From assembly GCA_045576815.1 (NCBI GenBank), contig JAZNHD010000065.1, forward strand, positions 1-56,297: DNA of 56,297 nt. The letters run 5' to 3'. The position numbers were made by a program, and so were the translations under genes. The DNA is from Eubacteriales bacterium (GTDB lineage Bacteria; Bacillota; Clostridia; Oscillospirales; CAG-272). Below, piece by piece: positions 1 through 56,297 of this stretch (position 1 is the stretch's first letter; each line of letters starts with the position of its first letter). The notes under the pieces are model-generated. The model worked only from the letters and a program-made list of their open reading frames with translations. It had not been told where the DNA came from and made no database searches.

Positions 1-2523
1 CCGGCATACCGTGATATAGACCCCTATGACTTGCCCGAAGAGTTCTCACACCTTCAAGCGCAGGATATGTCAAAGCTTGGATTTATGCAGGATTTGATTC
101 GTGGAATCAAGAAGATTATCGGGTTCGACGAGTCCAAAACAACGGTTATTAAAGAAACTGTCATTACAGGTCTAAACGCGGGTATAGAGCCGCTTTTCAA
201 GAGAGCATCTATGGCGTTGGCAGATGGAGAATTTGGCAGTGCAGATGCTTTTTATGAGCAAATATTGAACCGAGATCCAGAAAATGCCGAGGCTTATGTA
301 GGTAAGTTGTTGGCAGAGTTGCACTTGGAAAAGAAAAGCGCTCTTGCTAACAGCGAGGTTTCTTTTGAAAACAGCAACCATTATAAGAAAGCGATTCAAT
401 TTGCCAATGCGGAATTGAAGGATGAGCTTTCAAATGCTTTGAAAACCGTCATTGCCCGTATCGACAACAAAAAGAAACAGGAAATCTATCAAAGAGCGAA
501 GGTTTTACTGAACGACGCAAGAGATATTCCCACTTGTCAGAACGCGCAAAAGCTTTTTCTGTCTATTTCAGGTTATCTTGATGTGGAACAATGTGTTGTC
601 TCGTGCCAAGAAAAAATCGATACCTTTCAAAAAGATTGGGAACAATTGCGTATTGATCAACGAAAAAAAGAGGAAGAACGCAAGGTTGCCATAAAGAAAG
701 CAAAGAAAACAAGTTTGATAATCAGCTCATGCCTATTGCTTGCCATCATTTCGGTCGCCTCGTACGTTTTCATTTCTCACGTTGCAATTCCCAATGCACA
801 GTATCAAGACGCATTAGAGATGATAGAAGAACAAAAGTATGATGATGCCATCGCACTTTTAAAAACGGCAAAAGGAAATGCCTTGTTCGATAAAACAATA
901 TCTAAAATTGATCAAGCAATAGATGACGCCGAAACCGCAAAAGAAGAGAGAAAGAAGTTAGGCGAGGAGGTGAAAAAGCTAGCGGAAGAAGTAAAAAAAT
1001 TACTTAAACAAACAATAGCAAATGGTACGACGGATATTTCAAATGCTAACTATGAACAAGCGATTCGCAAACTGTTGAAGGCGGGCGTAATTGCACATAT
1101 CGTTTATCAATGCGAGGGCGGAAATCTTGTTAACTCGGATCACAATGAGGTAACCTATGCTTCCGAACCGGAGTTTTCCGGCTTGCTTACCCCAGAACGA
1201 ACGGGATACCGTTTTGTAGGTTGGTCTTGCGAAGAATTTGAATATAAGTTGTCTGAAGCTCGTTTCGATCTCGTTTTCAAAGCCAATTGGAGCGACAAGG
1301 AATACGTAATAAAGTATAATCTTAGTGGCGGTACGGCAACGAATCTGACCGAGTACGGTGTAGATGACGCCGCTTTTACATTGACAAATCCGCAAAGGAC
1401 GGGATACACGTTTATCGGATGGACAGGAACCGATTTGACTCAACCTACAATGAACGTTACGATCCCCACGGGAAGCCACGGCGACCGCACCTATACGGCT
1501 AATTGGCAGGCGAACAGCTACTTGGTATCGTTTGATGTTGCAGGCGGTAATTCTGCCTTAAACAGCGCTACGTATACCTATGATAAATCGGTTACTCTGC
1601 CAACGCCACAAAGGGATGCATATACTTTTGCAGGCTGGTATAATGGCCCCAAAAAGATTTCAAGCGGTACTTGGAAAACAGCATCTAATGTGACACTGGT
1701 GGCAAAATGGACACCCACTACCTATAAGATTACTTACAATCTTGGAAAGGTTCCCGCGAGCAACACCAATAAAACACAATTTACCGTGGAATCCAGTACA
1801 ATTACTTTAAGCAATTTGTCGTATAATTATTGCACCTTTGAGGGTTGGTACAGCGATAGTAATTTTAACAACAAGGTCACTGAAATTCCCAAAGGTACGT
1901 GGAAAAATATCACGCTCTATGCCAAATGGGATATCCAAACCTTTACGATCGAGTACGATTGGAACGGCGGAGATGAGGTAACTTCTGCGAAAAAAACTTT
2001 TACTGTCTTTGATTTGCCGATTTCCTTGAACAGTGTACCGCAGAAGAGCGGACATAGCTTTTATTATTGGGCGCAGGGAGAGCTTGACGGAGAACCAACA
2101 AAGCAAATTACAACTTGTGGTAATTATAAACTGGTTGCTAATTATATTCCCGACGGACTGGAACTTAGATGGCTTTTTGGAGGCCGTCTGGGGGTTCGGT
2201 GTGAAGCAGTGTATTCAGGAAATGCTACGGAGATAGAGATCCCTAAATACCATATGCTCGAATATGATTCCGAAACCGCTTCTGCTTCTCCTTACATTCA
2301 AGAGATATGGTCGGAGTCTTATGAGCTTAAAAGAATATCTTTTTCAGATGAAATTGTCGAACTTGCTGTAAGTTCTGAATTGGAAGTTCAAACAGTGTAC
2401 GAAAACGGTTGTTATGTGGGAAGTAGAAACAATCCGTACCATGCACTAATTGGAATAGTGGGATCAGTAAGCGATTTCAAGAAGGTTCATAAAGATACCG
2501 TAATTGGAGGAATAATCAACTAA
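1..2523 (+). CDS. Membrane-anchored receptor-like protein, 5' truncated by the window edge: probable TIR-domain tail, TPR repeats, one TM helix, extracellular InlB B-repeat (Listeria-Bacteroides repeat) array
   Basis: Frame 1 is open from base 1 (PAYRDIDPYDLPEEFSHLQAQD), so the TTG at 31 is probably not the start. TPR-like segment (ADAFYEQILNRDPENAEAYVGKL), hydrophobic helix (LIISSCLLLAIISVASYVFI), and repeated P-x-R-x-GY-x-F-x-GW...A-x-W units. The TIR call rests on recalled similarity of the first ~45 aa to clostridial TIR proteins. Confidence 0.75.
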   Translation, partial: PAYRDIDPYDLPEEFSHLQAQDMSKLGFMQDLIRGIKKIIGFDESKTTVIKETVITGLNAGIEPLFKRASMALADGEFGSADAFYEQILNRDPENAEAYVGKLLAELHLEKKSALANSEVSFENSNHYKKAIQFANAELKDELSNALKTVIARIDNKKKQEIYQRAKVLLNDARDIPTCQNAQKLFLSISGYLDVEQCVVSCQEKIDTFQKDWEQLRIDQRKKEEERKVAIKKAKKTSLIISSCLLLAIISVASYVFISHVAIPNAQYQDALEMIEEQKYDDAIALLKTAKGNALFDKTISKIDQAIDDAETAKEERKKLGEEVKKLAEEVKKLLKQTIANGTTDISNANYEQAIRKLLKAGVIAHIVYQCEGGNLVNSDHNEVTYASEPEFSGLLTPERTGYRFVGWSCEEFEYKLSEARFDLVFKANWSDKEYVIKYNLSGGTATNLTEYGVDDAAFTLTNPQRTGYTFIGWTGTDLTQPTMNVTIPTGSHGDRTYTANWQANSYLVSFDVAGGNSALNSATYTYDKSVTLPTPQRDAYTFAGWYNGPKKISSGTWKTASNVTLVAKWTPTTYKITYNLGKVPASNTNKTQFTVESSTITLSNLSYNYCTFEGWYSDSNFNNKVTEIPKGTWKNITLYAKWDIQTFTIEYDWNGGDEVTSAKKTFTVFDLPISLNSVPQKSGHSFYYWAQGELDGEPTKQITTCGNYKLVANYIPDGLELRWLFGGRLGVRCEAVYSGNATEIEIPKYHMLEYDSETASASPYIQEIWSESYELKRISFSDEIVELAVSSELEVQTVYENGCYVGSRNNPYHALIGIVGSVSDFKKVHKDTVIGGIIN

Positions 2524-2564
2524 ATTAGGCTTTTATGATCCCTAAAAATTAATGGAGGTAAACT

Positions 2565-3737
2565 ATGCCAAAAATTATTGACATCATCAAATACGAAGGT
2601 GACAATAGCACCTTCATCTGGAAGCATCCTTGCGAGGATTTTAACTCATTGACTCAGCTTATCGTTCACGAAAGCCAAGAAGCCATCTTCTTTATGAACG
2701 GTCAGGCGCTCGACTCGTTCGGACCGGGACGCTATACGTTAGAAACTCAAAATATTCCGTTAATTGGAAAGGCGTTAAACCTTGCCACGGGCGGGAAATC
2801 GCCCTTTCATTGCGAGGTCTATTTCATCAATAAGACCGAGCAGATGTCTATCAAATGGGGCACGGACTCCAAGGTTCAATACGTTGAGCCTACATACGGA
2901 TTTCCGATTTCCATTGGCGCATCGGGCGAAATGTCGCTTCGTGCCGATAATGCAAGAAAACTGCTACTTAAGCTGGTAGGAACAGAAAACTTCCTTGCTC
3001 AGCAAACGCTTGTCGGTTTCTTCCGCGCATTCATTATGACGAGAGTAAAGACTTACATCGCGCAAGTGATGAAATCTAACGCTATCAACATATTTGAGAT
3101 TGACGAAAACCTTGCCGTTTTCTCGGAATCAATCAAGAAGCTCCTTATAAACGATTTTGCAGAGTACGGCGTTGCTCTTGAACAGTTCTTTGTTACCACT
3201 ATTGTCAAGCCTGACGGTGACAGACAGTATGAGAAGTTCAAAGATTTGCACTTCCGTCAGTATGCCGATATTGCCGAAGCAAAGCTCCGTCAGCAAGTTA
3301 GCGTAATCGACGCGCAGACCGAGGCTCAAAAGGTAGTTATCGACTCTCAGGCACAGGCTACAAAGCGCGCACAAGAGGGATATACCTACGCGCAAGAGCG
3401 CGGATTTGACGTTGCCGAAAAAGTGGCTGCCAACGAGGGCGTTGGTCAAATGACCAATCTCGGTGTTGGACTTGGAACGATGGCAGGTGTCGGCGGTGTC
3501 GTTGGCGGCGTTGTCGGTACTGCTGTTGGCGATGCGCTGGGCAATACCGCACCTGTTGCTCCCAAAGCGACAGAGGGTGGCTTCTGCGAAAGTTGCGGTG
3601 CAAAGCTTACGCCCGATGCGGCGTTCTGTGACGAGTGCGGAACGGCTGTTACAAAGGCAAACGATACCTGTGCAAACTGCGGTTATAAGTTCGAGCGCCC
3701 CGGCAAGTTCTGCCCCAAGTGCGGAACAAAAAGATAA
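2565..3737 (+). CDS. SPFH (band 7) domain protein with C-terminal double zinc ribbon
   Basis: N-terminal SPFH-like motifs (TQLIVHESQEAIFF, GPGRYTLET, CEVYFIN), Gly-rich linker, four CxxCG motifs at the C-terminus; GGAGG RBS. Confidence 0.9.
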   Translation: MPKIIDIIKYEGDNSTFIWKHPCEDFNSLTQLIVHESQEAIFFMNGQALDSFGPGRYTLETQNIPLIGKALNLATGGKSPFHCEVYFINKTEQMSIKWGTDSKVQYVEPTYGFPISIGASGEMSLRADNARKLLLKLVGTENFLAQQTLVGFFRAFIMTRVKTYIAQVMKSNAINIFEIDENLAVFSESIKKLLINDFAEYGVALEQFFVTTIVKPDGDRQYEKFKDLHFRQYADIAEAKLRQQVSVIDAQTEAQKVVIDSQAQATKRAQEGYTYAQERGFDVAEKVAANEGVGQMTNLGVGLGTMAGVGGVVGGVVGTAVGDALGNTAPVAPKATEGGFCESCGAKLTPDAAFCDECGTAVTKANDTCANCGYKFERPGKFCPKCGTKR

Positions 3738-3752
3738 GGGAGGATTGACAAT

Positions 3753-4460
3753 ATGAAAAAAAGCATTGGTGTATATAGCATTATATGGGCAATCTGCCTT
3801 GCAGTCTTTAACGTTATCGTATTTGTTACACCAAATGAAATTGGTAGCGTGAGTAAATTTAGCGGCTCATTTTGGGTAGGATACATATTCATTACGGTTG
3901 CCTTTCTTGGTCAGCTTGTATGTGCGATTTTCGCATTTAAGGTGAAAAATCCAAAAAGGTTCTTCTATAACGTTCCGCTGATTTCAATAAGCTACTGTGG
4001 ACTTGTTGCTATGCTGATTGCGGGAAGCATATTTATGGCAATTCCCGCGCTTCCTGAATGGATCGGCATTATCGTATGTGTTATCATTCTTGCATTTAAT
4101 GCGATTTCTATTATTAAAGCAACCGCCGCGTCAGGTATCGTAAGCGGTATTGACGATAAGGTTAAAACACAGACCTTTTTCATCAAGGATCTTACTGCTA
4201 ATGCTCAGAGTCTTATGACTTCTGCAAAATCTGACGAGCTTTGTGCAGAGGCAAAAAGGGTATACGAAGCAATCCGTTATAGCGATCCTATGGCACCCGA
4301 CGCACTTTGCGAGCTTGATTCTCAAATCAAGGGACAGTTTGCAGCATTTGCTGATGCTCTTAGGTCAGAGGATATAGAGCTTGCAAAGACAAACTCGGCT
4401 GAACTTATTGAATTGATTGCAAAAAGAGAGCAAACCTGTAAGCTTCTCAAGGGTAATTAA
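3753..4460 (+). CDS. Membrane protein (4 TM plus helical C-terminal domain with a YSDP motif)
   Basis: Four hydrophobic segments, then EAIRYSDP; GGAGG RBS; co-oriented with the SPFH gene. Confidence 0.8.
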   Translation: MKKSIGVYSIIWAICLAVFNVIVFVTPNEIGSVSKFSGSFWVGYIFITVAFLGQLVCAIFAFKVKNPKRFFYNVPLISISYCGLVAMLIAGSIFMAIPALPEWIGIIVCVIILAFNAISIIKATAASGIVSGIDDKVKTQTFFIKDLTANAQSLMTSAKSDELCAEAKRVYEAIRYSDPMAPDALCELDSQIKGQFAAFADALRSEDIELAKTNSAELIELIAKREQTCKLLKGN

Positions 4461-4483
4461 AATGACAAGGGAGAATTTTTGAT

Positions 4484-4981
4484 ATGAAAGCAAATACACA
4501 TCACGTTGGTTACGGTCAAATTGAATATAATGAAAATTTTTGGACAGGAAAACGCGAGCTCACCATTGGCGGTAAAAAGTTACTTAAGAAAAAGAAAAAT
4601 GTATATGAATTAGATAGCGAAAACGGAGTTTTGGAGTGCCGTATCAAGGGAAGCTTTTTAACCGGTGCGAGCTTGTACATAGATCAGGACGTTATACAGC
4701 TATCCAAGCCGTGTAAATGGTACGAGATCTTTTGCTCTGTTTTGATTTGCGTGTTCGTTTTAACATGGGGAAATGTCCCCTCGCTTTGCAAAATCTTCCC
4801 GATTGTTGGAGGAGCAATAGGCGGCGGAATCAGTGGCATGACCGCTTGTATGAATCTGTTCTTGATGAGAGAAACGAAAAAAGTGGGATTTAAGCTTTTG
4901 ATATGGCTTGGTATGTTCCTTGGAACTATTATGCTTTGTTTCCTGATTGCGCAGTTTATTTTGGGTGTTTTTTATTCATAA
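4484..4981 (+). CDS. Hypothetical membrane protein
   Basis: GGGAG RBS, beta-rich N-terminus and three hydrophobic C-terminal segments. Confidence 0.7.
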   Translation: MKANTHHVGYGQIEYNENFWTGKRELTIGGKKLLKKKKNVYELDSENGVLECRIKGSFLTGASLYIDQDVIQLSKPCKWYEIFCSVLICVFVLTWGNVPSLCKIFPIVGGAIGGGISGMTACMNLFLMRETKKVGFKLLIWLGMFLGTIMLCFLIAQFILGVFYS

Positions 4982-5090
4982 ACTTTTAAAATGATTTTTA
5001 AGTAGCTCAAAGTTTATTATCGATAGAGAAAAAGTATACATTCAAGGTGTAATGTTCTAGTTACAAAGATAGATTAATATTGTTAATATT

Positions 5091-5121
5091 AAAGCGGCGA
5101 ACTTTTTGCTCGCCGCTTTTT
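5091..5121. terminator. Intrinsic terminator between convergent genes
   Basis: AAAGCGGCGA-loop-TCGCCGCTTT followed by T residues. Confidence 0.7.
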
Positions 5122-5213
5122 CTATATCAAGGTGATTTTGTCGAACAAGTACTTTGCGCCAAGATTGTGCCACAATTCTGCCAGAACGTACATTCCTCGA
5201 AAAAAGTTAAATT

Positions 5214-6137
5214 TTATCTCGTCCAGCCCTCGCCGTTTATCTCATGCGCCGAATGGACGGTGACAAATGCCGACTTATCCGCGGTGTTAATGATGTTTAT
5301 AAGCTCAGAGTACTGACGCATCGTAAAGCTGACGGTAACGAGATGCTTTTCATTTCCCGAGTAGCCGCCCTTGACGGTGCTTATTGTGGTGGTGCGGTCA
5401 AGCCTCTCGATAACGAGGCGGTTAATCTCCTCGTAGTTTTCGGAAACGATGCTCGCGACGAAGGCGCGCGAGCCGCCGAGGAACAGCCTGTCTATGACAA
5501 TCGAGGCAACGAGCGCCGTCGTTATACCGAGCAACGACACTATCATGTTCTGCGTGACGATAGCACCAAGCGCCACTATTGCGGCGTCTATAAAGAAGAT
5601 GACCTTTGAGCTTCGCAGGCGCGGAAACATTTTACAGATAATAAAGGCGATGATATCAACACCGCCCGTTGAGCCGCCGCCAAGAAAGGCTGTGGCGCAG
5701 CCTACACCGACGAGCGCACCGCCGACTATTGCCGCAAGTATAAAGGCTATCTCGGGATGCTCAGAGCCCGAAAGATAAAAATAGCCGCCAAAGACGTCGG
5801 GGGAGACAAGGAGCAAAAATGCCGAGAGCGCCGGCGGATAAACCAGCGTTGACACGAGGGTTTTTAGCGCAAATGAGCGCCCGAGGAAAATCAGCCCCAG
5901 AAAAAACAGCACCCATGAGAGCACCGCGACGATAAGGTCGACGGTTATAAGCTCCGAGTCAAAAAGCAGATTTATGACTATCGCGATACCCGACATACCG
6001 CCGGACACAAGACTGTACGGCACGAGGAACACCGCCGTGCCAAACGCCAGCACGAGCGTGCCGAAAAGGGTAAGCGCGAGGTTTTTAATTATACGGATTA
6101 TCTCCGCCGGAGTTTTTTTCTTGAAGAAAGACACCAC
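5214..6137 (-). CDS. YitT family membrane protein
   Basis: Motifs LVSGGMSGIAI, GGSTGGVDIIA and C-terminal GGYSG...DKSAFVTV. Confidence 0.9.
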   Translation of the reverse strand: MVSFFKKKTPAEIIRIIKNLALTLFGTLVLAFGTAVFLVPYSLVSGGMSGIAIVINLLFDSELITVDLIVAVLSWVLFFLGLIFLGRSFALKTLVSTLVYPPALSAFLLLVSPDVFGGYFYLSGSEHPEIAFILAAIVGGALVGVGCATAFLGGGSTGGVDIIAFIICKMFPRLRSSKVIFFIDAAIVALGAIVTQNMIVSLLGITTALVASIVIDRLFLGGSRAFVASIVSENYEEINRLVIERLDRTTTISTVKGGYSGNEKHLVTVSFTMRQYSELINIINTADKSAFVTVHSAHEINGEGWTR

Positions 6138-6196
6138 CGAGTCCTCCTGTTTTTTATTTCGTATTTAGTATAGCACAAAAAAGGAAGAAATACAAT

Positions 6197-6227
6197 AAAA
6201 AAAGTGCGGACACGCCGTGTCCGCACT
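6197..6227 (-). terminator. Terminator of serC-serA
   Basis: AGTGCGGACAC/GTGTCCGCACT stem followed by a T-tract on the minus strand. Confidence 0.75.
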
Positions 6228-6238
6228 GAAGTATTTAA

Positions 6239-7399
6239 TTAAAGCACTCTGACTCTGATAACGCCGTCGATAGCCTCAATCTTCGGTATAACCGATGCAG
6301 GCACGTCTACTGTCATCTCCAAGATGGTATAAGCGTAGTCGCCCTTTGAGCCGCTCGACATATTCTCAATGTTGATGCCCTCGCCCGAAACAACTCCGGT
6401 CGCGCGGGTTAAGACGTTCGGGATATTCTTGTGATTGATACAAATACGGGCAGCACCGGTATGGGGTATCGAAACTGTCGGATAGTTAACCGAGTTTCTG
6501 ATATTTCCGCGCTCGAGGTAGTCGCACAGCTCCTCTGCAGCCATAACGGCACAGTTGTCCTCGCTCTCAGCGGTAGATGCGCCAAGGTGGGGAATGTTTA
6601 CCGTATTCTTAAGGTTAATAGTAGCAGGAGTGGGGAAATCGGTGATATACGCAGCCACTTTTCCGCTTTCAAGTGCTTCCTTTATGGCATCAGCGTCAAC
6701 GAGGTCGGCACGCGCAAGGTTGATAATACGGACTCCGTCCTTCATTTTTGCAATAGTCTCGCGGTTAATCATACCCTTCGTGGTCTTAGTCGAGGGAACG
6801 TGTAGAGTGATATAATCGGCTACCGCGTAAATCTCATCGTAGCTGTCAGCATGCTGGACTGCGCTCGAGAGCGACCATGCCGCCTGAACGGTGAGGTAGG
6901 GGTCGCAGCCTACAACGCGCATACCGAGGTTCTTCGCGGTGTTGGCAACTAGGCCGCCTATTGCTCCAAGACCGACAACACCAAGAGTTTTGCCAAGGAT
7001 TTCACAGCCTGCAAACTTCGACTTACCCGACTCAACCGTCTTTGCGATATCAGGGTCGTCTGCAATTGATTTTGCCCACTCAATACCGCCGACAACGTCG
7101 CGGGAAGCGAGGATGAGAGCGAGAACGGCAAGCTCCTTAACACCGTTTGCGTTAGCGCCGGGGGTGTTGAATACTACGACGCCGCGCGCCGCGCACTCAT
7201 CGACGGGAATGTTGTTTACGCCCGCACCGGCACGCGAGATAGCAACAAGCTCGGGATTAAACTCCATCTCGTGAAGATTTGCCGAGCGCACCATAAGAGC
7301 GTCGGGAGAGGTAACGCTATCCGAAACCTCGTATTTTGCCCTGTCGAAAACGTCAGTGCCGACAGCGGCAATTTTATTCATTAGCTTAATTTTTTTCAT
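6239..7399 (-). CDS. serA: D-3-phosphoglycerate dehydrogenase with ACT domain
   Basis: RAGAGVNNI, GLGAIG Rossmann motif, PHLGAST; adjacent to serC. Confidence 0.93.
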   Translation of the reverse strand: MKKIKLMNKIAAVGTDVFDRAKYEVSDSVTSPDALMVRSANLHEMEFNPELVAISRAGAGVNNIPVDECAARGVVVFNTPGANANGVKELAVLALILASRDVVGGIEWAKSIADDPDIAKTVESGKSKFAGCEILGKTLGVVGLGAIGGLVANTAKNLGMRVVGCDPYLTVQAAWSLSSAVQHADSYDEIYAVADYITLHVPSTKTTKGMINRETIAKMKDGVRIINLARADLVDADAIKEALESGKVAAYITDFPTPATINLKNTVNIPHLGASTAESEDNCAVMAAEELCDYLERGNIRNSVNYPTVSIPHTGAARICINHKNIPNVLTRATGVVSGEGINIENMSSGSKGDYAYTILEMTVDVPASVIPKIEAIDGVIRVRVL

Positions 7400-7404
7400 A
7401 ACCG

Positions 7405-8502
7405 TTACCCGATTTTAGGGTTCTCCTCTGCGAATTTCTTCATAAACTTAACAAGCGCCTCAACGCCCTCATAAGGCATAGCGTTGTAAATAGACGCGCG
7501 CATACCGCCGACCGAACGGTGTCCCTTGAGGTTCTTAAGGCCTGCCGCCGACGCTTCCTTCGCGAACTTCTTGTCGAGCTCGGCATCACCCGTGACGAAT
7601 ACGACGTTCATCATGGAACGGCACTTCTTATCAACGGTTGCGGTGTAGTAGGACTGGCTGTCGAGATAATCGTAAAGCAGGCTCGCCTTTTTCTCATTGC
7701 GGCGCTTCATCTCCTCAAGGCCGCCGATGGAGATAATCCAATCGAAGACGAGCTTTGCAATATAGATGGGCCAGCAGGGCGGCGTGTTGTACATAGAGTC
7801 GTTGTCCGCCATCAGCTTGTAATCAAGCATAGCGGGAGTGTCGGGTCTTGCGCTTCCGATAAGGTCATCGCGTACTATGACGATGGTAAGGCCTGCGGGC
7901 GCTACGTTCTTCTGCGCACCGGCGTAGATAAGACCGAACTTCGATACGTCAACCGGCTCGGAGAGAATGCAAGAGGACATATCCGCAACGAGCGGAATAT
8001 TACCGGTGTCGGGTATGTAGTGGAACTTTGTGCCGTAAATGGTGTTGTTAAAGCAGATATGAACGTAGTCGGCATCGGGACGGAAGTCAGCCCTCTTAGT
8101 CTCCGGAACCACGGAGAAGGTGGGGGTAGCACCTGCCGAGGAAGCCGCGATGGCGATATCGCCGTACTTTTTAGCCTCCATAGCCGCCTTCTTCGAAAAC
8201 TGACCGGATACTATGTAGTCAGCGCACTTGTGCTCAGAGAGAAGATTTAGCGGTACAGATGCAAACTGCGTCGACGCGCCTCCCTGAAGAAAGAGAACCT
8301 TGTAGTTCTCGGGGATATTCATAAGAGTGCGAAGCGATGCCTCTGCAGCGTGGAGAATAGACTCGAACTCCGGAGTTCTGTGGCTCATCTCCATAACCGA
8401 CATACCGCTGTCGCCGTAGCAAAGGAGCTCCTCCTGTGCAGTCTTAAGTACCTCAAGCGGAAGCATAGAGGGACCTGCGGAAAAGTTGTAAACTCTGTCC
8501 AT
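7405..8502 (-). CDS. serC: Phosphoserine aminotransferase
   Basis: NFSAGPSMLP, SVMEMSHR, YAGAQKN (PLP lysine), GHRSVGGMRASIYNA. Confidence 0.97.
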   Translation of the reverse strand: MDRVYNFSAGPSMLPLEVLKTAQEELLCYGDSGMSVMEMSHRTPEFESILHAAEASLRTLMNIPENYKVLFLQGGASTQFASVPLNLLSEHKCADYIVSGQFSKKAAMEAKKYGDIAIAASSAGATPTFSVVPETKRADFRPDADYVHICFNNTIYGTKFHYIPDTGNIPLVADMSSCILSEPVDVSKFGLIYAGAQKNVAPAGLTIVIVRDDLIGSARPDTPAMLDYKLMADNDSMYNTPPCWPIYIAKLVFDWIISIGGLEEMKRRNEKKASLLYDYLDSQSYYTATVDKKCRSMMNVVFVTGDAELDKKFAKEASAAGLKNLKGHRSVGGMRASIYNAMPYEGVEALVKFMKKFAEENPKIG

Positions 8503-8689
8503 TTCGTTTGCCCTGATTACCTTTCTCGGTAATTCCTTTCGTGAAAAATAAAATATTAATGCTATTATACAACTTTAGTAAATAAAAGTCAATTGGTAAA
8601 AATTCCGAAAAATACACGCGATAATTATATAAAATATGTAAAAAACGACGACAGTTTATTTGTGTCTTGCATTTTTGGTAAATTATACT

Positions 8690-9880
8690 TTACTTTTTCT
8701 TTTCAGAATGGAAAATTGCCGCAAGAGCAGTCCTGCCGACCTTCATAGCACTCTTCGGGCAGAACTCCTGACAGCAAAAGCATCTGATACAGTCGGCACG
8801 CAGGATTTTCGCCTTACCGCCTTCGATTTTTATAGCCTTTGCGGGACAGATATCACGGCATATTCCGCAACCGACGCAGAGGCGTTTTTTCAACACGGGT
8901 CGGGTCTTAAGTATTGCTCCGGCAATTTTAGCAAGGAATTTCTTTATTGGATTTTTCCCATCTCCCGAAAAGAGAAGAGAGCGGCGCTCCACCACGCGCT
9001 GAAAGTCAGCAACGCTATATTCCGCCCCGTCACCGATAAGCCTTAAGTCCTCGTATTTTTCTGGTGCCATACCGCGCTTTATTGCCGCCGAGAGTATTGG
9101 AAGCTCCTCGGGCGAAAATCCAAGAAACCTTGCTGCTGCCATATCAAGCGTATGCGGTGAGCGCGAGGCTAAGAGAAAGCCCATTTTCTTAGGTGTGCCC
9201 GCCGTCGGACCGTTCCCCTCCATACCCACAACCGCATCGGCTATCGAAAGATACGGGTGAAAATACTCGTCAAGGTCGACTATCATATCAGCAAAGTCCT
9301 CGTGACGCGGAAAACGGAAGTGATACTCAGGCTTTATGACGCCGGGCACTGCACCGAACATATTCTTTGCGGCACAGGACATACCCATCATACCGTGGCT
9401 CTTCAGCTTCGCAAAGTTGATTATAAGGTCAGCCCTGTCAAGATAGGCAGTATAGGAAAAGCTCTTCAGAACCTTTCCCGAAGGAAAGGTCGCGGCGCGC
9501 TCGGTATAGTCACCGTTAAGGCTCGCGCCGTGGCTTATGACCTCGGTCATGCCCGAGACTCTGTAGACTCTGCCGACAAACGCCGCGTTATAAAGTCCTC
9601 CGGGGCTGTCACCGACGATAACCTCAGCGCCCCTTTCCACTAGCATATCAACGAGCGCAGAAATTAACACGGGGTGGGTGGTTGCCGCCTCCTCGGGCTT
9701 CATCGCAGAGACGAGATTTGCCTTAATTACGACACACGTCCCCGCCCTAACCTCGTCAAGCACCCCGAGCGGAGACAGGAGCGCCTCGAGCGCTGAGCGT
9801 GCCTGCTCACTCGAATACTCACCCAGCGGCACGACGCTGACTGGGTCAAATGGCTTATAATATTTTGAGGTATATTCCAT
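8690..9880 (-). CDS. DUF362 domain protein with C-terminal 2x[4Fe-4S] ferredoxin domain
   Basis: AATTHP, KLKSHG, GMEGNGP motifs and two CxxCxxCxxxCP motifs; start placed at ATG 9880 after an AAAGGA RBS. Confidence 0.88.
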   Translation of the reverse strand: MEYTSKYYKPFDPVSVVPLGEYSSEQARSALEALLSPLGVLDEVRAGTCVVIKANLVSAMKPEEAATTHPVLISALVDMLVERGAEVIVGDSPGGLYNAAFVGRVYRVSGMTEVISHGASLNGDYTERAATFPSGKVLKSFSYTAYLDRADLIINFAKLKSHGMMGMSCAAKNMFGAVPGVIKPEYHFRFPRHEDFADMIVDLDEYFHPYLSIADAVVGMEGNGPTAGTPKKMGFLLASRSPHTLDMAAARFLGFSPEELPILSAAIKRGMAPEKYEDLRLIGDGAEYSVADFQRVVERRSLLFSGDGKNPIKKFLAKIAGAILKTRPVLKKRLCVGCGICRDICPAKAIKIEGGKAKILRADCIRCFCCQEFCPKSAMKVGRTALAAIFHSEKKK

Positions 9881-10000
9881 AAGAAAAGTTCCTTTAATTT
9901 TGTTATACACTATGTTAGCATAAAATTAGCGATATGTCAACTTGGAATTTTACGGCAGTATACTGTATGGAAGAAGATGCGCAAAAATGTCGCCGGTCGA

Positions 10001-10457
10001 GATTCCCCGTACGAGCACCACGACAAAAAAACACCACCCTTGTGGGCAGGGCGTTCCGATGAGCTGATATAAGGCTTTCAACTCGGGAATTTGCCATTTG
10101 GGTCAGAAATATCATCTAATCACACTTGTTGCACAAATCCATTATTATATCTCCAAATTAGCAATCTCTCGCGTAGCGAAGGATTGAACCCTGCGACTTC
10201 GTCGCTGGATTCGGTTTTGTGCAAAGCACGAAAAATAGATAGGCACTCCTCGTGGGTGCCTATCTATTTTTGGTGACTCGTACGGGAATCCGTCTCGTAT
10301 TACAAGGTCTTCGCGGAAGACGACGAGACGGAGATTCGCCCCCATATGCCGTCGCACAAGGTGCTCGGCGCTATGTTCGATTCAATTCATACGAGCCACC
10401 ACGACAAAAAAACACCACCCTGTTGGGTGGTGTGCCGTGGTGACTCGTACGGGAATC
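10001..10457. repeat. Cluster of partial tRNA-Glu 3'-end copies and hairpins downstream of the tRNA
   Basis: TGGTGACTCGTACGGGAATC is identical at 10271-10290 and 10438-10457. Degenerate inverted copies lie near 10001-10020 and 10375-10401, each followed by ACGACAAAAAAACACCACCCT. Confidence 0.75.
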
Positions 10458-10512
10458 GAACCCATGTTTTCAGCGTGAGAGGCTGATGTCTTAACCGCTT
10501 GACCAACGAGCC
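10438..10512 (-). tRNA. tRNA-Glu (anticodon CTC)
   Basis: Reverse complement GGCTCGTTGGTCAAGCGGTTAAGACATCAGCCTCTCACGCTGAAAACATGGGTTCGATTCCCGTACGAGTCACCA: cloverleaf, TTCGA T-loop, encoded CCA. Confidence 0.97.
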
Positions 10513-10532
10513 GTATCTTTGGTTGCCCGACT

Positions 10533-10561
10533 ATTATACAACATTTTTTTCACTTTGTCAA
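10533..10561 (-). promoter_or_regulatory. Consensus sigma-A promoter for tRNA-Glu
   Basis: TTGACA-17 nt-TATAAT on the minus strand. Confidence 0.85.
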
Positions 10562-10724
10562 GTAGTTATTGAAAAATATTTGAGTTTTTTGTAAATAGGC
10601 TTTGTGAAGGGCTTTCGGTCACAAGCCTTTTTCGCGCGCGGGCGGACGGATTATTTAAATATATGTTGCTTTCACGCGCGAAAGATGTTAAAATAGGGAT
10701 AGTTAATTTTGTGGGGGTGATCTT

Positions 10725-11558
10725 TTGCTGTCTTTACTCAATCCTCTTGTGCGCTCTGCGGATATTTACGAGCGCGTGGGCACTGTCGGAGTGCGCGTCG
10801 CATCCGACGCGAGAATTATATATATGATTTCAGGAGATATTTCGGTCGCCATTGACGGCGGCAAATTCTCGCATCTTACACCGGGAGAGCTCCTTTTTAT
10901 TCCTGCGGGGGTGCCCTACGCGCTTAAGGGCAAATTTCTCAGAGCGGCGGTCTTCACCTTTGACCTTACGGCAGAGCGTGCAGATATGCGCGAGAAAATT
11001 CCGCCCGTCTCACCCGAAAGGTTTGATAAATCGGCGTGCATTTCGGAAAGCATACCCCCGTTTGACAAGCCTATAAGGCTTGAGGGACTGCTCCACGAGC
11101 GCGAGGAAATAGTAAAGACGTGCGAGATATTCGGCTCGGCTGCCGCCCTCTCACGTGAGGTTGCGTCGGCAAGACTCAAGCTCTTGCTCCTTAAAATTGC
11201 CGAGCTATCCGACGAGCACGCTCTCCCCGTACAGATGGTCGAGGCACTGGACGCCTACATACGCGAAAACGTAGGTGACGAGATTTCAAACACCGAGCTC
11301 GGTGCTATCTTCGGCTACCACCCCTATTACGCAAGCTCGCTTATTAAGTCGCGTCTTGGCGTTACTATGAGAAAATACGTAATATCAAAAAGGCTCAGCA
11401 CGGCGCGCGACCTGCTCCGCACGACAGACAGGCCCTCGCAAGAGATTGCGGATCTCTGCGGCTTTACCGACTCGTCGTATTTCGCAAAGAGCTTCAAGTC
11501 GGCATACGGTGTGACGCCAAAGGAATACAGAAATTTATTTAAGGATGAATTTATATAA
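10725..11558 (+). CDS. AraC family transcriptional regulator (cupin plus double HTH)
   Basis: C-terminal IADLCGFTDSSYFAKSFKSAYGVTPKEYR signature. Confidence 0.9.
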   Translation: MLSLLNPLVRSADIYERVGTVGVRVASDARIIYMISGDISVAIDGGKFSHLTPGELLFIPAGVPYALKGKFLRAAVFTFDLTAERADMREKIPPVSPERFDKSACISESIPPFDKPIRLEGLLHEREEIVKTCEIFGSAAALSREVASARLKLLLLKIAELSDEHALPVQMVEALDAYIRENVGDEISNTELGAIFGYHPYYASSLIKSRLGVTMRKYVISKRLSTARDLLRTTDRPSQEIADLCGFTDSSYFAKSFKSAYGVTPKEYRNLFKDEFI

Positions 11559-11598
11559 TTTTGTTAACTTTTATTTGCAAAAAGAGGAGAAATAGGTC

Positions 11599-12978
11599 GT
11601 GAGGCTAAAGAAAAATGACGTGCTGACCGTCGAGGTAGAGGACATAACAAATCTCGGCTTCGGTGTTGCGAAGTCAGGTGGCGAGGTAATTTTCATCTCG
11701 GACACCGTACCCGGTGACACGGCAGAGATAAAGATAATAAAATGCGCCTCGTCCTATTCGGTAGCGAGGCTTATGCGGCTTGTTACCCCATCGCCCGAGC
11801 GCACCCTCGGGCGCTGTACCCTTTCCTGCCGCGCGTGTGCGTACCGTGCGCTCTCTTACGAGGCGGAGTTAAGTTTAAAGGGTGAGCTCGTCAAGTCGGC
11901 ATTTAAGAAAGCCGGACTCACAGGTGTTAAAATTATGCCACCGACAGCCTCGCCGCACCTTTTAGCTTACAGAAACAAGGCGGAGTACCCCATCTCGCGC
12001 GACGCTTACGGCGAATATATTATCGGCTTTTACGCGCCGAAGTCGCATAGAGTGACCGAGGCGGCAGACTGCCCCTTAGCTCCCGAGATTTTTGCGAGGA
12101 TACTGCGAGCTTTACGAGAATTTTTCAAGGAATATTCCCTCTCGACCTATGACGAGGCGACGGGCGAGGGACTTCTGCGCCACGTGTATCTCCGTCGGGG
12201 CGAGACGACGGGCGAGGTGCTCCTCACGCTTGTTATAAACGGCAAAACGCTGCCGCATTCCGATGAGCTTGTGCGTCGCATTCCCGAGAGCTTTCCCGAG
12301 GTTGTGGGAATACTCTTAAACGTCAACACCGAGAAAACGAACGTCGTGCTCGGTGGGGAATACGTCACCCTATTCGGCAGGGATTATATTTACGACGTGC
12401 TGGCAGGTGTGAAGCTCAAGATTACCGCCCCCTCGTTTTATCAGGTGAACCGTGCCGCCGCGGAATTGATTTATTATAAGGCACGTGAGCTTGCCGGGCT
12501 GACGGGTGATGAGCTTTTGCTTGACCTATACTGCGGTGCGGGCTCGATAGGGCTCTCGATGGCAGAGGACGCGCGCGAGCTTATCGGCATTGAGATTGTC
12601 GAGAGTGCTGTGGAATGCGCGCGCGAAAATGCACTCGAGAACGGCGTGACGAACGCCTCGTTTTACTCGGCTGATGCCGCGCACACAGAGTCGCTGCTTT
12701 CCTCGGCAGAGCGGACCCGTGGCGAGAAAATCCGCCCCGACGTTATAATTTTAGACCCACCGCGAAAAGGCTGTGAAGAAGGGCTGCTCCGCTACATCGC
12801 CTCTCTTGCGCCAAGCCGCGTAGTATACGTTTCCTGCAACCCCGCAACCCTCGCTCGCGACGTGCGGGTTCTCACGGAGCTTGGGTACAGCGCGGGCGAG
12901 GTGTGGCCTTATGATTTGTTTCCGATGACAGGACATGTTGAATCTGTCGTTTGTCTCAAACGACAGATTCAACAATGA
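11599..12978 (+). CDS. rlmD: 23S rRNA (uracil-1939-C5)-methyltransferase
   Basis: TRAM domain, YRNKA, SFYQVN, DLYCGAGSIG, LDPPRKG, YVSCNPATLARD, DLFPMTGHVE. Confidence 0.95.
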   Translation: MRLKKNDVLTVEVEDITNLGFGVAKSGGEVIFISDTVPGDTAEIKIIKCASSYSVARLMRLVTPSPERTLGRCTLSCRACAYRALSYEAELSLKGELVKSAFKKAGLTGVKIMPPTASPHLLAYRNKAEYPISRDAYGEYIIGFYAPKSHRVTEAADCPLAPEIFARILRALREFFKEYSLSTYDEATGEGLLRHVYLRRGETTGEVLLTLVINGKTLPHSDELVRRIPESFPEVVGILLNVNTEKTNVVLGGEYVTLFGRDYIYDVLAGVKLKITAPSFYQVNRAAAELIYYKARELAGLTGDELLLDLYCGAGSIGLSMAEDARELIGIEIVESAVECARENALENGVTNASFYSADAAHTESLLSSAERTRGEKIRPDVIILDPPRKGCEEGLLRYIASLAPSRVVYVSCNPATLARDVRVLTELGYSAGEVWPYDLFPMTGHVESVVCLKRQIQQ

Positions 12979-13148
12979 ATTGCAACCTAGCGGTTGCGTG
13001 AATTTGCTTCGCCATGAATTGCCTGCGGCATGAATTGCGCTGCGGCGCATTAAGGTTGCAATTCAATTCATGGAGCGAAGCGAGAAATCATGATGCGCAA
13101 TTTGCGTAGCAAATGGCATCAATTCATGACGGCAACGCCGTCAAATCA
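12976..13148. repeat. TGAATT/AATTCA-punctuated hairpin array upstream of the four-helix-bundle gene
   Basis: TGAATT at 12976, 12999, 13015 and 13031, mostly followed by short GC hairpins; AATTCA/AAATCA at 13060, 13065, 13085, 13121 and 13143. Confidence 0.75.
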
Positions 13149-13168
13149 TTCAAAAACGAGGACTTACT

Positions 13169-13522
13169 ATGAAAGAGAACTTTTTAGTTGATTTATCAAA
13201 GCAATTTGCTGTTGACATTGTCAATCTCTGTACCGACATAAAAGAAAATTGCAAAAGCAATGTACTGTTAAATCAAGTATTGCGGAGCGGCACAAGTATC
13301 GGCGCAAACATTCACGAAGCTAATTATGCCGCAAGCAAGGCGGACTTTATCAATAAGTTTCAAATTGCCTTAAAAGAATGCTACGAAACAGATTATTGGC
13401 TCGGTTTGTTCAAGGATACGCACATGATAACCGAACAAGAATACAAGGATATGTTTGCAAAATGCAGTAAAATTCGCAAATTGCTCATCGCTTCCATCAC
13501 CACCGCAAAGGAAAACCGTTAG
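13169..13522 (+). CDS. Four helix bundle protein (23S rRNA intervening-sequence protein family)
   Basis: QVLRSGTSIGANIHEA...SKADFINKFQIALKECYETDYWL signature. Confidence 0.92.
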   Translation: MKENFLVDLSKQFAVDIVNLCTDIKENCKSNVLLNQVLRSGTSIGANIHEANYAASKADFINKFQIALKECYETDYWLGLFKDTHMITEQEYKDMFAKCSKIRKLLIASITTAKENR

Positions 13523-13599
13523 GGACAAATGTGATTTTTGAGCAAAACTCGAAACTCTTATTTACATCTGTTTAGTATAACATGTCGAAAGGAGAAATT

Positions 13600-14226
13600 A
13601 TGCCTGCATATTTTTCAATTAGTTTTGAACTCAACAAATCCCAAACGGTAGTAAAAGATTTTTGCACTGCAGTGATTGATGCAGGGCTTGTTTACAAAAG
13701 CGGATATTGGGGATTTGAAAACGATTCTTTTGATGATATTGTCGCATGGAATCAAAACAAATTAGATAATAATTTCCAACTCGGTTATACAGAGCATTAT
13801 TCTCATGATTTCAAGCAAATGTTATTTGATTTTTCGGACTTTACGGAAGTCAGACTATTCATAATGAATGATAAAAAATCATCAACGTTTGAATTTCACT
13901 TGATTATTCCCGAAGATGATTTTGTGGAATGGACAAAAACGAATGGCGAGTATATTCCGCACCACAAATTCGAAAAGATGAATCTTTTAAAGACGTTTGC
14001 AAAAATACTGTGGAACAGTATAGAAATTCTTGCAATTCAAACCGCTTGGGAATGCTCGGATTGTCCACCGAAAGCAAAACATATTTCAAGCAAGATAAAA
14101 CCACAAGCAGAGCCGTTTTGCATTATAAAAGAATCAGCCTTAATAGATAAACTTGGACTACCATTTGAAAAAATTGGGAAAAATGGCGTTTTAATTGAAG
14201 ATCAAGATAATTGGAACTATGTATGA
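13600..14226 (+). CDS. Hypothetical protein (AT-rich cargo gene)
   Basis: AAAGGAG RBS before ATG 13600; aromatic- and acidic-rich; no family recognised. Confidence 0.7.
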   Translation: MPAYFSISFELNKSQTVVKDFCTAVIDAGLVYKSGYWGFENDSFDDIVAWNQNKLDNNFQLGYTEHYSHDFKQMLFDFSDFTEVRLFIMNDKKSSTFEFHLIIPEDDFVEWTKTNGEYIPHHKFEKMNLLKTFAKILWNSIEILAIQTAWECSDCPPKAKHISSKIKPQAEPFCIIKESALIDKLGLPFEKIGKNGVLIEDQDNWNYV

Positions 14227-14348
14227 TATGTTTCCAAGCACCAATTAAAATTTAGGGACAAATGTTACTTTCGACCTATGGTTTGAGGACTTTTTGCTTT
14301 CACAACCCCCATTTTTCGACCATTCGAAGACCTTTTGCTGTCTTGACC

Positions 14349-14384
14349 CACGTGGAGAGTGTCGTTTGTCTGACGAGAAAATAA
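14349..14384 (+). pseudogene. Second (displaced) rlmD 3'-end fragment, att-like
   Basis: CAC GTG GAG AGT GTC GTT TGT CTG ACG AGA AAA TAA = HVESVVCLTRK*, matching the rlmD ending HVESVVCLKRQIQQ*. Confidence 0.8.
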
Positions 14385-14665
14385 GCCAAAATCGGATTAA
14401 AATGAGCAAAATTAAGCTTTTCTAAGTGGTATTTCAAAGAAAATTTCCAAAAATGGGTGTTCAAAATCAAAAAATGCCCCAGTTTTGCGTTGGGACAAAT
14501 GTGACTCCCCCGCGAAACTCGAAAGTTCGTTTTACAGCAGTAATGGTTAACATATCGAGAGGGGAGAATAAAACAAGTATAAGGCTCGGCTACTTAGCCT
14601 CTCGCACGGACGAGGCACTCATAGACGAGCTGACAAAATATAATGAAGGAGAAGAAAGAGAAGTT

Positions 14666-15232
14666 ATGAAAAACGGAAAGCTCAGCGGGCCTGCGATATT
14701 TATGTACTCTGCCATCGCCCTGACGGCAGTGATTTCGGCGGCAATATTCTCGCTGTACTACACGGGTGTGTTGAAAAACGACCTGTTTTTATGGTGCGGC
14801 ATCGTTTCCTTTATGATTTTTTATCAATTTGGGCTCAGAATTCTATTCGGTGAGATTTCAAAGCGAATGAACATTAACTATAAGCACCCGTTTTATCGCG
14901 AGCGCGGCTTTGAAAAGCACTTATATAAGCTCCTTTTCGTCAGACGCTGGAAGGACAAGGTTTTAACCTTTGACCCTGCGGCATACGACTTCAAAAACAG
15001 GACGCTCCCAGAGCTTGCGACAACTATGTCAAAATCCGAGCTCGACCACTGGGTAAACGAGCTTATCTCTATCGGTGGTATGTTTTTTGCGCTTCTGTGG
15101 GGATGCTGGCCTGCCTTTGTGATTTCGGCTGTTATCGCAATGCTCTTTGATGCACAGTTTATCGTGGTGCAAAGGTACAACAGGCCCATAGTCGTACGGC
15201 TTATTGAGAGAAAAGAAAAGGCAACCGGCTAA
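14666..15232 (+). CDS. Membrane protein, CrtO-like (glycosyl-4,4'-diaponeurosporenoate acyltransferase family)
   Basis: FEKHLYKLLFVRRWKD, SELDHW and IVVQRYNRP motifs; ATG 14666 preferred to GTG 14426, which lies in the att region. Confidence 0.65.
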   Translation: MKNGKLSGPAIFMYSAIALTAVISAAIFSLYYTGVLKNDLFLWCGIVSFMIFYQFGLRILFGEISKRMNINYKHPFYRERGFEKHLYKLLFVRRWKDKVLTFDPAAYDFKNRTLPELATTMSKSELDHWVNELISIGGMFFALLWGCWPAFVISAVIAMLFDAQFIVVQRYNRPIVVRLIERKEKATG

Positions 15233-15253
15233 TATATAAAAGAGGTAAGAAAA

Positions 15254-15892
15254 ATGAGTTACAAGGTAATTGACGTTGAAAATTGGGAGAGGCGCGACCT
15301 CTTTAAGCTCTATACGACAGAGCTTAGGATAGTTATGAATATGACTGTGGATATTGACGTAACGAACGTGATTAATTACACACGCTCCCGGGGTATTCGT
15401 TTTTATCCGACTATGATATGGCTTGTATCTAAGATTATGAACTCGCACGAGGAATATAGATATTCGCTGCGTGAAAACGGTGAGCTCTGGTGCTGGGACT
15501 TTGTTTCCCCCTCTTACACAGACTTTAATCCCGAGACTAAAAAATTCGTGAAATTCATGACCGAATACTCCCCGGATTTCGATGAATTCTACGCACGGGT
15601 GGTGGCTGACTGCGAAAAACACAAGTGGGAGTCGGGCTTTATACCTGACCAGCCCGAGAACTTTTTTGACATCTCCTGCTTGCCGTGGACAAGGTATCGG
15701 AGCTTCGACGTGCAGGTACAGTGCGACGGAGAGAGGCTCTTCCCTGTCGTTATATGGGGTAGGTTTGAAAAGGTGGGCGACAGATATATTATGCCTGTGA
15801 CGATGAACTATCACCACGCAGCAGGCGACGGCTACAATCTCTGTCAGTTCTTTGAGGAATTAAAGGTTGAAGTAGAGAGGTTCGGTAAATAA
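15254..15892 (+). CDS. cat: Chloramphenicol acetyltransferase (type A)-like protein
   Basis: W-x-R N-terminal motif, ISCLPW and the catalytic HHAAGDGY motif. Confidence 0.85.
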   Translation: MSYKVIDVENWERRDLFKLYTTELRIVMNMTVDIDVTNVINYTRSRGIRFYPTMIWLVSKIMNSHEEYRYSLRENGELWCWDFVSPSYTDFNPETKKFVKFMTEYSPDFDEFYARVVADCEKHKWESGFIPDQPENFFDISCLPWTRYRSFDVQVQCDGERLFPVVIWGRFEKVGDRYIMPVTMNYHHAAGDGYNLCQFFEELKVEVERFGK

Positions 15893-15916
15893 TAATAAAG
15901 TAAAGGATGTAAAAAA

Positions 15917-16501
15917 ATGGGATTTTTTGAATCAATAGGCGCATTCTTCGCCTCGCTTCCGTCAGAGCTATACGTATTTTTAATATCAATTTTACCGATT
16001 ATTGAGCTGCGCGGAGCAATTCCCGTTGGCGCGGCGCTTGGTGTGCCGTTCTACGTTAACTATCCGCTCTCCGTGGTCGGAAATATGCTGCCCGTACCCC
16101 TTATTTTGCTCTTTATACCGAAAATCCTTGATTTTCTTATGCGCTTCAAGCTATTTCGTCCTGTCGTGCTTTGGCTTCGCAGGAAGGCAGATAAGCACAA
16201 GGGCAAGGTCATAAAGGACGAGCCGCGCGAGGACGGTGAGCTCACAGAGGGCGCGTGCGAGTGCCTTGACTCAGCGCACACAGTGAGAAAAATGACGAGC
16301 GGAATGTTTATCGCCCTTATGCTCTTCGTGGCAATCCCCGCGCCCGGTACAGGTGCTTGGACGGGCGGGCTCATTGCCTCACTCTTTAATCTGCCGAGAA
16401 AGTCCTCGTTTTTCTCAATCCTCCTCGGAGTGCTTATTTCGGGCATAGTTATGTGCCTCGCGTCGTATGGAGTTCTCGGATTTCTCTCCTTCTTAACCTA
16501 A
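15917..16501 (+). CDS. Small multi-drug export protein family (COG2426-like)
   Basis: ISILPIIELRGAIP and FVAIPAPGTGAWTG motifs. Confidence 0.9.
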   Translation: MGFFESIGAFFASLPSELYVFLISILPIIELRGAIPVGAALGVPFYVNYPLSVVGNMLPVPLILLFIPKILDFLMRFKLFRPVVLWLRRKADKHKGKVIKDEPREDGELTEGACECLDSAHTVRKMTSGMFIALMLFVAIPAPGTGAWTGGLIASLFNLPRKSSFFSILLGVLISGIVMCLASYGVLGFLSFLT

Positions 16502-16511
16502 TTTTTTAGGC

Positions 16512-16556
16512 AAAAGACCGCATTTTGCAAAGCAAAGCTTGCAAAATGCGGCTTTT
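16512..16556. terminator. Bidirectional terminator
   Basis: CCGCATTTTGCAA/TTGCAAAATGCGG stem between convergent genes. Confidence 0.7.
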
Positions 16557-16557
16557 A

Positions 16558-17043
16558 TTATTTAAGAGATGACTTTTCAACAAGCAAGAGAGGCGTGACA
16601 AATCCCGTCGGGTCGGCACTCGACACATCAGCTGCAACTATTTTATTTCTGTATACGAAAAGGTTAACGAACACCTCGCCGTCGGCATTATAATTCGTAA
16701 CTCTGTAGGTGTAGCGCGTTACGCGCTTGCCCGTATATTTTGATAGGTCGAGTCCCTGCTTTTTCTGAAGCTCGTTGTAGCCAAGAATTACTCTGTCAAG
16801 CTCGCGCGGCATCGAAAAAGCCTCTTCCTCCTCGCTCTCGGCATCCACCTTGACACCAAAGGACTCAACAAACGCTATTCTGTCCTCGCGCGTCTTCATG
16901 CCCGAAAAGTCAACCACCTCGCCCGTGCCTGCGGCAACTGCACCCCGGGGCCCAAACGCCGTTACACCCACAACTAGCAGGAGTGTTAAGGCGATAAAGC
17001 CGAAAAACTTTACGGTCGATGCGCGTATAGAATATATAAACAT
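16558..17043 (-). CDS. DUF4830-like protein with N-terminal membrane anchor
   Basis: YNELQKKQGLDLSKYTGKRVTRYTY motif; start at ATG 17043 after a GGGGGA RBS. Confidence 0.8.
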   Translation of the reverse strand: MFIYSIRASTVKFFGFIALTLLLVVGVTAFGPRGAVAAGTGEVVDFSGMKTREDRIAFVESFGVKVDAESEEEEAFSMPRELDRVILGYNELQKKQGLDLSKYTGKRVTRYTYRVTNYNADGEVFVNLFVYRNKIVAADVSSADPTGFVTPLLLVEKSSLK

Positions 17044-17103
17044 AATATTCCCCCCCTTTGTTATATTTATATTTTCACCGAACAAGGAATATGACGGGTA
17101 AAG

Positions 17104-17134
17104 AAAAAAGAGCAGACCGAGTCTGCTCTTTTTT
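17104..17134 (-). terminator. Terminator downstream of the small peptide gene
   Basis: AAAAAAGAGCAGAC-CGA-GTCTGCTCTTTTTT. Confidence 0.7.
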
Positions 17135-17210
17135 GGTGATTGGCTGCGCCATAATTTCTTGTCGGCAAGCCTCTCTCCCGTAAATTGAAATCTTGCGATT
17201 TCGTTTTAGC

Positions 17211-17309
17211 TTAGTTGTTGCAGCAGCAACAGAAAACGACGATAATAGCGAGGATGATAATCCAGGTGCAGTTGTCGTCAAAGATGTGGCATAAGCAGTT
17301 AGAATTCAT
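17211..17309 (-). CDS. 32-aa Cys-rich single-TM peptide (not in ORF track)
   Basis: GGAGGG RBS, then MNSNCLCHIFDDNCTWIIILAIIVVFCCCCNN*; terminator downstream. Confidence 0.7.
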   Translation of the reverse strand: MNSNCLCHIFDDNCTWIIILAIIVVFCCCCNN

Positions 17310-17385
17310 ATGTTCCCTCCAAAGTGTCTTGGGCGCTTGTCACGCTCATTATCATACTATGACTTCGGAGTTTTTTTGCTACAAC

Positions 17386-19494
17386 CTATTTCTTCGAAAA
17401 TGAAAACTGTGCTGTGCCGTCACGCAGCTCAAGACTTGCCGAGAACGGCTTGCCGCTCTTTGAGATAAAGCCGGAAAGCTCGGCGGTTTTGCCCTCGGAG
17501 AGCAATCTTCTTACCTCGTCTATCGGGATATCGCGGCGGCAGATATTGATGCCAATGCGCAGCTTACAGCCATCGCCCATACAGCCGTAGCTAAACTTGC
17601 CGCGAAGAACACGGCCGTGACATATGGGACACTCGCCGACCTCATCACCGTATTTTCCGGTGTCAACACCCGTGACGGTCACGGCACGCGGAGAATGAGA
17701 GAATACCTCTGCAATCTCTGCCTCGGCAAGACCGACAGCCTCCTCAACCGTAGACTCGCCGCGGTATACGCGCTTTAATGCCTTGCCAAGCTCACTCGTC
17801 TTATATTTATCCATACTTATATTAAGTCTTTCGAGTGACTCGATAAAATACTCACCGCCCGGAAGTATGGTGTAGACGTCCTTTTTCAGCTCGATATATC
17901 CGCTCTTTTTCGCGTTGTCTATAATGCCTGAGCGGGTTGCCTCGGTACCAAGCTCAAGGCCCTCGAACACCGCCTTGTAATCCTCGGCGTCGTCGACCTC
18001 GCCCGACTCAAGAAGCTCCTTGGCTCTCGCCTTATCGTCCTTAAAGGGATTTTTGAGATAATTGTTTAATGTAGTAATCGTATAGTGCTTCGGGGGTGCG
18101 GTCTGTCGCTCGGCAGGCTCGAAATTAATATTCACCGCGTCTCCAACGGAAAGGTGCGGCAGGATTTTATCCCTTCTGCTGTAATCGTCGTACCTCGTCC
18201 AGCCGGGCTCTAAAATAACGGTTCCCTTTAGGCTGAACTCCTCGCCGCCTGCGAGTATCTTAATCTCGCTCTTTTCTGCAATACACTCCTCAGAGCAGAA
18301 GACCGCAACGAAGCGGCGGAAGACGGTGGAATACACCCTTGCCTCCTCGGGCGTGAGCTTTTCCTTCGGGGGAATTTTATAGGTCGGGGTAAGGGCGGAG
18401 TGCGCCTCAATCTTCGAGTCGTCAAAGATGTGCTTTGAGTCGCGGAACCTTACGGGATAGCCGAGTGCCGAGACGTTTTTAAGAATCGACTTCACCTTAT
18501 CCTTTTCCGCTGTGGCAAGATACTCGGAGTTCGTTCGCGGATAGGTTAGATAGCCGTCCTCATAGAGTTTCTGTATAATTTTAAGGCTATCGGTCATCGA
18601 CATTTTATATTTTTCGCCAAGCACGTTCTGAAGCGTGGAAAGCGAGTAGAGCTTGCCGGGGAAGATGTTTTCCTTGCCGCTCTTCACTTGTGTGACGACA
18701 GCACCCGATTCGTTGTAGCGTTCAGCCACCTCTTTTGCGGCGTTTTCCTCGTCTTTTGTAAACTTTTGTTTGCTTACAAGGTCGATTTTTTCACCATTTG
18801 TCTCTTCTTTTGACTGTATGACGAAATATTTTTCAGGCTTGAAGTTTCTGATTTCCATATCTCTGTCATATATGGCTCGCACGATGGGAGCTATAACTCT
18901 GCCGACTCTGAGGAGTCTTCCCGAGCTTATCGTTGCATACCTTGTGAGGTTTACTCCGTAAAGCCAGTCGATATACGTACGGGCAAAGCCCTCGGAGGCG
19001 AGCGTGTCATACTCCGACTCCTCGCGCATATTCTTAAGCGCCTCTCTGACCGTCTCGGGTGTCTGGTCGGGCAGCCAAAGCCGCAGCTCGCGTTTTTTCT
19101 CCTTAAGGGCGTAAAGCACGCAGAGTCTGACGATAATTTCTCCCTCTCGGTCGGCGTCTCCCGCATTGATTATAGTGTCAACGTCAGGGCGGTTGCAAAG
19201 CTCTGAGATTACCGAAAACTGCCTTTTAACTCCCGAGTCAATCCGCCCTCCCGCATCACGTCGCAGCTCAAACTTAAACTGCTCGGGAAAGCAAGGGAGC
19301 GAGTCAAGCGTCCATCTGCCTCCCGTCTCACCGGTATAGGCTTCAACGTCGGATAGAGAAAAGAGGTGGCCGAACGCCCACGTAACAATATATTCGCTAC
19401 CGATGTAGTAGCCGTTTTTCTTATCCATTTTGCCGTCTATGCCCGCTATTATGTTGCGCGCAAGACTCGGCTTTTCCGCTATTATGAGCTTCAT
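17386..19494 (-). CDS. topB: Type IA DNA topoisomerase, topoisomerase III-like
   Basis: IAEKPS, DADREGE, active-site TYPRT, LGTEATR and C-terminal GFISKSGKPF repeat. Confidence 0.88.
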   Translation of the reverse strand: MKLIIAEKPSLARNIIAGIDGKMDKKNGYYIGSEYIVTWAFGHLFSLSDVEAYTGETGGRWTLDSLPCFPEQFKFELRRDAGGRIDSGVKRQFSVISELCNRPDVDTIINAGDADREGEIIVRLCVLYALKEKKRELRLWLPDQTPETVREALKNMREESEYDTLASEGFARTYIDWLYGVNLTRYATISSGRLLRVGRVIAPIVRAIYDRDMEIRNFKPEKYFVIQSKEETNGEKIDLVSKQKFTKDEENAAKEVAERYNESGAVVTQVKSGKENIFPGKLYSLSTLQNVLGEKYKMSMTDSLKIIQKLYEDGYLTYPRTNSEYLATAEKDKVKSILKNVSALGYPVRFRDSKHIFDDSKIEAHSALTPTYKIPPKEKLTPEEARVYSTVFRRFVAVFCSEECIAEKSEIKILAGGEEFSLKGTVILEPGWTRYDDYSRRDKILPHLSVGDAVNINFEPAERQTAPPKHYTITTLNNYLKNPFKDDKARAKELLESGEVDDAEDYKAVFEGLELGTEATRSGIIDNAKKSGYIELKKDVYTILPGGEYFIESLERLNISMDKYKTSELGKALKRVYRGESTVEEAVGLAEAEIAEVFSHSPRAVTVTGVDTGKYGDEVGECPICHGRVLRGKFSYGCMGDGCKLRIGINICRRDIPIDEVRRLLSEGKTAELSGFISKSGKPFSASLELRDGTAQFSFSKK

Positions 19495-19578
19495 TCGGTT
19501 TTTCCTTTCTTAACTTTCACTTATACAAAATGCTTCCCCTACGCTTGCCGAAGCACTGCCATATGTCATTTGTAACGG

Positions 19579-20463
19579 CTACCTCTCCTTAGCTACCGAG
19601 GGGTTCTCCCCGAAGTATTCCTTGTAGGCGCGCGAGAAGGTATAAACCGACGAGTAACCAAGTAAGCGCGCTATGCGCGTTATCGAGAGGGTATTCTCGG
19701 TGAGGAGCAGCCTTGCCGTTTCAAGCCTGCGACGCCTGTAGTAATTCATAAGGGTGCAGCCTGTAACCTCTTTAAATAAATTAGACAGGTAATTGTAATT
19801 ATATTTTGTAATCTTGGATAGCTCCGAGAGACTTTCCATACTGTAAACGTGGCTGTCGATGTAGTTCATTATGCGGTAGCAGAACAGCTCTGCCTCATCG
19901 GGATTTGCGGTATGGCGGCCGGCGGCCGTAGCCAAGGCGGCGAAGTCTCGCACAACATATATCAAAATCTCGCGCAGCATCGACTCCATAATAAGACTAG
20001 AATAAGCCTCACCCGAGCTCTCCTCTAATATGGCGCGCGAAACGATATCCGGAATGTAACCGTCGCGTATGACGCGCTTTTTTGGCGAGTGAAAGTCGAG
20101 CATAACCGAGTCAAGCTCAGCGCGCAACGCCTCATTCGTGGTATGGGCGGCGATAAAGTCGAACTTTAACGGCTCTTCTTTATCCGAGATAATCTCGTGC
20201 ACGTCACCGGGAAAGGACACGTAAATATCACCGGACGCCACCTCGGTCGGCACGTCGTTTGTGAGAATTAAGCCCCGCCCGCCGCGCACGATTGTGAGTT
20301 CGATAAAATCAAGCTGAGTGTGCTTTTCAACCACCGTATTCTCGGAGCAACACATGCGCCCAATCTGAATAAGACGCATATTTCCATACTCGCGCGCAGA
20401 GGCAAAATAGGATTTATTAACAGGGTATTTATGACGTCGGTTAACGCAAGGACTGTCTGCCAT
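19579..20463 (-). CDS. AraC family transcriptional regulator
   Basis: Cupin N-terminus; IARLLGYSSVYTFSRAYKEYFGENPS; start at ATG 20463 after an AAGGAGG RBS. Confidence 0.88.
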   Translation of the reverse strand: MADSPCVNRRHKYPVNKSYFASAREYGNMRLIQIGRMCCSENTVVEKHTQLDFIELTIVRGGRGLILTNDVPTEVASGDIYVSFPGDVHEIISDKEEPLKFDFIAAHTTNEALRAELDSVMLDFHSPKKRVIRDGYIPDIVSRAILEESSGEAYSSLIMESMLREILIYVVRDFAALATAAGRHTANPDEAELFCYRIMNYIDSHVYSMESLSELSKITKYNYNYLSNLFKEVTGCTLMNYYRRRRLETARLLLTENTLSITRIARLLGYSSVYTFSRAYKEYFGENPSVAKER

Positions 20464-21140
20464 AACAGCCTCCTTTCTGCTGTGAAAATTCCTGCGCGAT
20501 ACTCTCAAAACAAAAAAACGCTCGCACATAACCTTCAGCCACCCACATTTTATCTATTAGATTATATACCCTATCTTTCGGTTTGTCAATAAAAATGTTA
20601 TGCTTTTCTCGCCGTTTTTCCGCGAATTCTGTAAAAATGCTAAATATGTCATTAAAATTTGCTATTTAGATTATTAACCGCGTAGGCTATAATGTAACCG
20701 GAAATTTTTCCCCGAGGCGCTCTCTGCGGAGTCACGCTCAATATTGAGACCGCTCCTCGGCTGCTCTTTTTTCTTTTTTTGAGGGCTGCACTCAGCGAGT
20801 TAATCTAAAAGGCCTCGCGCGCACGCGTTTAAGCGTAATTATTATATATTTTCTTTCCTTTCCTGAGCTAACCTAACCTTCCCTTCCCTATCCTATAGTC
20901 CTTCCCCTTCCCTTCCTAAAGAGATAAATTCCGCGATGTTATCCTTGAGCGTAGAAGCGAGGGGCTTTTATCAAAGGAGCTAGAGGACGGGTTTAATCCA
21001 TAACGCATAATTCATAACGCAAAATCAGAGGGTGAGTAATTCTTCATTTTTAATCAAACCTCACGCCTTCTTGTCACCTATTATGCAACTTGCACAATAA
21101 TTATGTCACCTTTCAGGTTAAACTTTGGAAGGGTACTATA

Positions 21141-21212
21141 CTTACTTTTCGCTTTCTTTGTGCTACAATGTAAGTGTCAGGACGGAGCAATACCGGTTAG
21201 CATAGGTCCTGG
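21141..21212 (+). promoter_or_regulatory. Extended -10 promoter and 5' leader hairpin of the phage-like operon
   Basis: TG-c-TACAAT at 21161-21169 with a weak -35 (CTTACT, 17 nt spacer); GTCAGGAC...GTCCTGGC stem immediately before the AAAGGAG RBS. Confidence 0.55.
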
Positions 21213-21230
21213 CGAAAGGAGTTAAGGTTT

Positions 21231-21839
21231 ATGGCAGAAAGAAGGATGTTCTCACGGCAAATAATCGAAAGTGACAGCTTCACCGATATGCCCGACTCGG
21301 CGCGCCTTCTCTATTTCCACCTTGCGCTGCGTGCCGACGACGACGGATTTATCTCGTCTGCCAAATCAATACTCCGCATGGCAGGAGTTTCAGAGGCGGA
21401 TATAAAGTCGCTTACTGATGCGGATTTTCTTCTTCCTCTTGATGACGGTGTCTACCTTATCAGACATTGGCACGCACACAATAACATACCAAGGTCGGTA
21501 TACACGCCTTCGCGCTACGCTCATCTTCTGGAGAACTTTAAGGTTGACGGGCAAGGAAGATACGTAAGCTGCGAAAGAGCAGAGTGCGAATCGACGCCGA
21601 CGGCTGAGGACACTCAAGACGAGGATGACGACATAGTCTTTGAGTTAAAGATTGTCGAATACTTCATAAGAGCAAAATATTTCTCCTCGCCCGACAGCTT
21701 TATCGCCTACAACAAGTCGCGCGGATGGCGTGGGGTTGGCGGTGAAAACGTCAAAGAAAACTACGAAAGGTATATAGACGAGTGGGAAAAGAGCTACTGC
21801 ATAAAGCACAGTCTGCCACTGCCCTATCGGGAAATGTAA
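21231..21839 (+). CDS. Phage replisome-organizer / replication-initiator-like protein
   Basis: N-terminus MAERRMFSRQIIESDSFTDMPDSARLLYFHLALRADDDGFI and IRHW..HN..P...Y.PS, typical of Firmicute phage replisome organizers. Confidence 0.8.
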   Translation: MAERRMFSRQIIESDSFTDMPDSARLLYFHLALRADDDGFISSAKSILRMAGVSEADIKSLTDADFLLPLDDGVYLIRHWHAHNNIPRSVYTPSRYAHLLENFKVDGQGRYVSCERAECESTPTAEDTQDEDDDIVFELKIVEYFIRAKYFSSPDSFIAYNKSRGWRGVGGENVKENYERYIDEWEKSYCIKHSLPLPYREM

Positions 21840-21840
21840 A

Positions 21841-22158
21841 ATGAAAAAATTCAAGTATAGAAAGAGCCTGCCGCGCGAGATGTACTCCTACTTCATCTCC
21901 TACGATGACACTCAGGGTGCGCCGAGCTTTCAGAAGTTTGCAAAAGAGATAGGCGTAACGACAGAGGAGCTACTATCAATGAGGCAGCACAAAAGATTTG
22001 ACGAGTCATACCGCGAATGCAGCGAAATCCGAAGAGATTATCTTATTGACCGTGCGCTATCCAAGAGGTTTGACGCGTCCTTTGTGAAGTTCCTCGTCGG
22101 TGAGGAGGGCGACACCCGCGACGGAGAGGTTGAAATACGGCTCGAGGTGGTAGAGTGA
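21841..22158 (+). CDS. Probable terminase small subunit
   Basis: HTH-like PSFQKFAKEIGVTTEEL followed by an amphipathic helix; directly upstream of and overlapping TerL. Confidence 0.65.
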   Translation: MKKFKYRKSLPREMYSYFISYDDTQGAPSFQKFAKEIGVTTEELLSMRQHKRFDESYRECSEIRRDYLIDRALSKRFDASFVKFLVGEEGDTRDGEVEIRLEVVE

Positions 22159-23513
22159 TTTATCCTCTTACCGCAACGAAAAAGCAGGCTGAGTTTATGT
22201 CTGCCACAGAATCAGAGGTCCTGTTCGGCGGTGCTGCCGGTGGCGGTAAATCCTACGGTCAGGCGCTCGACGCCCTGCGCTTTGCGATAAAGCATCCTCG
22301 CTCGCGGCAGCTGATTTTGCGCCGCACATTTTCCGAGCTTGACAAGTCCTTAATCCGCACAACGCTTGAAATTTACCCACGCGGAATTTACACCTACGGC
22401 GGCACGACACACACGGGAAAATTCAAAAACGGCTCGCTTATCGACTTCGGCTATCTCGCAAGCGAGAGCGACGTCTATCAGTACCAGAGTGCCGAGTACG
22501 ACGTTATCCGTTTTGACGAGCTGACACATTTTTCCGAGGCGCAATATCTCTACCTTATATCAAGAGTGCGCGGGGCAAACCCGTATCCAAAGCAGATTAA
22601 ATCCACCACAAACCCCGGCGGCATAGGTCACACGTGGGTAAAGCGCCGCTTTATAGAAAAGGGATTTTCCGGCGAGAGCTTTATCGGTGAGGACGGAATG
22701 TCAAGAATTTTCATCTCCTCGCGAATTTCCGACAATAAATTTCTCGAAAGCGCCGACCCGTGCTACAAAAACCGCCTTCTCGCCTTGCCCGAAAGAGAAA
22801 GGCGCGCGCTCCTTTACGGTGACTGGGACGTCTTTGAGGGACAGTATTTTTCGGAGTTTTCTCACGCCCTACACGTTACCGCTCCCTTTGAAATTCCGAG
22901 GAGCTGGCGAAAATACCGAACGGTTGACTACGGTCTTGACAGGCTTGCTTGTCTTTGGATTGCCGTCTCACCCGAGGGAGTCGCCTACGTCTACCGCGAG
23001 TATTGCGAGTCCAACCTTGCGATAAGTCAGGCGGCATCAAGCATAATTGAGAGGACTCCGCACGCAGAGGAAATTTACGCTACGCTAGCCCCGCCGGACC
23101 TGTGGTCGCGCAGTCAGGAAAGCGGCAGAAGCCGCGCAACACTCTTTTCCGAATACGGCTTAAACTTCACCCGTACGTCAAATGACAGAGAATGTGGCTG
23201 GCTTGCCGTAAAGGAGCTTTTACGCGACACGGGTACGGGGGTGAGGCTAAAAATCTTTTCTACCTGCCACGAGCTTATTGAGTGTCTTCCTGCACTCACG
23301 GTGGACAAGGCACGCCCGTCCGACTGCTCGACCGAGCCGCACAGAATAACCCACGCGCCCGATGCCCTGCGCGGCTTCGCGATATATAAAAGAGCTCCCA
23401 TAGATACACCGCACAAAAGCATCAGATGGAGCGCTGATATGTGGGAGGACTACGCTATGGCAGACAGCGTCGGGCGCGAATATCTCAAAAAGAAATACGG
23501 AGAACCAAATTGA
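22155..23513 (+). CDS. Terminase large subunit
   Basis: Walker A GGAAGGGKS, Walker B IRFDE, STTNPGG coupling motif, nuclease VDYG and HAPDALR. Confidence 0.93.
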   Translation: MIYPLTATKKQAEFMSATESEVLFGGAAGGGKSYGQALDALRFAIKHPRSRQLILRRTFSELDKSLIRTTLEIYPRGIYTYGGTTHTGKFKNGSLIDFGYLASESDVYQYQSAEYDVIRFDELTHFSEAQYLYLISRVRGANPYPKQIKSTTNPGGIGHTWVKRRFIEKGFSGESFIGEDGMSRIFISSRISDNKFLESADPCYKNRLLALPERERRALLYGDWDVFEGQYFSEFSHALHVTAPFEIPRSWRKYRTVDYGLDRLACLWIAVSPEGVAYVYREYCESNLAISQAASSIIERTPHAEEIYATLAPPDLWSRSQESGRSRATLFSEYGLNFTRTSNDRECGWLAVKELLRDTGTGVRLKIFSTCHELIECLPALTVDKARPSDCSTEPHRITHAPDALRGFAIYKRAPIDTPHKSIRWSADMWEDYAMADSVGREYLKKKYGEPN

Positions 23514-25177
23514 CAGTACTTAATATGAAAAAGAAGGAGCGCGCGGACTATTTCCGCTCGCTCTACGAGGCGGCGAGGGAGGCACGCGGGGAGGAGCTTG
23601 ACACACTCGAGAGGCATATGAAGCAATACCTCGGCTCGCCCGAGATTGACGGCTCACCCGAGCCCGCTCTAACGGTGAGAAACATCACCTACGAGCTTAT
23701 TGAAAGCGAATTTTCGGCAGGTGTACCGCACTGCAAGGTCGACCCCGCCTGCTACAGCGAAAAAAGAGACCGAAACGCGCGCTCTGTTGAGAGGCTGTGC
23801 CACGCTCTGAGAGCCCGTCTTCCCTTTGAGGAATTAAACGACCGCGACGAGCGTTACACCTACGTTTACGGTGGAAGCGTGTGGTACGTCGAGTGGGACT
23901 CGGAGGGCGGCGACGGCGACGTTAAGATAATCTGCCTTTCACCCACCGCGCTCGTGCCCGAGCCGGGTGTTGCTGAGATTGAGGATATGGACTACTGCTT
24001 CCTTGAATTTCCGGCGACCGTCTCGGAGATATGCCGCCGCTACGGAATAAGCAATGCAGATATCGGCTCGCTTGAGTGTGACGCCACCCTCGGAGAGTGT
24101 GACGAGGACGAGGTTGTAAGACTTGTCGTAGGCTTTTACCGCGACGATGACGGAGAGGTCGGCAGGATTGTATTCTCGGGCGGTGTTTGCCTCTCGGACA
24201 TTCCGCGCTACTTTAGCCGCCGCGTCGGCTATTGCAAAAGCTGCGGTGAGCCCTTACCCTGCAGCTGCAAAAATCCTATGCCGAAGGAGGAGCTTATCCT
24301 CACCGAAAAGGTCGGGGACGGTGAGGTTTTTTACTACACGCCCCGCGAGTTCCCCATCGTAATCCGCAAAAACACAAGCGCTGAGCCGTCACTTCTCGGT
24401 CAGTCCGACTGCGCTATGATACGACCGCAGCAGCAGGCTATAAACAAGATTGAGTCGAGAATTTTAAAAAAGCTGCTGCGCTCGGGTGTCACCCCTGTTA
24501 TTCCCGAGGATGCAACCGTCACCCCGACGGGCTCGGTGTTTGGCGAAATTATAAGAATGAAGCCCGGCGACAGCCTCGACCGCTACGGAAAGGTGGATAC
24601 AACACCAGACGTATCACAGGACATCGAGGAAGCCGACCGACTCTACGAGCAGGCAAGGCGCATTATCGGCATATCCGACGCGCACCAAGGCATTGAGGCG
24701 AAAAACGAGTCCGGCTACGCAAGGGCTCTGCGCATCTCGCAGGCAGAGGGCAGGCTTGCCTCAAAGCGCCGAATGAAGCATCAGGCATACGCAAAGCTAT
24801 ACAGGCTTGTGTTTTTGCACTATCTTGCCTTTGCTGACACAGCACGCGAGCTTTCCTACCGAGACGAATACGGCAGAGTGCATCTCGACGAGTTCTGCCG
24901 CTACGACTTCATTGAGGGGGAGGGCGAGGGTCGCCGCTTCTCCGACGACTATCTGTTCTCGGTTGACCTCAACGGCGGCACGGAATACTCCCGAGAAATG
25001 CTCTGGGAGAAAAACCTCTTAAATCTTGAGTCCGGCACGCTCGGTGACAAGACGAGTCCCATAACGCTCTTGCGCTACTGGCAGTGTCAGGAGCGAGCGC
25101 ACTATCCGTTTGCACGCGAGATGGTGGAATACTTCAGAATGAAAATAGAAAAGGAGAATGACGATGCAAACAAGTGA
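23510..25177 (+). CDS. Probable portal protein (with Cys-rich insertion)
   Basis: Position after TerL, ~555 aa, portal-like segments (RNITYELIES, LLGQSDC..IRPQQQAINK, IGISDAHQG, ESGYAR). The TTG start overlaps the TerL stop and has a GGAG RBS. Confidence 0.75.
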   Translation: MTVLNMKKKERADYFRSLYEAAREARGEELDTLERHMKQYLGSPEIDGSPEPALTVRNITYELIESEFSAGVPHCKVDPACYSEKRDRNARSVERLCHALRARLPFEELNDRDERYTYVYGGSVWYVEWDSEGGDGDVKIICLSPTALVPEPGVAEIEDMDYCFLEFPATVSEICRRYGISNADIGSLECDATLGECDEDEVVRLVVGFYRDDDGEVGRIVFSGGVCLSDIPRYFSRRVGYCKSCGEPLPCSCKNPMPKEELILTEKVGDGEVFYYTPREFPIVIRKNTSAEPSLLGQSDCAMIRPQQQAINKIESRILKKLLRSGVTPVIPEDATVTPTGSVFGEIIRMKPGDSLDRYGKVDTTPDVSQDIEEADRLYEQARRIIGISDAHQGIEAKNESGYARALRISQAEGRLASKRRMKHQAYAKLYRLVFLHYLAFADTARELSYRDEYGRVHLDEFCRYDFIEGEGEGRRFSDDYLFSVDLNGGTEYSREMLWEKNLLNLESGTLGDKTSPITLLRYWQCQERAHYPFAREMVEYFRMKIEKENDDANK

Positions 25178-25640
25178 AATATTTGACACGGCTACCGAGG
25201 CAGAGCTCGAAGCCGAGGTGAACACAGCGAACTGCGAGGGCATAGAAGAAGCTGAATTTCTCGACACGCCCCCCGAGGTATCAGAAGTCGAGGTGGAGGC
25301 GTCAGAGACAGAGGATACGTTAGAGTCCGACCTTGACGAGCTGTCAAGAGAGTTCGGAGAGCTTTCGGGGGTCGGCTCTATCTCCGAGATTGACGGTGCT
25401 CTTCGCTACGGCGAGCTGCGCGAGCTCGGCCTTTCACCGCGAGAGGCATATCTTGCCACAAGGCCTAAGCAGATTAAGGAGAGGAGTGCGCGCGCACATC
25501 TCACTCCCGCGGCACCGAGTGCTGTGCGAAGACTCAGTCCTACCATGCCGCACAAGGAGCTTAAGATAGCACGAGAGCTATTTGAAAACCTCTCAGACAG
25601 CGAAATTGAAGCACTATACAAGAAAGTAACAAGGGTTTAA
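25158..25640 (+). CDS. Probable capsid scaffolding protein
   Basis: Very acidic N-terminus and short helical C-terminus (LSDSEIEALYKK), located between portal and capsid. Confidence 0.6.
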   Translation: MTMQTSEIFDTATEAELEAEVNTANCEGIEEAEFLDTPPEVSEVEVEASETEDTLESDLDELSREFGELSGVGSISEIDGALRYGELRELGLSPREAYLATRPKQIKERSARAHLTPAAPSAVRRLSPTMPHKELKIARELFENLSDSEIEALYKKVTRV

Positions 25641-25711
25641 AAGCCAAATTAAGCAAATATTACTTTACAAAAATAAACAATTTACCATTAACGAAAGGAT
25701 TAAACTAAAAA

Positions 25712-26773
25712 ATGATAGTTTACACAAAAGCAACAGGTCTTATCCCTCAGGCAGCAAGCCTTGAGGCACCCATCAAGATGATAATCGAAAACGAGAGCAA
25801 CATTCAGGCAAGAAAGAATTACGTTCTTGACAGGCTCTTTAACGTTGAAAAGTCCAACCGCTTCGGCGAAACTCTCGTAACCGAAACCGAGTTCAATCTC
25901 TTTAAGCCTGCCGAGGAGGGTGCTGCCGCAGAGCAGGATAACATAAGAAAGCTCACCTCGAAATTCGTTGAGCACATTCAGTACATGAAGGAGTTCAATA
26001 TCTCCGCGGAGATGATGGAGGACGCGGGCTACGGCATTGCAACCAGTGCAAAGCGCAGAATTGAGAATTTCACCAGAGCCTACTACCGTACGATGAACAA
26101 TATTGCGGCCTACGCTATCACTCGTGCATATCAGCCGACCTTCACCTACAACGGCGCAGAGCTTGACCTTACCTCACCCGACGGTCTTTCGGTTTTCAAC
26201 AACAAGCACCGCTGGGGCACCACCGGCACCTCAAGCGGTATCTTCTCGAACAAATTCTCCGGCAATATTTTCCAGACCGGCATCGAGAGCAACAGAATCC
26301 TTGACATCGACCTCCTCGAAGAAAGAATTAACTACCTTGCAGCACATATAAGAAAGGCCCCCGACGAGAACGGCGAGGCGATGGGCTACGAAGCAGACAC
26401 CATCATTCTTCCTGCCAATCAGCCGAAGGCAGAGGCGCTTATCAAGAGAATCTGCTACTCCGAGGGCAAGGTCAACACGAACTTAAACGACGTAAACCTC
26501 AACTACGGCAGATGGAACATCATCGTTCTTCCTCAGTGGATAGCAAACAATCCCGCATTTATTATGATGTCCTCCGAGGCAAACAAAAACCTTGGCGGTA
26601 ACATGTTCTTTAACCGCGTGCCCCTCACTGTGACGAACTGGATAGACCCCCATACCGACAATTACGTATGGCACGGCATATGCCGCTTCGGCGTTGGATT
26701 TGGTACGTACAAGCACATGCTCTACGCAGAGGACATGTACGAAGAGTCCGAAGACTACACCTACATGGATTAA
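25712..26773 (+). CDS. Major capsid protein (HK97 fold, Mu gpT-like family)
   Basis: 353 aa; motifs EFNISAEMMED, PDGLSVFNNKH, DENGE..GYEADTIILP, RFGVGF; AAAGGA RBS and codon bias like highly expressed host genes. Confidence 0.8.
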   Translation: MIVYTKATGLIPQAASLEAPIKMIIENESNIQARKNYVLDRLFNVEKSNRFGETLVTETEFNLFKPAEEGAAAEQDNIRKLTSKFVEHIQYMKEFNISAEMMEDAGYGIATSAKRRIENFTRAYYRTMNNIAAYAITRAYQPTFTYNGAELDLTSPDGLSVFNNKHRWGTTGTSSGIFSNKFSGNIFQTGIESNRILDIDLLEERINYLAAHIRKAPDENGEAMGYEADTIILPANQPKAEALIKRICYSEGKVNTNLNDVNLNYGRWNIIVLPQWIANNPAFIMMSSEANKNLGGNMFFNRVPLTVTNWIDPHTDNYVWHGICRFGVGFGTYKHMLYAEDMYEESEDYTYMD

Positions 26774-26777
26774 TCTT

Positions 26778-27608
26778 ATGACGGTTAAGGAAGTTTTATC
26801 AGATGCGGCGGCCATGCTCGGCATCTCTCGCATCGCGCCGGACTCGCGCTCCTTTGGTGCTATAAGGCGTGCGCTATACACAGTTTTCCGCGACACGGGG
26901 TGCGAGGCGAACGGTAAAATCCTTGCCGTTGGAAGAAAGCCCCTTACCCGTGTGAAGATTTTGCCCCACGTCTCGGGGCAGGTTGAGCGCTTTGCCGTAA
27001 CCGGTGGTGCTTATGCCTTTGAGGTTTCTGGCAAGGGAGGCTTTCTTGTGCGAGACAGGCGCGGAGAGAGACGATACTCCTTTGACACCGACGGTGAGTT
27101 TTTCACAGGTCGCACCGTAGGAGGCGGCTCGCTCGAATTTTTCGGTGAATATTCATTCGTCGTATTTAATCTATCGGACTACCCCGCCCCCGCAAACGAG
27201 GATAAATTACCCGACGGCTCCGGAGAGTGCCGTTACGAGCTCACAGAGCTCATTGGTGATTTTCTCTCGCTATCCTCGACGCCCACCGACAGAGCGGGCA
27301 AAAAAATAGACGGCATGCGTGTGGTCGGAAGCGTCATTTATCTGCCGGAGGAGTATACCGGCGAGGTATGCTTCAGCTACTTCAGACGTCCAACCTCTCC
27401 TGTCGTTGAAGAGGGCGAAACGCTCGATTTGCCGATGGAGCATGCACTCCTTTTAGCCCCGCTTGTCGGAGCGTATTTTACCGCGAGAGAGGATGCAGAG
27501 GCCTCGGCACAGTGCCTTAGCAGCTACCGCGATATGCTCGCATTGCTCCCATCGCCCGTGCGGGTTGCTCCTGCTGAGCTCTACTACTGTAAAAGCAGGT
27601 GGGCGTAA
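26778..27608 (+). CDS. Probable head-tail adaptor protein
   Basis: Follows the capsid gene; helical N-terminus and YFRRP...LDLPMEHALLL C-terminal pattern seen in podovirus-type adaptors. Confidence 0.55.
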   Translation: MTVKEVLSDAAAMLGISRIAPDSRSFGAIRRALYTVFRDTGCEANGKILAVGRKPLTRVKILPHVSGQVERFAVTGGAYAFEVSGKGGFLVRDRRGERRYSFDTDGEFFTGRTVGGGSLEFFGEYSFVVFNLSDYPAPANEDKLPDGSGECRYELTELIGDFLSLSSTPTDRAGKKIDGMRVVGSVIYLPEEYTGEVCFSYFRRPTSPVVEEGETLDLPMEHALLLAPLVGAYFTAREDAEASAQCLSSYRDMLALLPSPVRVAPAELYYCKSRWA

Positions 27609-30196
27609 TGGCGAAATCACGGAAAAACACAGCACGGGGCCTGGATTTCACCCGTACCTACGACCTATACGGCATCGGAGGCGACCTCTCGGAGCTTGTC
27701 AATATGTACGTCGATCACGACTCGGAGTATGGCGGAATAGAGACTGTGCCCGGCTTTCGTCAGATAGCATCGCTAGGTGCTGAAATTCACGGTCTATACC
27801 GCCAAAAGCTCGACACGGGTGTCGATTATTTAATTATTCACGCAGGCAGAGGACTATACAGAAAAGAGGTAGGTAAGGATGACGAGCTCGAAGAAATAAC
27901 CACCCTTTCGAGCAACGCCTCAACAGGCTTTACACTCGGAGATAGTCTCTATATTATTGACGGAGACAAAATTCTTGAGCTCCGCTCCGACGGCAGCGTA
28001 AATAACGTTGCCACAGACCCTTACATTCCCACAACCTACAAGAACGGACTCTTCTACGAGGAGCGCAACCTTCTAACGAAGAACTCGTATCAAGAATACG
28101 AGGTGGCAACAGCCGAGGAGTTTGCCTACGGCTCACCGCACCTATTATACTCAATAACAAGCCGCGTAGGACGCGAGTGCGCCGTGTCGGGAGTCGACAA
28201 AACGAAGACCGAGGCCCTTTTCGTACCCTCTTACAAGTATATTGGCGGTGTGAGATATGCCGTGACCGAGATACTGCCATACGCACTTGAGGGCTCGCTT
28301 GCGACTGAGCTCACAGTCAGCGAGGGTGTTATCAAAATCGGCGACAACGCCGTGCGAGGCTGTAAAAATCTCAGGCGGGCAATTTTACCCACAAGCCTTG
28401 AGGAAATCGGTAAATACGCCTTTGCGAGCGAGGCGAGCCTCAATTACGTAAGACTCGGATTAGGTCTTTCAAAAATCGGCGCCGGTGTCTTTGCTAACTG
28501 TCCCGAGCTTAGCAGTGTCGCCTACGAGGGCGACTCGGCACAGCTTGAAGCGATAGAGGGTAGCGCGTCCTTCTCGACAAAAACAATAGTGTATAACGTA
28601 ACCTACACCACCGTCACCGCCGCGTTTTCGACACACGGGTACGGGTTTAGACCTACACAGGTCTACATTGACGGGGTTTCACAGCCCTTTACCTTGTCCG
28701 GCTCGAACGAGGTACGCATAGAGCTTGATTACAAATCCGACCTTGAAGGAAAGCTAGTAAGAATATACGGAGTCGAGATGGTAGAAGCCGGTATGCAGGG
28801 CGAGCTTGGCGGCGACCTTGTTGCTCTTTACAAAAACAAAATTTCTCCCGAGACGGCGATTTTCGGCTGCACTCTTTCCACAGTGTTTGACGGGCGCGTA
28901 TTTCTCTCAGGCAACCCCGCGCTGCCCGGCGTGGTATTCTACTCATCCGAAACGCGCGACGGAGAAATCACCCCTCGCTACTTCGGCTCGTACGACTTCA
29001 TAAGCACCGGCAGCTCCTATCCCGTAAGCTCAATACTATCGACCGGCGACTCGCTTATAGTAACTAAATCCGGCGAGTCGGGCGAGGGCTCCGTGCTCTA
29101 TTACGGCAGAGGCAAGTCGATAATCTCGCCGCGCTCAACCCGCTATGAAAGGACACGCTCCTACGGAGTCGACGGCGGAGTAGCTCATGCTTGTGCGCTT
29201 TTCGGAGAGCCGCTCTTTGTTTCAGGAGATAGGCTTTACAAGTCCGGAGCATCAAAGAGTCTCGTCTGCGTATCGGAGCAACTTGGGGCCGAGCTACAGT
29301 CAAGCGAGAGTATATTTTCTGTTGAGTGGCAGGGGTATTTATTCCTCTCTCTCGGCAAAAAGGTTATACTCGTTGAAAAAAGAAGCACTGATGGCGGCTA
29401 CAGATTATACCCCCTTTCCGACATCGGAAGCTGGAAAAACTCGACACCGGTATATGTTTACGCAGATATTGCACACCCGGAGCTTGCCGTGTCAGAGAAG
29501 CGCGGTGAGGTCGCGTACGGAAGAGTTATGAGTCGAACAACGGAATACGGCGAAGTGCTTTACTACGTCATAGATGACGGCATTGAGGTAGCGGTTATGC
29601 CGACAGAGGAGCTGTCGGGCGGTATTTTTAACCCTGCAAGTCATGCCGTTTCAATAGGCAAGCGGCTCTATTTCGGCACCGGCTCGGGCGACGTATACCT
29701 GTTTAATAACGATTTGCGAGGTGTAGCACCGGAAAGAATAAGGGAAGGCTACGGCTTTGACGAAGAGGCTTACAAGGCTGCAATGGGAGATAAAATTCAC
29801 CCCGACTTCTACGACTTTGCAGGCCACAGAATAAGCTACTCTCTCGCGGTAGAAGACGACTATTGCGATGACATCACAGGCTATAAGCTCACCTCGCCAT
29901 TCGGTACGGTGATAACCGTGTCGGCAGACGGCACGGCGGCAGCATCCTACACGGCAGTGCGCGACGGAGAGCCGTCGGAGAGGATACTGCTTGTTACAGG
30001 CACTTTTGATTTTTCACTCCTTGATTTCTCGCTTCTTTCTCTGGCATCGGACGGCAGCGAAGCCTACATCTTGCCGGAGGAGCGAGTGCCGTGGATAAAG
30101 CACGGAGTGCACCTCGACTCAGAACAACACCGCTCGCCGCTCAAAATCAAGGCACTGTCGCTTTGCTACAAAACGGCCGGCAACATAAAAAGGTAA
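27608..30196 (+). CDS. Probable nozzle / DNA-stabilisation protein with inserted BspA-type leucine-rich repeats
   Basis: Beta-propeller-like segments (IETVPGF, FDGRVFLSGNP, RLYFGTGSGDVYLFN) interrupted by LRR_5 units (VIKIGDNAVRGCKNL, LEEIGKYAF, LSKIGAGVFANCPEL). Confidence 0.65.
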   Translation: MAKSRKNTARGLDFTRTYDLYGIGGDLSELVNMYVDHDSEYGGIETVPGFRQIASLGAEIHGLYRQKLDTGVDYLIIHAGRGLYRKEVGKDDELEEITTLSSNASTGFTLGDSLYIIDGDKILELRSDGSVNNVATDPYIPTTYKNGLFYEERNLLTKNSYQEYEVATAEEFAYGSPHLLYSITSRVGRECAVSGVDKTKTEALFVPSYKYIGGVRYAVTEILPYALEGSLATELTVSEGVIKIGDNAVRGCKNLRRAILPTSLEEIGKYAFASEASLNYVRLGLGLSKIGAGVFANCPELSSVAYEGDSAQLEAIEGSASFSTKTIVYNVTYTTVTAAFSTHGYGFRPTQVYIDGVSQPFTLSGSNEVRIELDYKSDLEGKLVRIYGVEMVEAGMQGELGGDLVALYKNKISPETAIFGCTLSTVFDGRVFLSGNPALPGVVFYSSETRDGEITPRYFGSYDFISTGSSYPVSSILSTGDSLIVTKSGESGEGSVLYYGRGKSIISPRSTRYERTRSYGVDGGVAHACALFGEPLFVSGDRLYKSGASKSLVCVSEQLGAELQSSESIFSVEWQGYLFLSLGKKVILVEKRSTDGGYRLYPLSDIGSWKNSTPVYVYADIAHPELAVSEKRGEVAYGRVMSRTTEYGEVLYYVIDDGIEVAVMPTEELSGGIFNPASHAVSIGKRLYFGTGSGDVYLFNNDLRGVAPERIREGYGFDEEAYKAAMGDKIHPDFYDFAGHRISYSLAVEDDYCDDITGYKLTSPFGTVITVSADGTAAASYTAVRDGEPSERILLVTGTFDFSLLDFSLLSLASDGSEAYILPEERVPWIKHGVHLDSEQHRSPLKIKALSLCYKTAGNIKR

Positions 30197-30344
30197 AAGA
30201 GAAATCAACCCGCAAAAAAGCGAAAAGCGTACCCCAAAAATTTAAATATTAGCGCACGGGTACCCACTTTTTGCGTTTTAGCAAAAAAACCGCGGGGCTC
30301 TTGCTTGCAAGACCCCCGCAAAAAAACAAGAAAGGAATACACAA

Positions 30345-30737
30345 ATGAAAACTAAAAAGATTTTCTCCTCGGAGCTTGACAGCTACAAGGTCAAATCTCT
30401 GCCAACAAGACCGACGGCGCCAATAGAGCTTGGTGGCGGTGGATACAGTGCAGACGAGCTTAAGACTGCGTTTGACCTGCTACCCCTTTTCGTAAATTCG
30501 CGCATAAACGACCTTGTTGACGATATAACAGCCGAGGGAAAAAACTCCCTTGCCGGCGCAATTCCCACGGGACTTGAGGAGGGGCATACGCTTTCCGACC
30601 TCTTTTCCGACGTAAACGACGGCACGCTCGCGGCAAGGCTCACCGTAGGCGGCGAATCTCTAGCCCTCGTCATAGCGAAAATCAAGGCAGCGCTTACAAG
30701 ACTTGGCGCATCGGTAGAGGAGGCGGAAAATGGCTAA
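30345..30737 (+). CDS. Phage-like hypothetical structural protein
   Basis: AAAGGA RBS; LPTRPT..GGGGYSADELKTAFD resembles N-termini of clostridial phage tail-associated proteins (recall only). Confidence 0.6.
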   Translation: MKTKKIFSSELDSYKVKSLPTRPTAPIELGGGGYSADELKTAFDLLPLFVNSRINDLVDDITAEGKNSLAGAIPTGLEEGHTLSDLFSDVNDGTLAARLTVGGESLALVIAKIKAALTRLGASVEEAENG

Positions 30738-31122
30738 ATTCGTATTTGAGCTTTTTGACGGATATGCCGAAACCTCGCTGTTTCTCCCCATTTCGGGCGA
30801 CCCCGTATTTCTTTTCTCGCCTTCACTTACGGGATATGTTACGGTGGGCGACAGAGCCTACGAGGTCACGGACGGTCGAGTTTCGATACCTATCTCTGAG
30901 CTACCCGTAGGCGACTTTTCCCCCGAGCTCATCTCAAAAAATAAAAGGTGGCTGCTGCCCTGCCTCGTTTTCGACGGAGAGACGGTAAGCCCGAAGCCAT
31001 ATGACGACGAATATATAAGGGCTCTCTCACGCGAGCTGCATGAAATGAGTAAGGAAATCGAGGCACTTATTGCTGAGGCAAAGAAAATTAAAGAAACAGT
31101 CTACGGCAAGCTGCTTTTTTAA
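30730..31122 (+). CDS. Hypothetical protein with C-terminal coiled coil
   Basis: GGAGG RBS, overlaps the upstream gene; heptad-like C-terminus. Confidence 0.7.
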   Translation: MAKFVFELFDGYAETSLFLPISGDPVFLFSPSLTGYVTVGDRAYEVTDGRVSIPISELPVGDFSPELISKNKRWLLPCLVFDGETVSPKPYDDEYIRALSRELHEMSKEIEALIAEAKKIKETVYGKLLF

Positions 31123-31147
31123 GCCGTAGAGAAAGGAATGGTACACA

Positions 31148-31831
31148 TTGAAATTTATAAAAAAATTTTTTCTTCTGATAGCTACCGTCGCACTCGTGGC
31201 ATCGCTCGGTCTCAACGCTTTTGCAAGCGAGAGCGCGGAAAACGCATCTGAGGATACAGAAAACAGCTACACGGATACCGACTCCAGCTCCAAAAATCTC
31301 GACACGGGTGGTGAGGTAAATGATACGGACGAGAACATAGACAACGCAGGTGAGAATCCCTTCGAGGTGATATTTCAGCTGATATGCAACTACTCCGGAG
31401 AGATATTCTCCGCGCTCGCCTTTTTAGGAACTCTTATCGTTGCTCACTTTTACAAGCGGGGCATGCTGCCGGCACTGAGAAGCGCGCTCGGTAACGTAAG
31501 CACGGCACTCGGAGCAGCATCCGACAAGACGGAGGAAGCATTACTCCTCATAAAAAAGAAAACCGAGACGATAGACAGTATGCTTGAATACTCGGGGGGC
31601 GTAATTGACGACGTTGCAGGCTCCCTTGAGCGAGTAGAATCCGAGCTAAAGGCAGTAAAGGAGAGTCGCGACGAGCGAGCGGCCTACAAAACCATTATGC
31701 TCTCGCAGGTTGATATGCTCTACGATATTTTCATGTCTTCGGCTCTTCCGCAATACAAGAAGGACGAGATTGGCGAAAGAATAGGAGCGATGAGAGAGGA
31801 GCTGAAGCTCTGCGATGAAAGCACAAAATAA
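31148..31831 (+). CDS. Membrane protein: signal peptide, acidic linker, TM helix, coiled coil
   Basis: MKFIKKFFLLIATVALVASLGLNAFA signal-like N-terminus; second hydrophobic helix IFSALAFLGTLIV; TTG start after AAAGGA. Confidence 0.7.
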   Translation: MKFIKKFFLLIATVALVASLGLNAFASESAENASEDTENSYTDTDSSSKNLDTGGEVNDTDENIDNAGENPFEVIFQLICNYSGEIFSALAFLGTLIVAHFYKRGMLPALRSALGNVSTALGAASDKTEEALLLIKKKTETIDSMLEYSGGVIDDVAGSLERVESELKAVKESRDERAAYKTIMLSQVDMLYDIFMSSALPQYKKDEIGERIGAMREELKLCDESTK

Positions 31832-32186
31832 CAGCACTTTTGTAAGGTTTGCTTTACATATTCTTGCTCTTTCGCTTTGCATTTTGCCGCCGGCGCTCGC
31901 GACACTTTATTATTTTCCTCTTTGGCAGGTTCGCGGAGGTTTTGCGCTTTTATCGGGCGGAGCGGTGCTTTTGTTAACTCTTTCGGCAATCCCCCTAATG
32001 AAGCTGATTACCGCTAAAATTCGCTCAGCGGCAAGCTACGTTATGTGGAGCATAATCTTCATTATCTTCTTTCTTCTTCGCGAAATAGCCGACGAGATGA
32101 CAGTAATCTCCTTTTTCGGTGCTGTCGGCAATCTTGCCGGTGCTCTAATCTTTAAAATAGCAAAGGGCGGTGATGACGACGGATAA
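31815..32186 (+). CDS. Small 4-TM membrane protein (holin-like candidate)
   Basis: 123 aa with four hydrophobic segments; overlaps both neighbours. Confidence 0.7.
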   Translation: MKAQNNSTFVRFALHILALSLCILPPALATLYYFPLWQVRGGFALLSGGAVLLLTLSAIPLMKLITAKIRSAASYVMWSIIFIIFFLLREIADEMTVISFFGAVGNLAGALIFKIAKGGDDDG

Positions 32187-33000
32187 AAACACCCCCACCC
32201 TTGACGGACTCCTGACCGAGCGTCGCGCCGCCTCCTTTATTGCCGAGTGCGGCTCAAAAATCGTCGCCGCGTTAACGGTTATTCTCTCTGCGACGGTAAT
32301 TTTTGCCGACGTCACCTTTGCCTCTGTGGGCACAGCAAGCTACACCTCCACCCTACTCGTTCTGCTCGTTTCAACATATCTTATGTATTTTTCACTTGAA
32401 GACGTTGGTGAGCGAGCAGGAGAGTCGTGTGAAGAGGCTCGCGCAGTATACACACGGTATGAAGAGGTTAAGGCCAAGATAAAGCCCGATGAAATAGCCT
32501 CTCTCCGTGAGTTTCTCGCCGATTATTCCGCAAAGGAGCTTCTCTTTCGAAAAAAGACGATACTTGCCGCAGGGGGACTTACCGAGGAGGATTTTCAAGC
32601 CTTTTTATCCGGAAAAGCCTACCCCCGTGCAGAAAAATCGGTGCTGAAAAGAGCAAAGCGGCAGCGCGCCGCGCCGCTTACGCCAAAGATACTGCTTTCA
32701 GGTGTTGAGAACAGCTCTCAAAGCGAGCTCGAAAACCCCGAGCGACACAAGCTCGCAGGTCTCTTTATAAGGCTTATCCCCACAAGCATATGCATGCTCT
32801 TCACCGTCTCGCTGGCCCTCTCTGCAAAGGACGGGCTTACCGCCTCGGCCGTTATAGACGGCATTTTCAAGCTCTCCTCGCTGCCGCTTGCAGGACTTCG
32901 AGGCTATCGGGCCGGATATATTTTTGCCCGCCATACCCGCACAGCCTGGTGCGAGGTTAAGACAAGGATACTCGAAGCGTATCTCGCAAATACGCCATAA
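32170..33000 (+). CDS. Membrane protein (2 TM, soluble loop, 2 TM)
   Basis: Hydrophobic helix pairs at both ends; last gene before the terminator. Confidence 0.7.
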   Translation: MMTTDKNTPTLDGLLTERRAASFIAECGSKIVAALTVILSATVIFADVTFASVGTASYTSTLLVLLVSTYLMYFSLEDVGERAGESCEEARAVYTRYEEVKAKIKPDEIASLREFLADYSAKELLFRKKTILAAGGLTEEDFQAFLSGKAYPRAEKSVLKRAKRQRAAPLTPKILLSGVENSSQSELENPERHKLAGLFIRLIPTSICMLFTVSLALSAKDGLTASAVIDGIFKLSSLPLAGLRGYRAGYIFARHTRTAWCEVKTRILEAYLANTP

Positions 33001-33005
33001 ATAAA

Positions 33006-33030
33006 AAGACGGCAGCTCTTCTGCCGTCTT
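33006..33030 (+). terminator. Hairpin ending the phage-like operon
   Basis: AAGACGGCAG-CTCTT-CTGCCGTCTT immediately after the 33000 stop; short U-tract. Confidence 0.6.
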
Positions 33031-33058
33031 GACAAATTACAGCAAGGCGTGCTATAAT
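33029..33058 (+). promoter_or_regulatory. Sigma-A promoter of the helicase gene
   Basis: TTGACA-18 nt-TATAAT with an extended TG. Confidence 0.8.
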
Positions 33059-33087
33059 CAATTATATGTTTTTGGAAGGAGAGCTCT

Positions 33088-35484
33088 ATGCGTTACGACA
33101 GCAAAAAAAACCGAATACTCGTAACCGACACCGAGCTCGTCTCCATTGCCCGCCGCGGTGTTGCGGCAGCACTCTCCGAGGATAGTGTAGACAAAGGGCC
33201 GCCCGCTGTTATAAGAGCACTCATTGAGGGTGAGCCCGAATATATAAATTATGATTTTACCGTCGGCAGTTGGGACTTCACCCTTATCGGCGCGGTGTAC
33301 AACTTCTACTTTGATATCGCCACCCGTGTAGCAAAATTCGACCTCTACTTATCCGTAGAGAGCCCTTCGCGCCCGCGCCGTGAGGAGACCGAGCTTTTAC
33401 GCGGCAGAGCCTTCATTTTATCCGAGGCGCTGCGCACAGTATACGGTTTTGAAAGCACTCACGTAATGCTACACTACGTAAATACGAGGAGCGGTGAGGT
33501 AGACACGGCGGAGGAAACAATTGAAAAGACGAAGCTCTCTGCATTCTGGAAAAAATGTGCCGCAGCACTCTTAACATTCGGCAAGCCGGAGGTCGAGCGC
33601 GTGACGGTAAGACTCCCGTCTATTAAGAATATGCGTTTTCCGTACCCGAAAATTCGTGACGGTCAGCGCACGTTTATCCACGCGGCATACCGCGCACTCT
33701 CAAGACACGGCAGACTCTTTGCCGAGGCTCCGACCGGTACGGGTAAAACCGTTGCGGCGCTCTACCCTGCACTGCGAGCTGTCGGTGACGAAAAGTACGA
33801 CAAGATTTTTTATCTGACACCAAAATCAACGATTGCCGAGGCGGCGGCAGATTGCCTTGCTCTATTCTCCGCGCAGGGCGTTAGGCTGCGCTCTATTATT
33901 ATCACGGCAAAGGAAAGAATTTGTATTGGCGGCGGTGTATGCCGTGAGGACAAAAGGCTTTGCTCGAATGCTAAGCTGACCCATCTGCCCGAGGCAGCTC
34001 TTGCACTGTATAATTTTGACAAGGCGGTTGTCAGGGGCGAGGACGTCAGGTGCGTAGCAAGAGAATACAAGGTGTGCCCCTACGAGCTGTCGCTCACATA
34101 CGCAGAGCTTTGCGACGCGGTGATATGCGACGAGAATTATCTTTTTGACCCGCAGGTTTATATCCGCCGTTTTTTTGACACGGGTGAGCGCTTTGCAGTC
34201 CTCGTTGACGAGGCGCACAACCTTGCGGAACGGGCAAGAGAGATGTACTCCGCATCTCTTTCTACAAAAGAGCTTTCGGACACGCCTCTTTTAAATGTCC
34301 TTGGCGAGCACTCAGCACTTCGCACCGTCATAGAAGAAGCGAAAGTCGCACTCATTGACACCCTCTTTCCTTACGTTAAGGATGAAATTCGTGACACGGG
34401 TGGGGGAAAACACGAGGGTGCTGCCCACACTCGTGAGGTTCCGCCAAGGCTCTATACACTCGCCGACGCGCTATTAATGGCGACAGAGCGCGAGCTCTTT
34501 GACACACTGTCAGCCTCGGATAACGAGCGTGGCGAGCGAGTCCGACTCCTGCGCGAGCTTTGCTACGACCTCTCTCATTTTCAGAAAATTCTCGAAAAAT
34601 TCGACACGGGGTACGAGATGTTCATCTTTTTTGAGGACGGAGAGCTCACAGTGCGTCTATTCTGTCTTGACACGGGTATAGTCCTTTCCGACAGACTTTC
34701 GCATGTGGGCGGTGCTGTACTTTTCTCCGCAACACTCTCGCCTATCGAATACTATAAATCGGTTCTTGGCGGTGACAGGAGTGACGATACCGTCGTTGCC
34801 GACTCGCCTTTTGATAAATCTCAGCTGTCGGTGTCTATAGTCGACAGCGTCAGCACCCGTTTTTCCGAGCGAGAGGAGACTACCCTCGCGGCCCTGCGCG
34901 TTATAGCAGCGACGGTGTCGGCAAGACGGGGGAACTACATAGTTTTCTCTCCCTCGTTTGCCTACTCCGACACACTCGCAAGAGCCTTCAAGGCAAAATA
35001 TCCTAAGCTGCGCACACTCGTACAAAGGCGTAATATGTCATACGCGGAGCGCGAGGAATTTCTTAAAGCTCTCGACGCACCCGACGGCTCGTATCTCTTA
35101 GCCTTTTGCGTTATGGGCGGTATTTTTGCCGAAGGTATTGACCTCGTGGGTGATAAGCTCATAGGAGCGGTTGTCGTCGGCATTGGTATTCCTCAACTTT
35201 CCTACGAGCGCGAGGCCATCGCAGCTTACTATCAGGATAAGTATGAGATGGGCAAGGAATACGCCTACCTCTACCCCGGAATGAACCGAGTCTTTCAGGC
35301 GGCCGGCAGAGTTATCAGGCGCGAGGATGACAGGGGCGTTATAGTTCTTATCGACGACCGCTTCCGCGACCCGATTTATAAAAGAAGTCTGCCGACTCTT
35401 TGGTCGGGCGTGCATTTTATAGGAAATCCAAAGGAGCTAAAGGAAGAGCTCGACGCCTTCTGGAAGGCGGGAGATGAAAAATAA
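33088..35484 (+). CDS. Rad3/DinG (XPD-family) Fe-S ATP-dependent DNA helicase
   Basis: EAPTGTGKT, Fe-S cysteines (CIGGGVC..C..CPYE), DEAHN, SATL, FAEGID, QAAGRVIR, DDRF. Confidence 0.93.
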   Translation: MRYDSKKNRILVTDTELVSIARRGVAAALSEDSVDKGPPAVIRALIEGEPEYINYDFTVGSWDFTLIGAVYNFYFDIATRVAKFDLYLSVESPSRPRREETELLRGRAFILSEALRTVYGFESTHVMLHYVNTRSGEVDTAEETIEKTKLSAFWKKCAAALLTFGKPEVERVTVRLPSIKNMRFPYPKIRDGQRTFIHAAYRALSRHGRLFAEAPTGTGKTVAALYPALRAVGDEKYDKIFYLTPKSTIAEAAADCLALFSAQGVRLRSIIITAKERICIGGGVCREDKRLCSNAKLTHLPEAALALYNFDKAVVRGEDVRCVAREYKVCPYELSLTYAELCDAVICDENYLFDPQVYIRRFFDTGERFAVLVDEAHNLAERAREMYSASLSTKELSDTPLLNVLGEHSALRTVIEEAKVALIDTLFPYVKDEIRDTGGGKHEGAAHTREVPPRLYTLADALLMATERELFDTLSASDNERGERVRLLRELCYDLSHFQKILEKFDTGYEMFIFFEDGELTVRLFCLDTGIVLSDRLSHVGGAVLFSATLSPIEYYKSVLGGDRSDDTVVADSPFDKSQLSVSIVDSVSTRFSEREETTLAALRVIAATVSARRGNYIVFSPSFAYSDTLARAFKAKYPKLRTLVQRRNMSYAEREEFLKALDAPDGSYLLAFCVMGGIFAEGIDLVGDKLIGAVVVGIGIPQLSYEREAIAAYYQDKYEMGKEYAYLYPGMNRVFQAAGRVIRREDDRGVIVLIDDRFRDPIYKRSLPTLWSGVHFIGNPKELKEELDAFWKAGDEK

Positions 35485-35558
35485 AAACACCGCCATCGGC
35501 TATTATAATAAAAAGAGCAGCTACACAGTAATAAACCTTGTGTGACTGCTTTTTCATT

Positions 35559-35780
35559 TTAGTTGACGGCTTCTATTTTTCTCATGAGCTCGCTCGGCAC
35601 AATATTCAGAGCCTCCGCTATTCTGAAAAAGGTTTCAAGTGTCGGCTTGCGCAAGCCTCTCTCAATAGCGCTGAGATGCGTACGTCCAATTCCGGCAAGT
35701 CCGCTGACAACCTCCTGTGAAAGTCCTCTTTTTTCTCTGTATTCCTGTATAACCCGTCCTACAATAACCGCATCAAGCAT
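35559..35780 (-). CDS. XRE family helix-turn-helix regulator
   Basis: GLSQEVVSGLAGIGRTHLSAIERGLRKPTL; AGGAGG RBS. Confidence 0.9.
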   Translation of the reverse strand: MLDAVIVGRVIQEYREKRGLSQEVVSGLAGIGRTHLSAIERGLRKPTLETFFRIAEALNIVPSELMRKIEAVN

Positions 35781-35827
35781 ATAAAACCCTCCTTATAATA
35801 CTATTGTATTATTTCCTGAAGAGTTTT

Positions 35828-35869
35828 TTGAATACATATGTTGACAATTGAATACAAATGTGTTATACT
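35828..35869 (+). promoter_or_regulatory. Sigma-A promoter overlapped by direct-repeat operator
   Basis: TTGACA (35841)-17 nt-TATACT (35864); TTGAATACAWATG at 35828 and 35848. Confidence 0.7.
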
Positions 35870-35916
35870 GTTTTTACTGCTGATAAGCAGCAATAAAAAC
35901 AAAAGGAAGACTAAAA

Positions 35917-36489
35917 ATGGCACAGATGACAAAAAATCAAAAAGGAACTGCAAAAAACAGTATCTCGCGCGAGGAGCAGATAAGGCTCTCGCATATTATT
36001 GCAGAGGAGAGTGGCTGCGAGGACTACACGCTTGAGAGAATAGAGGAGCACAATGCAGCTCGCAAGATCCCCGAAAAGACACAAGTCAAAAAGCTCATAT
36101 GGCTTGCGACTCACAAATTCGTCAATCTCGCCTTTGCGCTCACTATAGTAATTTCCGGACTTGTTTTCACGCTTATTGTTGGAATCGCAACGGGTTTTGT
36201 GGGAACCGTGTATCTTTTCGGCACAATTATCGGTGCTTTTGCCGGCTTTGTAGTCGGGTCGTTCCTATTCCCGCTTCAAGTTAATAGAAAAAACTGCGGC
36301 ACTTGCGAAACACTCCTTTCCCGTCGCGAGCTTTACCGCAAGAAGTTAAGCTCGGAGGAACATATAGATAGAAGCTCCAATCCGTGGCGTCTGGTTGAAA
36401 CTACCACTTATGCCGTTGTCATTGAATGTAGAAGCTGCGGTGAAAGAACCGTCGAAGTTGTAAAGGAAATCGAGATCTTAAATAAATAA
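35917..36489 (+). CDS. Hypothetical membrane protein with C-terminal zinc ribbon
   Basis: Two TM helices followed by CGTC and CRSCG. Confidence 0.7.
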   Translation: MAQMTKNQKGTAKNSISREEQIRLSHIIAEESGCEDYTLERIEEHNAARKIPEKTQVKKLIWLATHKFVNLAFALTIVISGLVFTLIVGIATGFVGTVYLFGTIIGAFAGFVVGSFLFPLQVNRKNCGTCETLLSRRELYRKKLSSEEHIDRSSNPWRLVETTTYAVVIECRSCGERTVEVVKEIEILNK

Positions 36490-36523
36490 CATAAAAAGCC
36501 ACGGCACTCCGTGGCTTTTTATG
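36490..36523. terminator. Bidirectional terminator
   Basis: CATAAAAAGCCACGG/CCGTGGCTTTTTATG perfect stem between convergent genes. Confidence 0.8.
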
Positions 36524-37216
36524 TTAATATCTTCTGACAAGCGCTCTCGTGAGTGTCGCCGACTTCTTTGCCGCTTCGGCTAAAAAGGTTGGGTAATCAA
36601 CGCTTGCCTCACCGTCTGCTGAGTCGGAAATTGCGCGAATAACGACGCACGGGGTCGAGTTAAGATAGCAAACCTGCGCAATAGCTCCACCCTCCATCTC
36701 ACAGGCGGAGGCGGAAAACTCACGGATAATCCTCTCGCGCTCGGTGGTACTTGCGATAAACTGGTCGCCCGAGGCAATAATGCCGACAAGGGCCTTCTGC
36801 CCCATCTTCTCCGCTTCCTCGGTGAGTATCTTCACCGCGCGAGCATCGGTGTCAAAATAAATCTTGCCAGTGCCGGAAATCAGTCCTTTCGGGTCGCCTG
36901 CCGACGTTGTATCCATATCGTGCTGGCAAAGCCTGTCGGCGATTACCGTATCTCCGGGGCAAATACCCTTTGCAAGTGCGCCGGCAACACCGGTATTCAC
37001 GATAAGTCTGGGGGAGTATCGCAAAATCATAGCCTCGCACGAGGTTGCGGCAAACACCTTGCCAATTCCGCACTGTGCAACGACCACGTGCTTTCCGTCA
37101 AGAAAGCCCTCGTGATAATCAACGCCCGACACTCTTGCGGTGCGGCGGTCCTCAAGGAGCGAGATAAGCTCCTCGACCTCGGGCGCCATAGCGCCGATAA
37201 TTCCAACGTCAATCAT
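36524..37216 (-). CDS. mtnN: 5'-methylthioadenosine/S-adenosylhomocysteine nucleosidase
   Basis: GIIGAM..E, CGIGKV, SGDQF, EMEG, RAISD. Confidence 0.95.
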   Translation of the reverse strand: MIDVGIIGAMAPEVEELISLLEDRRTARVSGVDYHEGFLDGKHVVVAQCGIGKVFAATSCEAMILRYSPRLIVNTGVAGALAKGICPGDTVIADRLCQHDMDTTSAGDPKGLISGTGKIYFDTDARAVKILTEEAEKMGQKALVGIIASGDQFIASTTERERIIREFSASACEMEGGAIAQVCYLNSTPCVVIRAISDSADGEASVDYPTFLAEAAKKSATLTRALVRRY

Positions 37217-37230
37217 ACAAACTCCAAAAA

Positions 37231-37692
37231 TTATTCTTTATATTTAAAATCCCACTCGTGTGAGGTCAGGATGGAAAGATACCTCTCACACTCGCGCTTT
37301 GCGGCTGAAATATCAAGGTTTTCATAGTTGCCGCACTCGACTCTCGCCTTGCCGAAAATCTCACCCTCGTGGGTGACGGTAAGTCTGAGAGCCTCGATGA
37401 CGGCAGAAAGCACCGCAGCGTTATCGGCGTCTCTTACGAGTAAATAAAAGCCTGTCTGACACCCCATAGGACCAAAGTAGATAATACTACTTGAAAGAGC
37501 TCCCGAGCGAAGATAAGTAGCCAGCATATGCTCTACCGAATGCATAGTTAGGTTGTCCATATATTCGCCGGCGTTAGGAACTCTCGTCCTCAGGTCGTAA
37601 GTAGTAACATCGCCGTCAATGCGCGACACGTATATACCCTCGGTGAGAGTATCGTGATTTATTCTGAAAGATGCAATCTTTTCGGGTATCAT
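37231..37692 (-). CDS. luxS: S-ribosylhomocysteine lyase
   Basis: HSVEH metal motif, GPMGCQTGFY, ECGNY. Confidence 0.95.
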   Translation of the reverse strand: MIPEKIASFRINHDTLTEGIYVSRIDGDVTTYDLRTRVPNAGEYMDNLTMHSVEHMLATYLRSGALSSSIIYFGPMGCQTGFYLLVRDADNAAVLSAVIEALRLTVTHEGEIFGKARVECGNYENLDISAAKRECERYLSILTSHEWDFKYKE

Positions 37693-37742
37693 AGCGCCTC
37701 CGAGGTGTGAAAAACTCTACACGGGTAGTGACTTACAGGGAT

Positions 37743-39134
37743 TTAGAACTTAATTCTTTCCGCGATATAGGACTTAACCTCAGAAAGAGGAATTCTCACC
37801 TGCTCCATGGTGTCTCTGTCGCGCACGGTAACGCAGCCGTCAGACTCGGTATCAAAGTCGTAGGTGATAGAGAAGGGCGTGCCTATCTCGTCCTCACGGC
37901 GATATCTCTTACCGATAGAGCCGGTCTCGTCAAAGTCTACGGGGAACTCCTTGGCAAGCTCGTCGTAAAGCTCGAGCGCCTTTTCGGAGAGCTTCTTCGA
38001 GAGAGGAAGCACTGCCGCCTTAACGGGCGCAAGAGCCGGGTGAAGATGAAGCACCACTCTTACGTCGCCTGCCGCAAGCTCCTCCTCGTCATACGCGTCA
38101 ACGAGGAATGCAAGCGCAACTCTGTCAGCGCCAAGCGAGGGCTCAACAACGTAAGGCACGTAGTGCTCGCCGGTCTCCTGGTCAAAGTATGTGAGGTCCT
38201 TACCCGAGTGGTTCTGATGCTGGGAGAGGTCATAGTCGGTTCTGTCAGCCACGCCCCAAAGCTCGCCCCAGCCGAACGGGAAGAGGAACTCGAAGTCGGT
38301 CGTCGCCTTAGAATAGAAGGAAAGCTCGTCTTTATCGTGGTCACGAAGACGAAGGTTCTCGTCACGCATACCGAGGTCAAGCAGCCACTTGTGACAAAAA
38401 TTCTTCCAATAATTAAACCACTCAAGGTCGGTGCCGGGCTTGCAGAAGAACTCAAGCTCCATCTGCTCGAACTCACGGGTTCTGAATACGAAGTTACCGG
38501 GGGTAATCTCGTTACGGAAGGACTTACCAATCTGGCAAACACCGAAGGGCAGCTTACGTCTTGCGGAGCGCTGGACCGAGGGGAAGTTTACGAAAATGCC
38601 CTGTGCAGTCTCGGGACGGAGATACACGGTATTAGTCGAATCCTCGGTAACACCTATAAAGGTCTTAAACATAAGATTAAACTTCTTGATATCGGTAAAG
38701 TCTGTGCCGCCGCACTCGGGGCAGGCTATGCCCTTTTCCTTAATGAACGCCGCCATCTCCTCAAAGGACCAAGCGGCAGGGTTATCGTCCGTACCGTTCT
38801 CGAAGGCGTACTCCTCAATGAGCTTGTCGGCTCTGTGACGCGCCTTACAACCCTTGCAGTCCATAAGAGGATCGGAAAATCCACCGACGTGGCCGGAGGC
38901 AACCCAAGCCTCAGGATTCATAATAATACCCGAATCAAGGCCTACGTTATAGCGTGACTCCTGTACAAATTTCTTCCACCACGCGCGCTTTACGTTGTTC
39001 TTAAACTCAACGCCAAGAGGGCCGTAGTCCCAAGAGTTTGCGAGACCGCCGTAAATTTCAGAGCCGGGATAAATGAAACCGCGGTTCTTACAGAGGGCAA
39101 CGATTTTTTCCATTGTCTTTTTGCTGTTTTCCAT
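37743..39134 (-). CDS. glyQS: Glycine--tRNA ligase (alpha2 type)
   Basis: [32 protein letters not shown]; start at ATG 39134 after a GGAGA RBS. Confidence 0.97.
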
Positions 39135-39163
39135 TGTTCTATCTCCAAAATTCAAATAATTAT

Positions 39164-40465
39164 TTACATTTTAATGTTTTTTCCAACTATGTTTCCGTCA
39201 CACACAGAAAGAGGTTTTACCAAAATCTCCCGCCCGACAAGCTCCTCAGAGCCATCGAACATAACCTCCATATAGGAGTCGGAGTGCCCTGTAGCTCTCC
39301 CCTCCGACACGCTCTCGCATATAACGGGCAAGGCTGCACCAAGCGCTACCGCCCTACCAAGCCGCCCGTCGCGCAAAGAACGCACAAGACGGCTAAGACG
39401 CTCGCTCCTCTCGTGCTTTATCTGCTCGGGCACCTGACTCTCAAAATCAGCAGCCGATGTACCCTCGCGTCGCGAATAGGCGAAAACGTGAGCGTCAAGA
39501 AGGTCAATCCTTTTTACCGCCTCCTCGGTGAGAATATAATCCTCCTCACACTCTCCGGGAAATCCAACCATCAGGTCGGCGGTAAACTCAATTTTCGGCA
39601 CCGCCCGACGCAGCTTATCCACCGCAGAAAATACCGTACCCATATTGTATCTGCGTCTCATAAGACGAAGAACCCTGTCAGAGCCGGACTGCAAGGAAAG
39701 ATGCAGGTGAGGCACCATTATTTTCGTAGAAAAGGCTTTTTCTATAAAGCTGTCGCACACAAGCTCGGGCGCCATAGAGCCAAGCCTTATCCTCCCGACG
39801 CTCTCGCGCCTGTCAAGCTCTACTATAAGGTCGCCAAGTGTGTACCCGTACCCTAAATCCTTGCCGTAGGCGGCAACCTCAATTCCGGTTAAGACAACCT
39901 CCGAAACACCGCTTTTGCCAAGCCCCTCAACCTCGGAGATAACCTCACGCATAGGCTTTGAGCGAACGCCGCCGCGAGCGGGAGCGATAGCACAGTATGA
40001 GCAGCGCGAGTCACAGCCGTCCTCTATTTTAACGTAGGCACGGCTCCTCGGTGCGCGCAGGACCGTCATAGCCTCAAAATCAGCATTTTCAAGCGGCAAA
40101 ATCTCTACACGGGGTAGCACCTCGCCCGAGAGCAGCCGCTCCGCCGCCTCTACAATCCGCAGCTTACCCACAGTACCGACGGCATAATCGGCACCGGCAT
40201 CAGTACACATATTCGCCGCCCTCTCGGAGTAGCAGCCCATAACGAGTATTTTCGCTTCGGGGTTCTGTCTTCTCGCACGCCTTATCGCCTTGCGCGACTT
40301 TGCGTCAGCCTCGGCGGTAACGGTACAGGTGTTTATAACGTATACGTCACAGGGCTGGATGAAATCCTTTACAAGAAAACCCCGTGCCGAAAGTGCCTCG
40401 GCTACCGCCTCGGTCTCATACTGCGACACCTTACAGCCGAGCGTCGTAAGTCCAACTGAATACAA
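39164..40465 (-). CDS. mtaB: tRNA (ms2t6A37) methylthiotransferase, radical SAM
   Basis: [34 protein letters not shown]. Confidence 0.92.
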
Positions 40466-40599
40466 GGTGCACCTCCCGAGGAAAATTTACCGCATGGCAT
40501 TACATCTTATTTTAGCAGAAAAGGCGGCGCTTGTCAAGCCGTAGCCGCCACTTTCCGCTCTTCATTTATGATAAAATAAAATAATTTTTAACTTTACTA

Positions 40600-40630
40600 T
40601 TGACAAAATAGATAAAATAGGCTATAATAT
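40600..40630 (+). promoter_or_regulatory. Sigma-A promoter of the rpmH operon
   Basis: TTGACA at 40600 and TATATAAT at 40623-40630, with an AT-rich UP element. Confidence 0.7.
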
Positions 40631-40710
40631 ACTCTGCTTTCGTGTGAAAACGCAACTTGTGGGCAATACACTTGCCTTAGACGTTAGAATATTTTCAAAG
40701 GAGGTGCAAC

Positions 40711-40845
40711 ATGAAAAGAACATATCAGCCCAAGAAAAGACAGAGAAAAAAGGAGCACGGCTTCAGAAAAAGAATGGCAACCGCTAACGGCAGAAAGGTT
40801 CTTAAGAGAAGACGCGCCAAGGGTAGAGCAAGACTCACCTACTGA
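40711..40845 (+). CDS. rpmH: 50S ribosomal protein L34 (not in ORF track)
   Basis: AAGGAGGT RBS; [44 protein letters not shown]. Confidence 0.98.
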
Positions 40846-40932
40846 TAAGTCACAAATGACAAGCAAGCCTCCGATAGCCGACGTAAAGGTATCGGGGGCT
40901 TTGAACTACAAAAAGAAAAAAGGAGCTATGAG

Positions 40933-41364
40933 ATGAAGTTCAGAGCAATTTGCGAAAACCATCTCTATTCCAAGGCTTACACGAAGGGCAAGAGAGCGGT
41001 GACGTCGGCTCTCGCAGTTTACGTTCTGCCCGACTACAGGGCACGGGTGCTTGCTAAGGCGCACCCGGAGAAGAAAACGGTGAACCGCATAGGTCTCACC
41101 ACCTCAACGAAGCTTGGAGGTGCGGTGGTAAGGAGCCGCACGCGCCGTATTATGCGCGAGGGACTTCGGGCGCTTGAAAAAAAGCATAGGCTCAAGGTAG
41201 GCTTCCTCATTGTAATAGCCGCGCGCACGGCGGCAACCAAGCTAAAGAGCTATGATATCGAGAGGGAGCTTGATATCGCGTTTCGAAGGCTCTCAATGTA
41301 TGCGGACGAAAAAAATGAAAACGAGAAGAGACCTCAACAAAACCGAGAGGGTCATAGCGTATGA
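40933..41364 (+). CDS. rnpA: Ribonuclease P protein component
   Basis: [21 protein letters not shown] (RNR-like motif); follows rpmH. Confidence 0.93.
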
Positions 41365-41639
41365 AGCACGTTATGATATGGCTCGTTAAGCTGTACCGCA
41401 AATTTATCTCTCCCATAAAGCCGGCATGCTGCAGGTTCACACCGACCTGCTCCGAATACGCCCTCGAGGCATTTTCAAAGCGCGGCTTTTTCGTAGGATT
41501 TATACTTACGGTGTGGCGGATACTTCGCTGCAACCCCTTCTCGCGCGGAGGCTACGACCCCGTGCCCGAGCGCGGCTTCAGAAATCCTGAGGGCATCACA
41601 CCCCCTATAAGCGAAGACACCGAACAAAAAGAAAATTAA
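41361..41639 (+). CDS. yidD: Membrane protein insertion efficiency factor
   Basis: [26 protein letters not shown]. Confidence 0.95.
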
Positions 41640-41654
41640 TATTGAGGTATTTAT

Positions 41655-42707
41655 ATGGAATGGCTATTCGGATGGCTATACGGCCCGATAGGCTCGATGC
41701 TTTCGTGGTTCAGTAGCCTCTTTGGCGGAAGCTACGCTCTCGCGCTCTTGCTTTACGCCCTTCTTTTCAAGCTGCTATTTTTGCCCTTTTCGATAAAGCA
41801 GCAGAAAAATCAGATTAAAATGGCACGCCTCACCCCGAAAATCGAGCTCATCAAGGCGAAGTACAGGGGCAGAAACGACCAGCCCACAATGCAGAAAATG
41901 CAGCAGGAAATTATGGAGCTTCAGCAGAAGGAGGGCTACAGCCCCCTATCCGGCTGTCTTCCCCTTCTCCTTCAGCTGCCCGTAATTATCTTCCTTTACG
42001 ACATTATCAGAAACCCCCTTACGCATATTGCGAAATTCTCCGCGGAAACCATTACTAAAATCCGCGAGATTATCGGTGAGGCGGCAACCGGTGTTGACGA
42101 GATAAAGCTCATCTCGCTCATAAACGAGAATCTTGCAAAGCTCGACGGCGTCGCAGGCTTTGACTCCGCGGCTATCCCGAGCTTCGATTTCTTCGGTCTT
42201 AACCTTGCCAACACCCCCGATATTATGAATATCAGCTGGCTTGTGGTTATCCCCGTGCTTGCTGCGGCTTTCACCTGGCTTTCGATGTGGCTGTCTCGCA
42301 AGTGGAACGGTAACGCAGGCGCCGTTGCAGGTCAGGACGCGCAGGCTGCGGCTTCGATGAAGATTATGGACCTCGTTATGCCGCTTATGACGCTCTGGAT
42401 TGCATTCAGCTTCTCCGGCATGCTCGGTCTTTACTGGATTTACCAGTCGGCGCTCGGCATTCTCCAGTCCTTTATTCTCTCCCGCGTTATGCCTATGCCC
42501 CATTACACCGAGGAGGAGCTTAAGGAGATGAGAAAGGCTGAAAAGGCCGCAGAAAAGGCGCAGAGACAGGCTCTTAAATCTCAGCCTAAATACCGCTCTC
42601 TTCACTATATCGACGAGGACGACTACGACGAGCTCCCCGAGGTGAAGACTCAGAGCAACACGAAAAAGACAACCGGTGGAATAGATGCCCCCGAGATTAA
42701 GGACTAA
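41655..42707 (+). CDS. yidC: YidC/Oxa1 membrane protein insertase
   Basis: SGCLPLLLQLP, GLYW and operon position. Confidence 0.93.
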   Translation: MEWLFGWLYGPIGSMLSWFSSLFGGSYALALLLYALLFKLLFLPFSIKQQKNQIKMARLTPKIELIKAKYRGRNDQPTMQKMQQEIMELQQKEGYSPLSGCLPLLLQLPVIIFLYDIIRNPLTHIAKFSAETITKIREIIGEAATGVDEIKLISLINENLAKLDGVAGFDSAAIPSFDFFGLNLANTPDIMNISWLVVIPVLAAAFTWLSMWLSRKWNGNAGAVAGQDAQAAASMKIMDLVMPLMTLWIAFSFSGMLGLYWIYQSALGILQSFILSRVMPMPHYTEEELKEMRKAEKAAEKAQRQALKSQPKYRSLHYIDEDDYDELPEVKTQSNTKKTTGGIDAPEIKD

Positions 42708-42721
42708 CAGAGGAATTACTG

Positions 42722-43738
42722 ATGATTAAGGAAATAACAGCAGCCGGCAAGGATATCCTTGAGGCTAAGGACAACGCCCGTGCCGCACTCGGCGCAGGCG
42801 AGCTTGACGACGTACAGTTTGAAATTATAGACGCGGGCACTAAGGGCTTCTTCGGCTTTATGAGCAGACCCGCCAAGGTAAGAGCCTATATCGAGCTCCC
42901 CGACACCCAGCCCCGCCGCGAGAGACCTCGCCGTGAAAAGCCCCGCCGTGAAAACACGGAGGCAGCAGCCGTCGAGACTGCAGCAAATGAGACGGCGGCA
43001 GAAAAGGCCGAGGGCGGCACAAAGAGAAAGCGCAGAAGACGCGGCTCAAGACAGGACAGACAAATTCCCGATATGACGGGCGTTACCCCCTCGAAGCCTA
43101 AGGGTGAGGTTATCCCCGAGGCAGAGCTCAAGATGGAGCGCCGCGAGGTTGCAGAGGGTGAGGATATGTCATACGACTTCGTTAAGAAGCTCCTCTCCGA
43201 TATCGGACTCTCGGCCACCGCAGAGCTCTACTCATGCGAGGACGGCACGAGAAGGATTACCGTCGTCGGCGAGGACGCGTCGGTGCTTATCGGCCACCAC
43301 GGCGACACCCTTGACGCGCTTCAGTATCTTGCAAATCTTGCATCCGCGAGAAAGAACGCTCAGGGTGAGCGTGATAAGAGTCGCGTGACGGTTGACATCG
43401 AGGGCTACAGAAAAAAGAGAGAGGAGACTCTCCGCGCTCTCGCACGCAGAATGGCAGCAAAGGCTCTGCGCAACAAGAGAAGCGTTATGCTCGAGCCGAT
43501 GAGCGCATACGAGCGCAGAATCATTCACTCCGAAATTCAGAATATTGAGGGTGTTTCGACAAACTCAATAGGCTCCGACAACAACAGAAAGATAGTTATC
43601 TTCCTCACCGATAAGAAGCCTCATGAAATCTTTGAAGAAGAGGAAGCAGTTGACACCGTGCTTGACACCGCAATAGCCGAGAGCGAAGCAAAAGAGGCTG
43701 ACGAGGCTGAGGCTGCAGAGCCCACCGAGGAAGTGTAA
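42722..43738 (+). CDS. jag: Jag/EloR/KhpB RNA-binding protein (Jag_N, KH, R3H)
   Basis: LIGHHGDTLDALQYL and ERRIIH motifs. Confidence 0.93.
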   Translation: MIKEITAAGKDILEAKDNARAALGAGELDDVQFEIIDAGTKGFFGFMSRPAKVRAYIELPDTQPRRERPRREKPRRENTEAAAVETAANETAAEKAEGGTKRKRRRRGSRQDRQIPDMTGVTPSKPKGEVIPEAELKMERREVAEGEDMSYDFVKKLLSDIGLSATAELYSCEDGTRRITVVGEDASVLIGHHGDTLDALQYLANLASARKNAQGERDKSRVTVDIEGYRKKREETLRALARRMAAKALRNKRSVMLEPMSAYERRIIHSEIQNIEGVSTNSIGSDNNRKIVIFLTDKKPHEIFEEEEAVDTVLDTAIAESEAKEADEAEAAEPTEEV

Positions 43739-45138
43739 TGTCGGCGCTTTACGACACTATCGCGGCAATCTCAACCCCACCCGGCAAGGGTGGGGTTGCC
43801 GTTATAAGAATATCGGGCGAGGATGCCGCATCTGTTGCCTCGCGCGTGTTTGTGGGCAAAAGCGGCGCACCCGTGTCGCGTTTTTCGCCTCGCACGGCAA
43901 TCTATGGCAAAATCGTATCAGACGGCGAGACACTCGACGACGTCATCCTCACCTACTTCAAGGCACCCGCCTCATACACCGGCGAGGACACGGTGGAGAT
44001 ATCCTGTCACGGCGGTGTGCTCGTAACGAGTGAGGTGCTGCGCGCAGTCCTTACCGCCGGTGCAAGATGTGCCGAGGCAGGCGAGTTCACCCGCCGTGCG
44101 TTTATAAACGGGCGTCTTTCACTTACCGAGGCGGAAGCAATAGGCACACTTCTCTCGGCAGAGAGCCTCGAGCAGCTTCGCCTTGCAAGCGAGCCTTCGC
44201 GCAAAAAAACAAACGACAGCATGGCAGCGATACGCGAGAGCCTTGTCGGAATTATGAGCTCCATCTACGCCCGCATTGACTATCCCGACGAGGACCTTGG
44301 AGATTACACGGACGAGGAGCTTCTCCGGGCTTTATATAATATAAAGGAAGAGCTTTCCTCGCTTATCGCAACCTACAAGACGGGTAAGGCTATATGCGAG
44401 GGTATAAGAGCCGTCATAATAGGCTCGCCTAACGCGGGCAAGAGCTCGCTTTACAATCTCTTAGTTGGCAAAGAGGCTGCTATAGTCACTAGCATCGCAG
44501 GAACGACGCGCGACCTGCTCACCGAGAGCGTATCGCTTGGCAGAGTTATGCTCCGCCTCACCGACACCGCCGGTATTCGCGAAGCCTGTGATGAGGTTGA
44601 GGCAATTGGCGTGTGCCGTGCAAAAGAGAGGGCGGCGGATGCAGAGCTTTTAATCGCTTTATTCGATGCCTCACACGCACCCACAGACTCCGACCGGGAG
44701 ATAATGGCACTCATAACGGAAAGCCGCGCGGCAAGGATAGTCCTCTTCAACAAGTCCGACCTCGGCATATCGCCCGAGTGGGAGGGTGTGCGAAAAGAGC
44801 TAGCTAAAACCGTTGATTTTCTGCTTGATGTATCTATAAAACACGACACGGGTACTACCGTATCCGAAATCACGCGCTGTGTCGAGCGACTTTTCACAGA
44901 CGAGAAAATCAAGGTGGGCGAGTCGCCGATACTCTTTACCGCCCGCCTTCACGCAAAGGTCGCACGCGCCACAGAGTTCGTTACGGAAGCGTATATCTCA
45001 CTCCTTGGCGGTCACTCGCAGGACACCGTATCCTCGGATATTGAAAGAGCGCTCGCCGCCCTCACAGACTCCGATGCCCGTGAGGTGAATGAGGACGTTG
45101 TCAGCGACATCTTCTCTAAATTCTGTGTTGGGAAATAG
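43738..45138 (+). CDS. mnmE: tRNA modification GTPase
   Basis: DTIAAISTP, GEFTRRAFING, GSPNAGKS, GTTRD, DTAG, FCVGK. Confidence 0.97.
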   Translation: MSALYDTIAAISTPPGKGGVAVIRISGEDAASVASRVFVGKSGAPVSRFSPRTAIYGKIVSDGETLDDVILTYFKAPASYTGEDTVEISCHGGVLVTSEVLRAVLTAGARCAEAGEFTRRAFINGRLSLTEAEAIGTLLSAESLEQLRLASEPSRKKTNDSMAAIRESLVGIMSSIYARIDYPDEDLGDYTDEELLRALYNIKEELSSLIATYKTGKAICEGIRAVIIGSPNAGKSSLYNLLVGKEAAIVTSIAGTTRDLLTESVSLGRVMLRLTDTAGIREACDEVEAIGVCRAKERAADAELLIALFDASHAPTDSDREIMALITESRAARIVLFNKSDLGISPEWEGVRKELAKTVDFLLDVSIKHDTGTTVSEITRCVERLFTDEKIKVGESPILFTARLHAKVARATEFVTEAYISLLGGHSQDTVSSDIERALAALTDSDAREVNEDVVSDIFSKFCVGK

Positions 45139-45145
45139 GTGCTTT

Positions 45146-45475
45146 ATGGAAGAAAAAAGATTTAAGAAACACGACTCGGGCTTTACCTGCCTTGCCTGCG
45201 GCAAGGAGGTGCTTCCGCTTGGCTACACCTCGCGCAACCACTGCCCCTTTTGCCTATCGTCACTTCACGTCGATATAAACCCCGGTGACAGACAGAACGC
45301 CTGCCGCGGAATTCTACGCCCCGTAAGAGCGCTCCCTGACGCAAGGCGCGGCTTTATCATAATCCATCGCTGCGAGAAGTGCGGTGCCGAGGTGCGTAAC
45401 AAAGCAGCGCACGAGGCAAAAATCCAACCCGACAATATGGAGTTAATTATTAAACTGACAGCCGGAATTAATTGA
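45146..45475 (+). CDS. RNHCP domain protein
   Basis: CLAC...SRNHCPFCLSSLHVDINPGDR...C..CG. Confidence 0.9.
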   Translation: MEEKRFKKHDSGFTCLACGKEVLPLGYTSRNHCPFCLSSLHVDINPGDRQNACRGILRPVRALPDARRGFIIIHRCEKCGAEVRNKAAHEAKIQPDNMELIIKLTAGIN

Positions 45476-45589
45476 ACACCGCATACTAAAGAGCGAAAGC
45501 AATGGCGCGTACTCTTAAGTACAGTTTTGAACTTAAAAAGAATATCTTATTTACTGACAAAAATGACAGAGAACACTTTACATTCTCTG

Positions 45590-45808
45590 TCATTTTTTTG
45601 ACTGTTTTGTAGTATTATCTTTACTTTCAGCAATATTTTCTTCTTTGATTTGAACAGCAAATTCGGGAAAACAAAGCAAAAAGCAATCGCACTCGTCGCA
45701 ACAACACTCAAAACCTTGCTCGCCGTTACCAAGGCAAACGGTAGGGATTCCCGGCATAAGCTCAATACCGGTAATGTCTATAATCTTTTCTTGAATGTTC
45801 TTGTTCAT
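45590..45808 (-). CDS. Small Cys-rich hypothetical protein
   Basis: GGGGGA RBS; GIELMPG...CLGNG...ECCCDECDCFLLCF. Confidence 0.65.
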   Translation of the reverse strand: MNKNIQEKIIDITGIELMPGIPTVCLGNGEQGFECCCDECDCFLLCFPEFAVQIKEENIAESKDNTTKQSKK

Positions 45809-45825
45809 ATATCCCCCATCAGCAT

Positions 45826-46036
45826 ATAAAAAGGTGCGCAACCGAAGTCACGCACCGAAAAACGCAAACTCCAAGTTGTCGCCAAACGAACTTATACGCA
45901 GATAGGGTTTGCACACCATCAAACGGGAGTCGCATTTTTACCAAATGGATTCGTTTTATAGTGTGCCGAAAAAGGGTATAATTATCCCATAAAGAAAAAT
46001 ATACCTATCAGCGCGATTGTTAAGTTCGTTTGGCAC
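45826..46036 (-). ncRNA. Candidate ~200-nt structured RNA or attenuator leader
   Basis: Minus-strand promoter TTTACA-17-TATAAT (46069-46041), long closing stem, and a terminator GGTGCGTGAC-TTCG-GTTGCGCACC-TTTTT. Confidence 0.55.
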
Positions 46037-46118
46037 AACTATTATATCACGAATTTCCGGATTTGTAAATGTTTTTAGTTAATTTTATAAAATTACCTTC
46101 CGGGAGGTAGAAAAATGC

Positions 46119-46236
46119 CTCCCTTGTGTAAAGGGAGGTGGCACGGCTTGACGTGACGGAGGGATTGTAAAGAGTTGAATTTTATAAATAAACAATCCCT
46201 CAGTCGCTGTGCGACAGCTCCCTTTGCACAAGGGAG
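46119..46236. repeat. REP-like inverted doublet (REPIN/MITE-like)
   Basis: CTCCCTTGTGTAAAGGGAG...GAGGGATTGT and ACAATCCCTC...CTCCCTTTGCACAAGGGAG in inverted orientation; each end is itself a hairpin. Confidence 0.75.
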
Positions 46237-46437
46237 CTTTTTATGTTCATCTATGACTTATCAATTTTCCAGACAGACAAGCACTGCATTTGCGTCCACA
46301 AATGTAAAAACCTCTTTCGAGATATACCGTATTTAGAAAACTGTCCTTTAGAGTGATGCTCTAAGCCTTTCGCTCTTTTTCTTTTATCAGTTTCTCTTTA
46401 TTTAATTAAAATTCCGTCAACAATTACCGTAATACTC

Positions 46438-46466
46438 TTGCTAAACGGAAAATTTTGTGATATGAT
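46438..46466 (+). promoter_or_regulatory. Probable atp operon promoter
   Basis: TTGCTA-17 nt-TATGAT with an extended TG. Confidence 0.6.
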
Positions 46467-46519
46467 GTATATAATATGTATTATTGAAGAATTTCTCTTA
46501 AGATTTTAGGGGGTAACAG

Positions 46520-46804
46520 GTGCATAAAAGGATTTTTTCCGCCGTATTTATCTTAAACACTTTGTTTCAGGCACTGCTTACACTCCTTTTTCCGATAGGC
46601 ATAGGGCTTCTCTTTTCCTTTATTTCGGTGTCTTTTTGGTCATTTCCCTCTTACACCTACGCGATAGCTGTGCCCGTCGGAGCTATACTTGGCATCTATT
46701 CTATGATTCGCTTTATCCTCTCGACAATGCGCGCGCTTGAGGCAATTGAAGGCGAGAGGGACAAAAAAACCTACAGTACGGGTAATAATAATGAAGAAAA
46801 ATAA
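46520..46804 (+). CDS. AtpZ/AtpI-family membrane protein
   Basis: Two TM helices; first gene of the atp operon. Confidence 0.7.
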   Translation: MHKRIFSAVFILNTLFQALLTLLFPIGIGLLFSFISVSFWSFPSYTYAIAVPVGAILGIYSMIRFILSTMRALEAIEGERDKKTYSTGNNNEEK

Positions 46805-47312
46805 ATCTAAAAATCACGAGGCAGCGCTTCTTACGGCAGGTGAAATCCTGGTTGCTGCCATAACGGTGCTTGGCTATCTTCTCGTCAGCCTTATATTCAC
46901 CGAGGTCGTCTTTGACTACACCGTTATCACGGGTGCCGCCCTAGGAGCTGCCGTTATAATTCTGAATTTCCTCTTTCTCTCGGTATCGGTAAACCGTGCA
47001 GTAGACGAGTTTCTCTCCCTGCGTACCTCGCGCGAGATGACCGAGGAGGAGGCGGAAGCCTTTGCTGCCGAGCACTCTATGAAAATCGAGAACACTATTA
47101 AAACCTCGTTCATTATAAGAACAGTGACTATGCTCGCGACGCTCATTGTCGCATTTTTAACCCCTGTATTTAACCCGATAGCCGCGGCTATCCCCCTTCT
47201 CGCATTCCGACCGGTGCTTACCGTGTCGAGCATGCTCGCGAGAAAATTCACCCCCATGCCACCGCCGACAAGCGAGGCATCAGTAAAGGAGAGTGATATA
47301 ATTGGAAATTGA
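46791..47312 (+). CDS. atpI: ATP synthase subunit I-like membrane protein
   Basis: Four TM helices, immediately upstream of atpB. Confidence 0.7.
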   Translation: MKKNKSKNHEAALLTAGEILVAAITVLGYLLVSLIFTEVVFDYTVITGAALGAAVIILNFLFLSVSVNRAVDEFLSLRTSREMTEEEAEAFAAEHSMKIENTIKTSFIIRTVTMLATLIVAFLTPVFNPIAAAIPLLAFRPVLTVSSMLARKFTPMPPPTSEASVKESDIIGN

Positions 47313-48120
47313 GGTAAACGGCCCAAAGGTGTATTTTGAGCTGCCGTGGGACCTGCCTGATATTAACATCTTCACTATGAAAAATCTTATCACGCAGACC
47401 ACCGTATCGCTCTTTGCCGTAACTGTTATACTTCTGACTCTCGCCTTTATCGTATCGAGAAAAATCACAAAGCGACCGGGTAAAATCCAGGTAGTTGCCG
47501 AAAAGCTCGTGAATATGCTCTACGGACTCGTTGAGGACACGATGGGTAGGCATAACCTGAAGTTTGCGCCCTATATCGGCACGCTCTTTTTATCCTCGAT
47601 AATCGGTACTCTTATCGGCATGACGCAAATCTTCCGCTCCACCACCGCAGACCTCTCGGTCACTGCCGCATGGGCGCTCGTCACAACCGGTATGGTATGG
47701 TATAACAACATTAAAAATTTTGGATTTCTTACTTGGCTAAAGGGCTTTACCGAGCCTATTGTGGTTATGACACCGATGAATATCGTCTCCGAGATTGCAA
47801 ACCCCGTGTCAATGGCATTCCGTCACTTTGGCAACGTTGCGGGAGGCTCGGTGCTGACAGCGCTTATCTACTCTGCCTTGGCGCTGCTCTCAAAGGTACT
47901 GCTCTCTTGGATACCCGGTATTATCTCGTCTATCCCGTTTTTCCAGGTCGGTATCCCTGCGTTTCTGTCTATTTATTTCGACCTCTTCTCCGGCTTTGTT
48001 CAGGCGCTCGTGTTCTCGCTGCTGACGATGGTTTACGTTGGCGGTGCATGCCCGCCGCCCTCAGAGCTGCCTAAGAAAAAAAGCAAAGAAAAGAAAAACC
48101 AGGCACAAAAGCAAACATAA
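47302..48120 (+). CDS. atpB: ATP synthase F0 subunit a
   Basis: PVSMAFRHFGN (essential Arg), FVQALVFSLLT. Confidence 0.95.
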   Translation: MEIEVNGPKVYFELPWDLPDINIFTMKNLITQTTVSLFAVTVILLTLAFIVSRKITKRPGKIQVVAEKLVNMLYGLVEDTMGRHNLKFAPYIGTLFLSSIIGTLIGMTQIFRSTTADLSVTAAWALVTTGMVWYNNIKNFGFLTWLKGFTEPIVVMTPMNIVSEIANPVSMAFRHFGNVAGGSVLTALIYSALALLSKVLLSWIPGIISSIPFFQVGIPAFLSIYFDLFSGFVQALVFSLLTMVYVGGACPPPSELPKKKSKEKKNQAQKQT

Positions 48121-48142
48121 CTTGTCAAAAATTAAATTTTAG

Positions 48143-48403
<261 letters not shown>

Positions 48404-48436
48404 GAGAAGCGACATAAAAGATTAAGGAGAACCCCA

Positions 48437-48964
48437 ATGGGACTACTTGAAGCTGCCATGACACCCTTAGAAAAGTTTGAGAGCTTTGTGGGTGTCAACG
48501 TATGGACTATGCTTTTTGCGTGGGCGAATCTTCTGATTCTCTACCTTTTCTTAAAAAAGCTGCTTTTTAAGCCGCTCAAAAATATGATTGACTCCCGTCA
48601 AAAAGAAATTGACGATGCCTACGAATCTGCCGAGGAGAAAAACCGTGAGGCAGACGAGCTTCGCGAGTCTTACGAGAAAAAGCTCGCCGATGCCGCTCGC
48701 GAGAGCGAGGAGATAGTTCGCACGGCAACCCGCCGTGCCGAGCTTGAGAGCGAGGAAATTCTACGTGATGCGAGCCGCGAGGCAAACCGAATTGTCGAGC
48801 GTGCCGAGGAGCGAATTGAGCTTGAAAGGCGCGCCGCGCTTGAGGAAATCAAAAACGAGGTTTCGGGCATTGCGCTTGACATCGCCGCGGCGGTAATCGA
48901 GCGTGACGTAACGGCAGAGGAGCACGCAGCACTTATCGACGAGTTCATCTCGGAGAAAAAGTGA
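48437..48964 (+). CDS. atpF: ATP synthase F0 subunit b
   Basis: N-terminal TM helix, LFKP, long coiled coil. Confidence 0.95.
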   Translation: MGLLEAAMTPLEKFESFVGVNVWTMLFAWANLLILYLFLKKLLFKPLKNMIDSRQKEIDDAYESAEEKNREADELRESYEKKLADAARESEEIVRTATRRAELESEEILRDASREANRIVERAEERIELERRAALEEIKNEVSGIALDIAAAVIERDVTAEEHAALIDEFISEKK

Positions 48965-48999
48965 GCTTTTCATAACGAGGAAAGGGAGGCTACACAAAA

Positions 49000-49533
49000 G
49001 TGACAGACGTAACTCAATATGCAAGAGCCCTCTTTTCGCTCGCACACGAGTATGGGAAAGAGGAAAAAATAGGCGAGCAGCTCATCGCTCTCGCAAGACT
49101 TATTTCGGAAAACCCGAGCTATGCGGCCCTTCTCGACACACCTGCCCTTCCGCTTTCAGAACGCGTGAGGCTTATTGACGAGGCTCTAGCACCGTTTGAC
49201 GAACACCTCGTGAATTTGATTAAGATGCTTGCCGAAAAGAGACTTGCATACACGGTAGAGTCGCTCGCGAAAAAATACTCCGAGGCTCTTGACGAGGCAA
49301 AAGGAATCCTGCGCGCCGAGGCTATCAGCGCCGTGCCTATGACAGAGAGTCAGCTTTTGACGCTCAAGGAAAAGCTCGAAAAAGAATGCAAAAAAACGGT
49401 AATTATCAAAAACACCCTTGACAAATCAATCCTCGGCGGTCTTATCCTCAGGTATGCGGGACTCTCCGAGGACGGCTCGCTGAAGAATAGGCTTGAAAAG
49501 ATTGAAAAAAGTCTAAAGGAAGCAAAGCTATAA
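49000..49533 (+). CDS. atpH: ATP synthase F1 subunit delta
   Basis: YARALF, DKSILGGLI, DGSLK. Confidence 0.95.
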   Translation: MTDVTQYARALFSLAHEYGKEEKIGEQLIALARLISENPSYAALLDTPALPLSERVRLIDEALAPFDEHLVNLIKMLAEKRLAYTVESLAKKYSEALDEAKGILRAEAISAVPMTESQLLTLKEKLEKECKKTVIIKNTLDKSILGGLILRYAGLSEDGSLKNRLEKIEKSLKEAKL

Positions 49534-49581
49534 GCGAAAACCCCCATTTTTTTGCCGTGAAAACGGCGGGAGAGGCGTAAA

Positions 49582-51096
49582 ATGCAATCAAAAATCGAAG
49601 ATATATCAAGAGTAATTAAGGAGCAGATTAAAAACTACTCCAAAAAGACCGAAACCGCCGAGGTCGGCTACGTTATCTCGGTGGGCGACGGAATAGCCAA
49701 GGTTTACGGCATTGACAGGTGTAAATCAAACGAGCTGCTCGAATTTTCGAACGGCACGCTCGGTATGGCTCTTAACCTTGAGGAGAGCTTTATTTCGGCG
49801 GTTCTTCTCGGTACCGACGTCGGTATCGGCGAGGGCTCGCTCGTAAAGCGCACCGGCAGAGTCGTATCCGTGCCTGTCGGTGAAAATCTTATCGGCAGAG
49901 TCGTATCCGCACTCGGCGAGCCGCTTGACGGCGGTGCGGCTATTGTAGCCGAGGAGTATAATCCCATCGAACGCAAGGCTTACGGCATAATCGAGAGAAA
50001 ATCGGTATCCGTGCCGCTCGAAACCGGCATTAAGGCAATTGACTCTATGATTCCGATAGGAAGAGGTCAGAGAGAGCTTATAATCGGTGACAGACAAACG
50101 GGTAAAACCACAATAGCCACCGACACCATAATAAATCAGAAGGATAAGGGCGTTATCTGCGTCTACGTCGCGATAGGCCAAAAGCAGTCGACAGTAAGAG
50201 AGGTGGTTGACACCCTCTATAAGAGCGGTGCTATGGACTACACCATCGTCGTTTCCGCAACCGCCTCCGACCCGGCACCGCTGCAGTACATCGCACCCTA
50301 TGCGGGCTGTACTATGGGCGAATATTTTATGGAGCGCGGCCGTGACGTGCTCATCGTTTACGACGACCTCTCAAAGCACGCGGTTGCCTACCGTGCCCTC
50401 TCGCTGCTCATAAGACGTCCTCCGGGCAGAGAGGCTTATCCCGGCGACGTATTCTACCTGCACTCAAGACTTCTTGAGCGTGCGGCGAGACTTTCCGACG
50501 AGTGCGGCGGTGGCTCACTCACGGCACTTCCCATTATCGAGACGCAAGCAGGCGACGTTTCCGCCTACATTCCCACAAACGTAATATCCATAACCGACGG
50601 ACAGATATTCCTTGAGTCCGAGCTCTTCCACTCCGGCATACGCCCTGCTATTAACCCCGGCATCTCGGTATCGCGAGTTGGCGGCAACGCGCAGATTAAG
50701 GCTATGAAAAAGGTTGCCGGCAGACTTAAGCTACTCTACTCACAGTACCGCGAGCTTGAGAGCTTTGCGCAGTTCGGCTCGGATCTTGATAAGGACACAA
50801 AGGCGCGTCTTATGCAGGGCGAGCGCATAGTGGCTGTCTTAAAGCAGGGCAAGTGCTCTCCCGTGTCGGTTGAATGTCAGATTGCTATAATCTATGCCGC
50901 AACAAATAATCTCCTCTCGGATATTCCCACGCAGGACGTTCCACGCTTTGAGCGTGAGCTGTATGAGTATCTTGCGGCGGCAAAGCCCGAGCTTCTCGCT
51001 GAAATTCGCAACACGGGTGTGCTCTCATCTGAAGGTGAGGCCGCTCTTCGCGAGGCGATAGAGATTGCGAAAAAGAGATTTTTGGGCAAAATTTAA
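49582..51096 (+). CDS. atpA: ATP synthase F1 subunit alpha
   Basis: [23 protein letters not shown]. Confidence 0.98.
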
Positions 51097-51120
51097 GTAC
51101 AAAAACGAAAGGAGCTTCGT

Positions 51121-53377
<2,257 letters not shown>

Positions 53378-53779
53378 ATGAGACGCTTTACACTTAAAAT
53401 CATCACCCCCGACGGCATAAAGTTTTCTGGCGAGTGCGAGAGCCTGCTTGTACGCACCGACGACGGCGACGTTGAAATACTCGCAGGGCACACCGACCTT
53501 TTAGCCACCGTCGGCATTGGCAGAGCGAGGATAAAGGTAGATCATGACGTTAGATTTGGCGCGATACAGGGCGGCACGCTTACTGTGCTGTCGGGCGCTG
53601 TAACGCTCCTTCCCTTAACCTTTGAATTTGCCGACGAAATTGACGTCTCCCGTGCCGAGCGTGCAAGAGAGCGCGCCGAGGAAAAGCTCGCGAGTGCTAC
53701 AAATCCCGCTACCGAGGACATAGCGAGGGCAAAGCTTATGCGCGCCCTGAACCGCCTCTCCGTCGCGGGAAAAAGATAA
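53378..53779 (+). CDS. atpC: ATP synthase F1 subunit epsilon
   Basis: IITPDG, ILAGH, C-terminal helix pair. Confidence 0.95.
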   Translation: MRRFTLKIITPDGIKFSGECESLLVRTDDGDVEILAGHTDLLATVGIGRARIKVDHDVRFGAIQGGTLTVLSGAVTLLPLTFEFADEIDVSRAERARERAEEKLASATNPATEDIARAKLMRALNRLSVAGKR

Positions 53780-53789
53780 TTCAACAACT

Positions 53790-53824
53790 ACCGTCGCATA
53801 TAAAGATGCGGCGGTTTTGCTTTT
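53790..53824 (+). terminator. atp operon terminator
   Basis: ACCGTCGCAT/ATGCGGCGGT stem followed by TTTGCTTTT. Confidence 0.7.
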
Positions 53825-53825
53825 G

Positions 53826-54068
53826 CTAAAAGTCGTGTCTGGCTCCGCAATCTATTCCCTTACTTTCCAAAAGGCAAACAATTTTTTCTATTCTTTCGAA
53901 GCATTCCTCATCATCTAAATTATCATCTCTTATTATTTGCCTTATTTTGTCTAATGTTTTAATGCACTCCTTTTCGGCAAGATGCTCAAAATCCGGATTA
54001 TTTGAAATCAAAATCTCGAGCGCTCCGCCCTTCAAAAAATCGATAAACAACTCACGAATTAGTTCCAT
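53826..54068 (-). CDS. Small hypothetical protein
   Basis: AAAGGAG RBS; ends GIDCGARHDF; divergent from the XRE gene. Confidence 0.7.
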   Translation of the reverse strand: MELIRELFIDFLKGGALEILISNNPDFEHLAEKECIKTLDKIRQIIRDDNLDDEECFERIEKIVCLLESKGIDCGARHDF

Positions 54069-54161
54069 AATAAAATTCTCCTTTGATATGGGGATTATAT
54101 CCCCTTAATAAATAAGATTATAACCCCCATAATAATAAATGTCAATATGGAGGTTAAAAAA

Positions 54162-54371
54162 ATGATTGTTTTTGATAAACTTTGGGGCGTTATGAAGGAA
54201 AAGGGCGTCAGCACTTACAGGCTTCGCGAGGAGTGCGGAATTGACAGCAAGACTATAAGAAGGCTAAAAGCGAACGACAATATCGAAACCAAAACCATAG
54301 GAAAGCTCTGTGCGGCACTTGAGTGCAAGGTCGGGGATATAATGGAGTATATACCCGACGAGGAAAAATGA
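54162..54371 (+). CDS. XRE/Cro-C1 HTH regulator (HTH_26-like)
   Basis: KLWGVMKEKGVSTYRL...TIGKLCAALECKVGDIMEY; GGAGG RBS before ATG 54162. Confidence 0.88.
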   Translation: MIVFDKLWGVMKEKGVSTYRLREECGIDSKTIRRLKANDNIETKTIGKLCAALECKVGDIMEYIPDEEK

Positions 54372-54398
54372 GGCTTTTCTTTATCTAAAAACAAAAAC

Positions 54399-54431
54399 AA
54401 ACCTGCTGATAGCTAAATCAGCAGGTTTTTT
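54399..54431. terminator. Bidirectional terminator
   Basis: AAACCTGCTGAT/ATCAGCAGGTTT stem flanked by A and T tracts. Confidence 0.75.
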
Positions 54432-54450
54432 GTAAATATGCATTTACATT

Positions 54451-55128
54451 TTATGCTAAAACAAGGAAGATTGCGATTGCTGCGGCAAGTGAGATACCGC
54501 CGATAATAAGTATCACAATACTACTCTTATTAAAGGTAAAGCCGCGCTTGCCGTCTACAAGTCCGGCTCTTGCAAGAGCGGTTGTCACAGGCTTATAGAG
54601 GAGCATTGCAGATGCGGCGTTAAGTAAGGACTTCGCAAAATTAAAGGGAAGCAAAACGCTCGGCAAAAGCTCAATTACCATAGCACCTGCTTTATCGGCA
54701 GGCATTCCTACGAAATAAGTAAGATAAAGGGGTGTCACAAAGGTGTTGAGTAGAAGCATCACACCCGTCGTGGCTATCACAGCCGAGAAGAAACCGACAA
54801 GCGCACCGTTTAGTGTCCTCTTAAATTTATATATCAGTGAGGCGGTCAAGGCAAAGACCGCAGAGGATGCAAAGTTCATAATAAAGCCGTACCAAGCGGT
54901 CGTGCTGAAGGTAAACAGCTCAATCGCCGCAGCGACAAAAGCAATCACAACCCCCGAGATAGGCCCGTATGTAAAGGCGGCAAGTGCTATAATCGCGTCC
55001 TTTACGTCGAGAGATAGAAATCCTGCGACAGGCGGAATAACGTTGCAGACGAGCGCTACAACATACGCTGTCGCTGCAAATATGGCTGTGCCAACGAGTT
55101 TTTTAGTGTCGAATTTATTAGTTTTCAT
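54451..55128 (-). CDS. ribU: ECF transporter S component, riboflavin (RibU-like)
   Basis: FLSLDVKD, YGP..G, LPFNFAK motifs; preceded by an FMN riboswitch; start at ATG 55128. Confidence 0.85.
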   Translation of the reverse strand: MKTNKFDTKKLVGTAIFAATAYVVALVCNVIPPVAGFLSLDVKDAIIALAAFTYGPISGVVIAFVAAAIELFTFSTTAWYGFIMNFASSAVFALTASLIYKFKRTLNGALVGFFSAVIATTGVMLLLNTFVTPLYLTYFVGMPADKAGAMVIELLPSVLLPFNFAKSLLNAASAMLLYKPVTTALARAGLVDGKRGFTFNKSSIVILIIGGISLAAAIAIFLVLA

Positions 55129-55131
55129 ATA

Positions 55132-55243
55132 TTTCCTTTCACATCCGGACTTTCGCCGTCGGTCGCGGAATTTCACCGCGTCAGGAATTTATTCCTCGTA
55201 GACTGTACTACCGGTACGGAATTTCACCGCTTCCCAAGAAAAA
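55132..55243 (-). promoter_or_regulatory. FMN riboswitch (RFN element)
   Basis: Minus strand reads GGTGAAATTCC..ACCGGT.GTA.AGTC..CGA...GGTGAAATTCC..ACCGAC.G....AGTCCGGATG.GA, the two-T-loop RFN consensus. Confidence 0.93.
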
Positions 55244-55273
55244 CTTTACATTTATTATATATGATTTGTAAAA

Positions 55274-55300
55274 TTCCCCGACACAAAAAGTGTCGGGGAA
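55274..55300 (-). terminator. tuf terminator
   Basis: TTCCCCGACAC/GTGTCGGGGAA stem. Confidence 0.7.
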
Positions 55301-55331
55301 CAATACTTGTTAGTTTAGTCCGGCTTAAGAA

Positions 55332-56297
55332 TTAAGCAAGGATCTCGGAAACGACGCCCGAGCCAACGGTACGGCCACCCTCACGGATAGCGAAACGAAG
55401 ACCCTTCTCGCAAGCGATAGGAGTGATAAGCTCAACAGTCATATCAACGTTATCGCCGGGACGGCACATATCAACGTCAGCAGGAAGGTTGATAACGCCG
55501 GTAACGTCGGTAGTTCTGAAATAGAACTGAGGTCTGTAACCGGAGAAGAAGGGCTTGGAACGGCCACCCTCTTTCTCAGTAAGAACGTAAACCTGACCTA
55601 CGAACTTGGTGTGGGGCTGAACAGAACCGGGCTTGCAAAGAACCTGGCCTCTCTCGATCTCGTTCTTCTGAACGCCACGGAGAAGAAGACCAACGTTGTC
55701 ACCAGCCTCAGCATAGTCCATGAGCTTGTGGAACATCTCGATACCGGTTACAACGGTAGAAGAGGACTCGTCCTTAAGACCAACGATCTCAACAACGTCA
55801 GCCATCTTAACGGTACCACGCTCTACACGGCCGGTAGCAACGGTACCACGACCGGAGATGGAGAATACGTCCTCGACAGGCATAAGGAAGGGAAGGTCAG
55901 CCTTTCTGTCGGGAGTGGGAATATAGGAGTCAACAGCATCCATAAGCTCCTTGATGCAAGCGAACTCGGGAGCGTCAACACCGTTGTTAGAGGTAAGTGC
56001 CTCACGAGCGGAGCCGCGAACGATCGGAATGTCGTCGCCCGGGAACTCGTACTCGTTAAGGAGGTCACGGATCTCCATCTCAACGAGGTCAAGAAGCTCG
56101 GGGTCGTCAACGATGTCGCACTTGTTCATGAATACAACGAGTGCGGGAACGCCAACCTGACGAGCAAGAAGAACGTGCTCTCTGGTCTGTGCAAGAGGGC
56201 CGTCAGTACCTGCAACAACGAGGATAGCGCCGTCCATCTGAGCAGCACCGGTGATCATGTTCTTAACGTAGTCAGCGTGGCCGGGGCAGTCAACGTG
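55332..56297 (-). CDS. tuf: Elongation factor Tu (5' end outside the window)
   Basis: [54 protein letters not shown]. Confidence 0.98.

What the first reader, a model, noticed from the sequence alone, without database searches (positions are those of the whole stretch)
21231..33000. Candidate gene transfer agent: a compact, intact, host-adapted phage head/packaging operon in a clostridial chromosome
Seen in sequence: 13 tightly packed, co-oriented genes with no visible frameshifts. TerL keeps its ATPase and nuclease motifs, and is accompanied by TerS-like, portal, scaffold, capsid, adaptor and nozzle-like genes. There is one upstream promoter and one downstream hairpin, with ordinary host genes on each side. 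I recognise no integrase, att duplication, cI/cro switch, helicase/primase, tape measure/tail tube or endolysin. Codon style looks like the host genes (unlike the AT-richer islands at 1-5 kb and 13-14 kb), and the capsid gene uses the C-ending codons seen in tuf and glyQS. Established knowledge: this structural-genes-only, ~12-15 kb, ameliorated layout is the hallmark of GTAs such as RcGTA, VSH-1 and BaGTA; the podovirus-like adaptor plus nozzle order suggests a short-tailed particle. Inference: a vertically inherited GTA or domesticated particle; I know of no characterised equivalent in this lineage.
Basis: partly seen in the sequence, partly recalled or inferred. Interest (0 to 1): 0.92.

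Follow-up and report, generated by a model that had tools for sequence, protein, structure and literature searches.

The report
Domesticated short-tailed phage particle cluster
A compact set of phage head and short-tail genes, without any genes for phage replication, integration or lysogeny control that I could recognise, sits in the chromosome of nearly every species of an uncultured gut Clostridia genus and looks like a domesticated DNA-packaging particle, probably a gene transfer agent.

Summary
Window 21841-33000 encodes TerS-like, TerL, portal, a scaffold-position protein, an HK97-type capsid protein, an SU10-type adaptor, a podovirus nozzle and five small, mostly membrane proteins. A hairpin follows at 33006-33030 and host genes lie on both sides. 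The first gene (21231-21839) is a DnaD-like fragment that relatives lack.

TerL orthologues (62-73% identity) occur in 113 of 121 genomes sampled from the genus. TerL identity tracks host-gene identity. In 42 of 71 nearer species the cluster lies beside the same helicase. I found no integrase, att repeat, repressor or tail tube.

This supports a domesticated, vertically inherited, podovirus-like particle. Gene transfer itself cannot be tested here.

The claim of 'no characterised equivalent' is outdated. FpGTA of Faecalibacterium (Nat Commun 2026) has the same architecture, but I could not test homology.

Three findings are new:
- The nozzle carries an inserted leucine-rich-repeat domain.
- The fibre-like gene is cut down to its N-terminal part.
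- Six species keep only TerS to adaptor, still under purifying selection.

At family level the capsid type is patchy (17 of 97 genera). Trees could not be built because the script machine was lost.

The parts
21231..21839 (+). o1: DnaD-like replisome-organiser N-terminal fragment. Co-oriented and abutting TerS, but lineage-specific and not part of the conserved element.
   Evidence: phrog_5708 1.4e-42, matching profile positions 1-187 of 263; no Pfam hit. Among 20 relatives' loci its only match is in L026. Absent upstream of TerS in L040.
21841..22158 (+). o2: small-terminase-like protein, 105 aa
   Evidence: phrog_3064 'terminase' 1.3e-7; Pfam GP3_package 0.0024, below its cut-off. Its stop overlaps the TerL start. 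Orthologues lie directly upstream of TerL in 21 loci.
22155..23513 (+). o3: large terminase (TerL)
   Evidence: Terminase_3 2.8e-11, Terminase_6N 3.1e-8, phrog_979 3.9e-51. Invariant P-loop and acidic residues. Matches of 62-73% identity in 113 of 121 genus genomes (hand count).
23441..25177 (+). o4: portal protein. 23441 is the start of the longest ORF; an ATG at 23525, just after the TerL stop, is the more likely start.
   Evidence: phrog_156 portal 1.7e-22; P22_portal below its cut-off. 48-56% identity in genus loci.
25158..25640 (+). o5: acidic 160-aa protein in the scaffold position
   Evidence: No family hit; pI 4.4. It lies between portal and capsid in 19 loci. The scaffold function is inferred from position only.
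25712..26773 (+). o6: major capsid protein (HK97 fold, Mu gpT-like)
   Evidence: blastp 3e-9 and profile 1.6e-10 to the gpT-family head protein of Bacillus phage PK1. 17 orthologues have mean column identity 75%. The Foldseek matches of a low-confidence model at E <= 0.001 are all capsid entries, SU10 first at 6.9e-5.
26778..27608 (+). o7: head-to-tail adaptor, SU10 type
   Evidence: PF24175 SU10_adaptor in 9 of 15 orthologues, best E 6.2e-7. Atlas lead. Start fixed by alignment A2.
27599..30196 (+). o8: tail nozzle protein with an inserted leucine-rich-repeat domain (about residues 165-420, nt 28092-28858)
   Evidence: AlphaFold model pLDDT 84.2, pTM 0.76. Foldseek ranks 1-19 are podovirus tail entries, best E 4.4e-14, TM 0.61-0.65 on P22/Sf6/Pa223 targets. 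LRR_5 4.4e-14 at residues 223-323. Residues 4-164 and 421-865 align with the 750-aa nozzle-position protein of viral contig L179, which has about 80 residues where the window has about 255.
30345..30737 (+). o9: N-terminal (anchor-like) part of a fibre-like protein
   Evidence: Residues 1-97 align with the N-terminus of a 1160-aa protein that follows the nozzle-position gene in L179, E 2e-6. Orthologous ORFs in the genus range from 116 to 1122 aa.
30730..31122 (+). o10: 130-aa protein of unknown role
   Evidence: No family hit. Orthologues in 5 loci at E < 1e-10.
31148..31831 (+). o11: protein with a hydrophobic N-terminus and an acidic low-complexity stretch
   Evidence: Hydrophobic N-terminal segment in the hydropathy scan. 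Orthologues in 11 loci.
31815..32186 (+). o12: small protein with four hydrophobic segments (holin-like or ejection protein; inference)
   Evidence: Four hydrophobic segments. 34% identity, E 2e-20, to the gene at the same position in L179.
32170..33000 (+). o13: 276-aa membrane protein, last gene of the cluster
   Evidence: Hydrophobic segments. 24% identity, E 7e-10, to the 302-aa protein at the same position in L179. 37-43% identity in genus loci.
33006..33030 (.). Palindromic G+C-rich hairpin ending the operon. The scan lists it on the - strand, with a T-run after it on that strand.
   Evidence: 10-pair stem with 6 G-C pairs. A 12-of-12 promoter match for the helicase follows at 33029-33058.
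33088..35484 (+). Flank: Rad3/DinG-type helicase, a host gene and not part of the element
   Evidence: Helicase_C_2 1.3e-34, DEAD_2; rad3 subfamily. Found in 113 of 121 genus genomes.
17386..20529 (-). Flank: topoisomerase III (17386-19494) and an AraC-family regulator (19579-20529)
   Evidence: Topoisom_bac 2.9e-81; HTH_18 2.8e-20. The topoisomerase also lies upstream of the cluster in L018, L035, L036, L037, L048, L050 and L062.

Best explanation
Window 21841-33000 is a domesticated remnant of a temperate podovirus. Only the particle-building genes survive: TerS-like, TerL, portal, scaffold-position protein, HK97-type capsid, SU10-type adaptor, nozzle, a fibre stub and four small, mostly membrane proteins. 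The genus has inherited them vertically under purifying selection.

Inferred mechanism: a sub-population of cells expresses the operon. Procapsids assemble on the portal. The terminase fills them with DNA by the headful, probably cellular DNA, because I recognise no phage replication or excision function that would supply phage DNA. Adaptor and nozzle then close the portal and form a very short tail. The leucine-rich-repeat domain inserted in the nozzle is the likely cell-binding part.

Release would need lysis, either by o11-o13 or by genes elsewhere in the genome. In short, it would act as a gene transfer agent like FpGTA.

Shown here: gene identities, order, conservation, chromosomal embedding and selection. 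Inferred: particle formation, random packaging, release and delivery.
For: (1) Content.
- All recognisable genes are particle genes.
- There is no integrase, repressor, tail tube, tape measure or endolysin among the 13 ORFs or the flanks.
- There are no flanking direct repeats beyond short scattered matches of 14-24 nt.
- The only two Phage_integrase matches in the genome are on other contigs.

(2) Distribution.
- TerL matches at E <= 1e-20 occur in 115 of 121 genus genomes and in 44 of 44 high-quality ones.
- By my hand count 113 of these are 62-73% identical. G115 (45%) and G130 (48%) have only distant matches.
- Only one best match has an internal stop (G121).
- The nozzle C-terminal half is found in 106 of 121.
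- The host helicase, for comparison, is found in 113 of 121.

(3) Co-variation with the host (hand tallies).
- Of 71 genomes whose helicase is at least 46% identical to the window's, 69 have TerL at 67% or more.
- Of 36 genomes with helicase below 46% and an orthologous TerL, only 4 do.
- GlyRS gives the same picture. All 13 genomes with GlyRS at 88% or more have TerL at 68-73%. Of 9 with GlyRS at 87% or less, 7 have TerL at 67% or less.

(4) Same locus.
- In 42 of those 71 genomes TerL and the helicase lie on one contig, same strand, 4.5-18 kb apart.
- Gene order TerS to o13 is kept.
- Flanks are housekeeping genes: topoisomerase III and nucleoside-salvage genes in L036 and L040, and pyr genes in L020.

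(5) Selection, G112 against G125.
- TerL has 100 differences in 1362 nt, split 80/12/8 over codon positions 3/1/2.
- The adaptor has 101 differences in 843 nt, split 61/19/21 (hand counts).

(6) Precedent.
- FpGTA has the same architecture, 40-nm particles without visible tails, and 8.4-8.9 kb of packaged host DNA (PMC12946183, section 9).

(7) Phage relatives.
- They carry the same module order plus further genes. L179, from a 41.8-kb viral contig, has a 2597-aa ORF before the capsid gene. L026 has an ORF of more than 3171 aa after the portal.
- This fits descent from a larger phage.
Against: - There is no experimental or read-level evidence of particles, packaging or transfer. No RNA run holds the locus.
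- No lysis enzyme was recognised in the cluster.
- The TerS-like protein has what looks to me like a helix-turn-helix stretch (read by eye from the sequence printed, not tested). Sequence-specific packaging is therefore not excluded.
- Six species keep only TerS to adaptor, with no nozzle or o13 found elsewhere in their genomes. G140, G103 and G128 have shortened nozzle ORFs. Delivery through this tail is therefore dispensable in part of the genus.
- The location is not conserved in the deeper part of the genus: 0 of 36 genomes have the cluster beside the helicase. The pyr-gene neighbourhood seen in G016 is not shared by G035, G032 or G004. Host synteny (helicase-GlyRS) is also broken there.
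- At family level the capsid profile is patchy: 27 of 201 genomes, 17 of 97 genera.
- Second, diverged copies exist in some genomes, for example G004 and G036.
- No tree congruence test could be run, because the script machine was lost.
- All genomes are MAG-grade and related species are not independent samples.
Confidence: 0.6

Rival explanations
1. It is a domesticated capsid-and-packaging module whose selected function is not tail-mediated gene transfer. It could be a helper-dependent, capsid-forming element that borrows tails from co-resident or infecting podoviruses, as capsid-forming PICIs do. It could interfere with related phages. Or it could make tail-less DNA-filled capsids.
For: - Six species retain TerS to adaptor only, with intact frames, TerL identity of 74-96% and adaptor identity of 38-87% among them, and substitutions skewed to third codon positions.
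- Nozzle ORFs are shortened in G140, G103 and G128.
- The fibre-like gene is reduced to a 130-aa stub in the window.
- Related phage-like copies occur in some genomes of the genus (L023, L026).
- Head genes are more conserved than tail genes: TerL 62-72%, capsid 48-57%, nozzle 25-35%.
Against: - No integrase, replication initiator or regulator typical of satellites was found. The element does not look mobile: it has a fixed locus in 42 genomes and co-varies with the host.
- 106 of 121 genomes do keep the nozzle, mostly as ORFs of about 880-990 aa, so the tail half is kept in most of the genus.
- No nozzle homologue that could be borrowed was found in the five head-only genomes searched.
Confidence: 0.2
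2. It is a defective prophage remnant with no function, kept only because deletion has not yet removed it.
For: - The o1 replication-gene fragment is truncated.
- The tail half is lost in a sub-clade and the nozzles are shortened.
- Occasional stops occur: TerL in G121, nozzle in G134 and G138.
- Gene order is permuted in G014 and G082.
Against: - Frames are intact in 112 of 113 orthologous TerL matches, at amino-acid divergences of 27-38%.
- Catalytic residues are invariant.
- The 80/12/8 and 61/19/21 codon-position skews point to selection.
- The genomes are small, 1.2-2.6 Mb. From general knowledge, not a test made here, such genomes would be expected to purge useless DNA.
Confidence: 0.07
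3. It is part of an active temperate podovirus, or an independently acquired prophage that repeatedly integrates at one site.
For: - TerL relatives at 61-69% identity to the faecal phage contig L033 lie on contigs of about 36-38 kb, some labelled Caudoviricetes.
- Capsid relatives at 44-45% identity occur on viral contigs of 30-44 kb.
- A DnaD-like gene abuts TerS.
Against: - Only about 11 kb of structural genes lies between host genes, with no integrase, att repeat, repressor or complete replication gene.
- The best capsid identity in 50,697 phage records is 27%, with only 3 records matching. The best in IMG/VR is 54%, on short contigs.
- Identity tracks the host.
Confidence: 0.03

Closest known systems
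FpGTA of Faecalibacterium prausnitzii (PMC12946183, Nat Commun 2026; section 9 and passages read)
   Same: - It is a chromosomal operon of TerS, TerL, portal, scaffold and major capsid plus proteins of short-tailed phages.
- It is present in all 12 Faecalibacterium genomes the authors examined.
- No self-replication module is described.
- It occurs in a gut Clostridia host.
- The paper also reports GTA-like packaging in Ruminococcaceae, Oscillospiraceae and Christensenellaceae.
   Different: - Sequence homology to FpGTA could not be tested.
- FpGTA has a second operon with baseplate, fibre, receptor-binding protein, holin and endolysin. Here everything recognisable is in one locus and no lysin was found.
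- The paper's text as read mentions no LRR-bearing nozzle or head-only derivative. Its supplements were not seen.
- FpGTA particles and their packaged DNA were shown experimentally. Nothing of the kind is shown here.
RcGTA-type and Bartonella-type gene transfer agents (recalled, and as reviewed in the introduction of PMC12946183)
   Same: It is a phage-derived structural cluster of about 11-15 kb, embedded in the chromosome, vertically inherited across a clade, and lacking integration and replication genes. Clade-wide conservation recalls BaGTA in Bartonella.
   Different: Those particles have long tails (recalled, not from a call) and occur in Alphaproteobacteria. The only similarity tested here is that RcGTA capsid entries (6tsu, 6tb9) are among the Foldseek matches of the capsid model. 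No sequence comparison with their proteins was made.
Structural module of SU10/T7/P22-type podoviruses
   Same: - The gene order is portal, scaffold, capsid, adaptor, nozzle.
- The adaptor matches the SU10_adaptor family.
- The nozzle fold matches T7 gp12, Kp9, P22 gp10, Sf6 gp8 and the SU10 nozzle.
- The best capsid fold match is SU10.
   Different: - Nothing else of a phage genome is present.
- The nozzle carries a roughly 255-residue LRR-containing insertion.
- The fibre is reduced to a stub.
Capsid-forming phage-inducible chromosomal islands (cf-PICIs; recalled, no paper read here)
   Same: It has its own TerS, TerL, portal, capsid and connector without a complete tail. This applies above all to the six head-only species.
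   Different: No integrase, regulator or replication module was found. The element is not mobile but fixed and co-diverging with the host. Most species also encode the nozzle.

Membership tests
Gene transfer agent (GTA) | Phage-derived particle genes in the chromosome, without genes for the element's own replication, integration or lysogeny control | tested here: met
   Pfam and PHROGs scans of all 13 ORFs and the flanks. No att-like repeats. Integrase-family genes only on other contigs. Caveat: a truncated DnaD-like fragment abuts TerS in this genome only.
Gene transfer agent (GTA) | Vertical inheritance and purifying selection across a host clade | tested here: met
   113 of 121 genomes carry an orthologous TerL. 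TerL identity tracks helicase and GlyRS identity. The locus is shared in 42 of 71 nearer species. Codon-position skews are 80/12/8 and 61/19/21 (hand tallies). No tree test was possible.
Gene transfer agent (GTA) | Particles package more or less random host DNA in pieces too small to hold the whole element | not testable with these tools
   No virus-like-particle read data were at hand.
Gene transfer agent (GTA) | Delivery of the packaged DNA to recipient cells | not testable with these tools
   Adaptor and nozzle are present, but the nozzle is missing in 6 species that keep the head genes.
Gene transfer agent (GTA) | Release by lysis under host control | tested here: inconclusive
   No endolysin or holin family hit in the cluster. 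o12 is small with four hydrophobic segments, so it is holin-like by inference only. Regulators were not examined.
FpGTA-type element | Operon of TerS, TerL, portal, scaffold and capsid plus short-tail proteins, conserved across a genus | tested here: met
   compared with the description in PMC12946183 section 9.
FpGTA-type element | Sequence homology to FpGTA proteins (for example capsid RCH50849.1 and portal RCH50851.1) | not testable with these tools
FpGTA-type element | Second locus with fibre or baseplate genes, holin and endolysin | not tested
   The window's genome was not searched for such a locus. FpGTA II was itself not detected in 7 of 12 strains.
Podovirus (SU10/T7/P22-like) structural module | Portal, HK97-fold capsid, adaptor and nozzle in that order | tested here: met
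   The capsid model is of low confidence (pLDDT 57.8).
Capsid-forming PICI / phage satellite | Integrase, regulatory switch and replication module beside the packaging genes; excision and mobility | tested here: not met
   None was found. The locus is fixed and the element co-varies with the host.
Intact temperate prophage | A complete genome with lysogeny, replication and lysis modules bounded by att sites | tested here: not met
   About 11 kb of structural genes lies between housekeeping genes.

The most novel reading that the evidence does not exclude
An uncultured gut Clostridia genus of more than 120 sampled species carries a genus-wide domesticated podovirus particle.
- Its nozzle has captured a host-like leucine-rich-repeat domain as its cell-binding part, while the fibre was cut down.
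- In one sub-clade the element has been stripped to a tail-less TerS-to-adaptor packaging module that selection still maintains.

That would mean DNA-filled capsids are useful to the cell even without their own delivery device. They might protect DNA for uptake by competent relatives, or they might dock onto tails supplied by other phages.
Probability: 0.25. Interest if true: 0.8.

Novelty: new member of a known kind. Interest (0 to 1): 0.65.

Why it matters
GTA-like elements have been characterised in very few lineages. The first podovirus-like one in gut Firmicutes was reported only in 2026. A second one is described here with gene-by-gene anatomy, present in almost every species of a large uncultured genus from ruminant and human guts. 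That would suggest such particles are a common, vertically kept route of DNA exchange in gut Clostridia.

It also offers natural variants that separate the packaging half from the delivery half: full cluster, shortened nozzle, head-only and permuted order. These variants are a ready-made test of what selection acts on in such elements.

Tried and rejected
- **Trees** of TerL, portal and capsid against GlyRS: the sequences were gathered, but the script machine was lost. No tree, Mantel test or dN/dS was obtained. I fell back on hand tallies of identity tables and hand counts of codon positions.
- **A second star comparison**, centred on G035, was uninformative. GlyRS is 71-76% identical to every other genome, while TerL is 61-74%, closest to G016.
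- **Profile searches of capsid and adaptor against PDB sequences** found nothing usable.
- **Rfam**: no family in or beside the cluster.
- **Link to FpGTA**: I looked for Faecalibacterium among the TerL loci (none in the best 80 of 563). I then searched with the TerL and capsid of two faecal phage contigs. The organism names seen there were Feifania, Gemmiger, Intestinibacillus, Ruthenibacterium and Oscillospiraceae, never Faecalibacterium. Homology therefore stays untested.
- **PHROGs on the phage relative L179 and on L026** gave only unknown-function families.
- **Sequencing runs**: no RNA holder is listed. Four DNA runs hold part of the stretch, with shares of 0.07-0.40. I did not lay reads, because contigs of bulk metagenomes cannot show packaging.
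- **Conserved neighbourhood in the deeper part of the genus**: the dihydroorotase next to the cluster in G016 is not next to TerL in G035, G032 or G004.
- **Supplements of PMC12946183** (gene tables, proteomics) were not seen and may bear on the FpGTA comparison.
- **Literature**: the statement that only one paper describes FpGTA-type elements rests on two searches.

Full report
**What is there.** Between 21231 and 33000 the + strand carries 13 ORFs that overlap or are separated by at most 149 nt. Family scans name the following:
- 21231-21839: a DnaD-like replisome-organiser N-terminal fragment (phrog_5708 1.4e-42).
- 21841-22158: a small-terminase-like protein (phrog_3064 1.3e-7; weak).
- 22155-23513: TerL (Terminase_3 2.8e-11; phrog_979 3.9e-51).
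- 23441-25177: portal (phrog_156 1.7e-22).

The other nine ORFs had no family hit that names a function.
- The 353-aa protein (25712-26773) is the major capsid protein. It matches the gpT-family head protein of Bacillus phage PK1 (blastp 3e-9, profile 1.6e-10). A structure model of low confidence (pLDDT 57.8) finds only capsid entries at E <= 0.001 (9 matches), SU10 first and RcGTA among them.
- The next protein (26778-27608, start fixed by alignment) is an adaptor. PF24175 SU10_adaptor matches 9 of its 15 orthologues (best E 6.2e-7), after an Atlas lead.
- The 865-aa protein (27599-30196) folds with confidence (pLDDT 84.2, pTM 0.76). Foldseek ranks 1-19 are all podovirus tail entries, described as tail, nozzle or portal-tail complexes of T7, Kp9, LME-1, P22, Sf6 and SU10 (best E 4.4e-14).

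The scaffold assignment (25158-25640, acidic, pI 4.4) rests on position alone.

**The last five genes.** Three of them have counterparts, in the same order, after the nozzle-position gene of a 41.8-kb IMG/VR contig (L179).
- o9 matches the first ~100 residues of a 1160-aa fibre-like protein there (E 2e-6).
- o12 matches a 125-aa protein (34% identity, E 2e-20).
- o13 matches a 302-aa protein (E 7e-10).
- o11, o12 and o13 have hydrophobic segments. They could be ejection or lysis proteins, but that is inference.

In the genus, o9 orthologous ORFs range from 116 to 1122 aa. The window's copy therefore looks like a stub of a fibre.

The nozzle aligns with the 750-aa nozzle-position protein of L179 over residues 4-164 and 421-865. 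The ~255 residues in between, which hold the LRR_5 match (4.4e-14), replace about 80 residues in L179. The nozzle has thus acquired a leucine-rich-repeat insertion. The same repeat type matches many other ORFs of related genomes.

**Borders.**
- A 10-pair hairpin at 33006-33030 follows the last stop. A perfect promoter match for the next gene follows the hairpin.
- Upstream promoter matches are only 9-10 of 12. No Rfam family lies nearby.
- Downstream is a Rad3/DinG-type helicase, found in 113 of 121 genomes of the genus and therefore a host gene, then glyQS and other housekeeping genes.
- Upstream are an AraC-type regulator and topoisomerase III.
- There are no flanking direct repeats beyond short scattered matches. 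No integrase-family gene is on this contig; the genome's two are on other contigs.
- G+C is the same inside and outside, about 0.52. Codon usage was not tested.

**The first gene is not part of the conserved element.**
- Among 20 loci from relatives, its only match is in L026, a phage-like second copy.
- In L040 (G067), the closest full-cluster relative that I fetched, TerS is preceded by nucleoside-salvage genes and a membrane protein.
- In L036, thymidine kinase, DeoC, phosphopentomutase, cytidine deaminase and uridine kinase lie between the topoisomerase and TerS.

**Distribution in the genus.**
- A first sample found TerL in 34 of 36 other genomes of the genus and in 16 of 25 genera of the order sample.
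- A sample of 121 genomes of the genus gave 115 with a TerL match at E <= 1e-20, and 44 of 44 high-quality genomes.
- By my reading of that table, 113 are orthologue-like (62-73% identity). G115 and G130 have only 45-48% matches, and 6 genomes have none; these six are 66-86% complete.
- One best match has an internal stop (G121).
- The nozzle C-terminal half is found in 106 of 121.

Local tblastn and profile searches of 20-kb stretches showed the order TerS to o13 conserved across the genus. Identities to the window were: TerL 62-72%, portal 40-56%, capsid 48-57%, adaptor 24-33%, nozzle 25-35%, o13 29-43%. In the same stretches, host topoisomerase was 71% and host helicase 44-52%.

**Co-variation and locus (hand tallies).**
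- 71 genomes have a helicase at least 46% identical to the window's. Their TerL is 66-73% identical, and 67% or more in 69 of them.
- 36 genomes have a helicase below 46% and an orthologous TerL. Their TerL is 62-71%, and 67% or more in only 4 (G079, G033, G069, G074).
- GlyRS agrees. All 13 genomes with GlyRS at 88% or more have TerL at 68-73%. Of 9 with GlyRS at 87% or less, 7 have TerL at 67% or less; the exceptions are G005 and G034.
- In 42 of the 71 nearer genomes TerL and the helicase lie on one contig, same strand, 4.5-18 kb apart.
- 29 are not so linked. Of these, 27 are on different contigs, where fragmentation cannot be excluded. G027 and G085 are truly not adjacent.
- In the 36 more distant genomes none is adjacent. 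G014, G082 and G035 have both genes on one contig but 75-244 kb apart.
- In G016 the cluster lies next to carB, a dihydroorotase and a phosphoribosyltransferase. The dihydroorotase homologues of G035, G032 and G004 are not next to TerL.
- Host synteny between helicase and glyQS is also lost in those genomes. This does not tell rearrangement from mobility.
- Related species are not independent, so these are descriptions, not tests.
- A tree-based test was prepared but could not be run.

**Selection.** For the closest pair at hand, G112 and G125:
- TerL differs at 100 of 1362 nt, split 80, 12 and 8 over codon positions 3, 1 and 2 (hand count).
- The adaptor differs at 101 of 843 nt, split 61, 19 and 21 (hand count).

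Both are far from an even spread. TerL P-loop and acidic residues are invariant in 23 species. They are also invariant in 15 sequences that include six loci from other families of the order.

**Variants.**
- Six species (G111, G112, G123, G125, G126, G141) have only TerS, TerL, portal, o5, capsid and adaptor, followed directly by the helicase.
- A full-length nozzle and o13 were not found in G111, G112, G123, G125 and G126. The nozzle C-terminal half was not found in G112, G123, G125, G126 and G141. The same query is positive in 106 genomes, which serves as its control.
- These six species are not near-identical. Against G112, TerL is 74-96% and the adaptor 38-87% identical. The selection pair above belongs to this group.
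- G140, G103 and G128 have nozzle ORFs of 450-595 aa and shorter TerL-helicase spacing.
- G014 and G082 have a permuted order: o5 to o13, then TerS, TerL and portal.
- The break is at the portal/o5 junction. Many species carry an extra ORF there (for example 234 aa in L020). Phage relatives carry a giant ORF there: 2597 aa in L179 and more than 3171 aa in L026.

**Beyond the genus.**
- The capsid profile is found in 27 of 201 genomes and 17 of 97 genera of the family. That is universal in this genus (3 of 3 in that sample) and in one other genus (3 of 3), and patchy otherwise.
- In five genomes from four of those genera, capsid and nozzle matches lie 2-3.5 kb apart on one contig. The TerL match lies about 3 kb beyond the capsid gene in G151 and G246. 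It lies 18-28 kb away in G150 and G191, and on another contig in G294.
- TerL relatives at 43-58% identity occur in other families of the order. At 46-60% identity they occur in records named Agathobaculum, Butyricicoccus, Intestinibacillus, Monoglobus and others.
- A nozzle homologue often lies 2-7 kb downstream of TerL in these records.
- In the phage collection the capsid has 3 matches in 50,697 records, at most 27% identical. The best TerL match is 48.5%.
- In IMG/VR, 25 loci have capsid matches. They are up to 54% identical on contigs of 5-21 kb, and 44-45% on contigs that reach 30-44 kb.
- TerL and capsid families of two faecal phage contigs include many contigs of about 36-45 kb.

The likely source is therefore a family of roughly 35-45 kb gut phages with this structural module.

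**Literature.** PMC12946183 (Nat Commun 2026; I read section 9 and passages) describes FpGTA.
- It is a 10.5-kb operon of TerS, TerL, portal, scaffold, capsid and short-tail-phage proteins, present in all 12 Faecalibacterium genomes examined.
- A second 5.5-kb operon carries fibre and lysis genes.
- Particles are 40 nm without visible tails and hold about 9 kb of host DNA.
- GTA-like packaging was also seen in Ruminococcaceae, Oscillospiraceae and Christensenellaceae.

Two full-text searches found no other paper on such elements. I could not obtain FpGTA sequences, so homology is open.

**Verdict.** The locus is a real, intact, host-embedded phage particle cluster that the genus inherits vertically under selection. 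Its most likely role is a podovirus-like gene transfer agent of the FpGTA kind. That role is inferred, not shown. The head-only species show that the packaging half is kept even where this tail is gone. Its interpretation is partly supported, and its novelty claim is reduced by the 2026 paper.

Noticed in passing
window 15254-16501: A chloramphenicol-acetyltransferase-family gene (PF00302 3e-52) sits next to a small multidrug-export-family gene (PF06695 1e-37), upstream of the topoisomerase.
   Followed up: no
window 20530-21230: A 700-nt stretch without ORFs lies between the AraC-type gene and the first cluster gene. It has pyrimidine-rich 'ttcc/cctt' runs around 20845-20920. No Rfam family matches it.
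   Followed up: partly
window 55129-55245 (-) and 10441-10512 (-): An FMN riboswitch (100.6 bits) and a tRNA-Glu(CUC).
   Followed up: no
L179 492-8285; L026 3-9515: Phage-like relatives carry a giant ORF (2597 aa; more than 3171 aa) between portal and capsid genes. It matches only phrog_14770, of unknown function. The domesticated clusters lack it at exactly that junction.
   Followed up: partly
L023, L026; G004:C26:4642-5661: Some genomes of the genus hold a second, more diverged copy of TerS, TerL and portal, with TerL 65% identical to the window. G004 also has a second capsid-profile match (E 3e-132) on another contig.
   Followed up: partly
window 31-2523: An 830-aa protein with Listeria/Bacteroides-type repeats (TIGR02543 6.3e-30), probably a surface protein.
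   Followed up: no
window 8690-9910 (-): This 406-aa ORF is a Npun_F2552/ferredoxin-family protein, not tuf.
   Followed up: no
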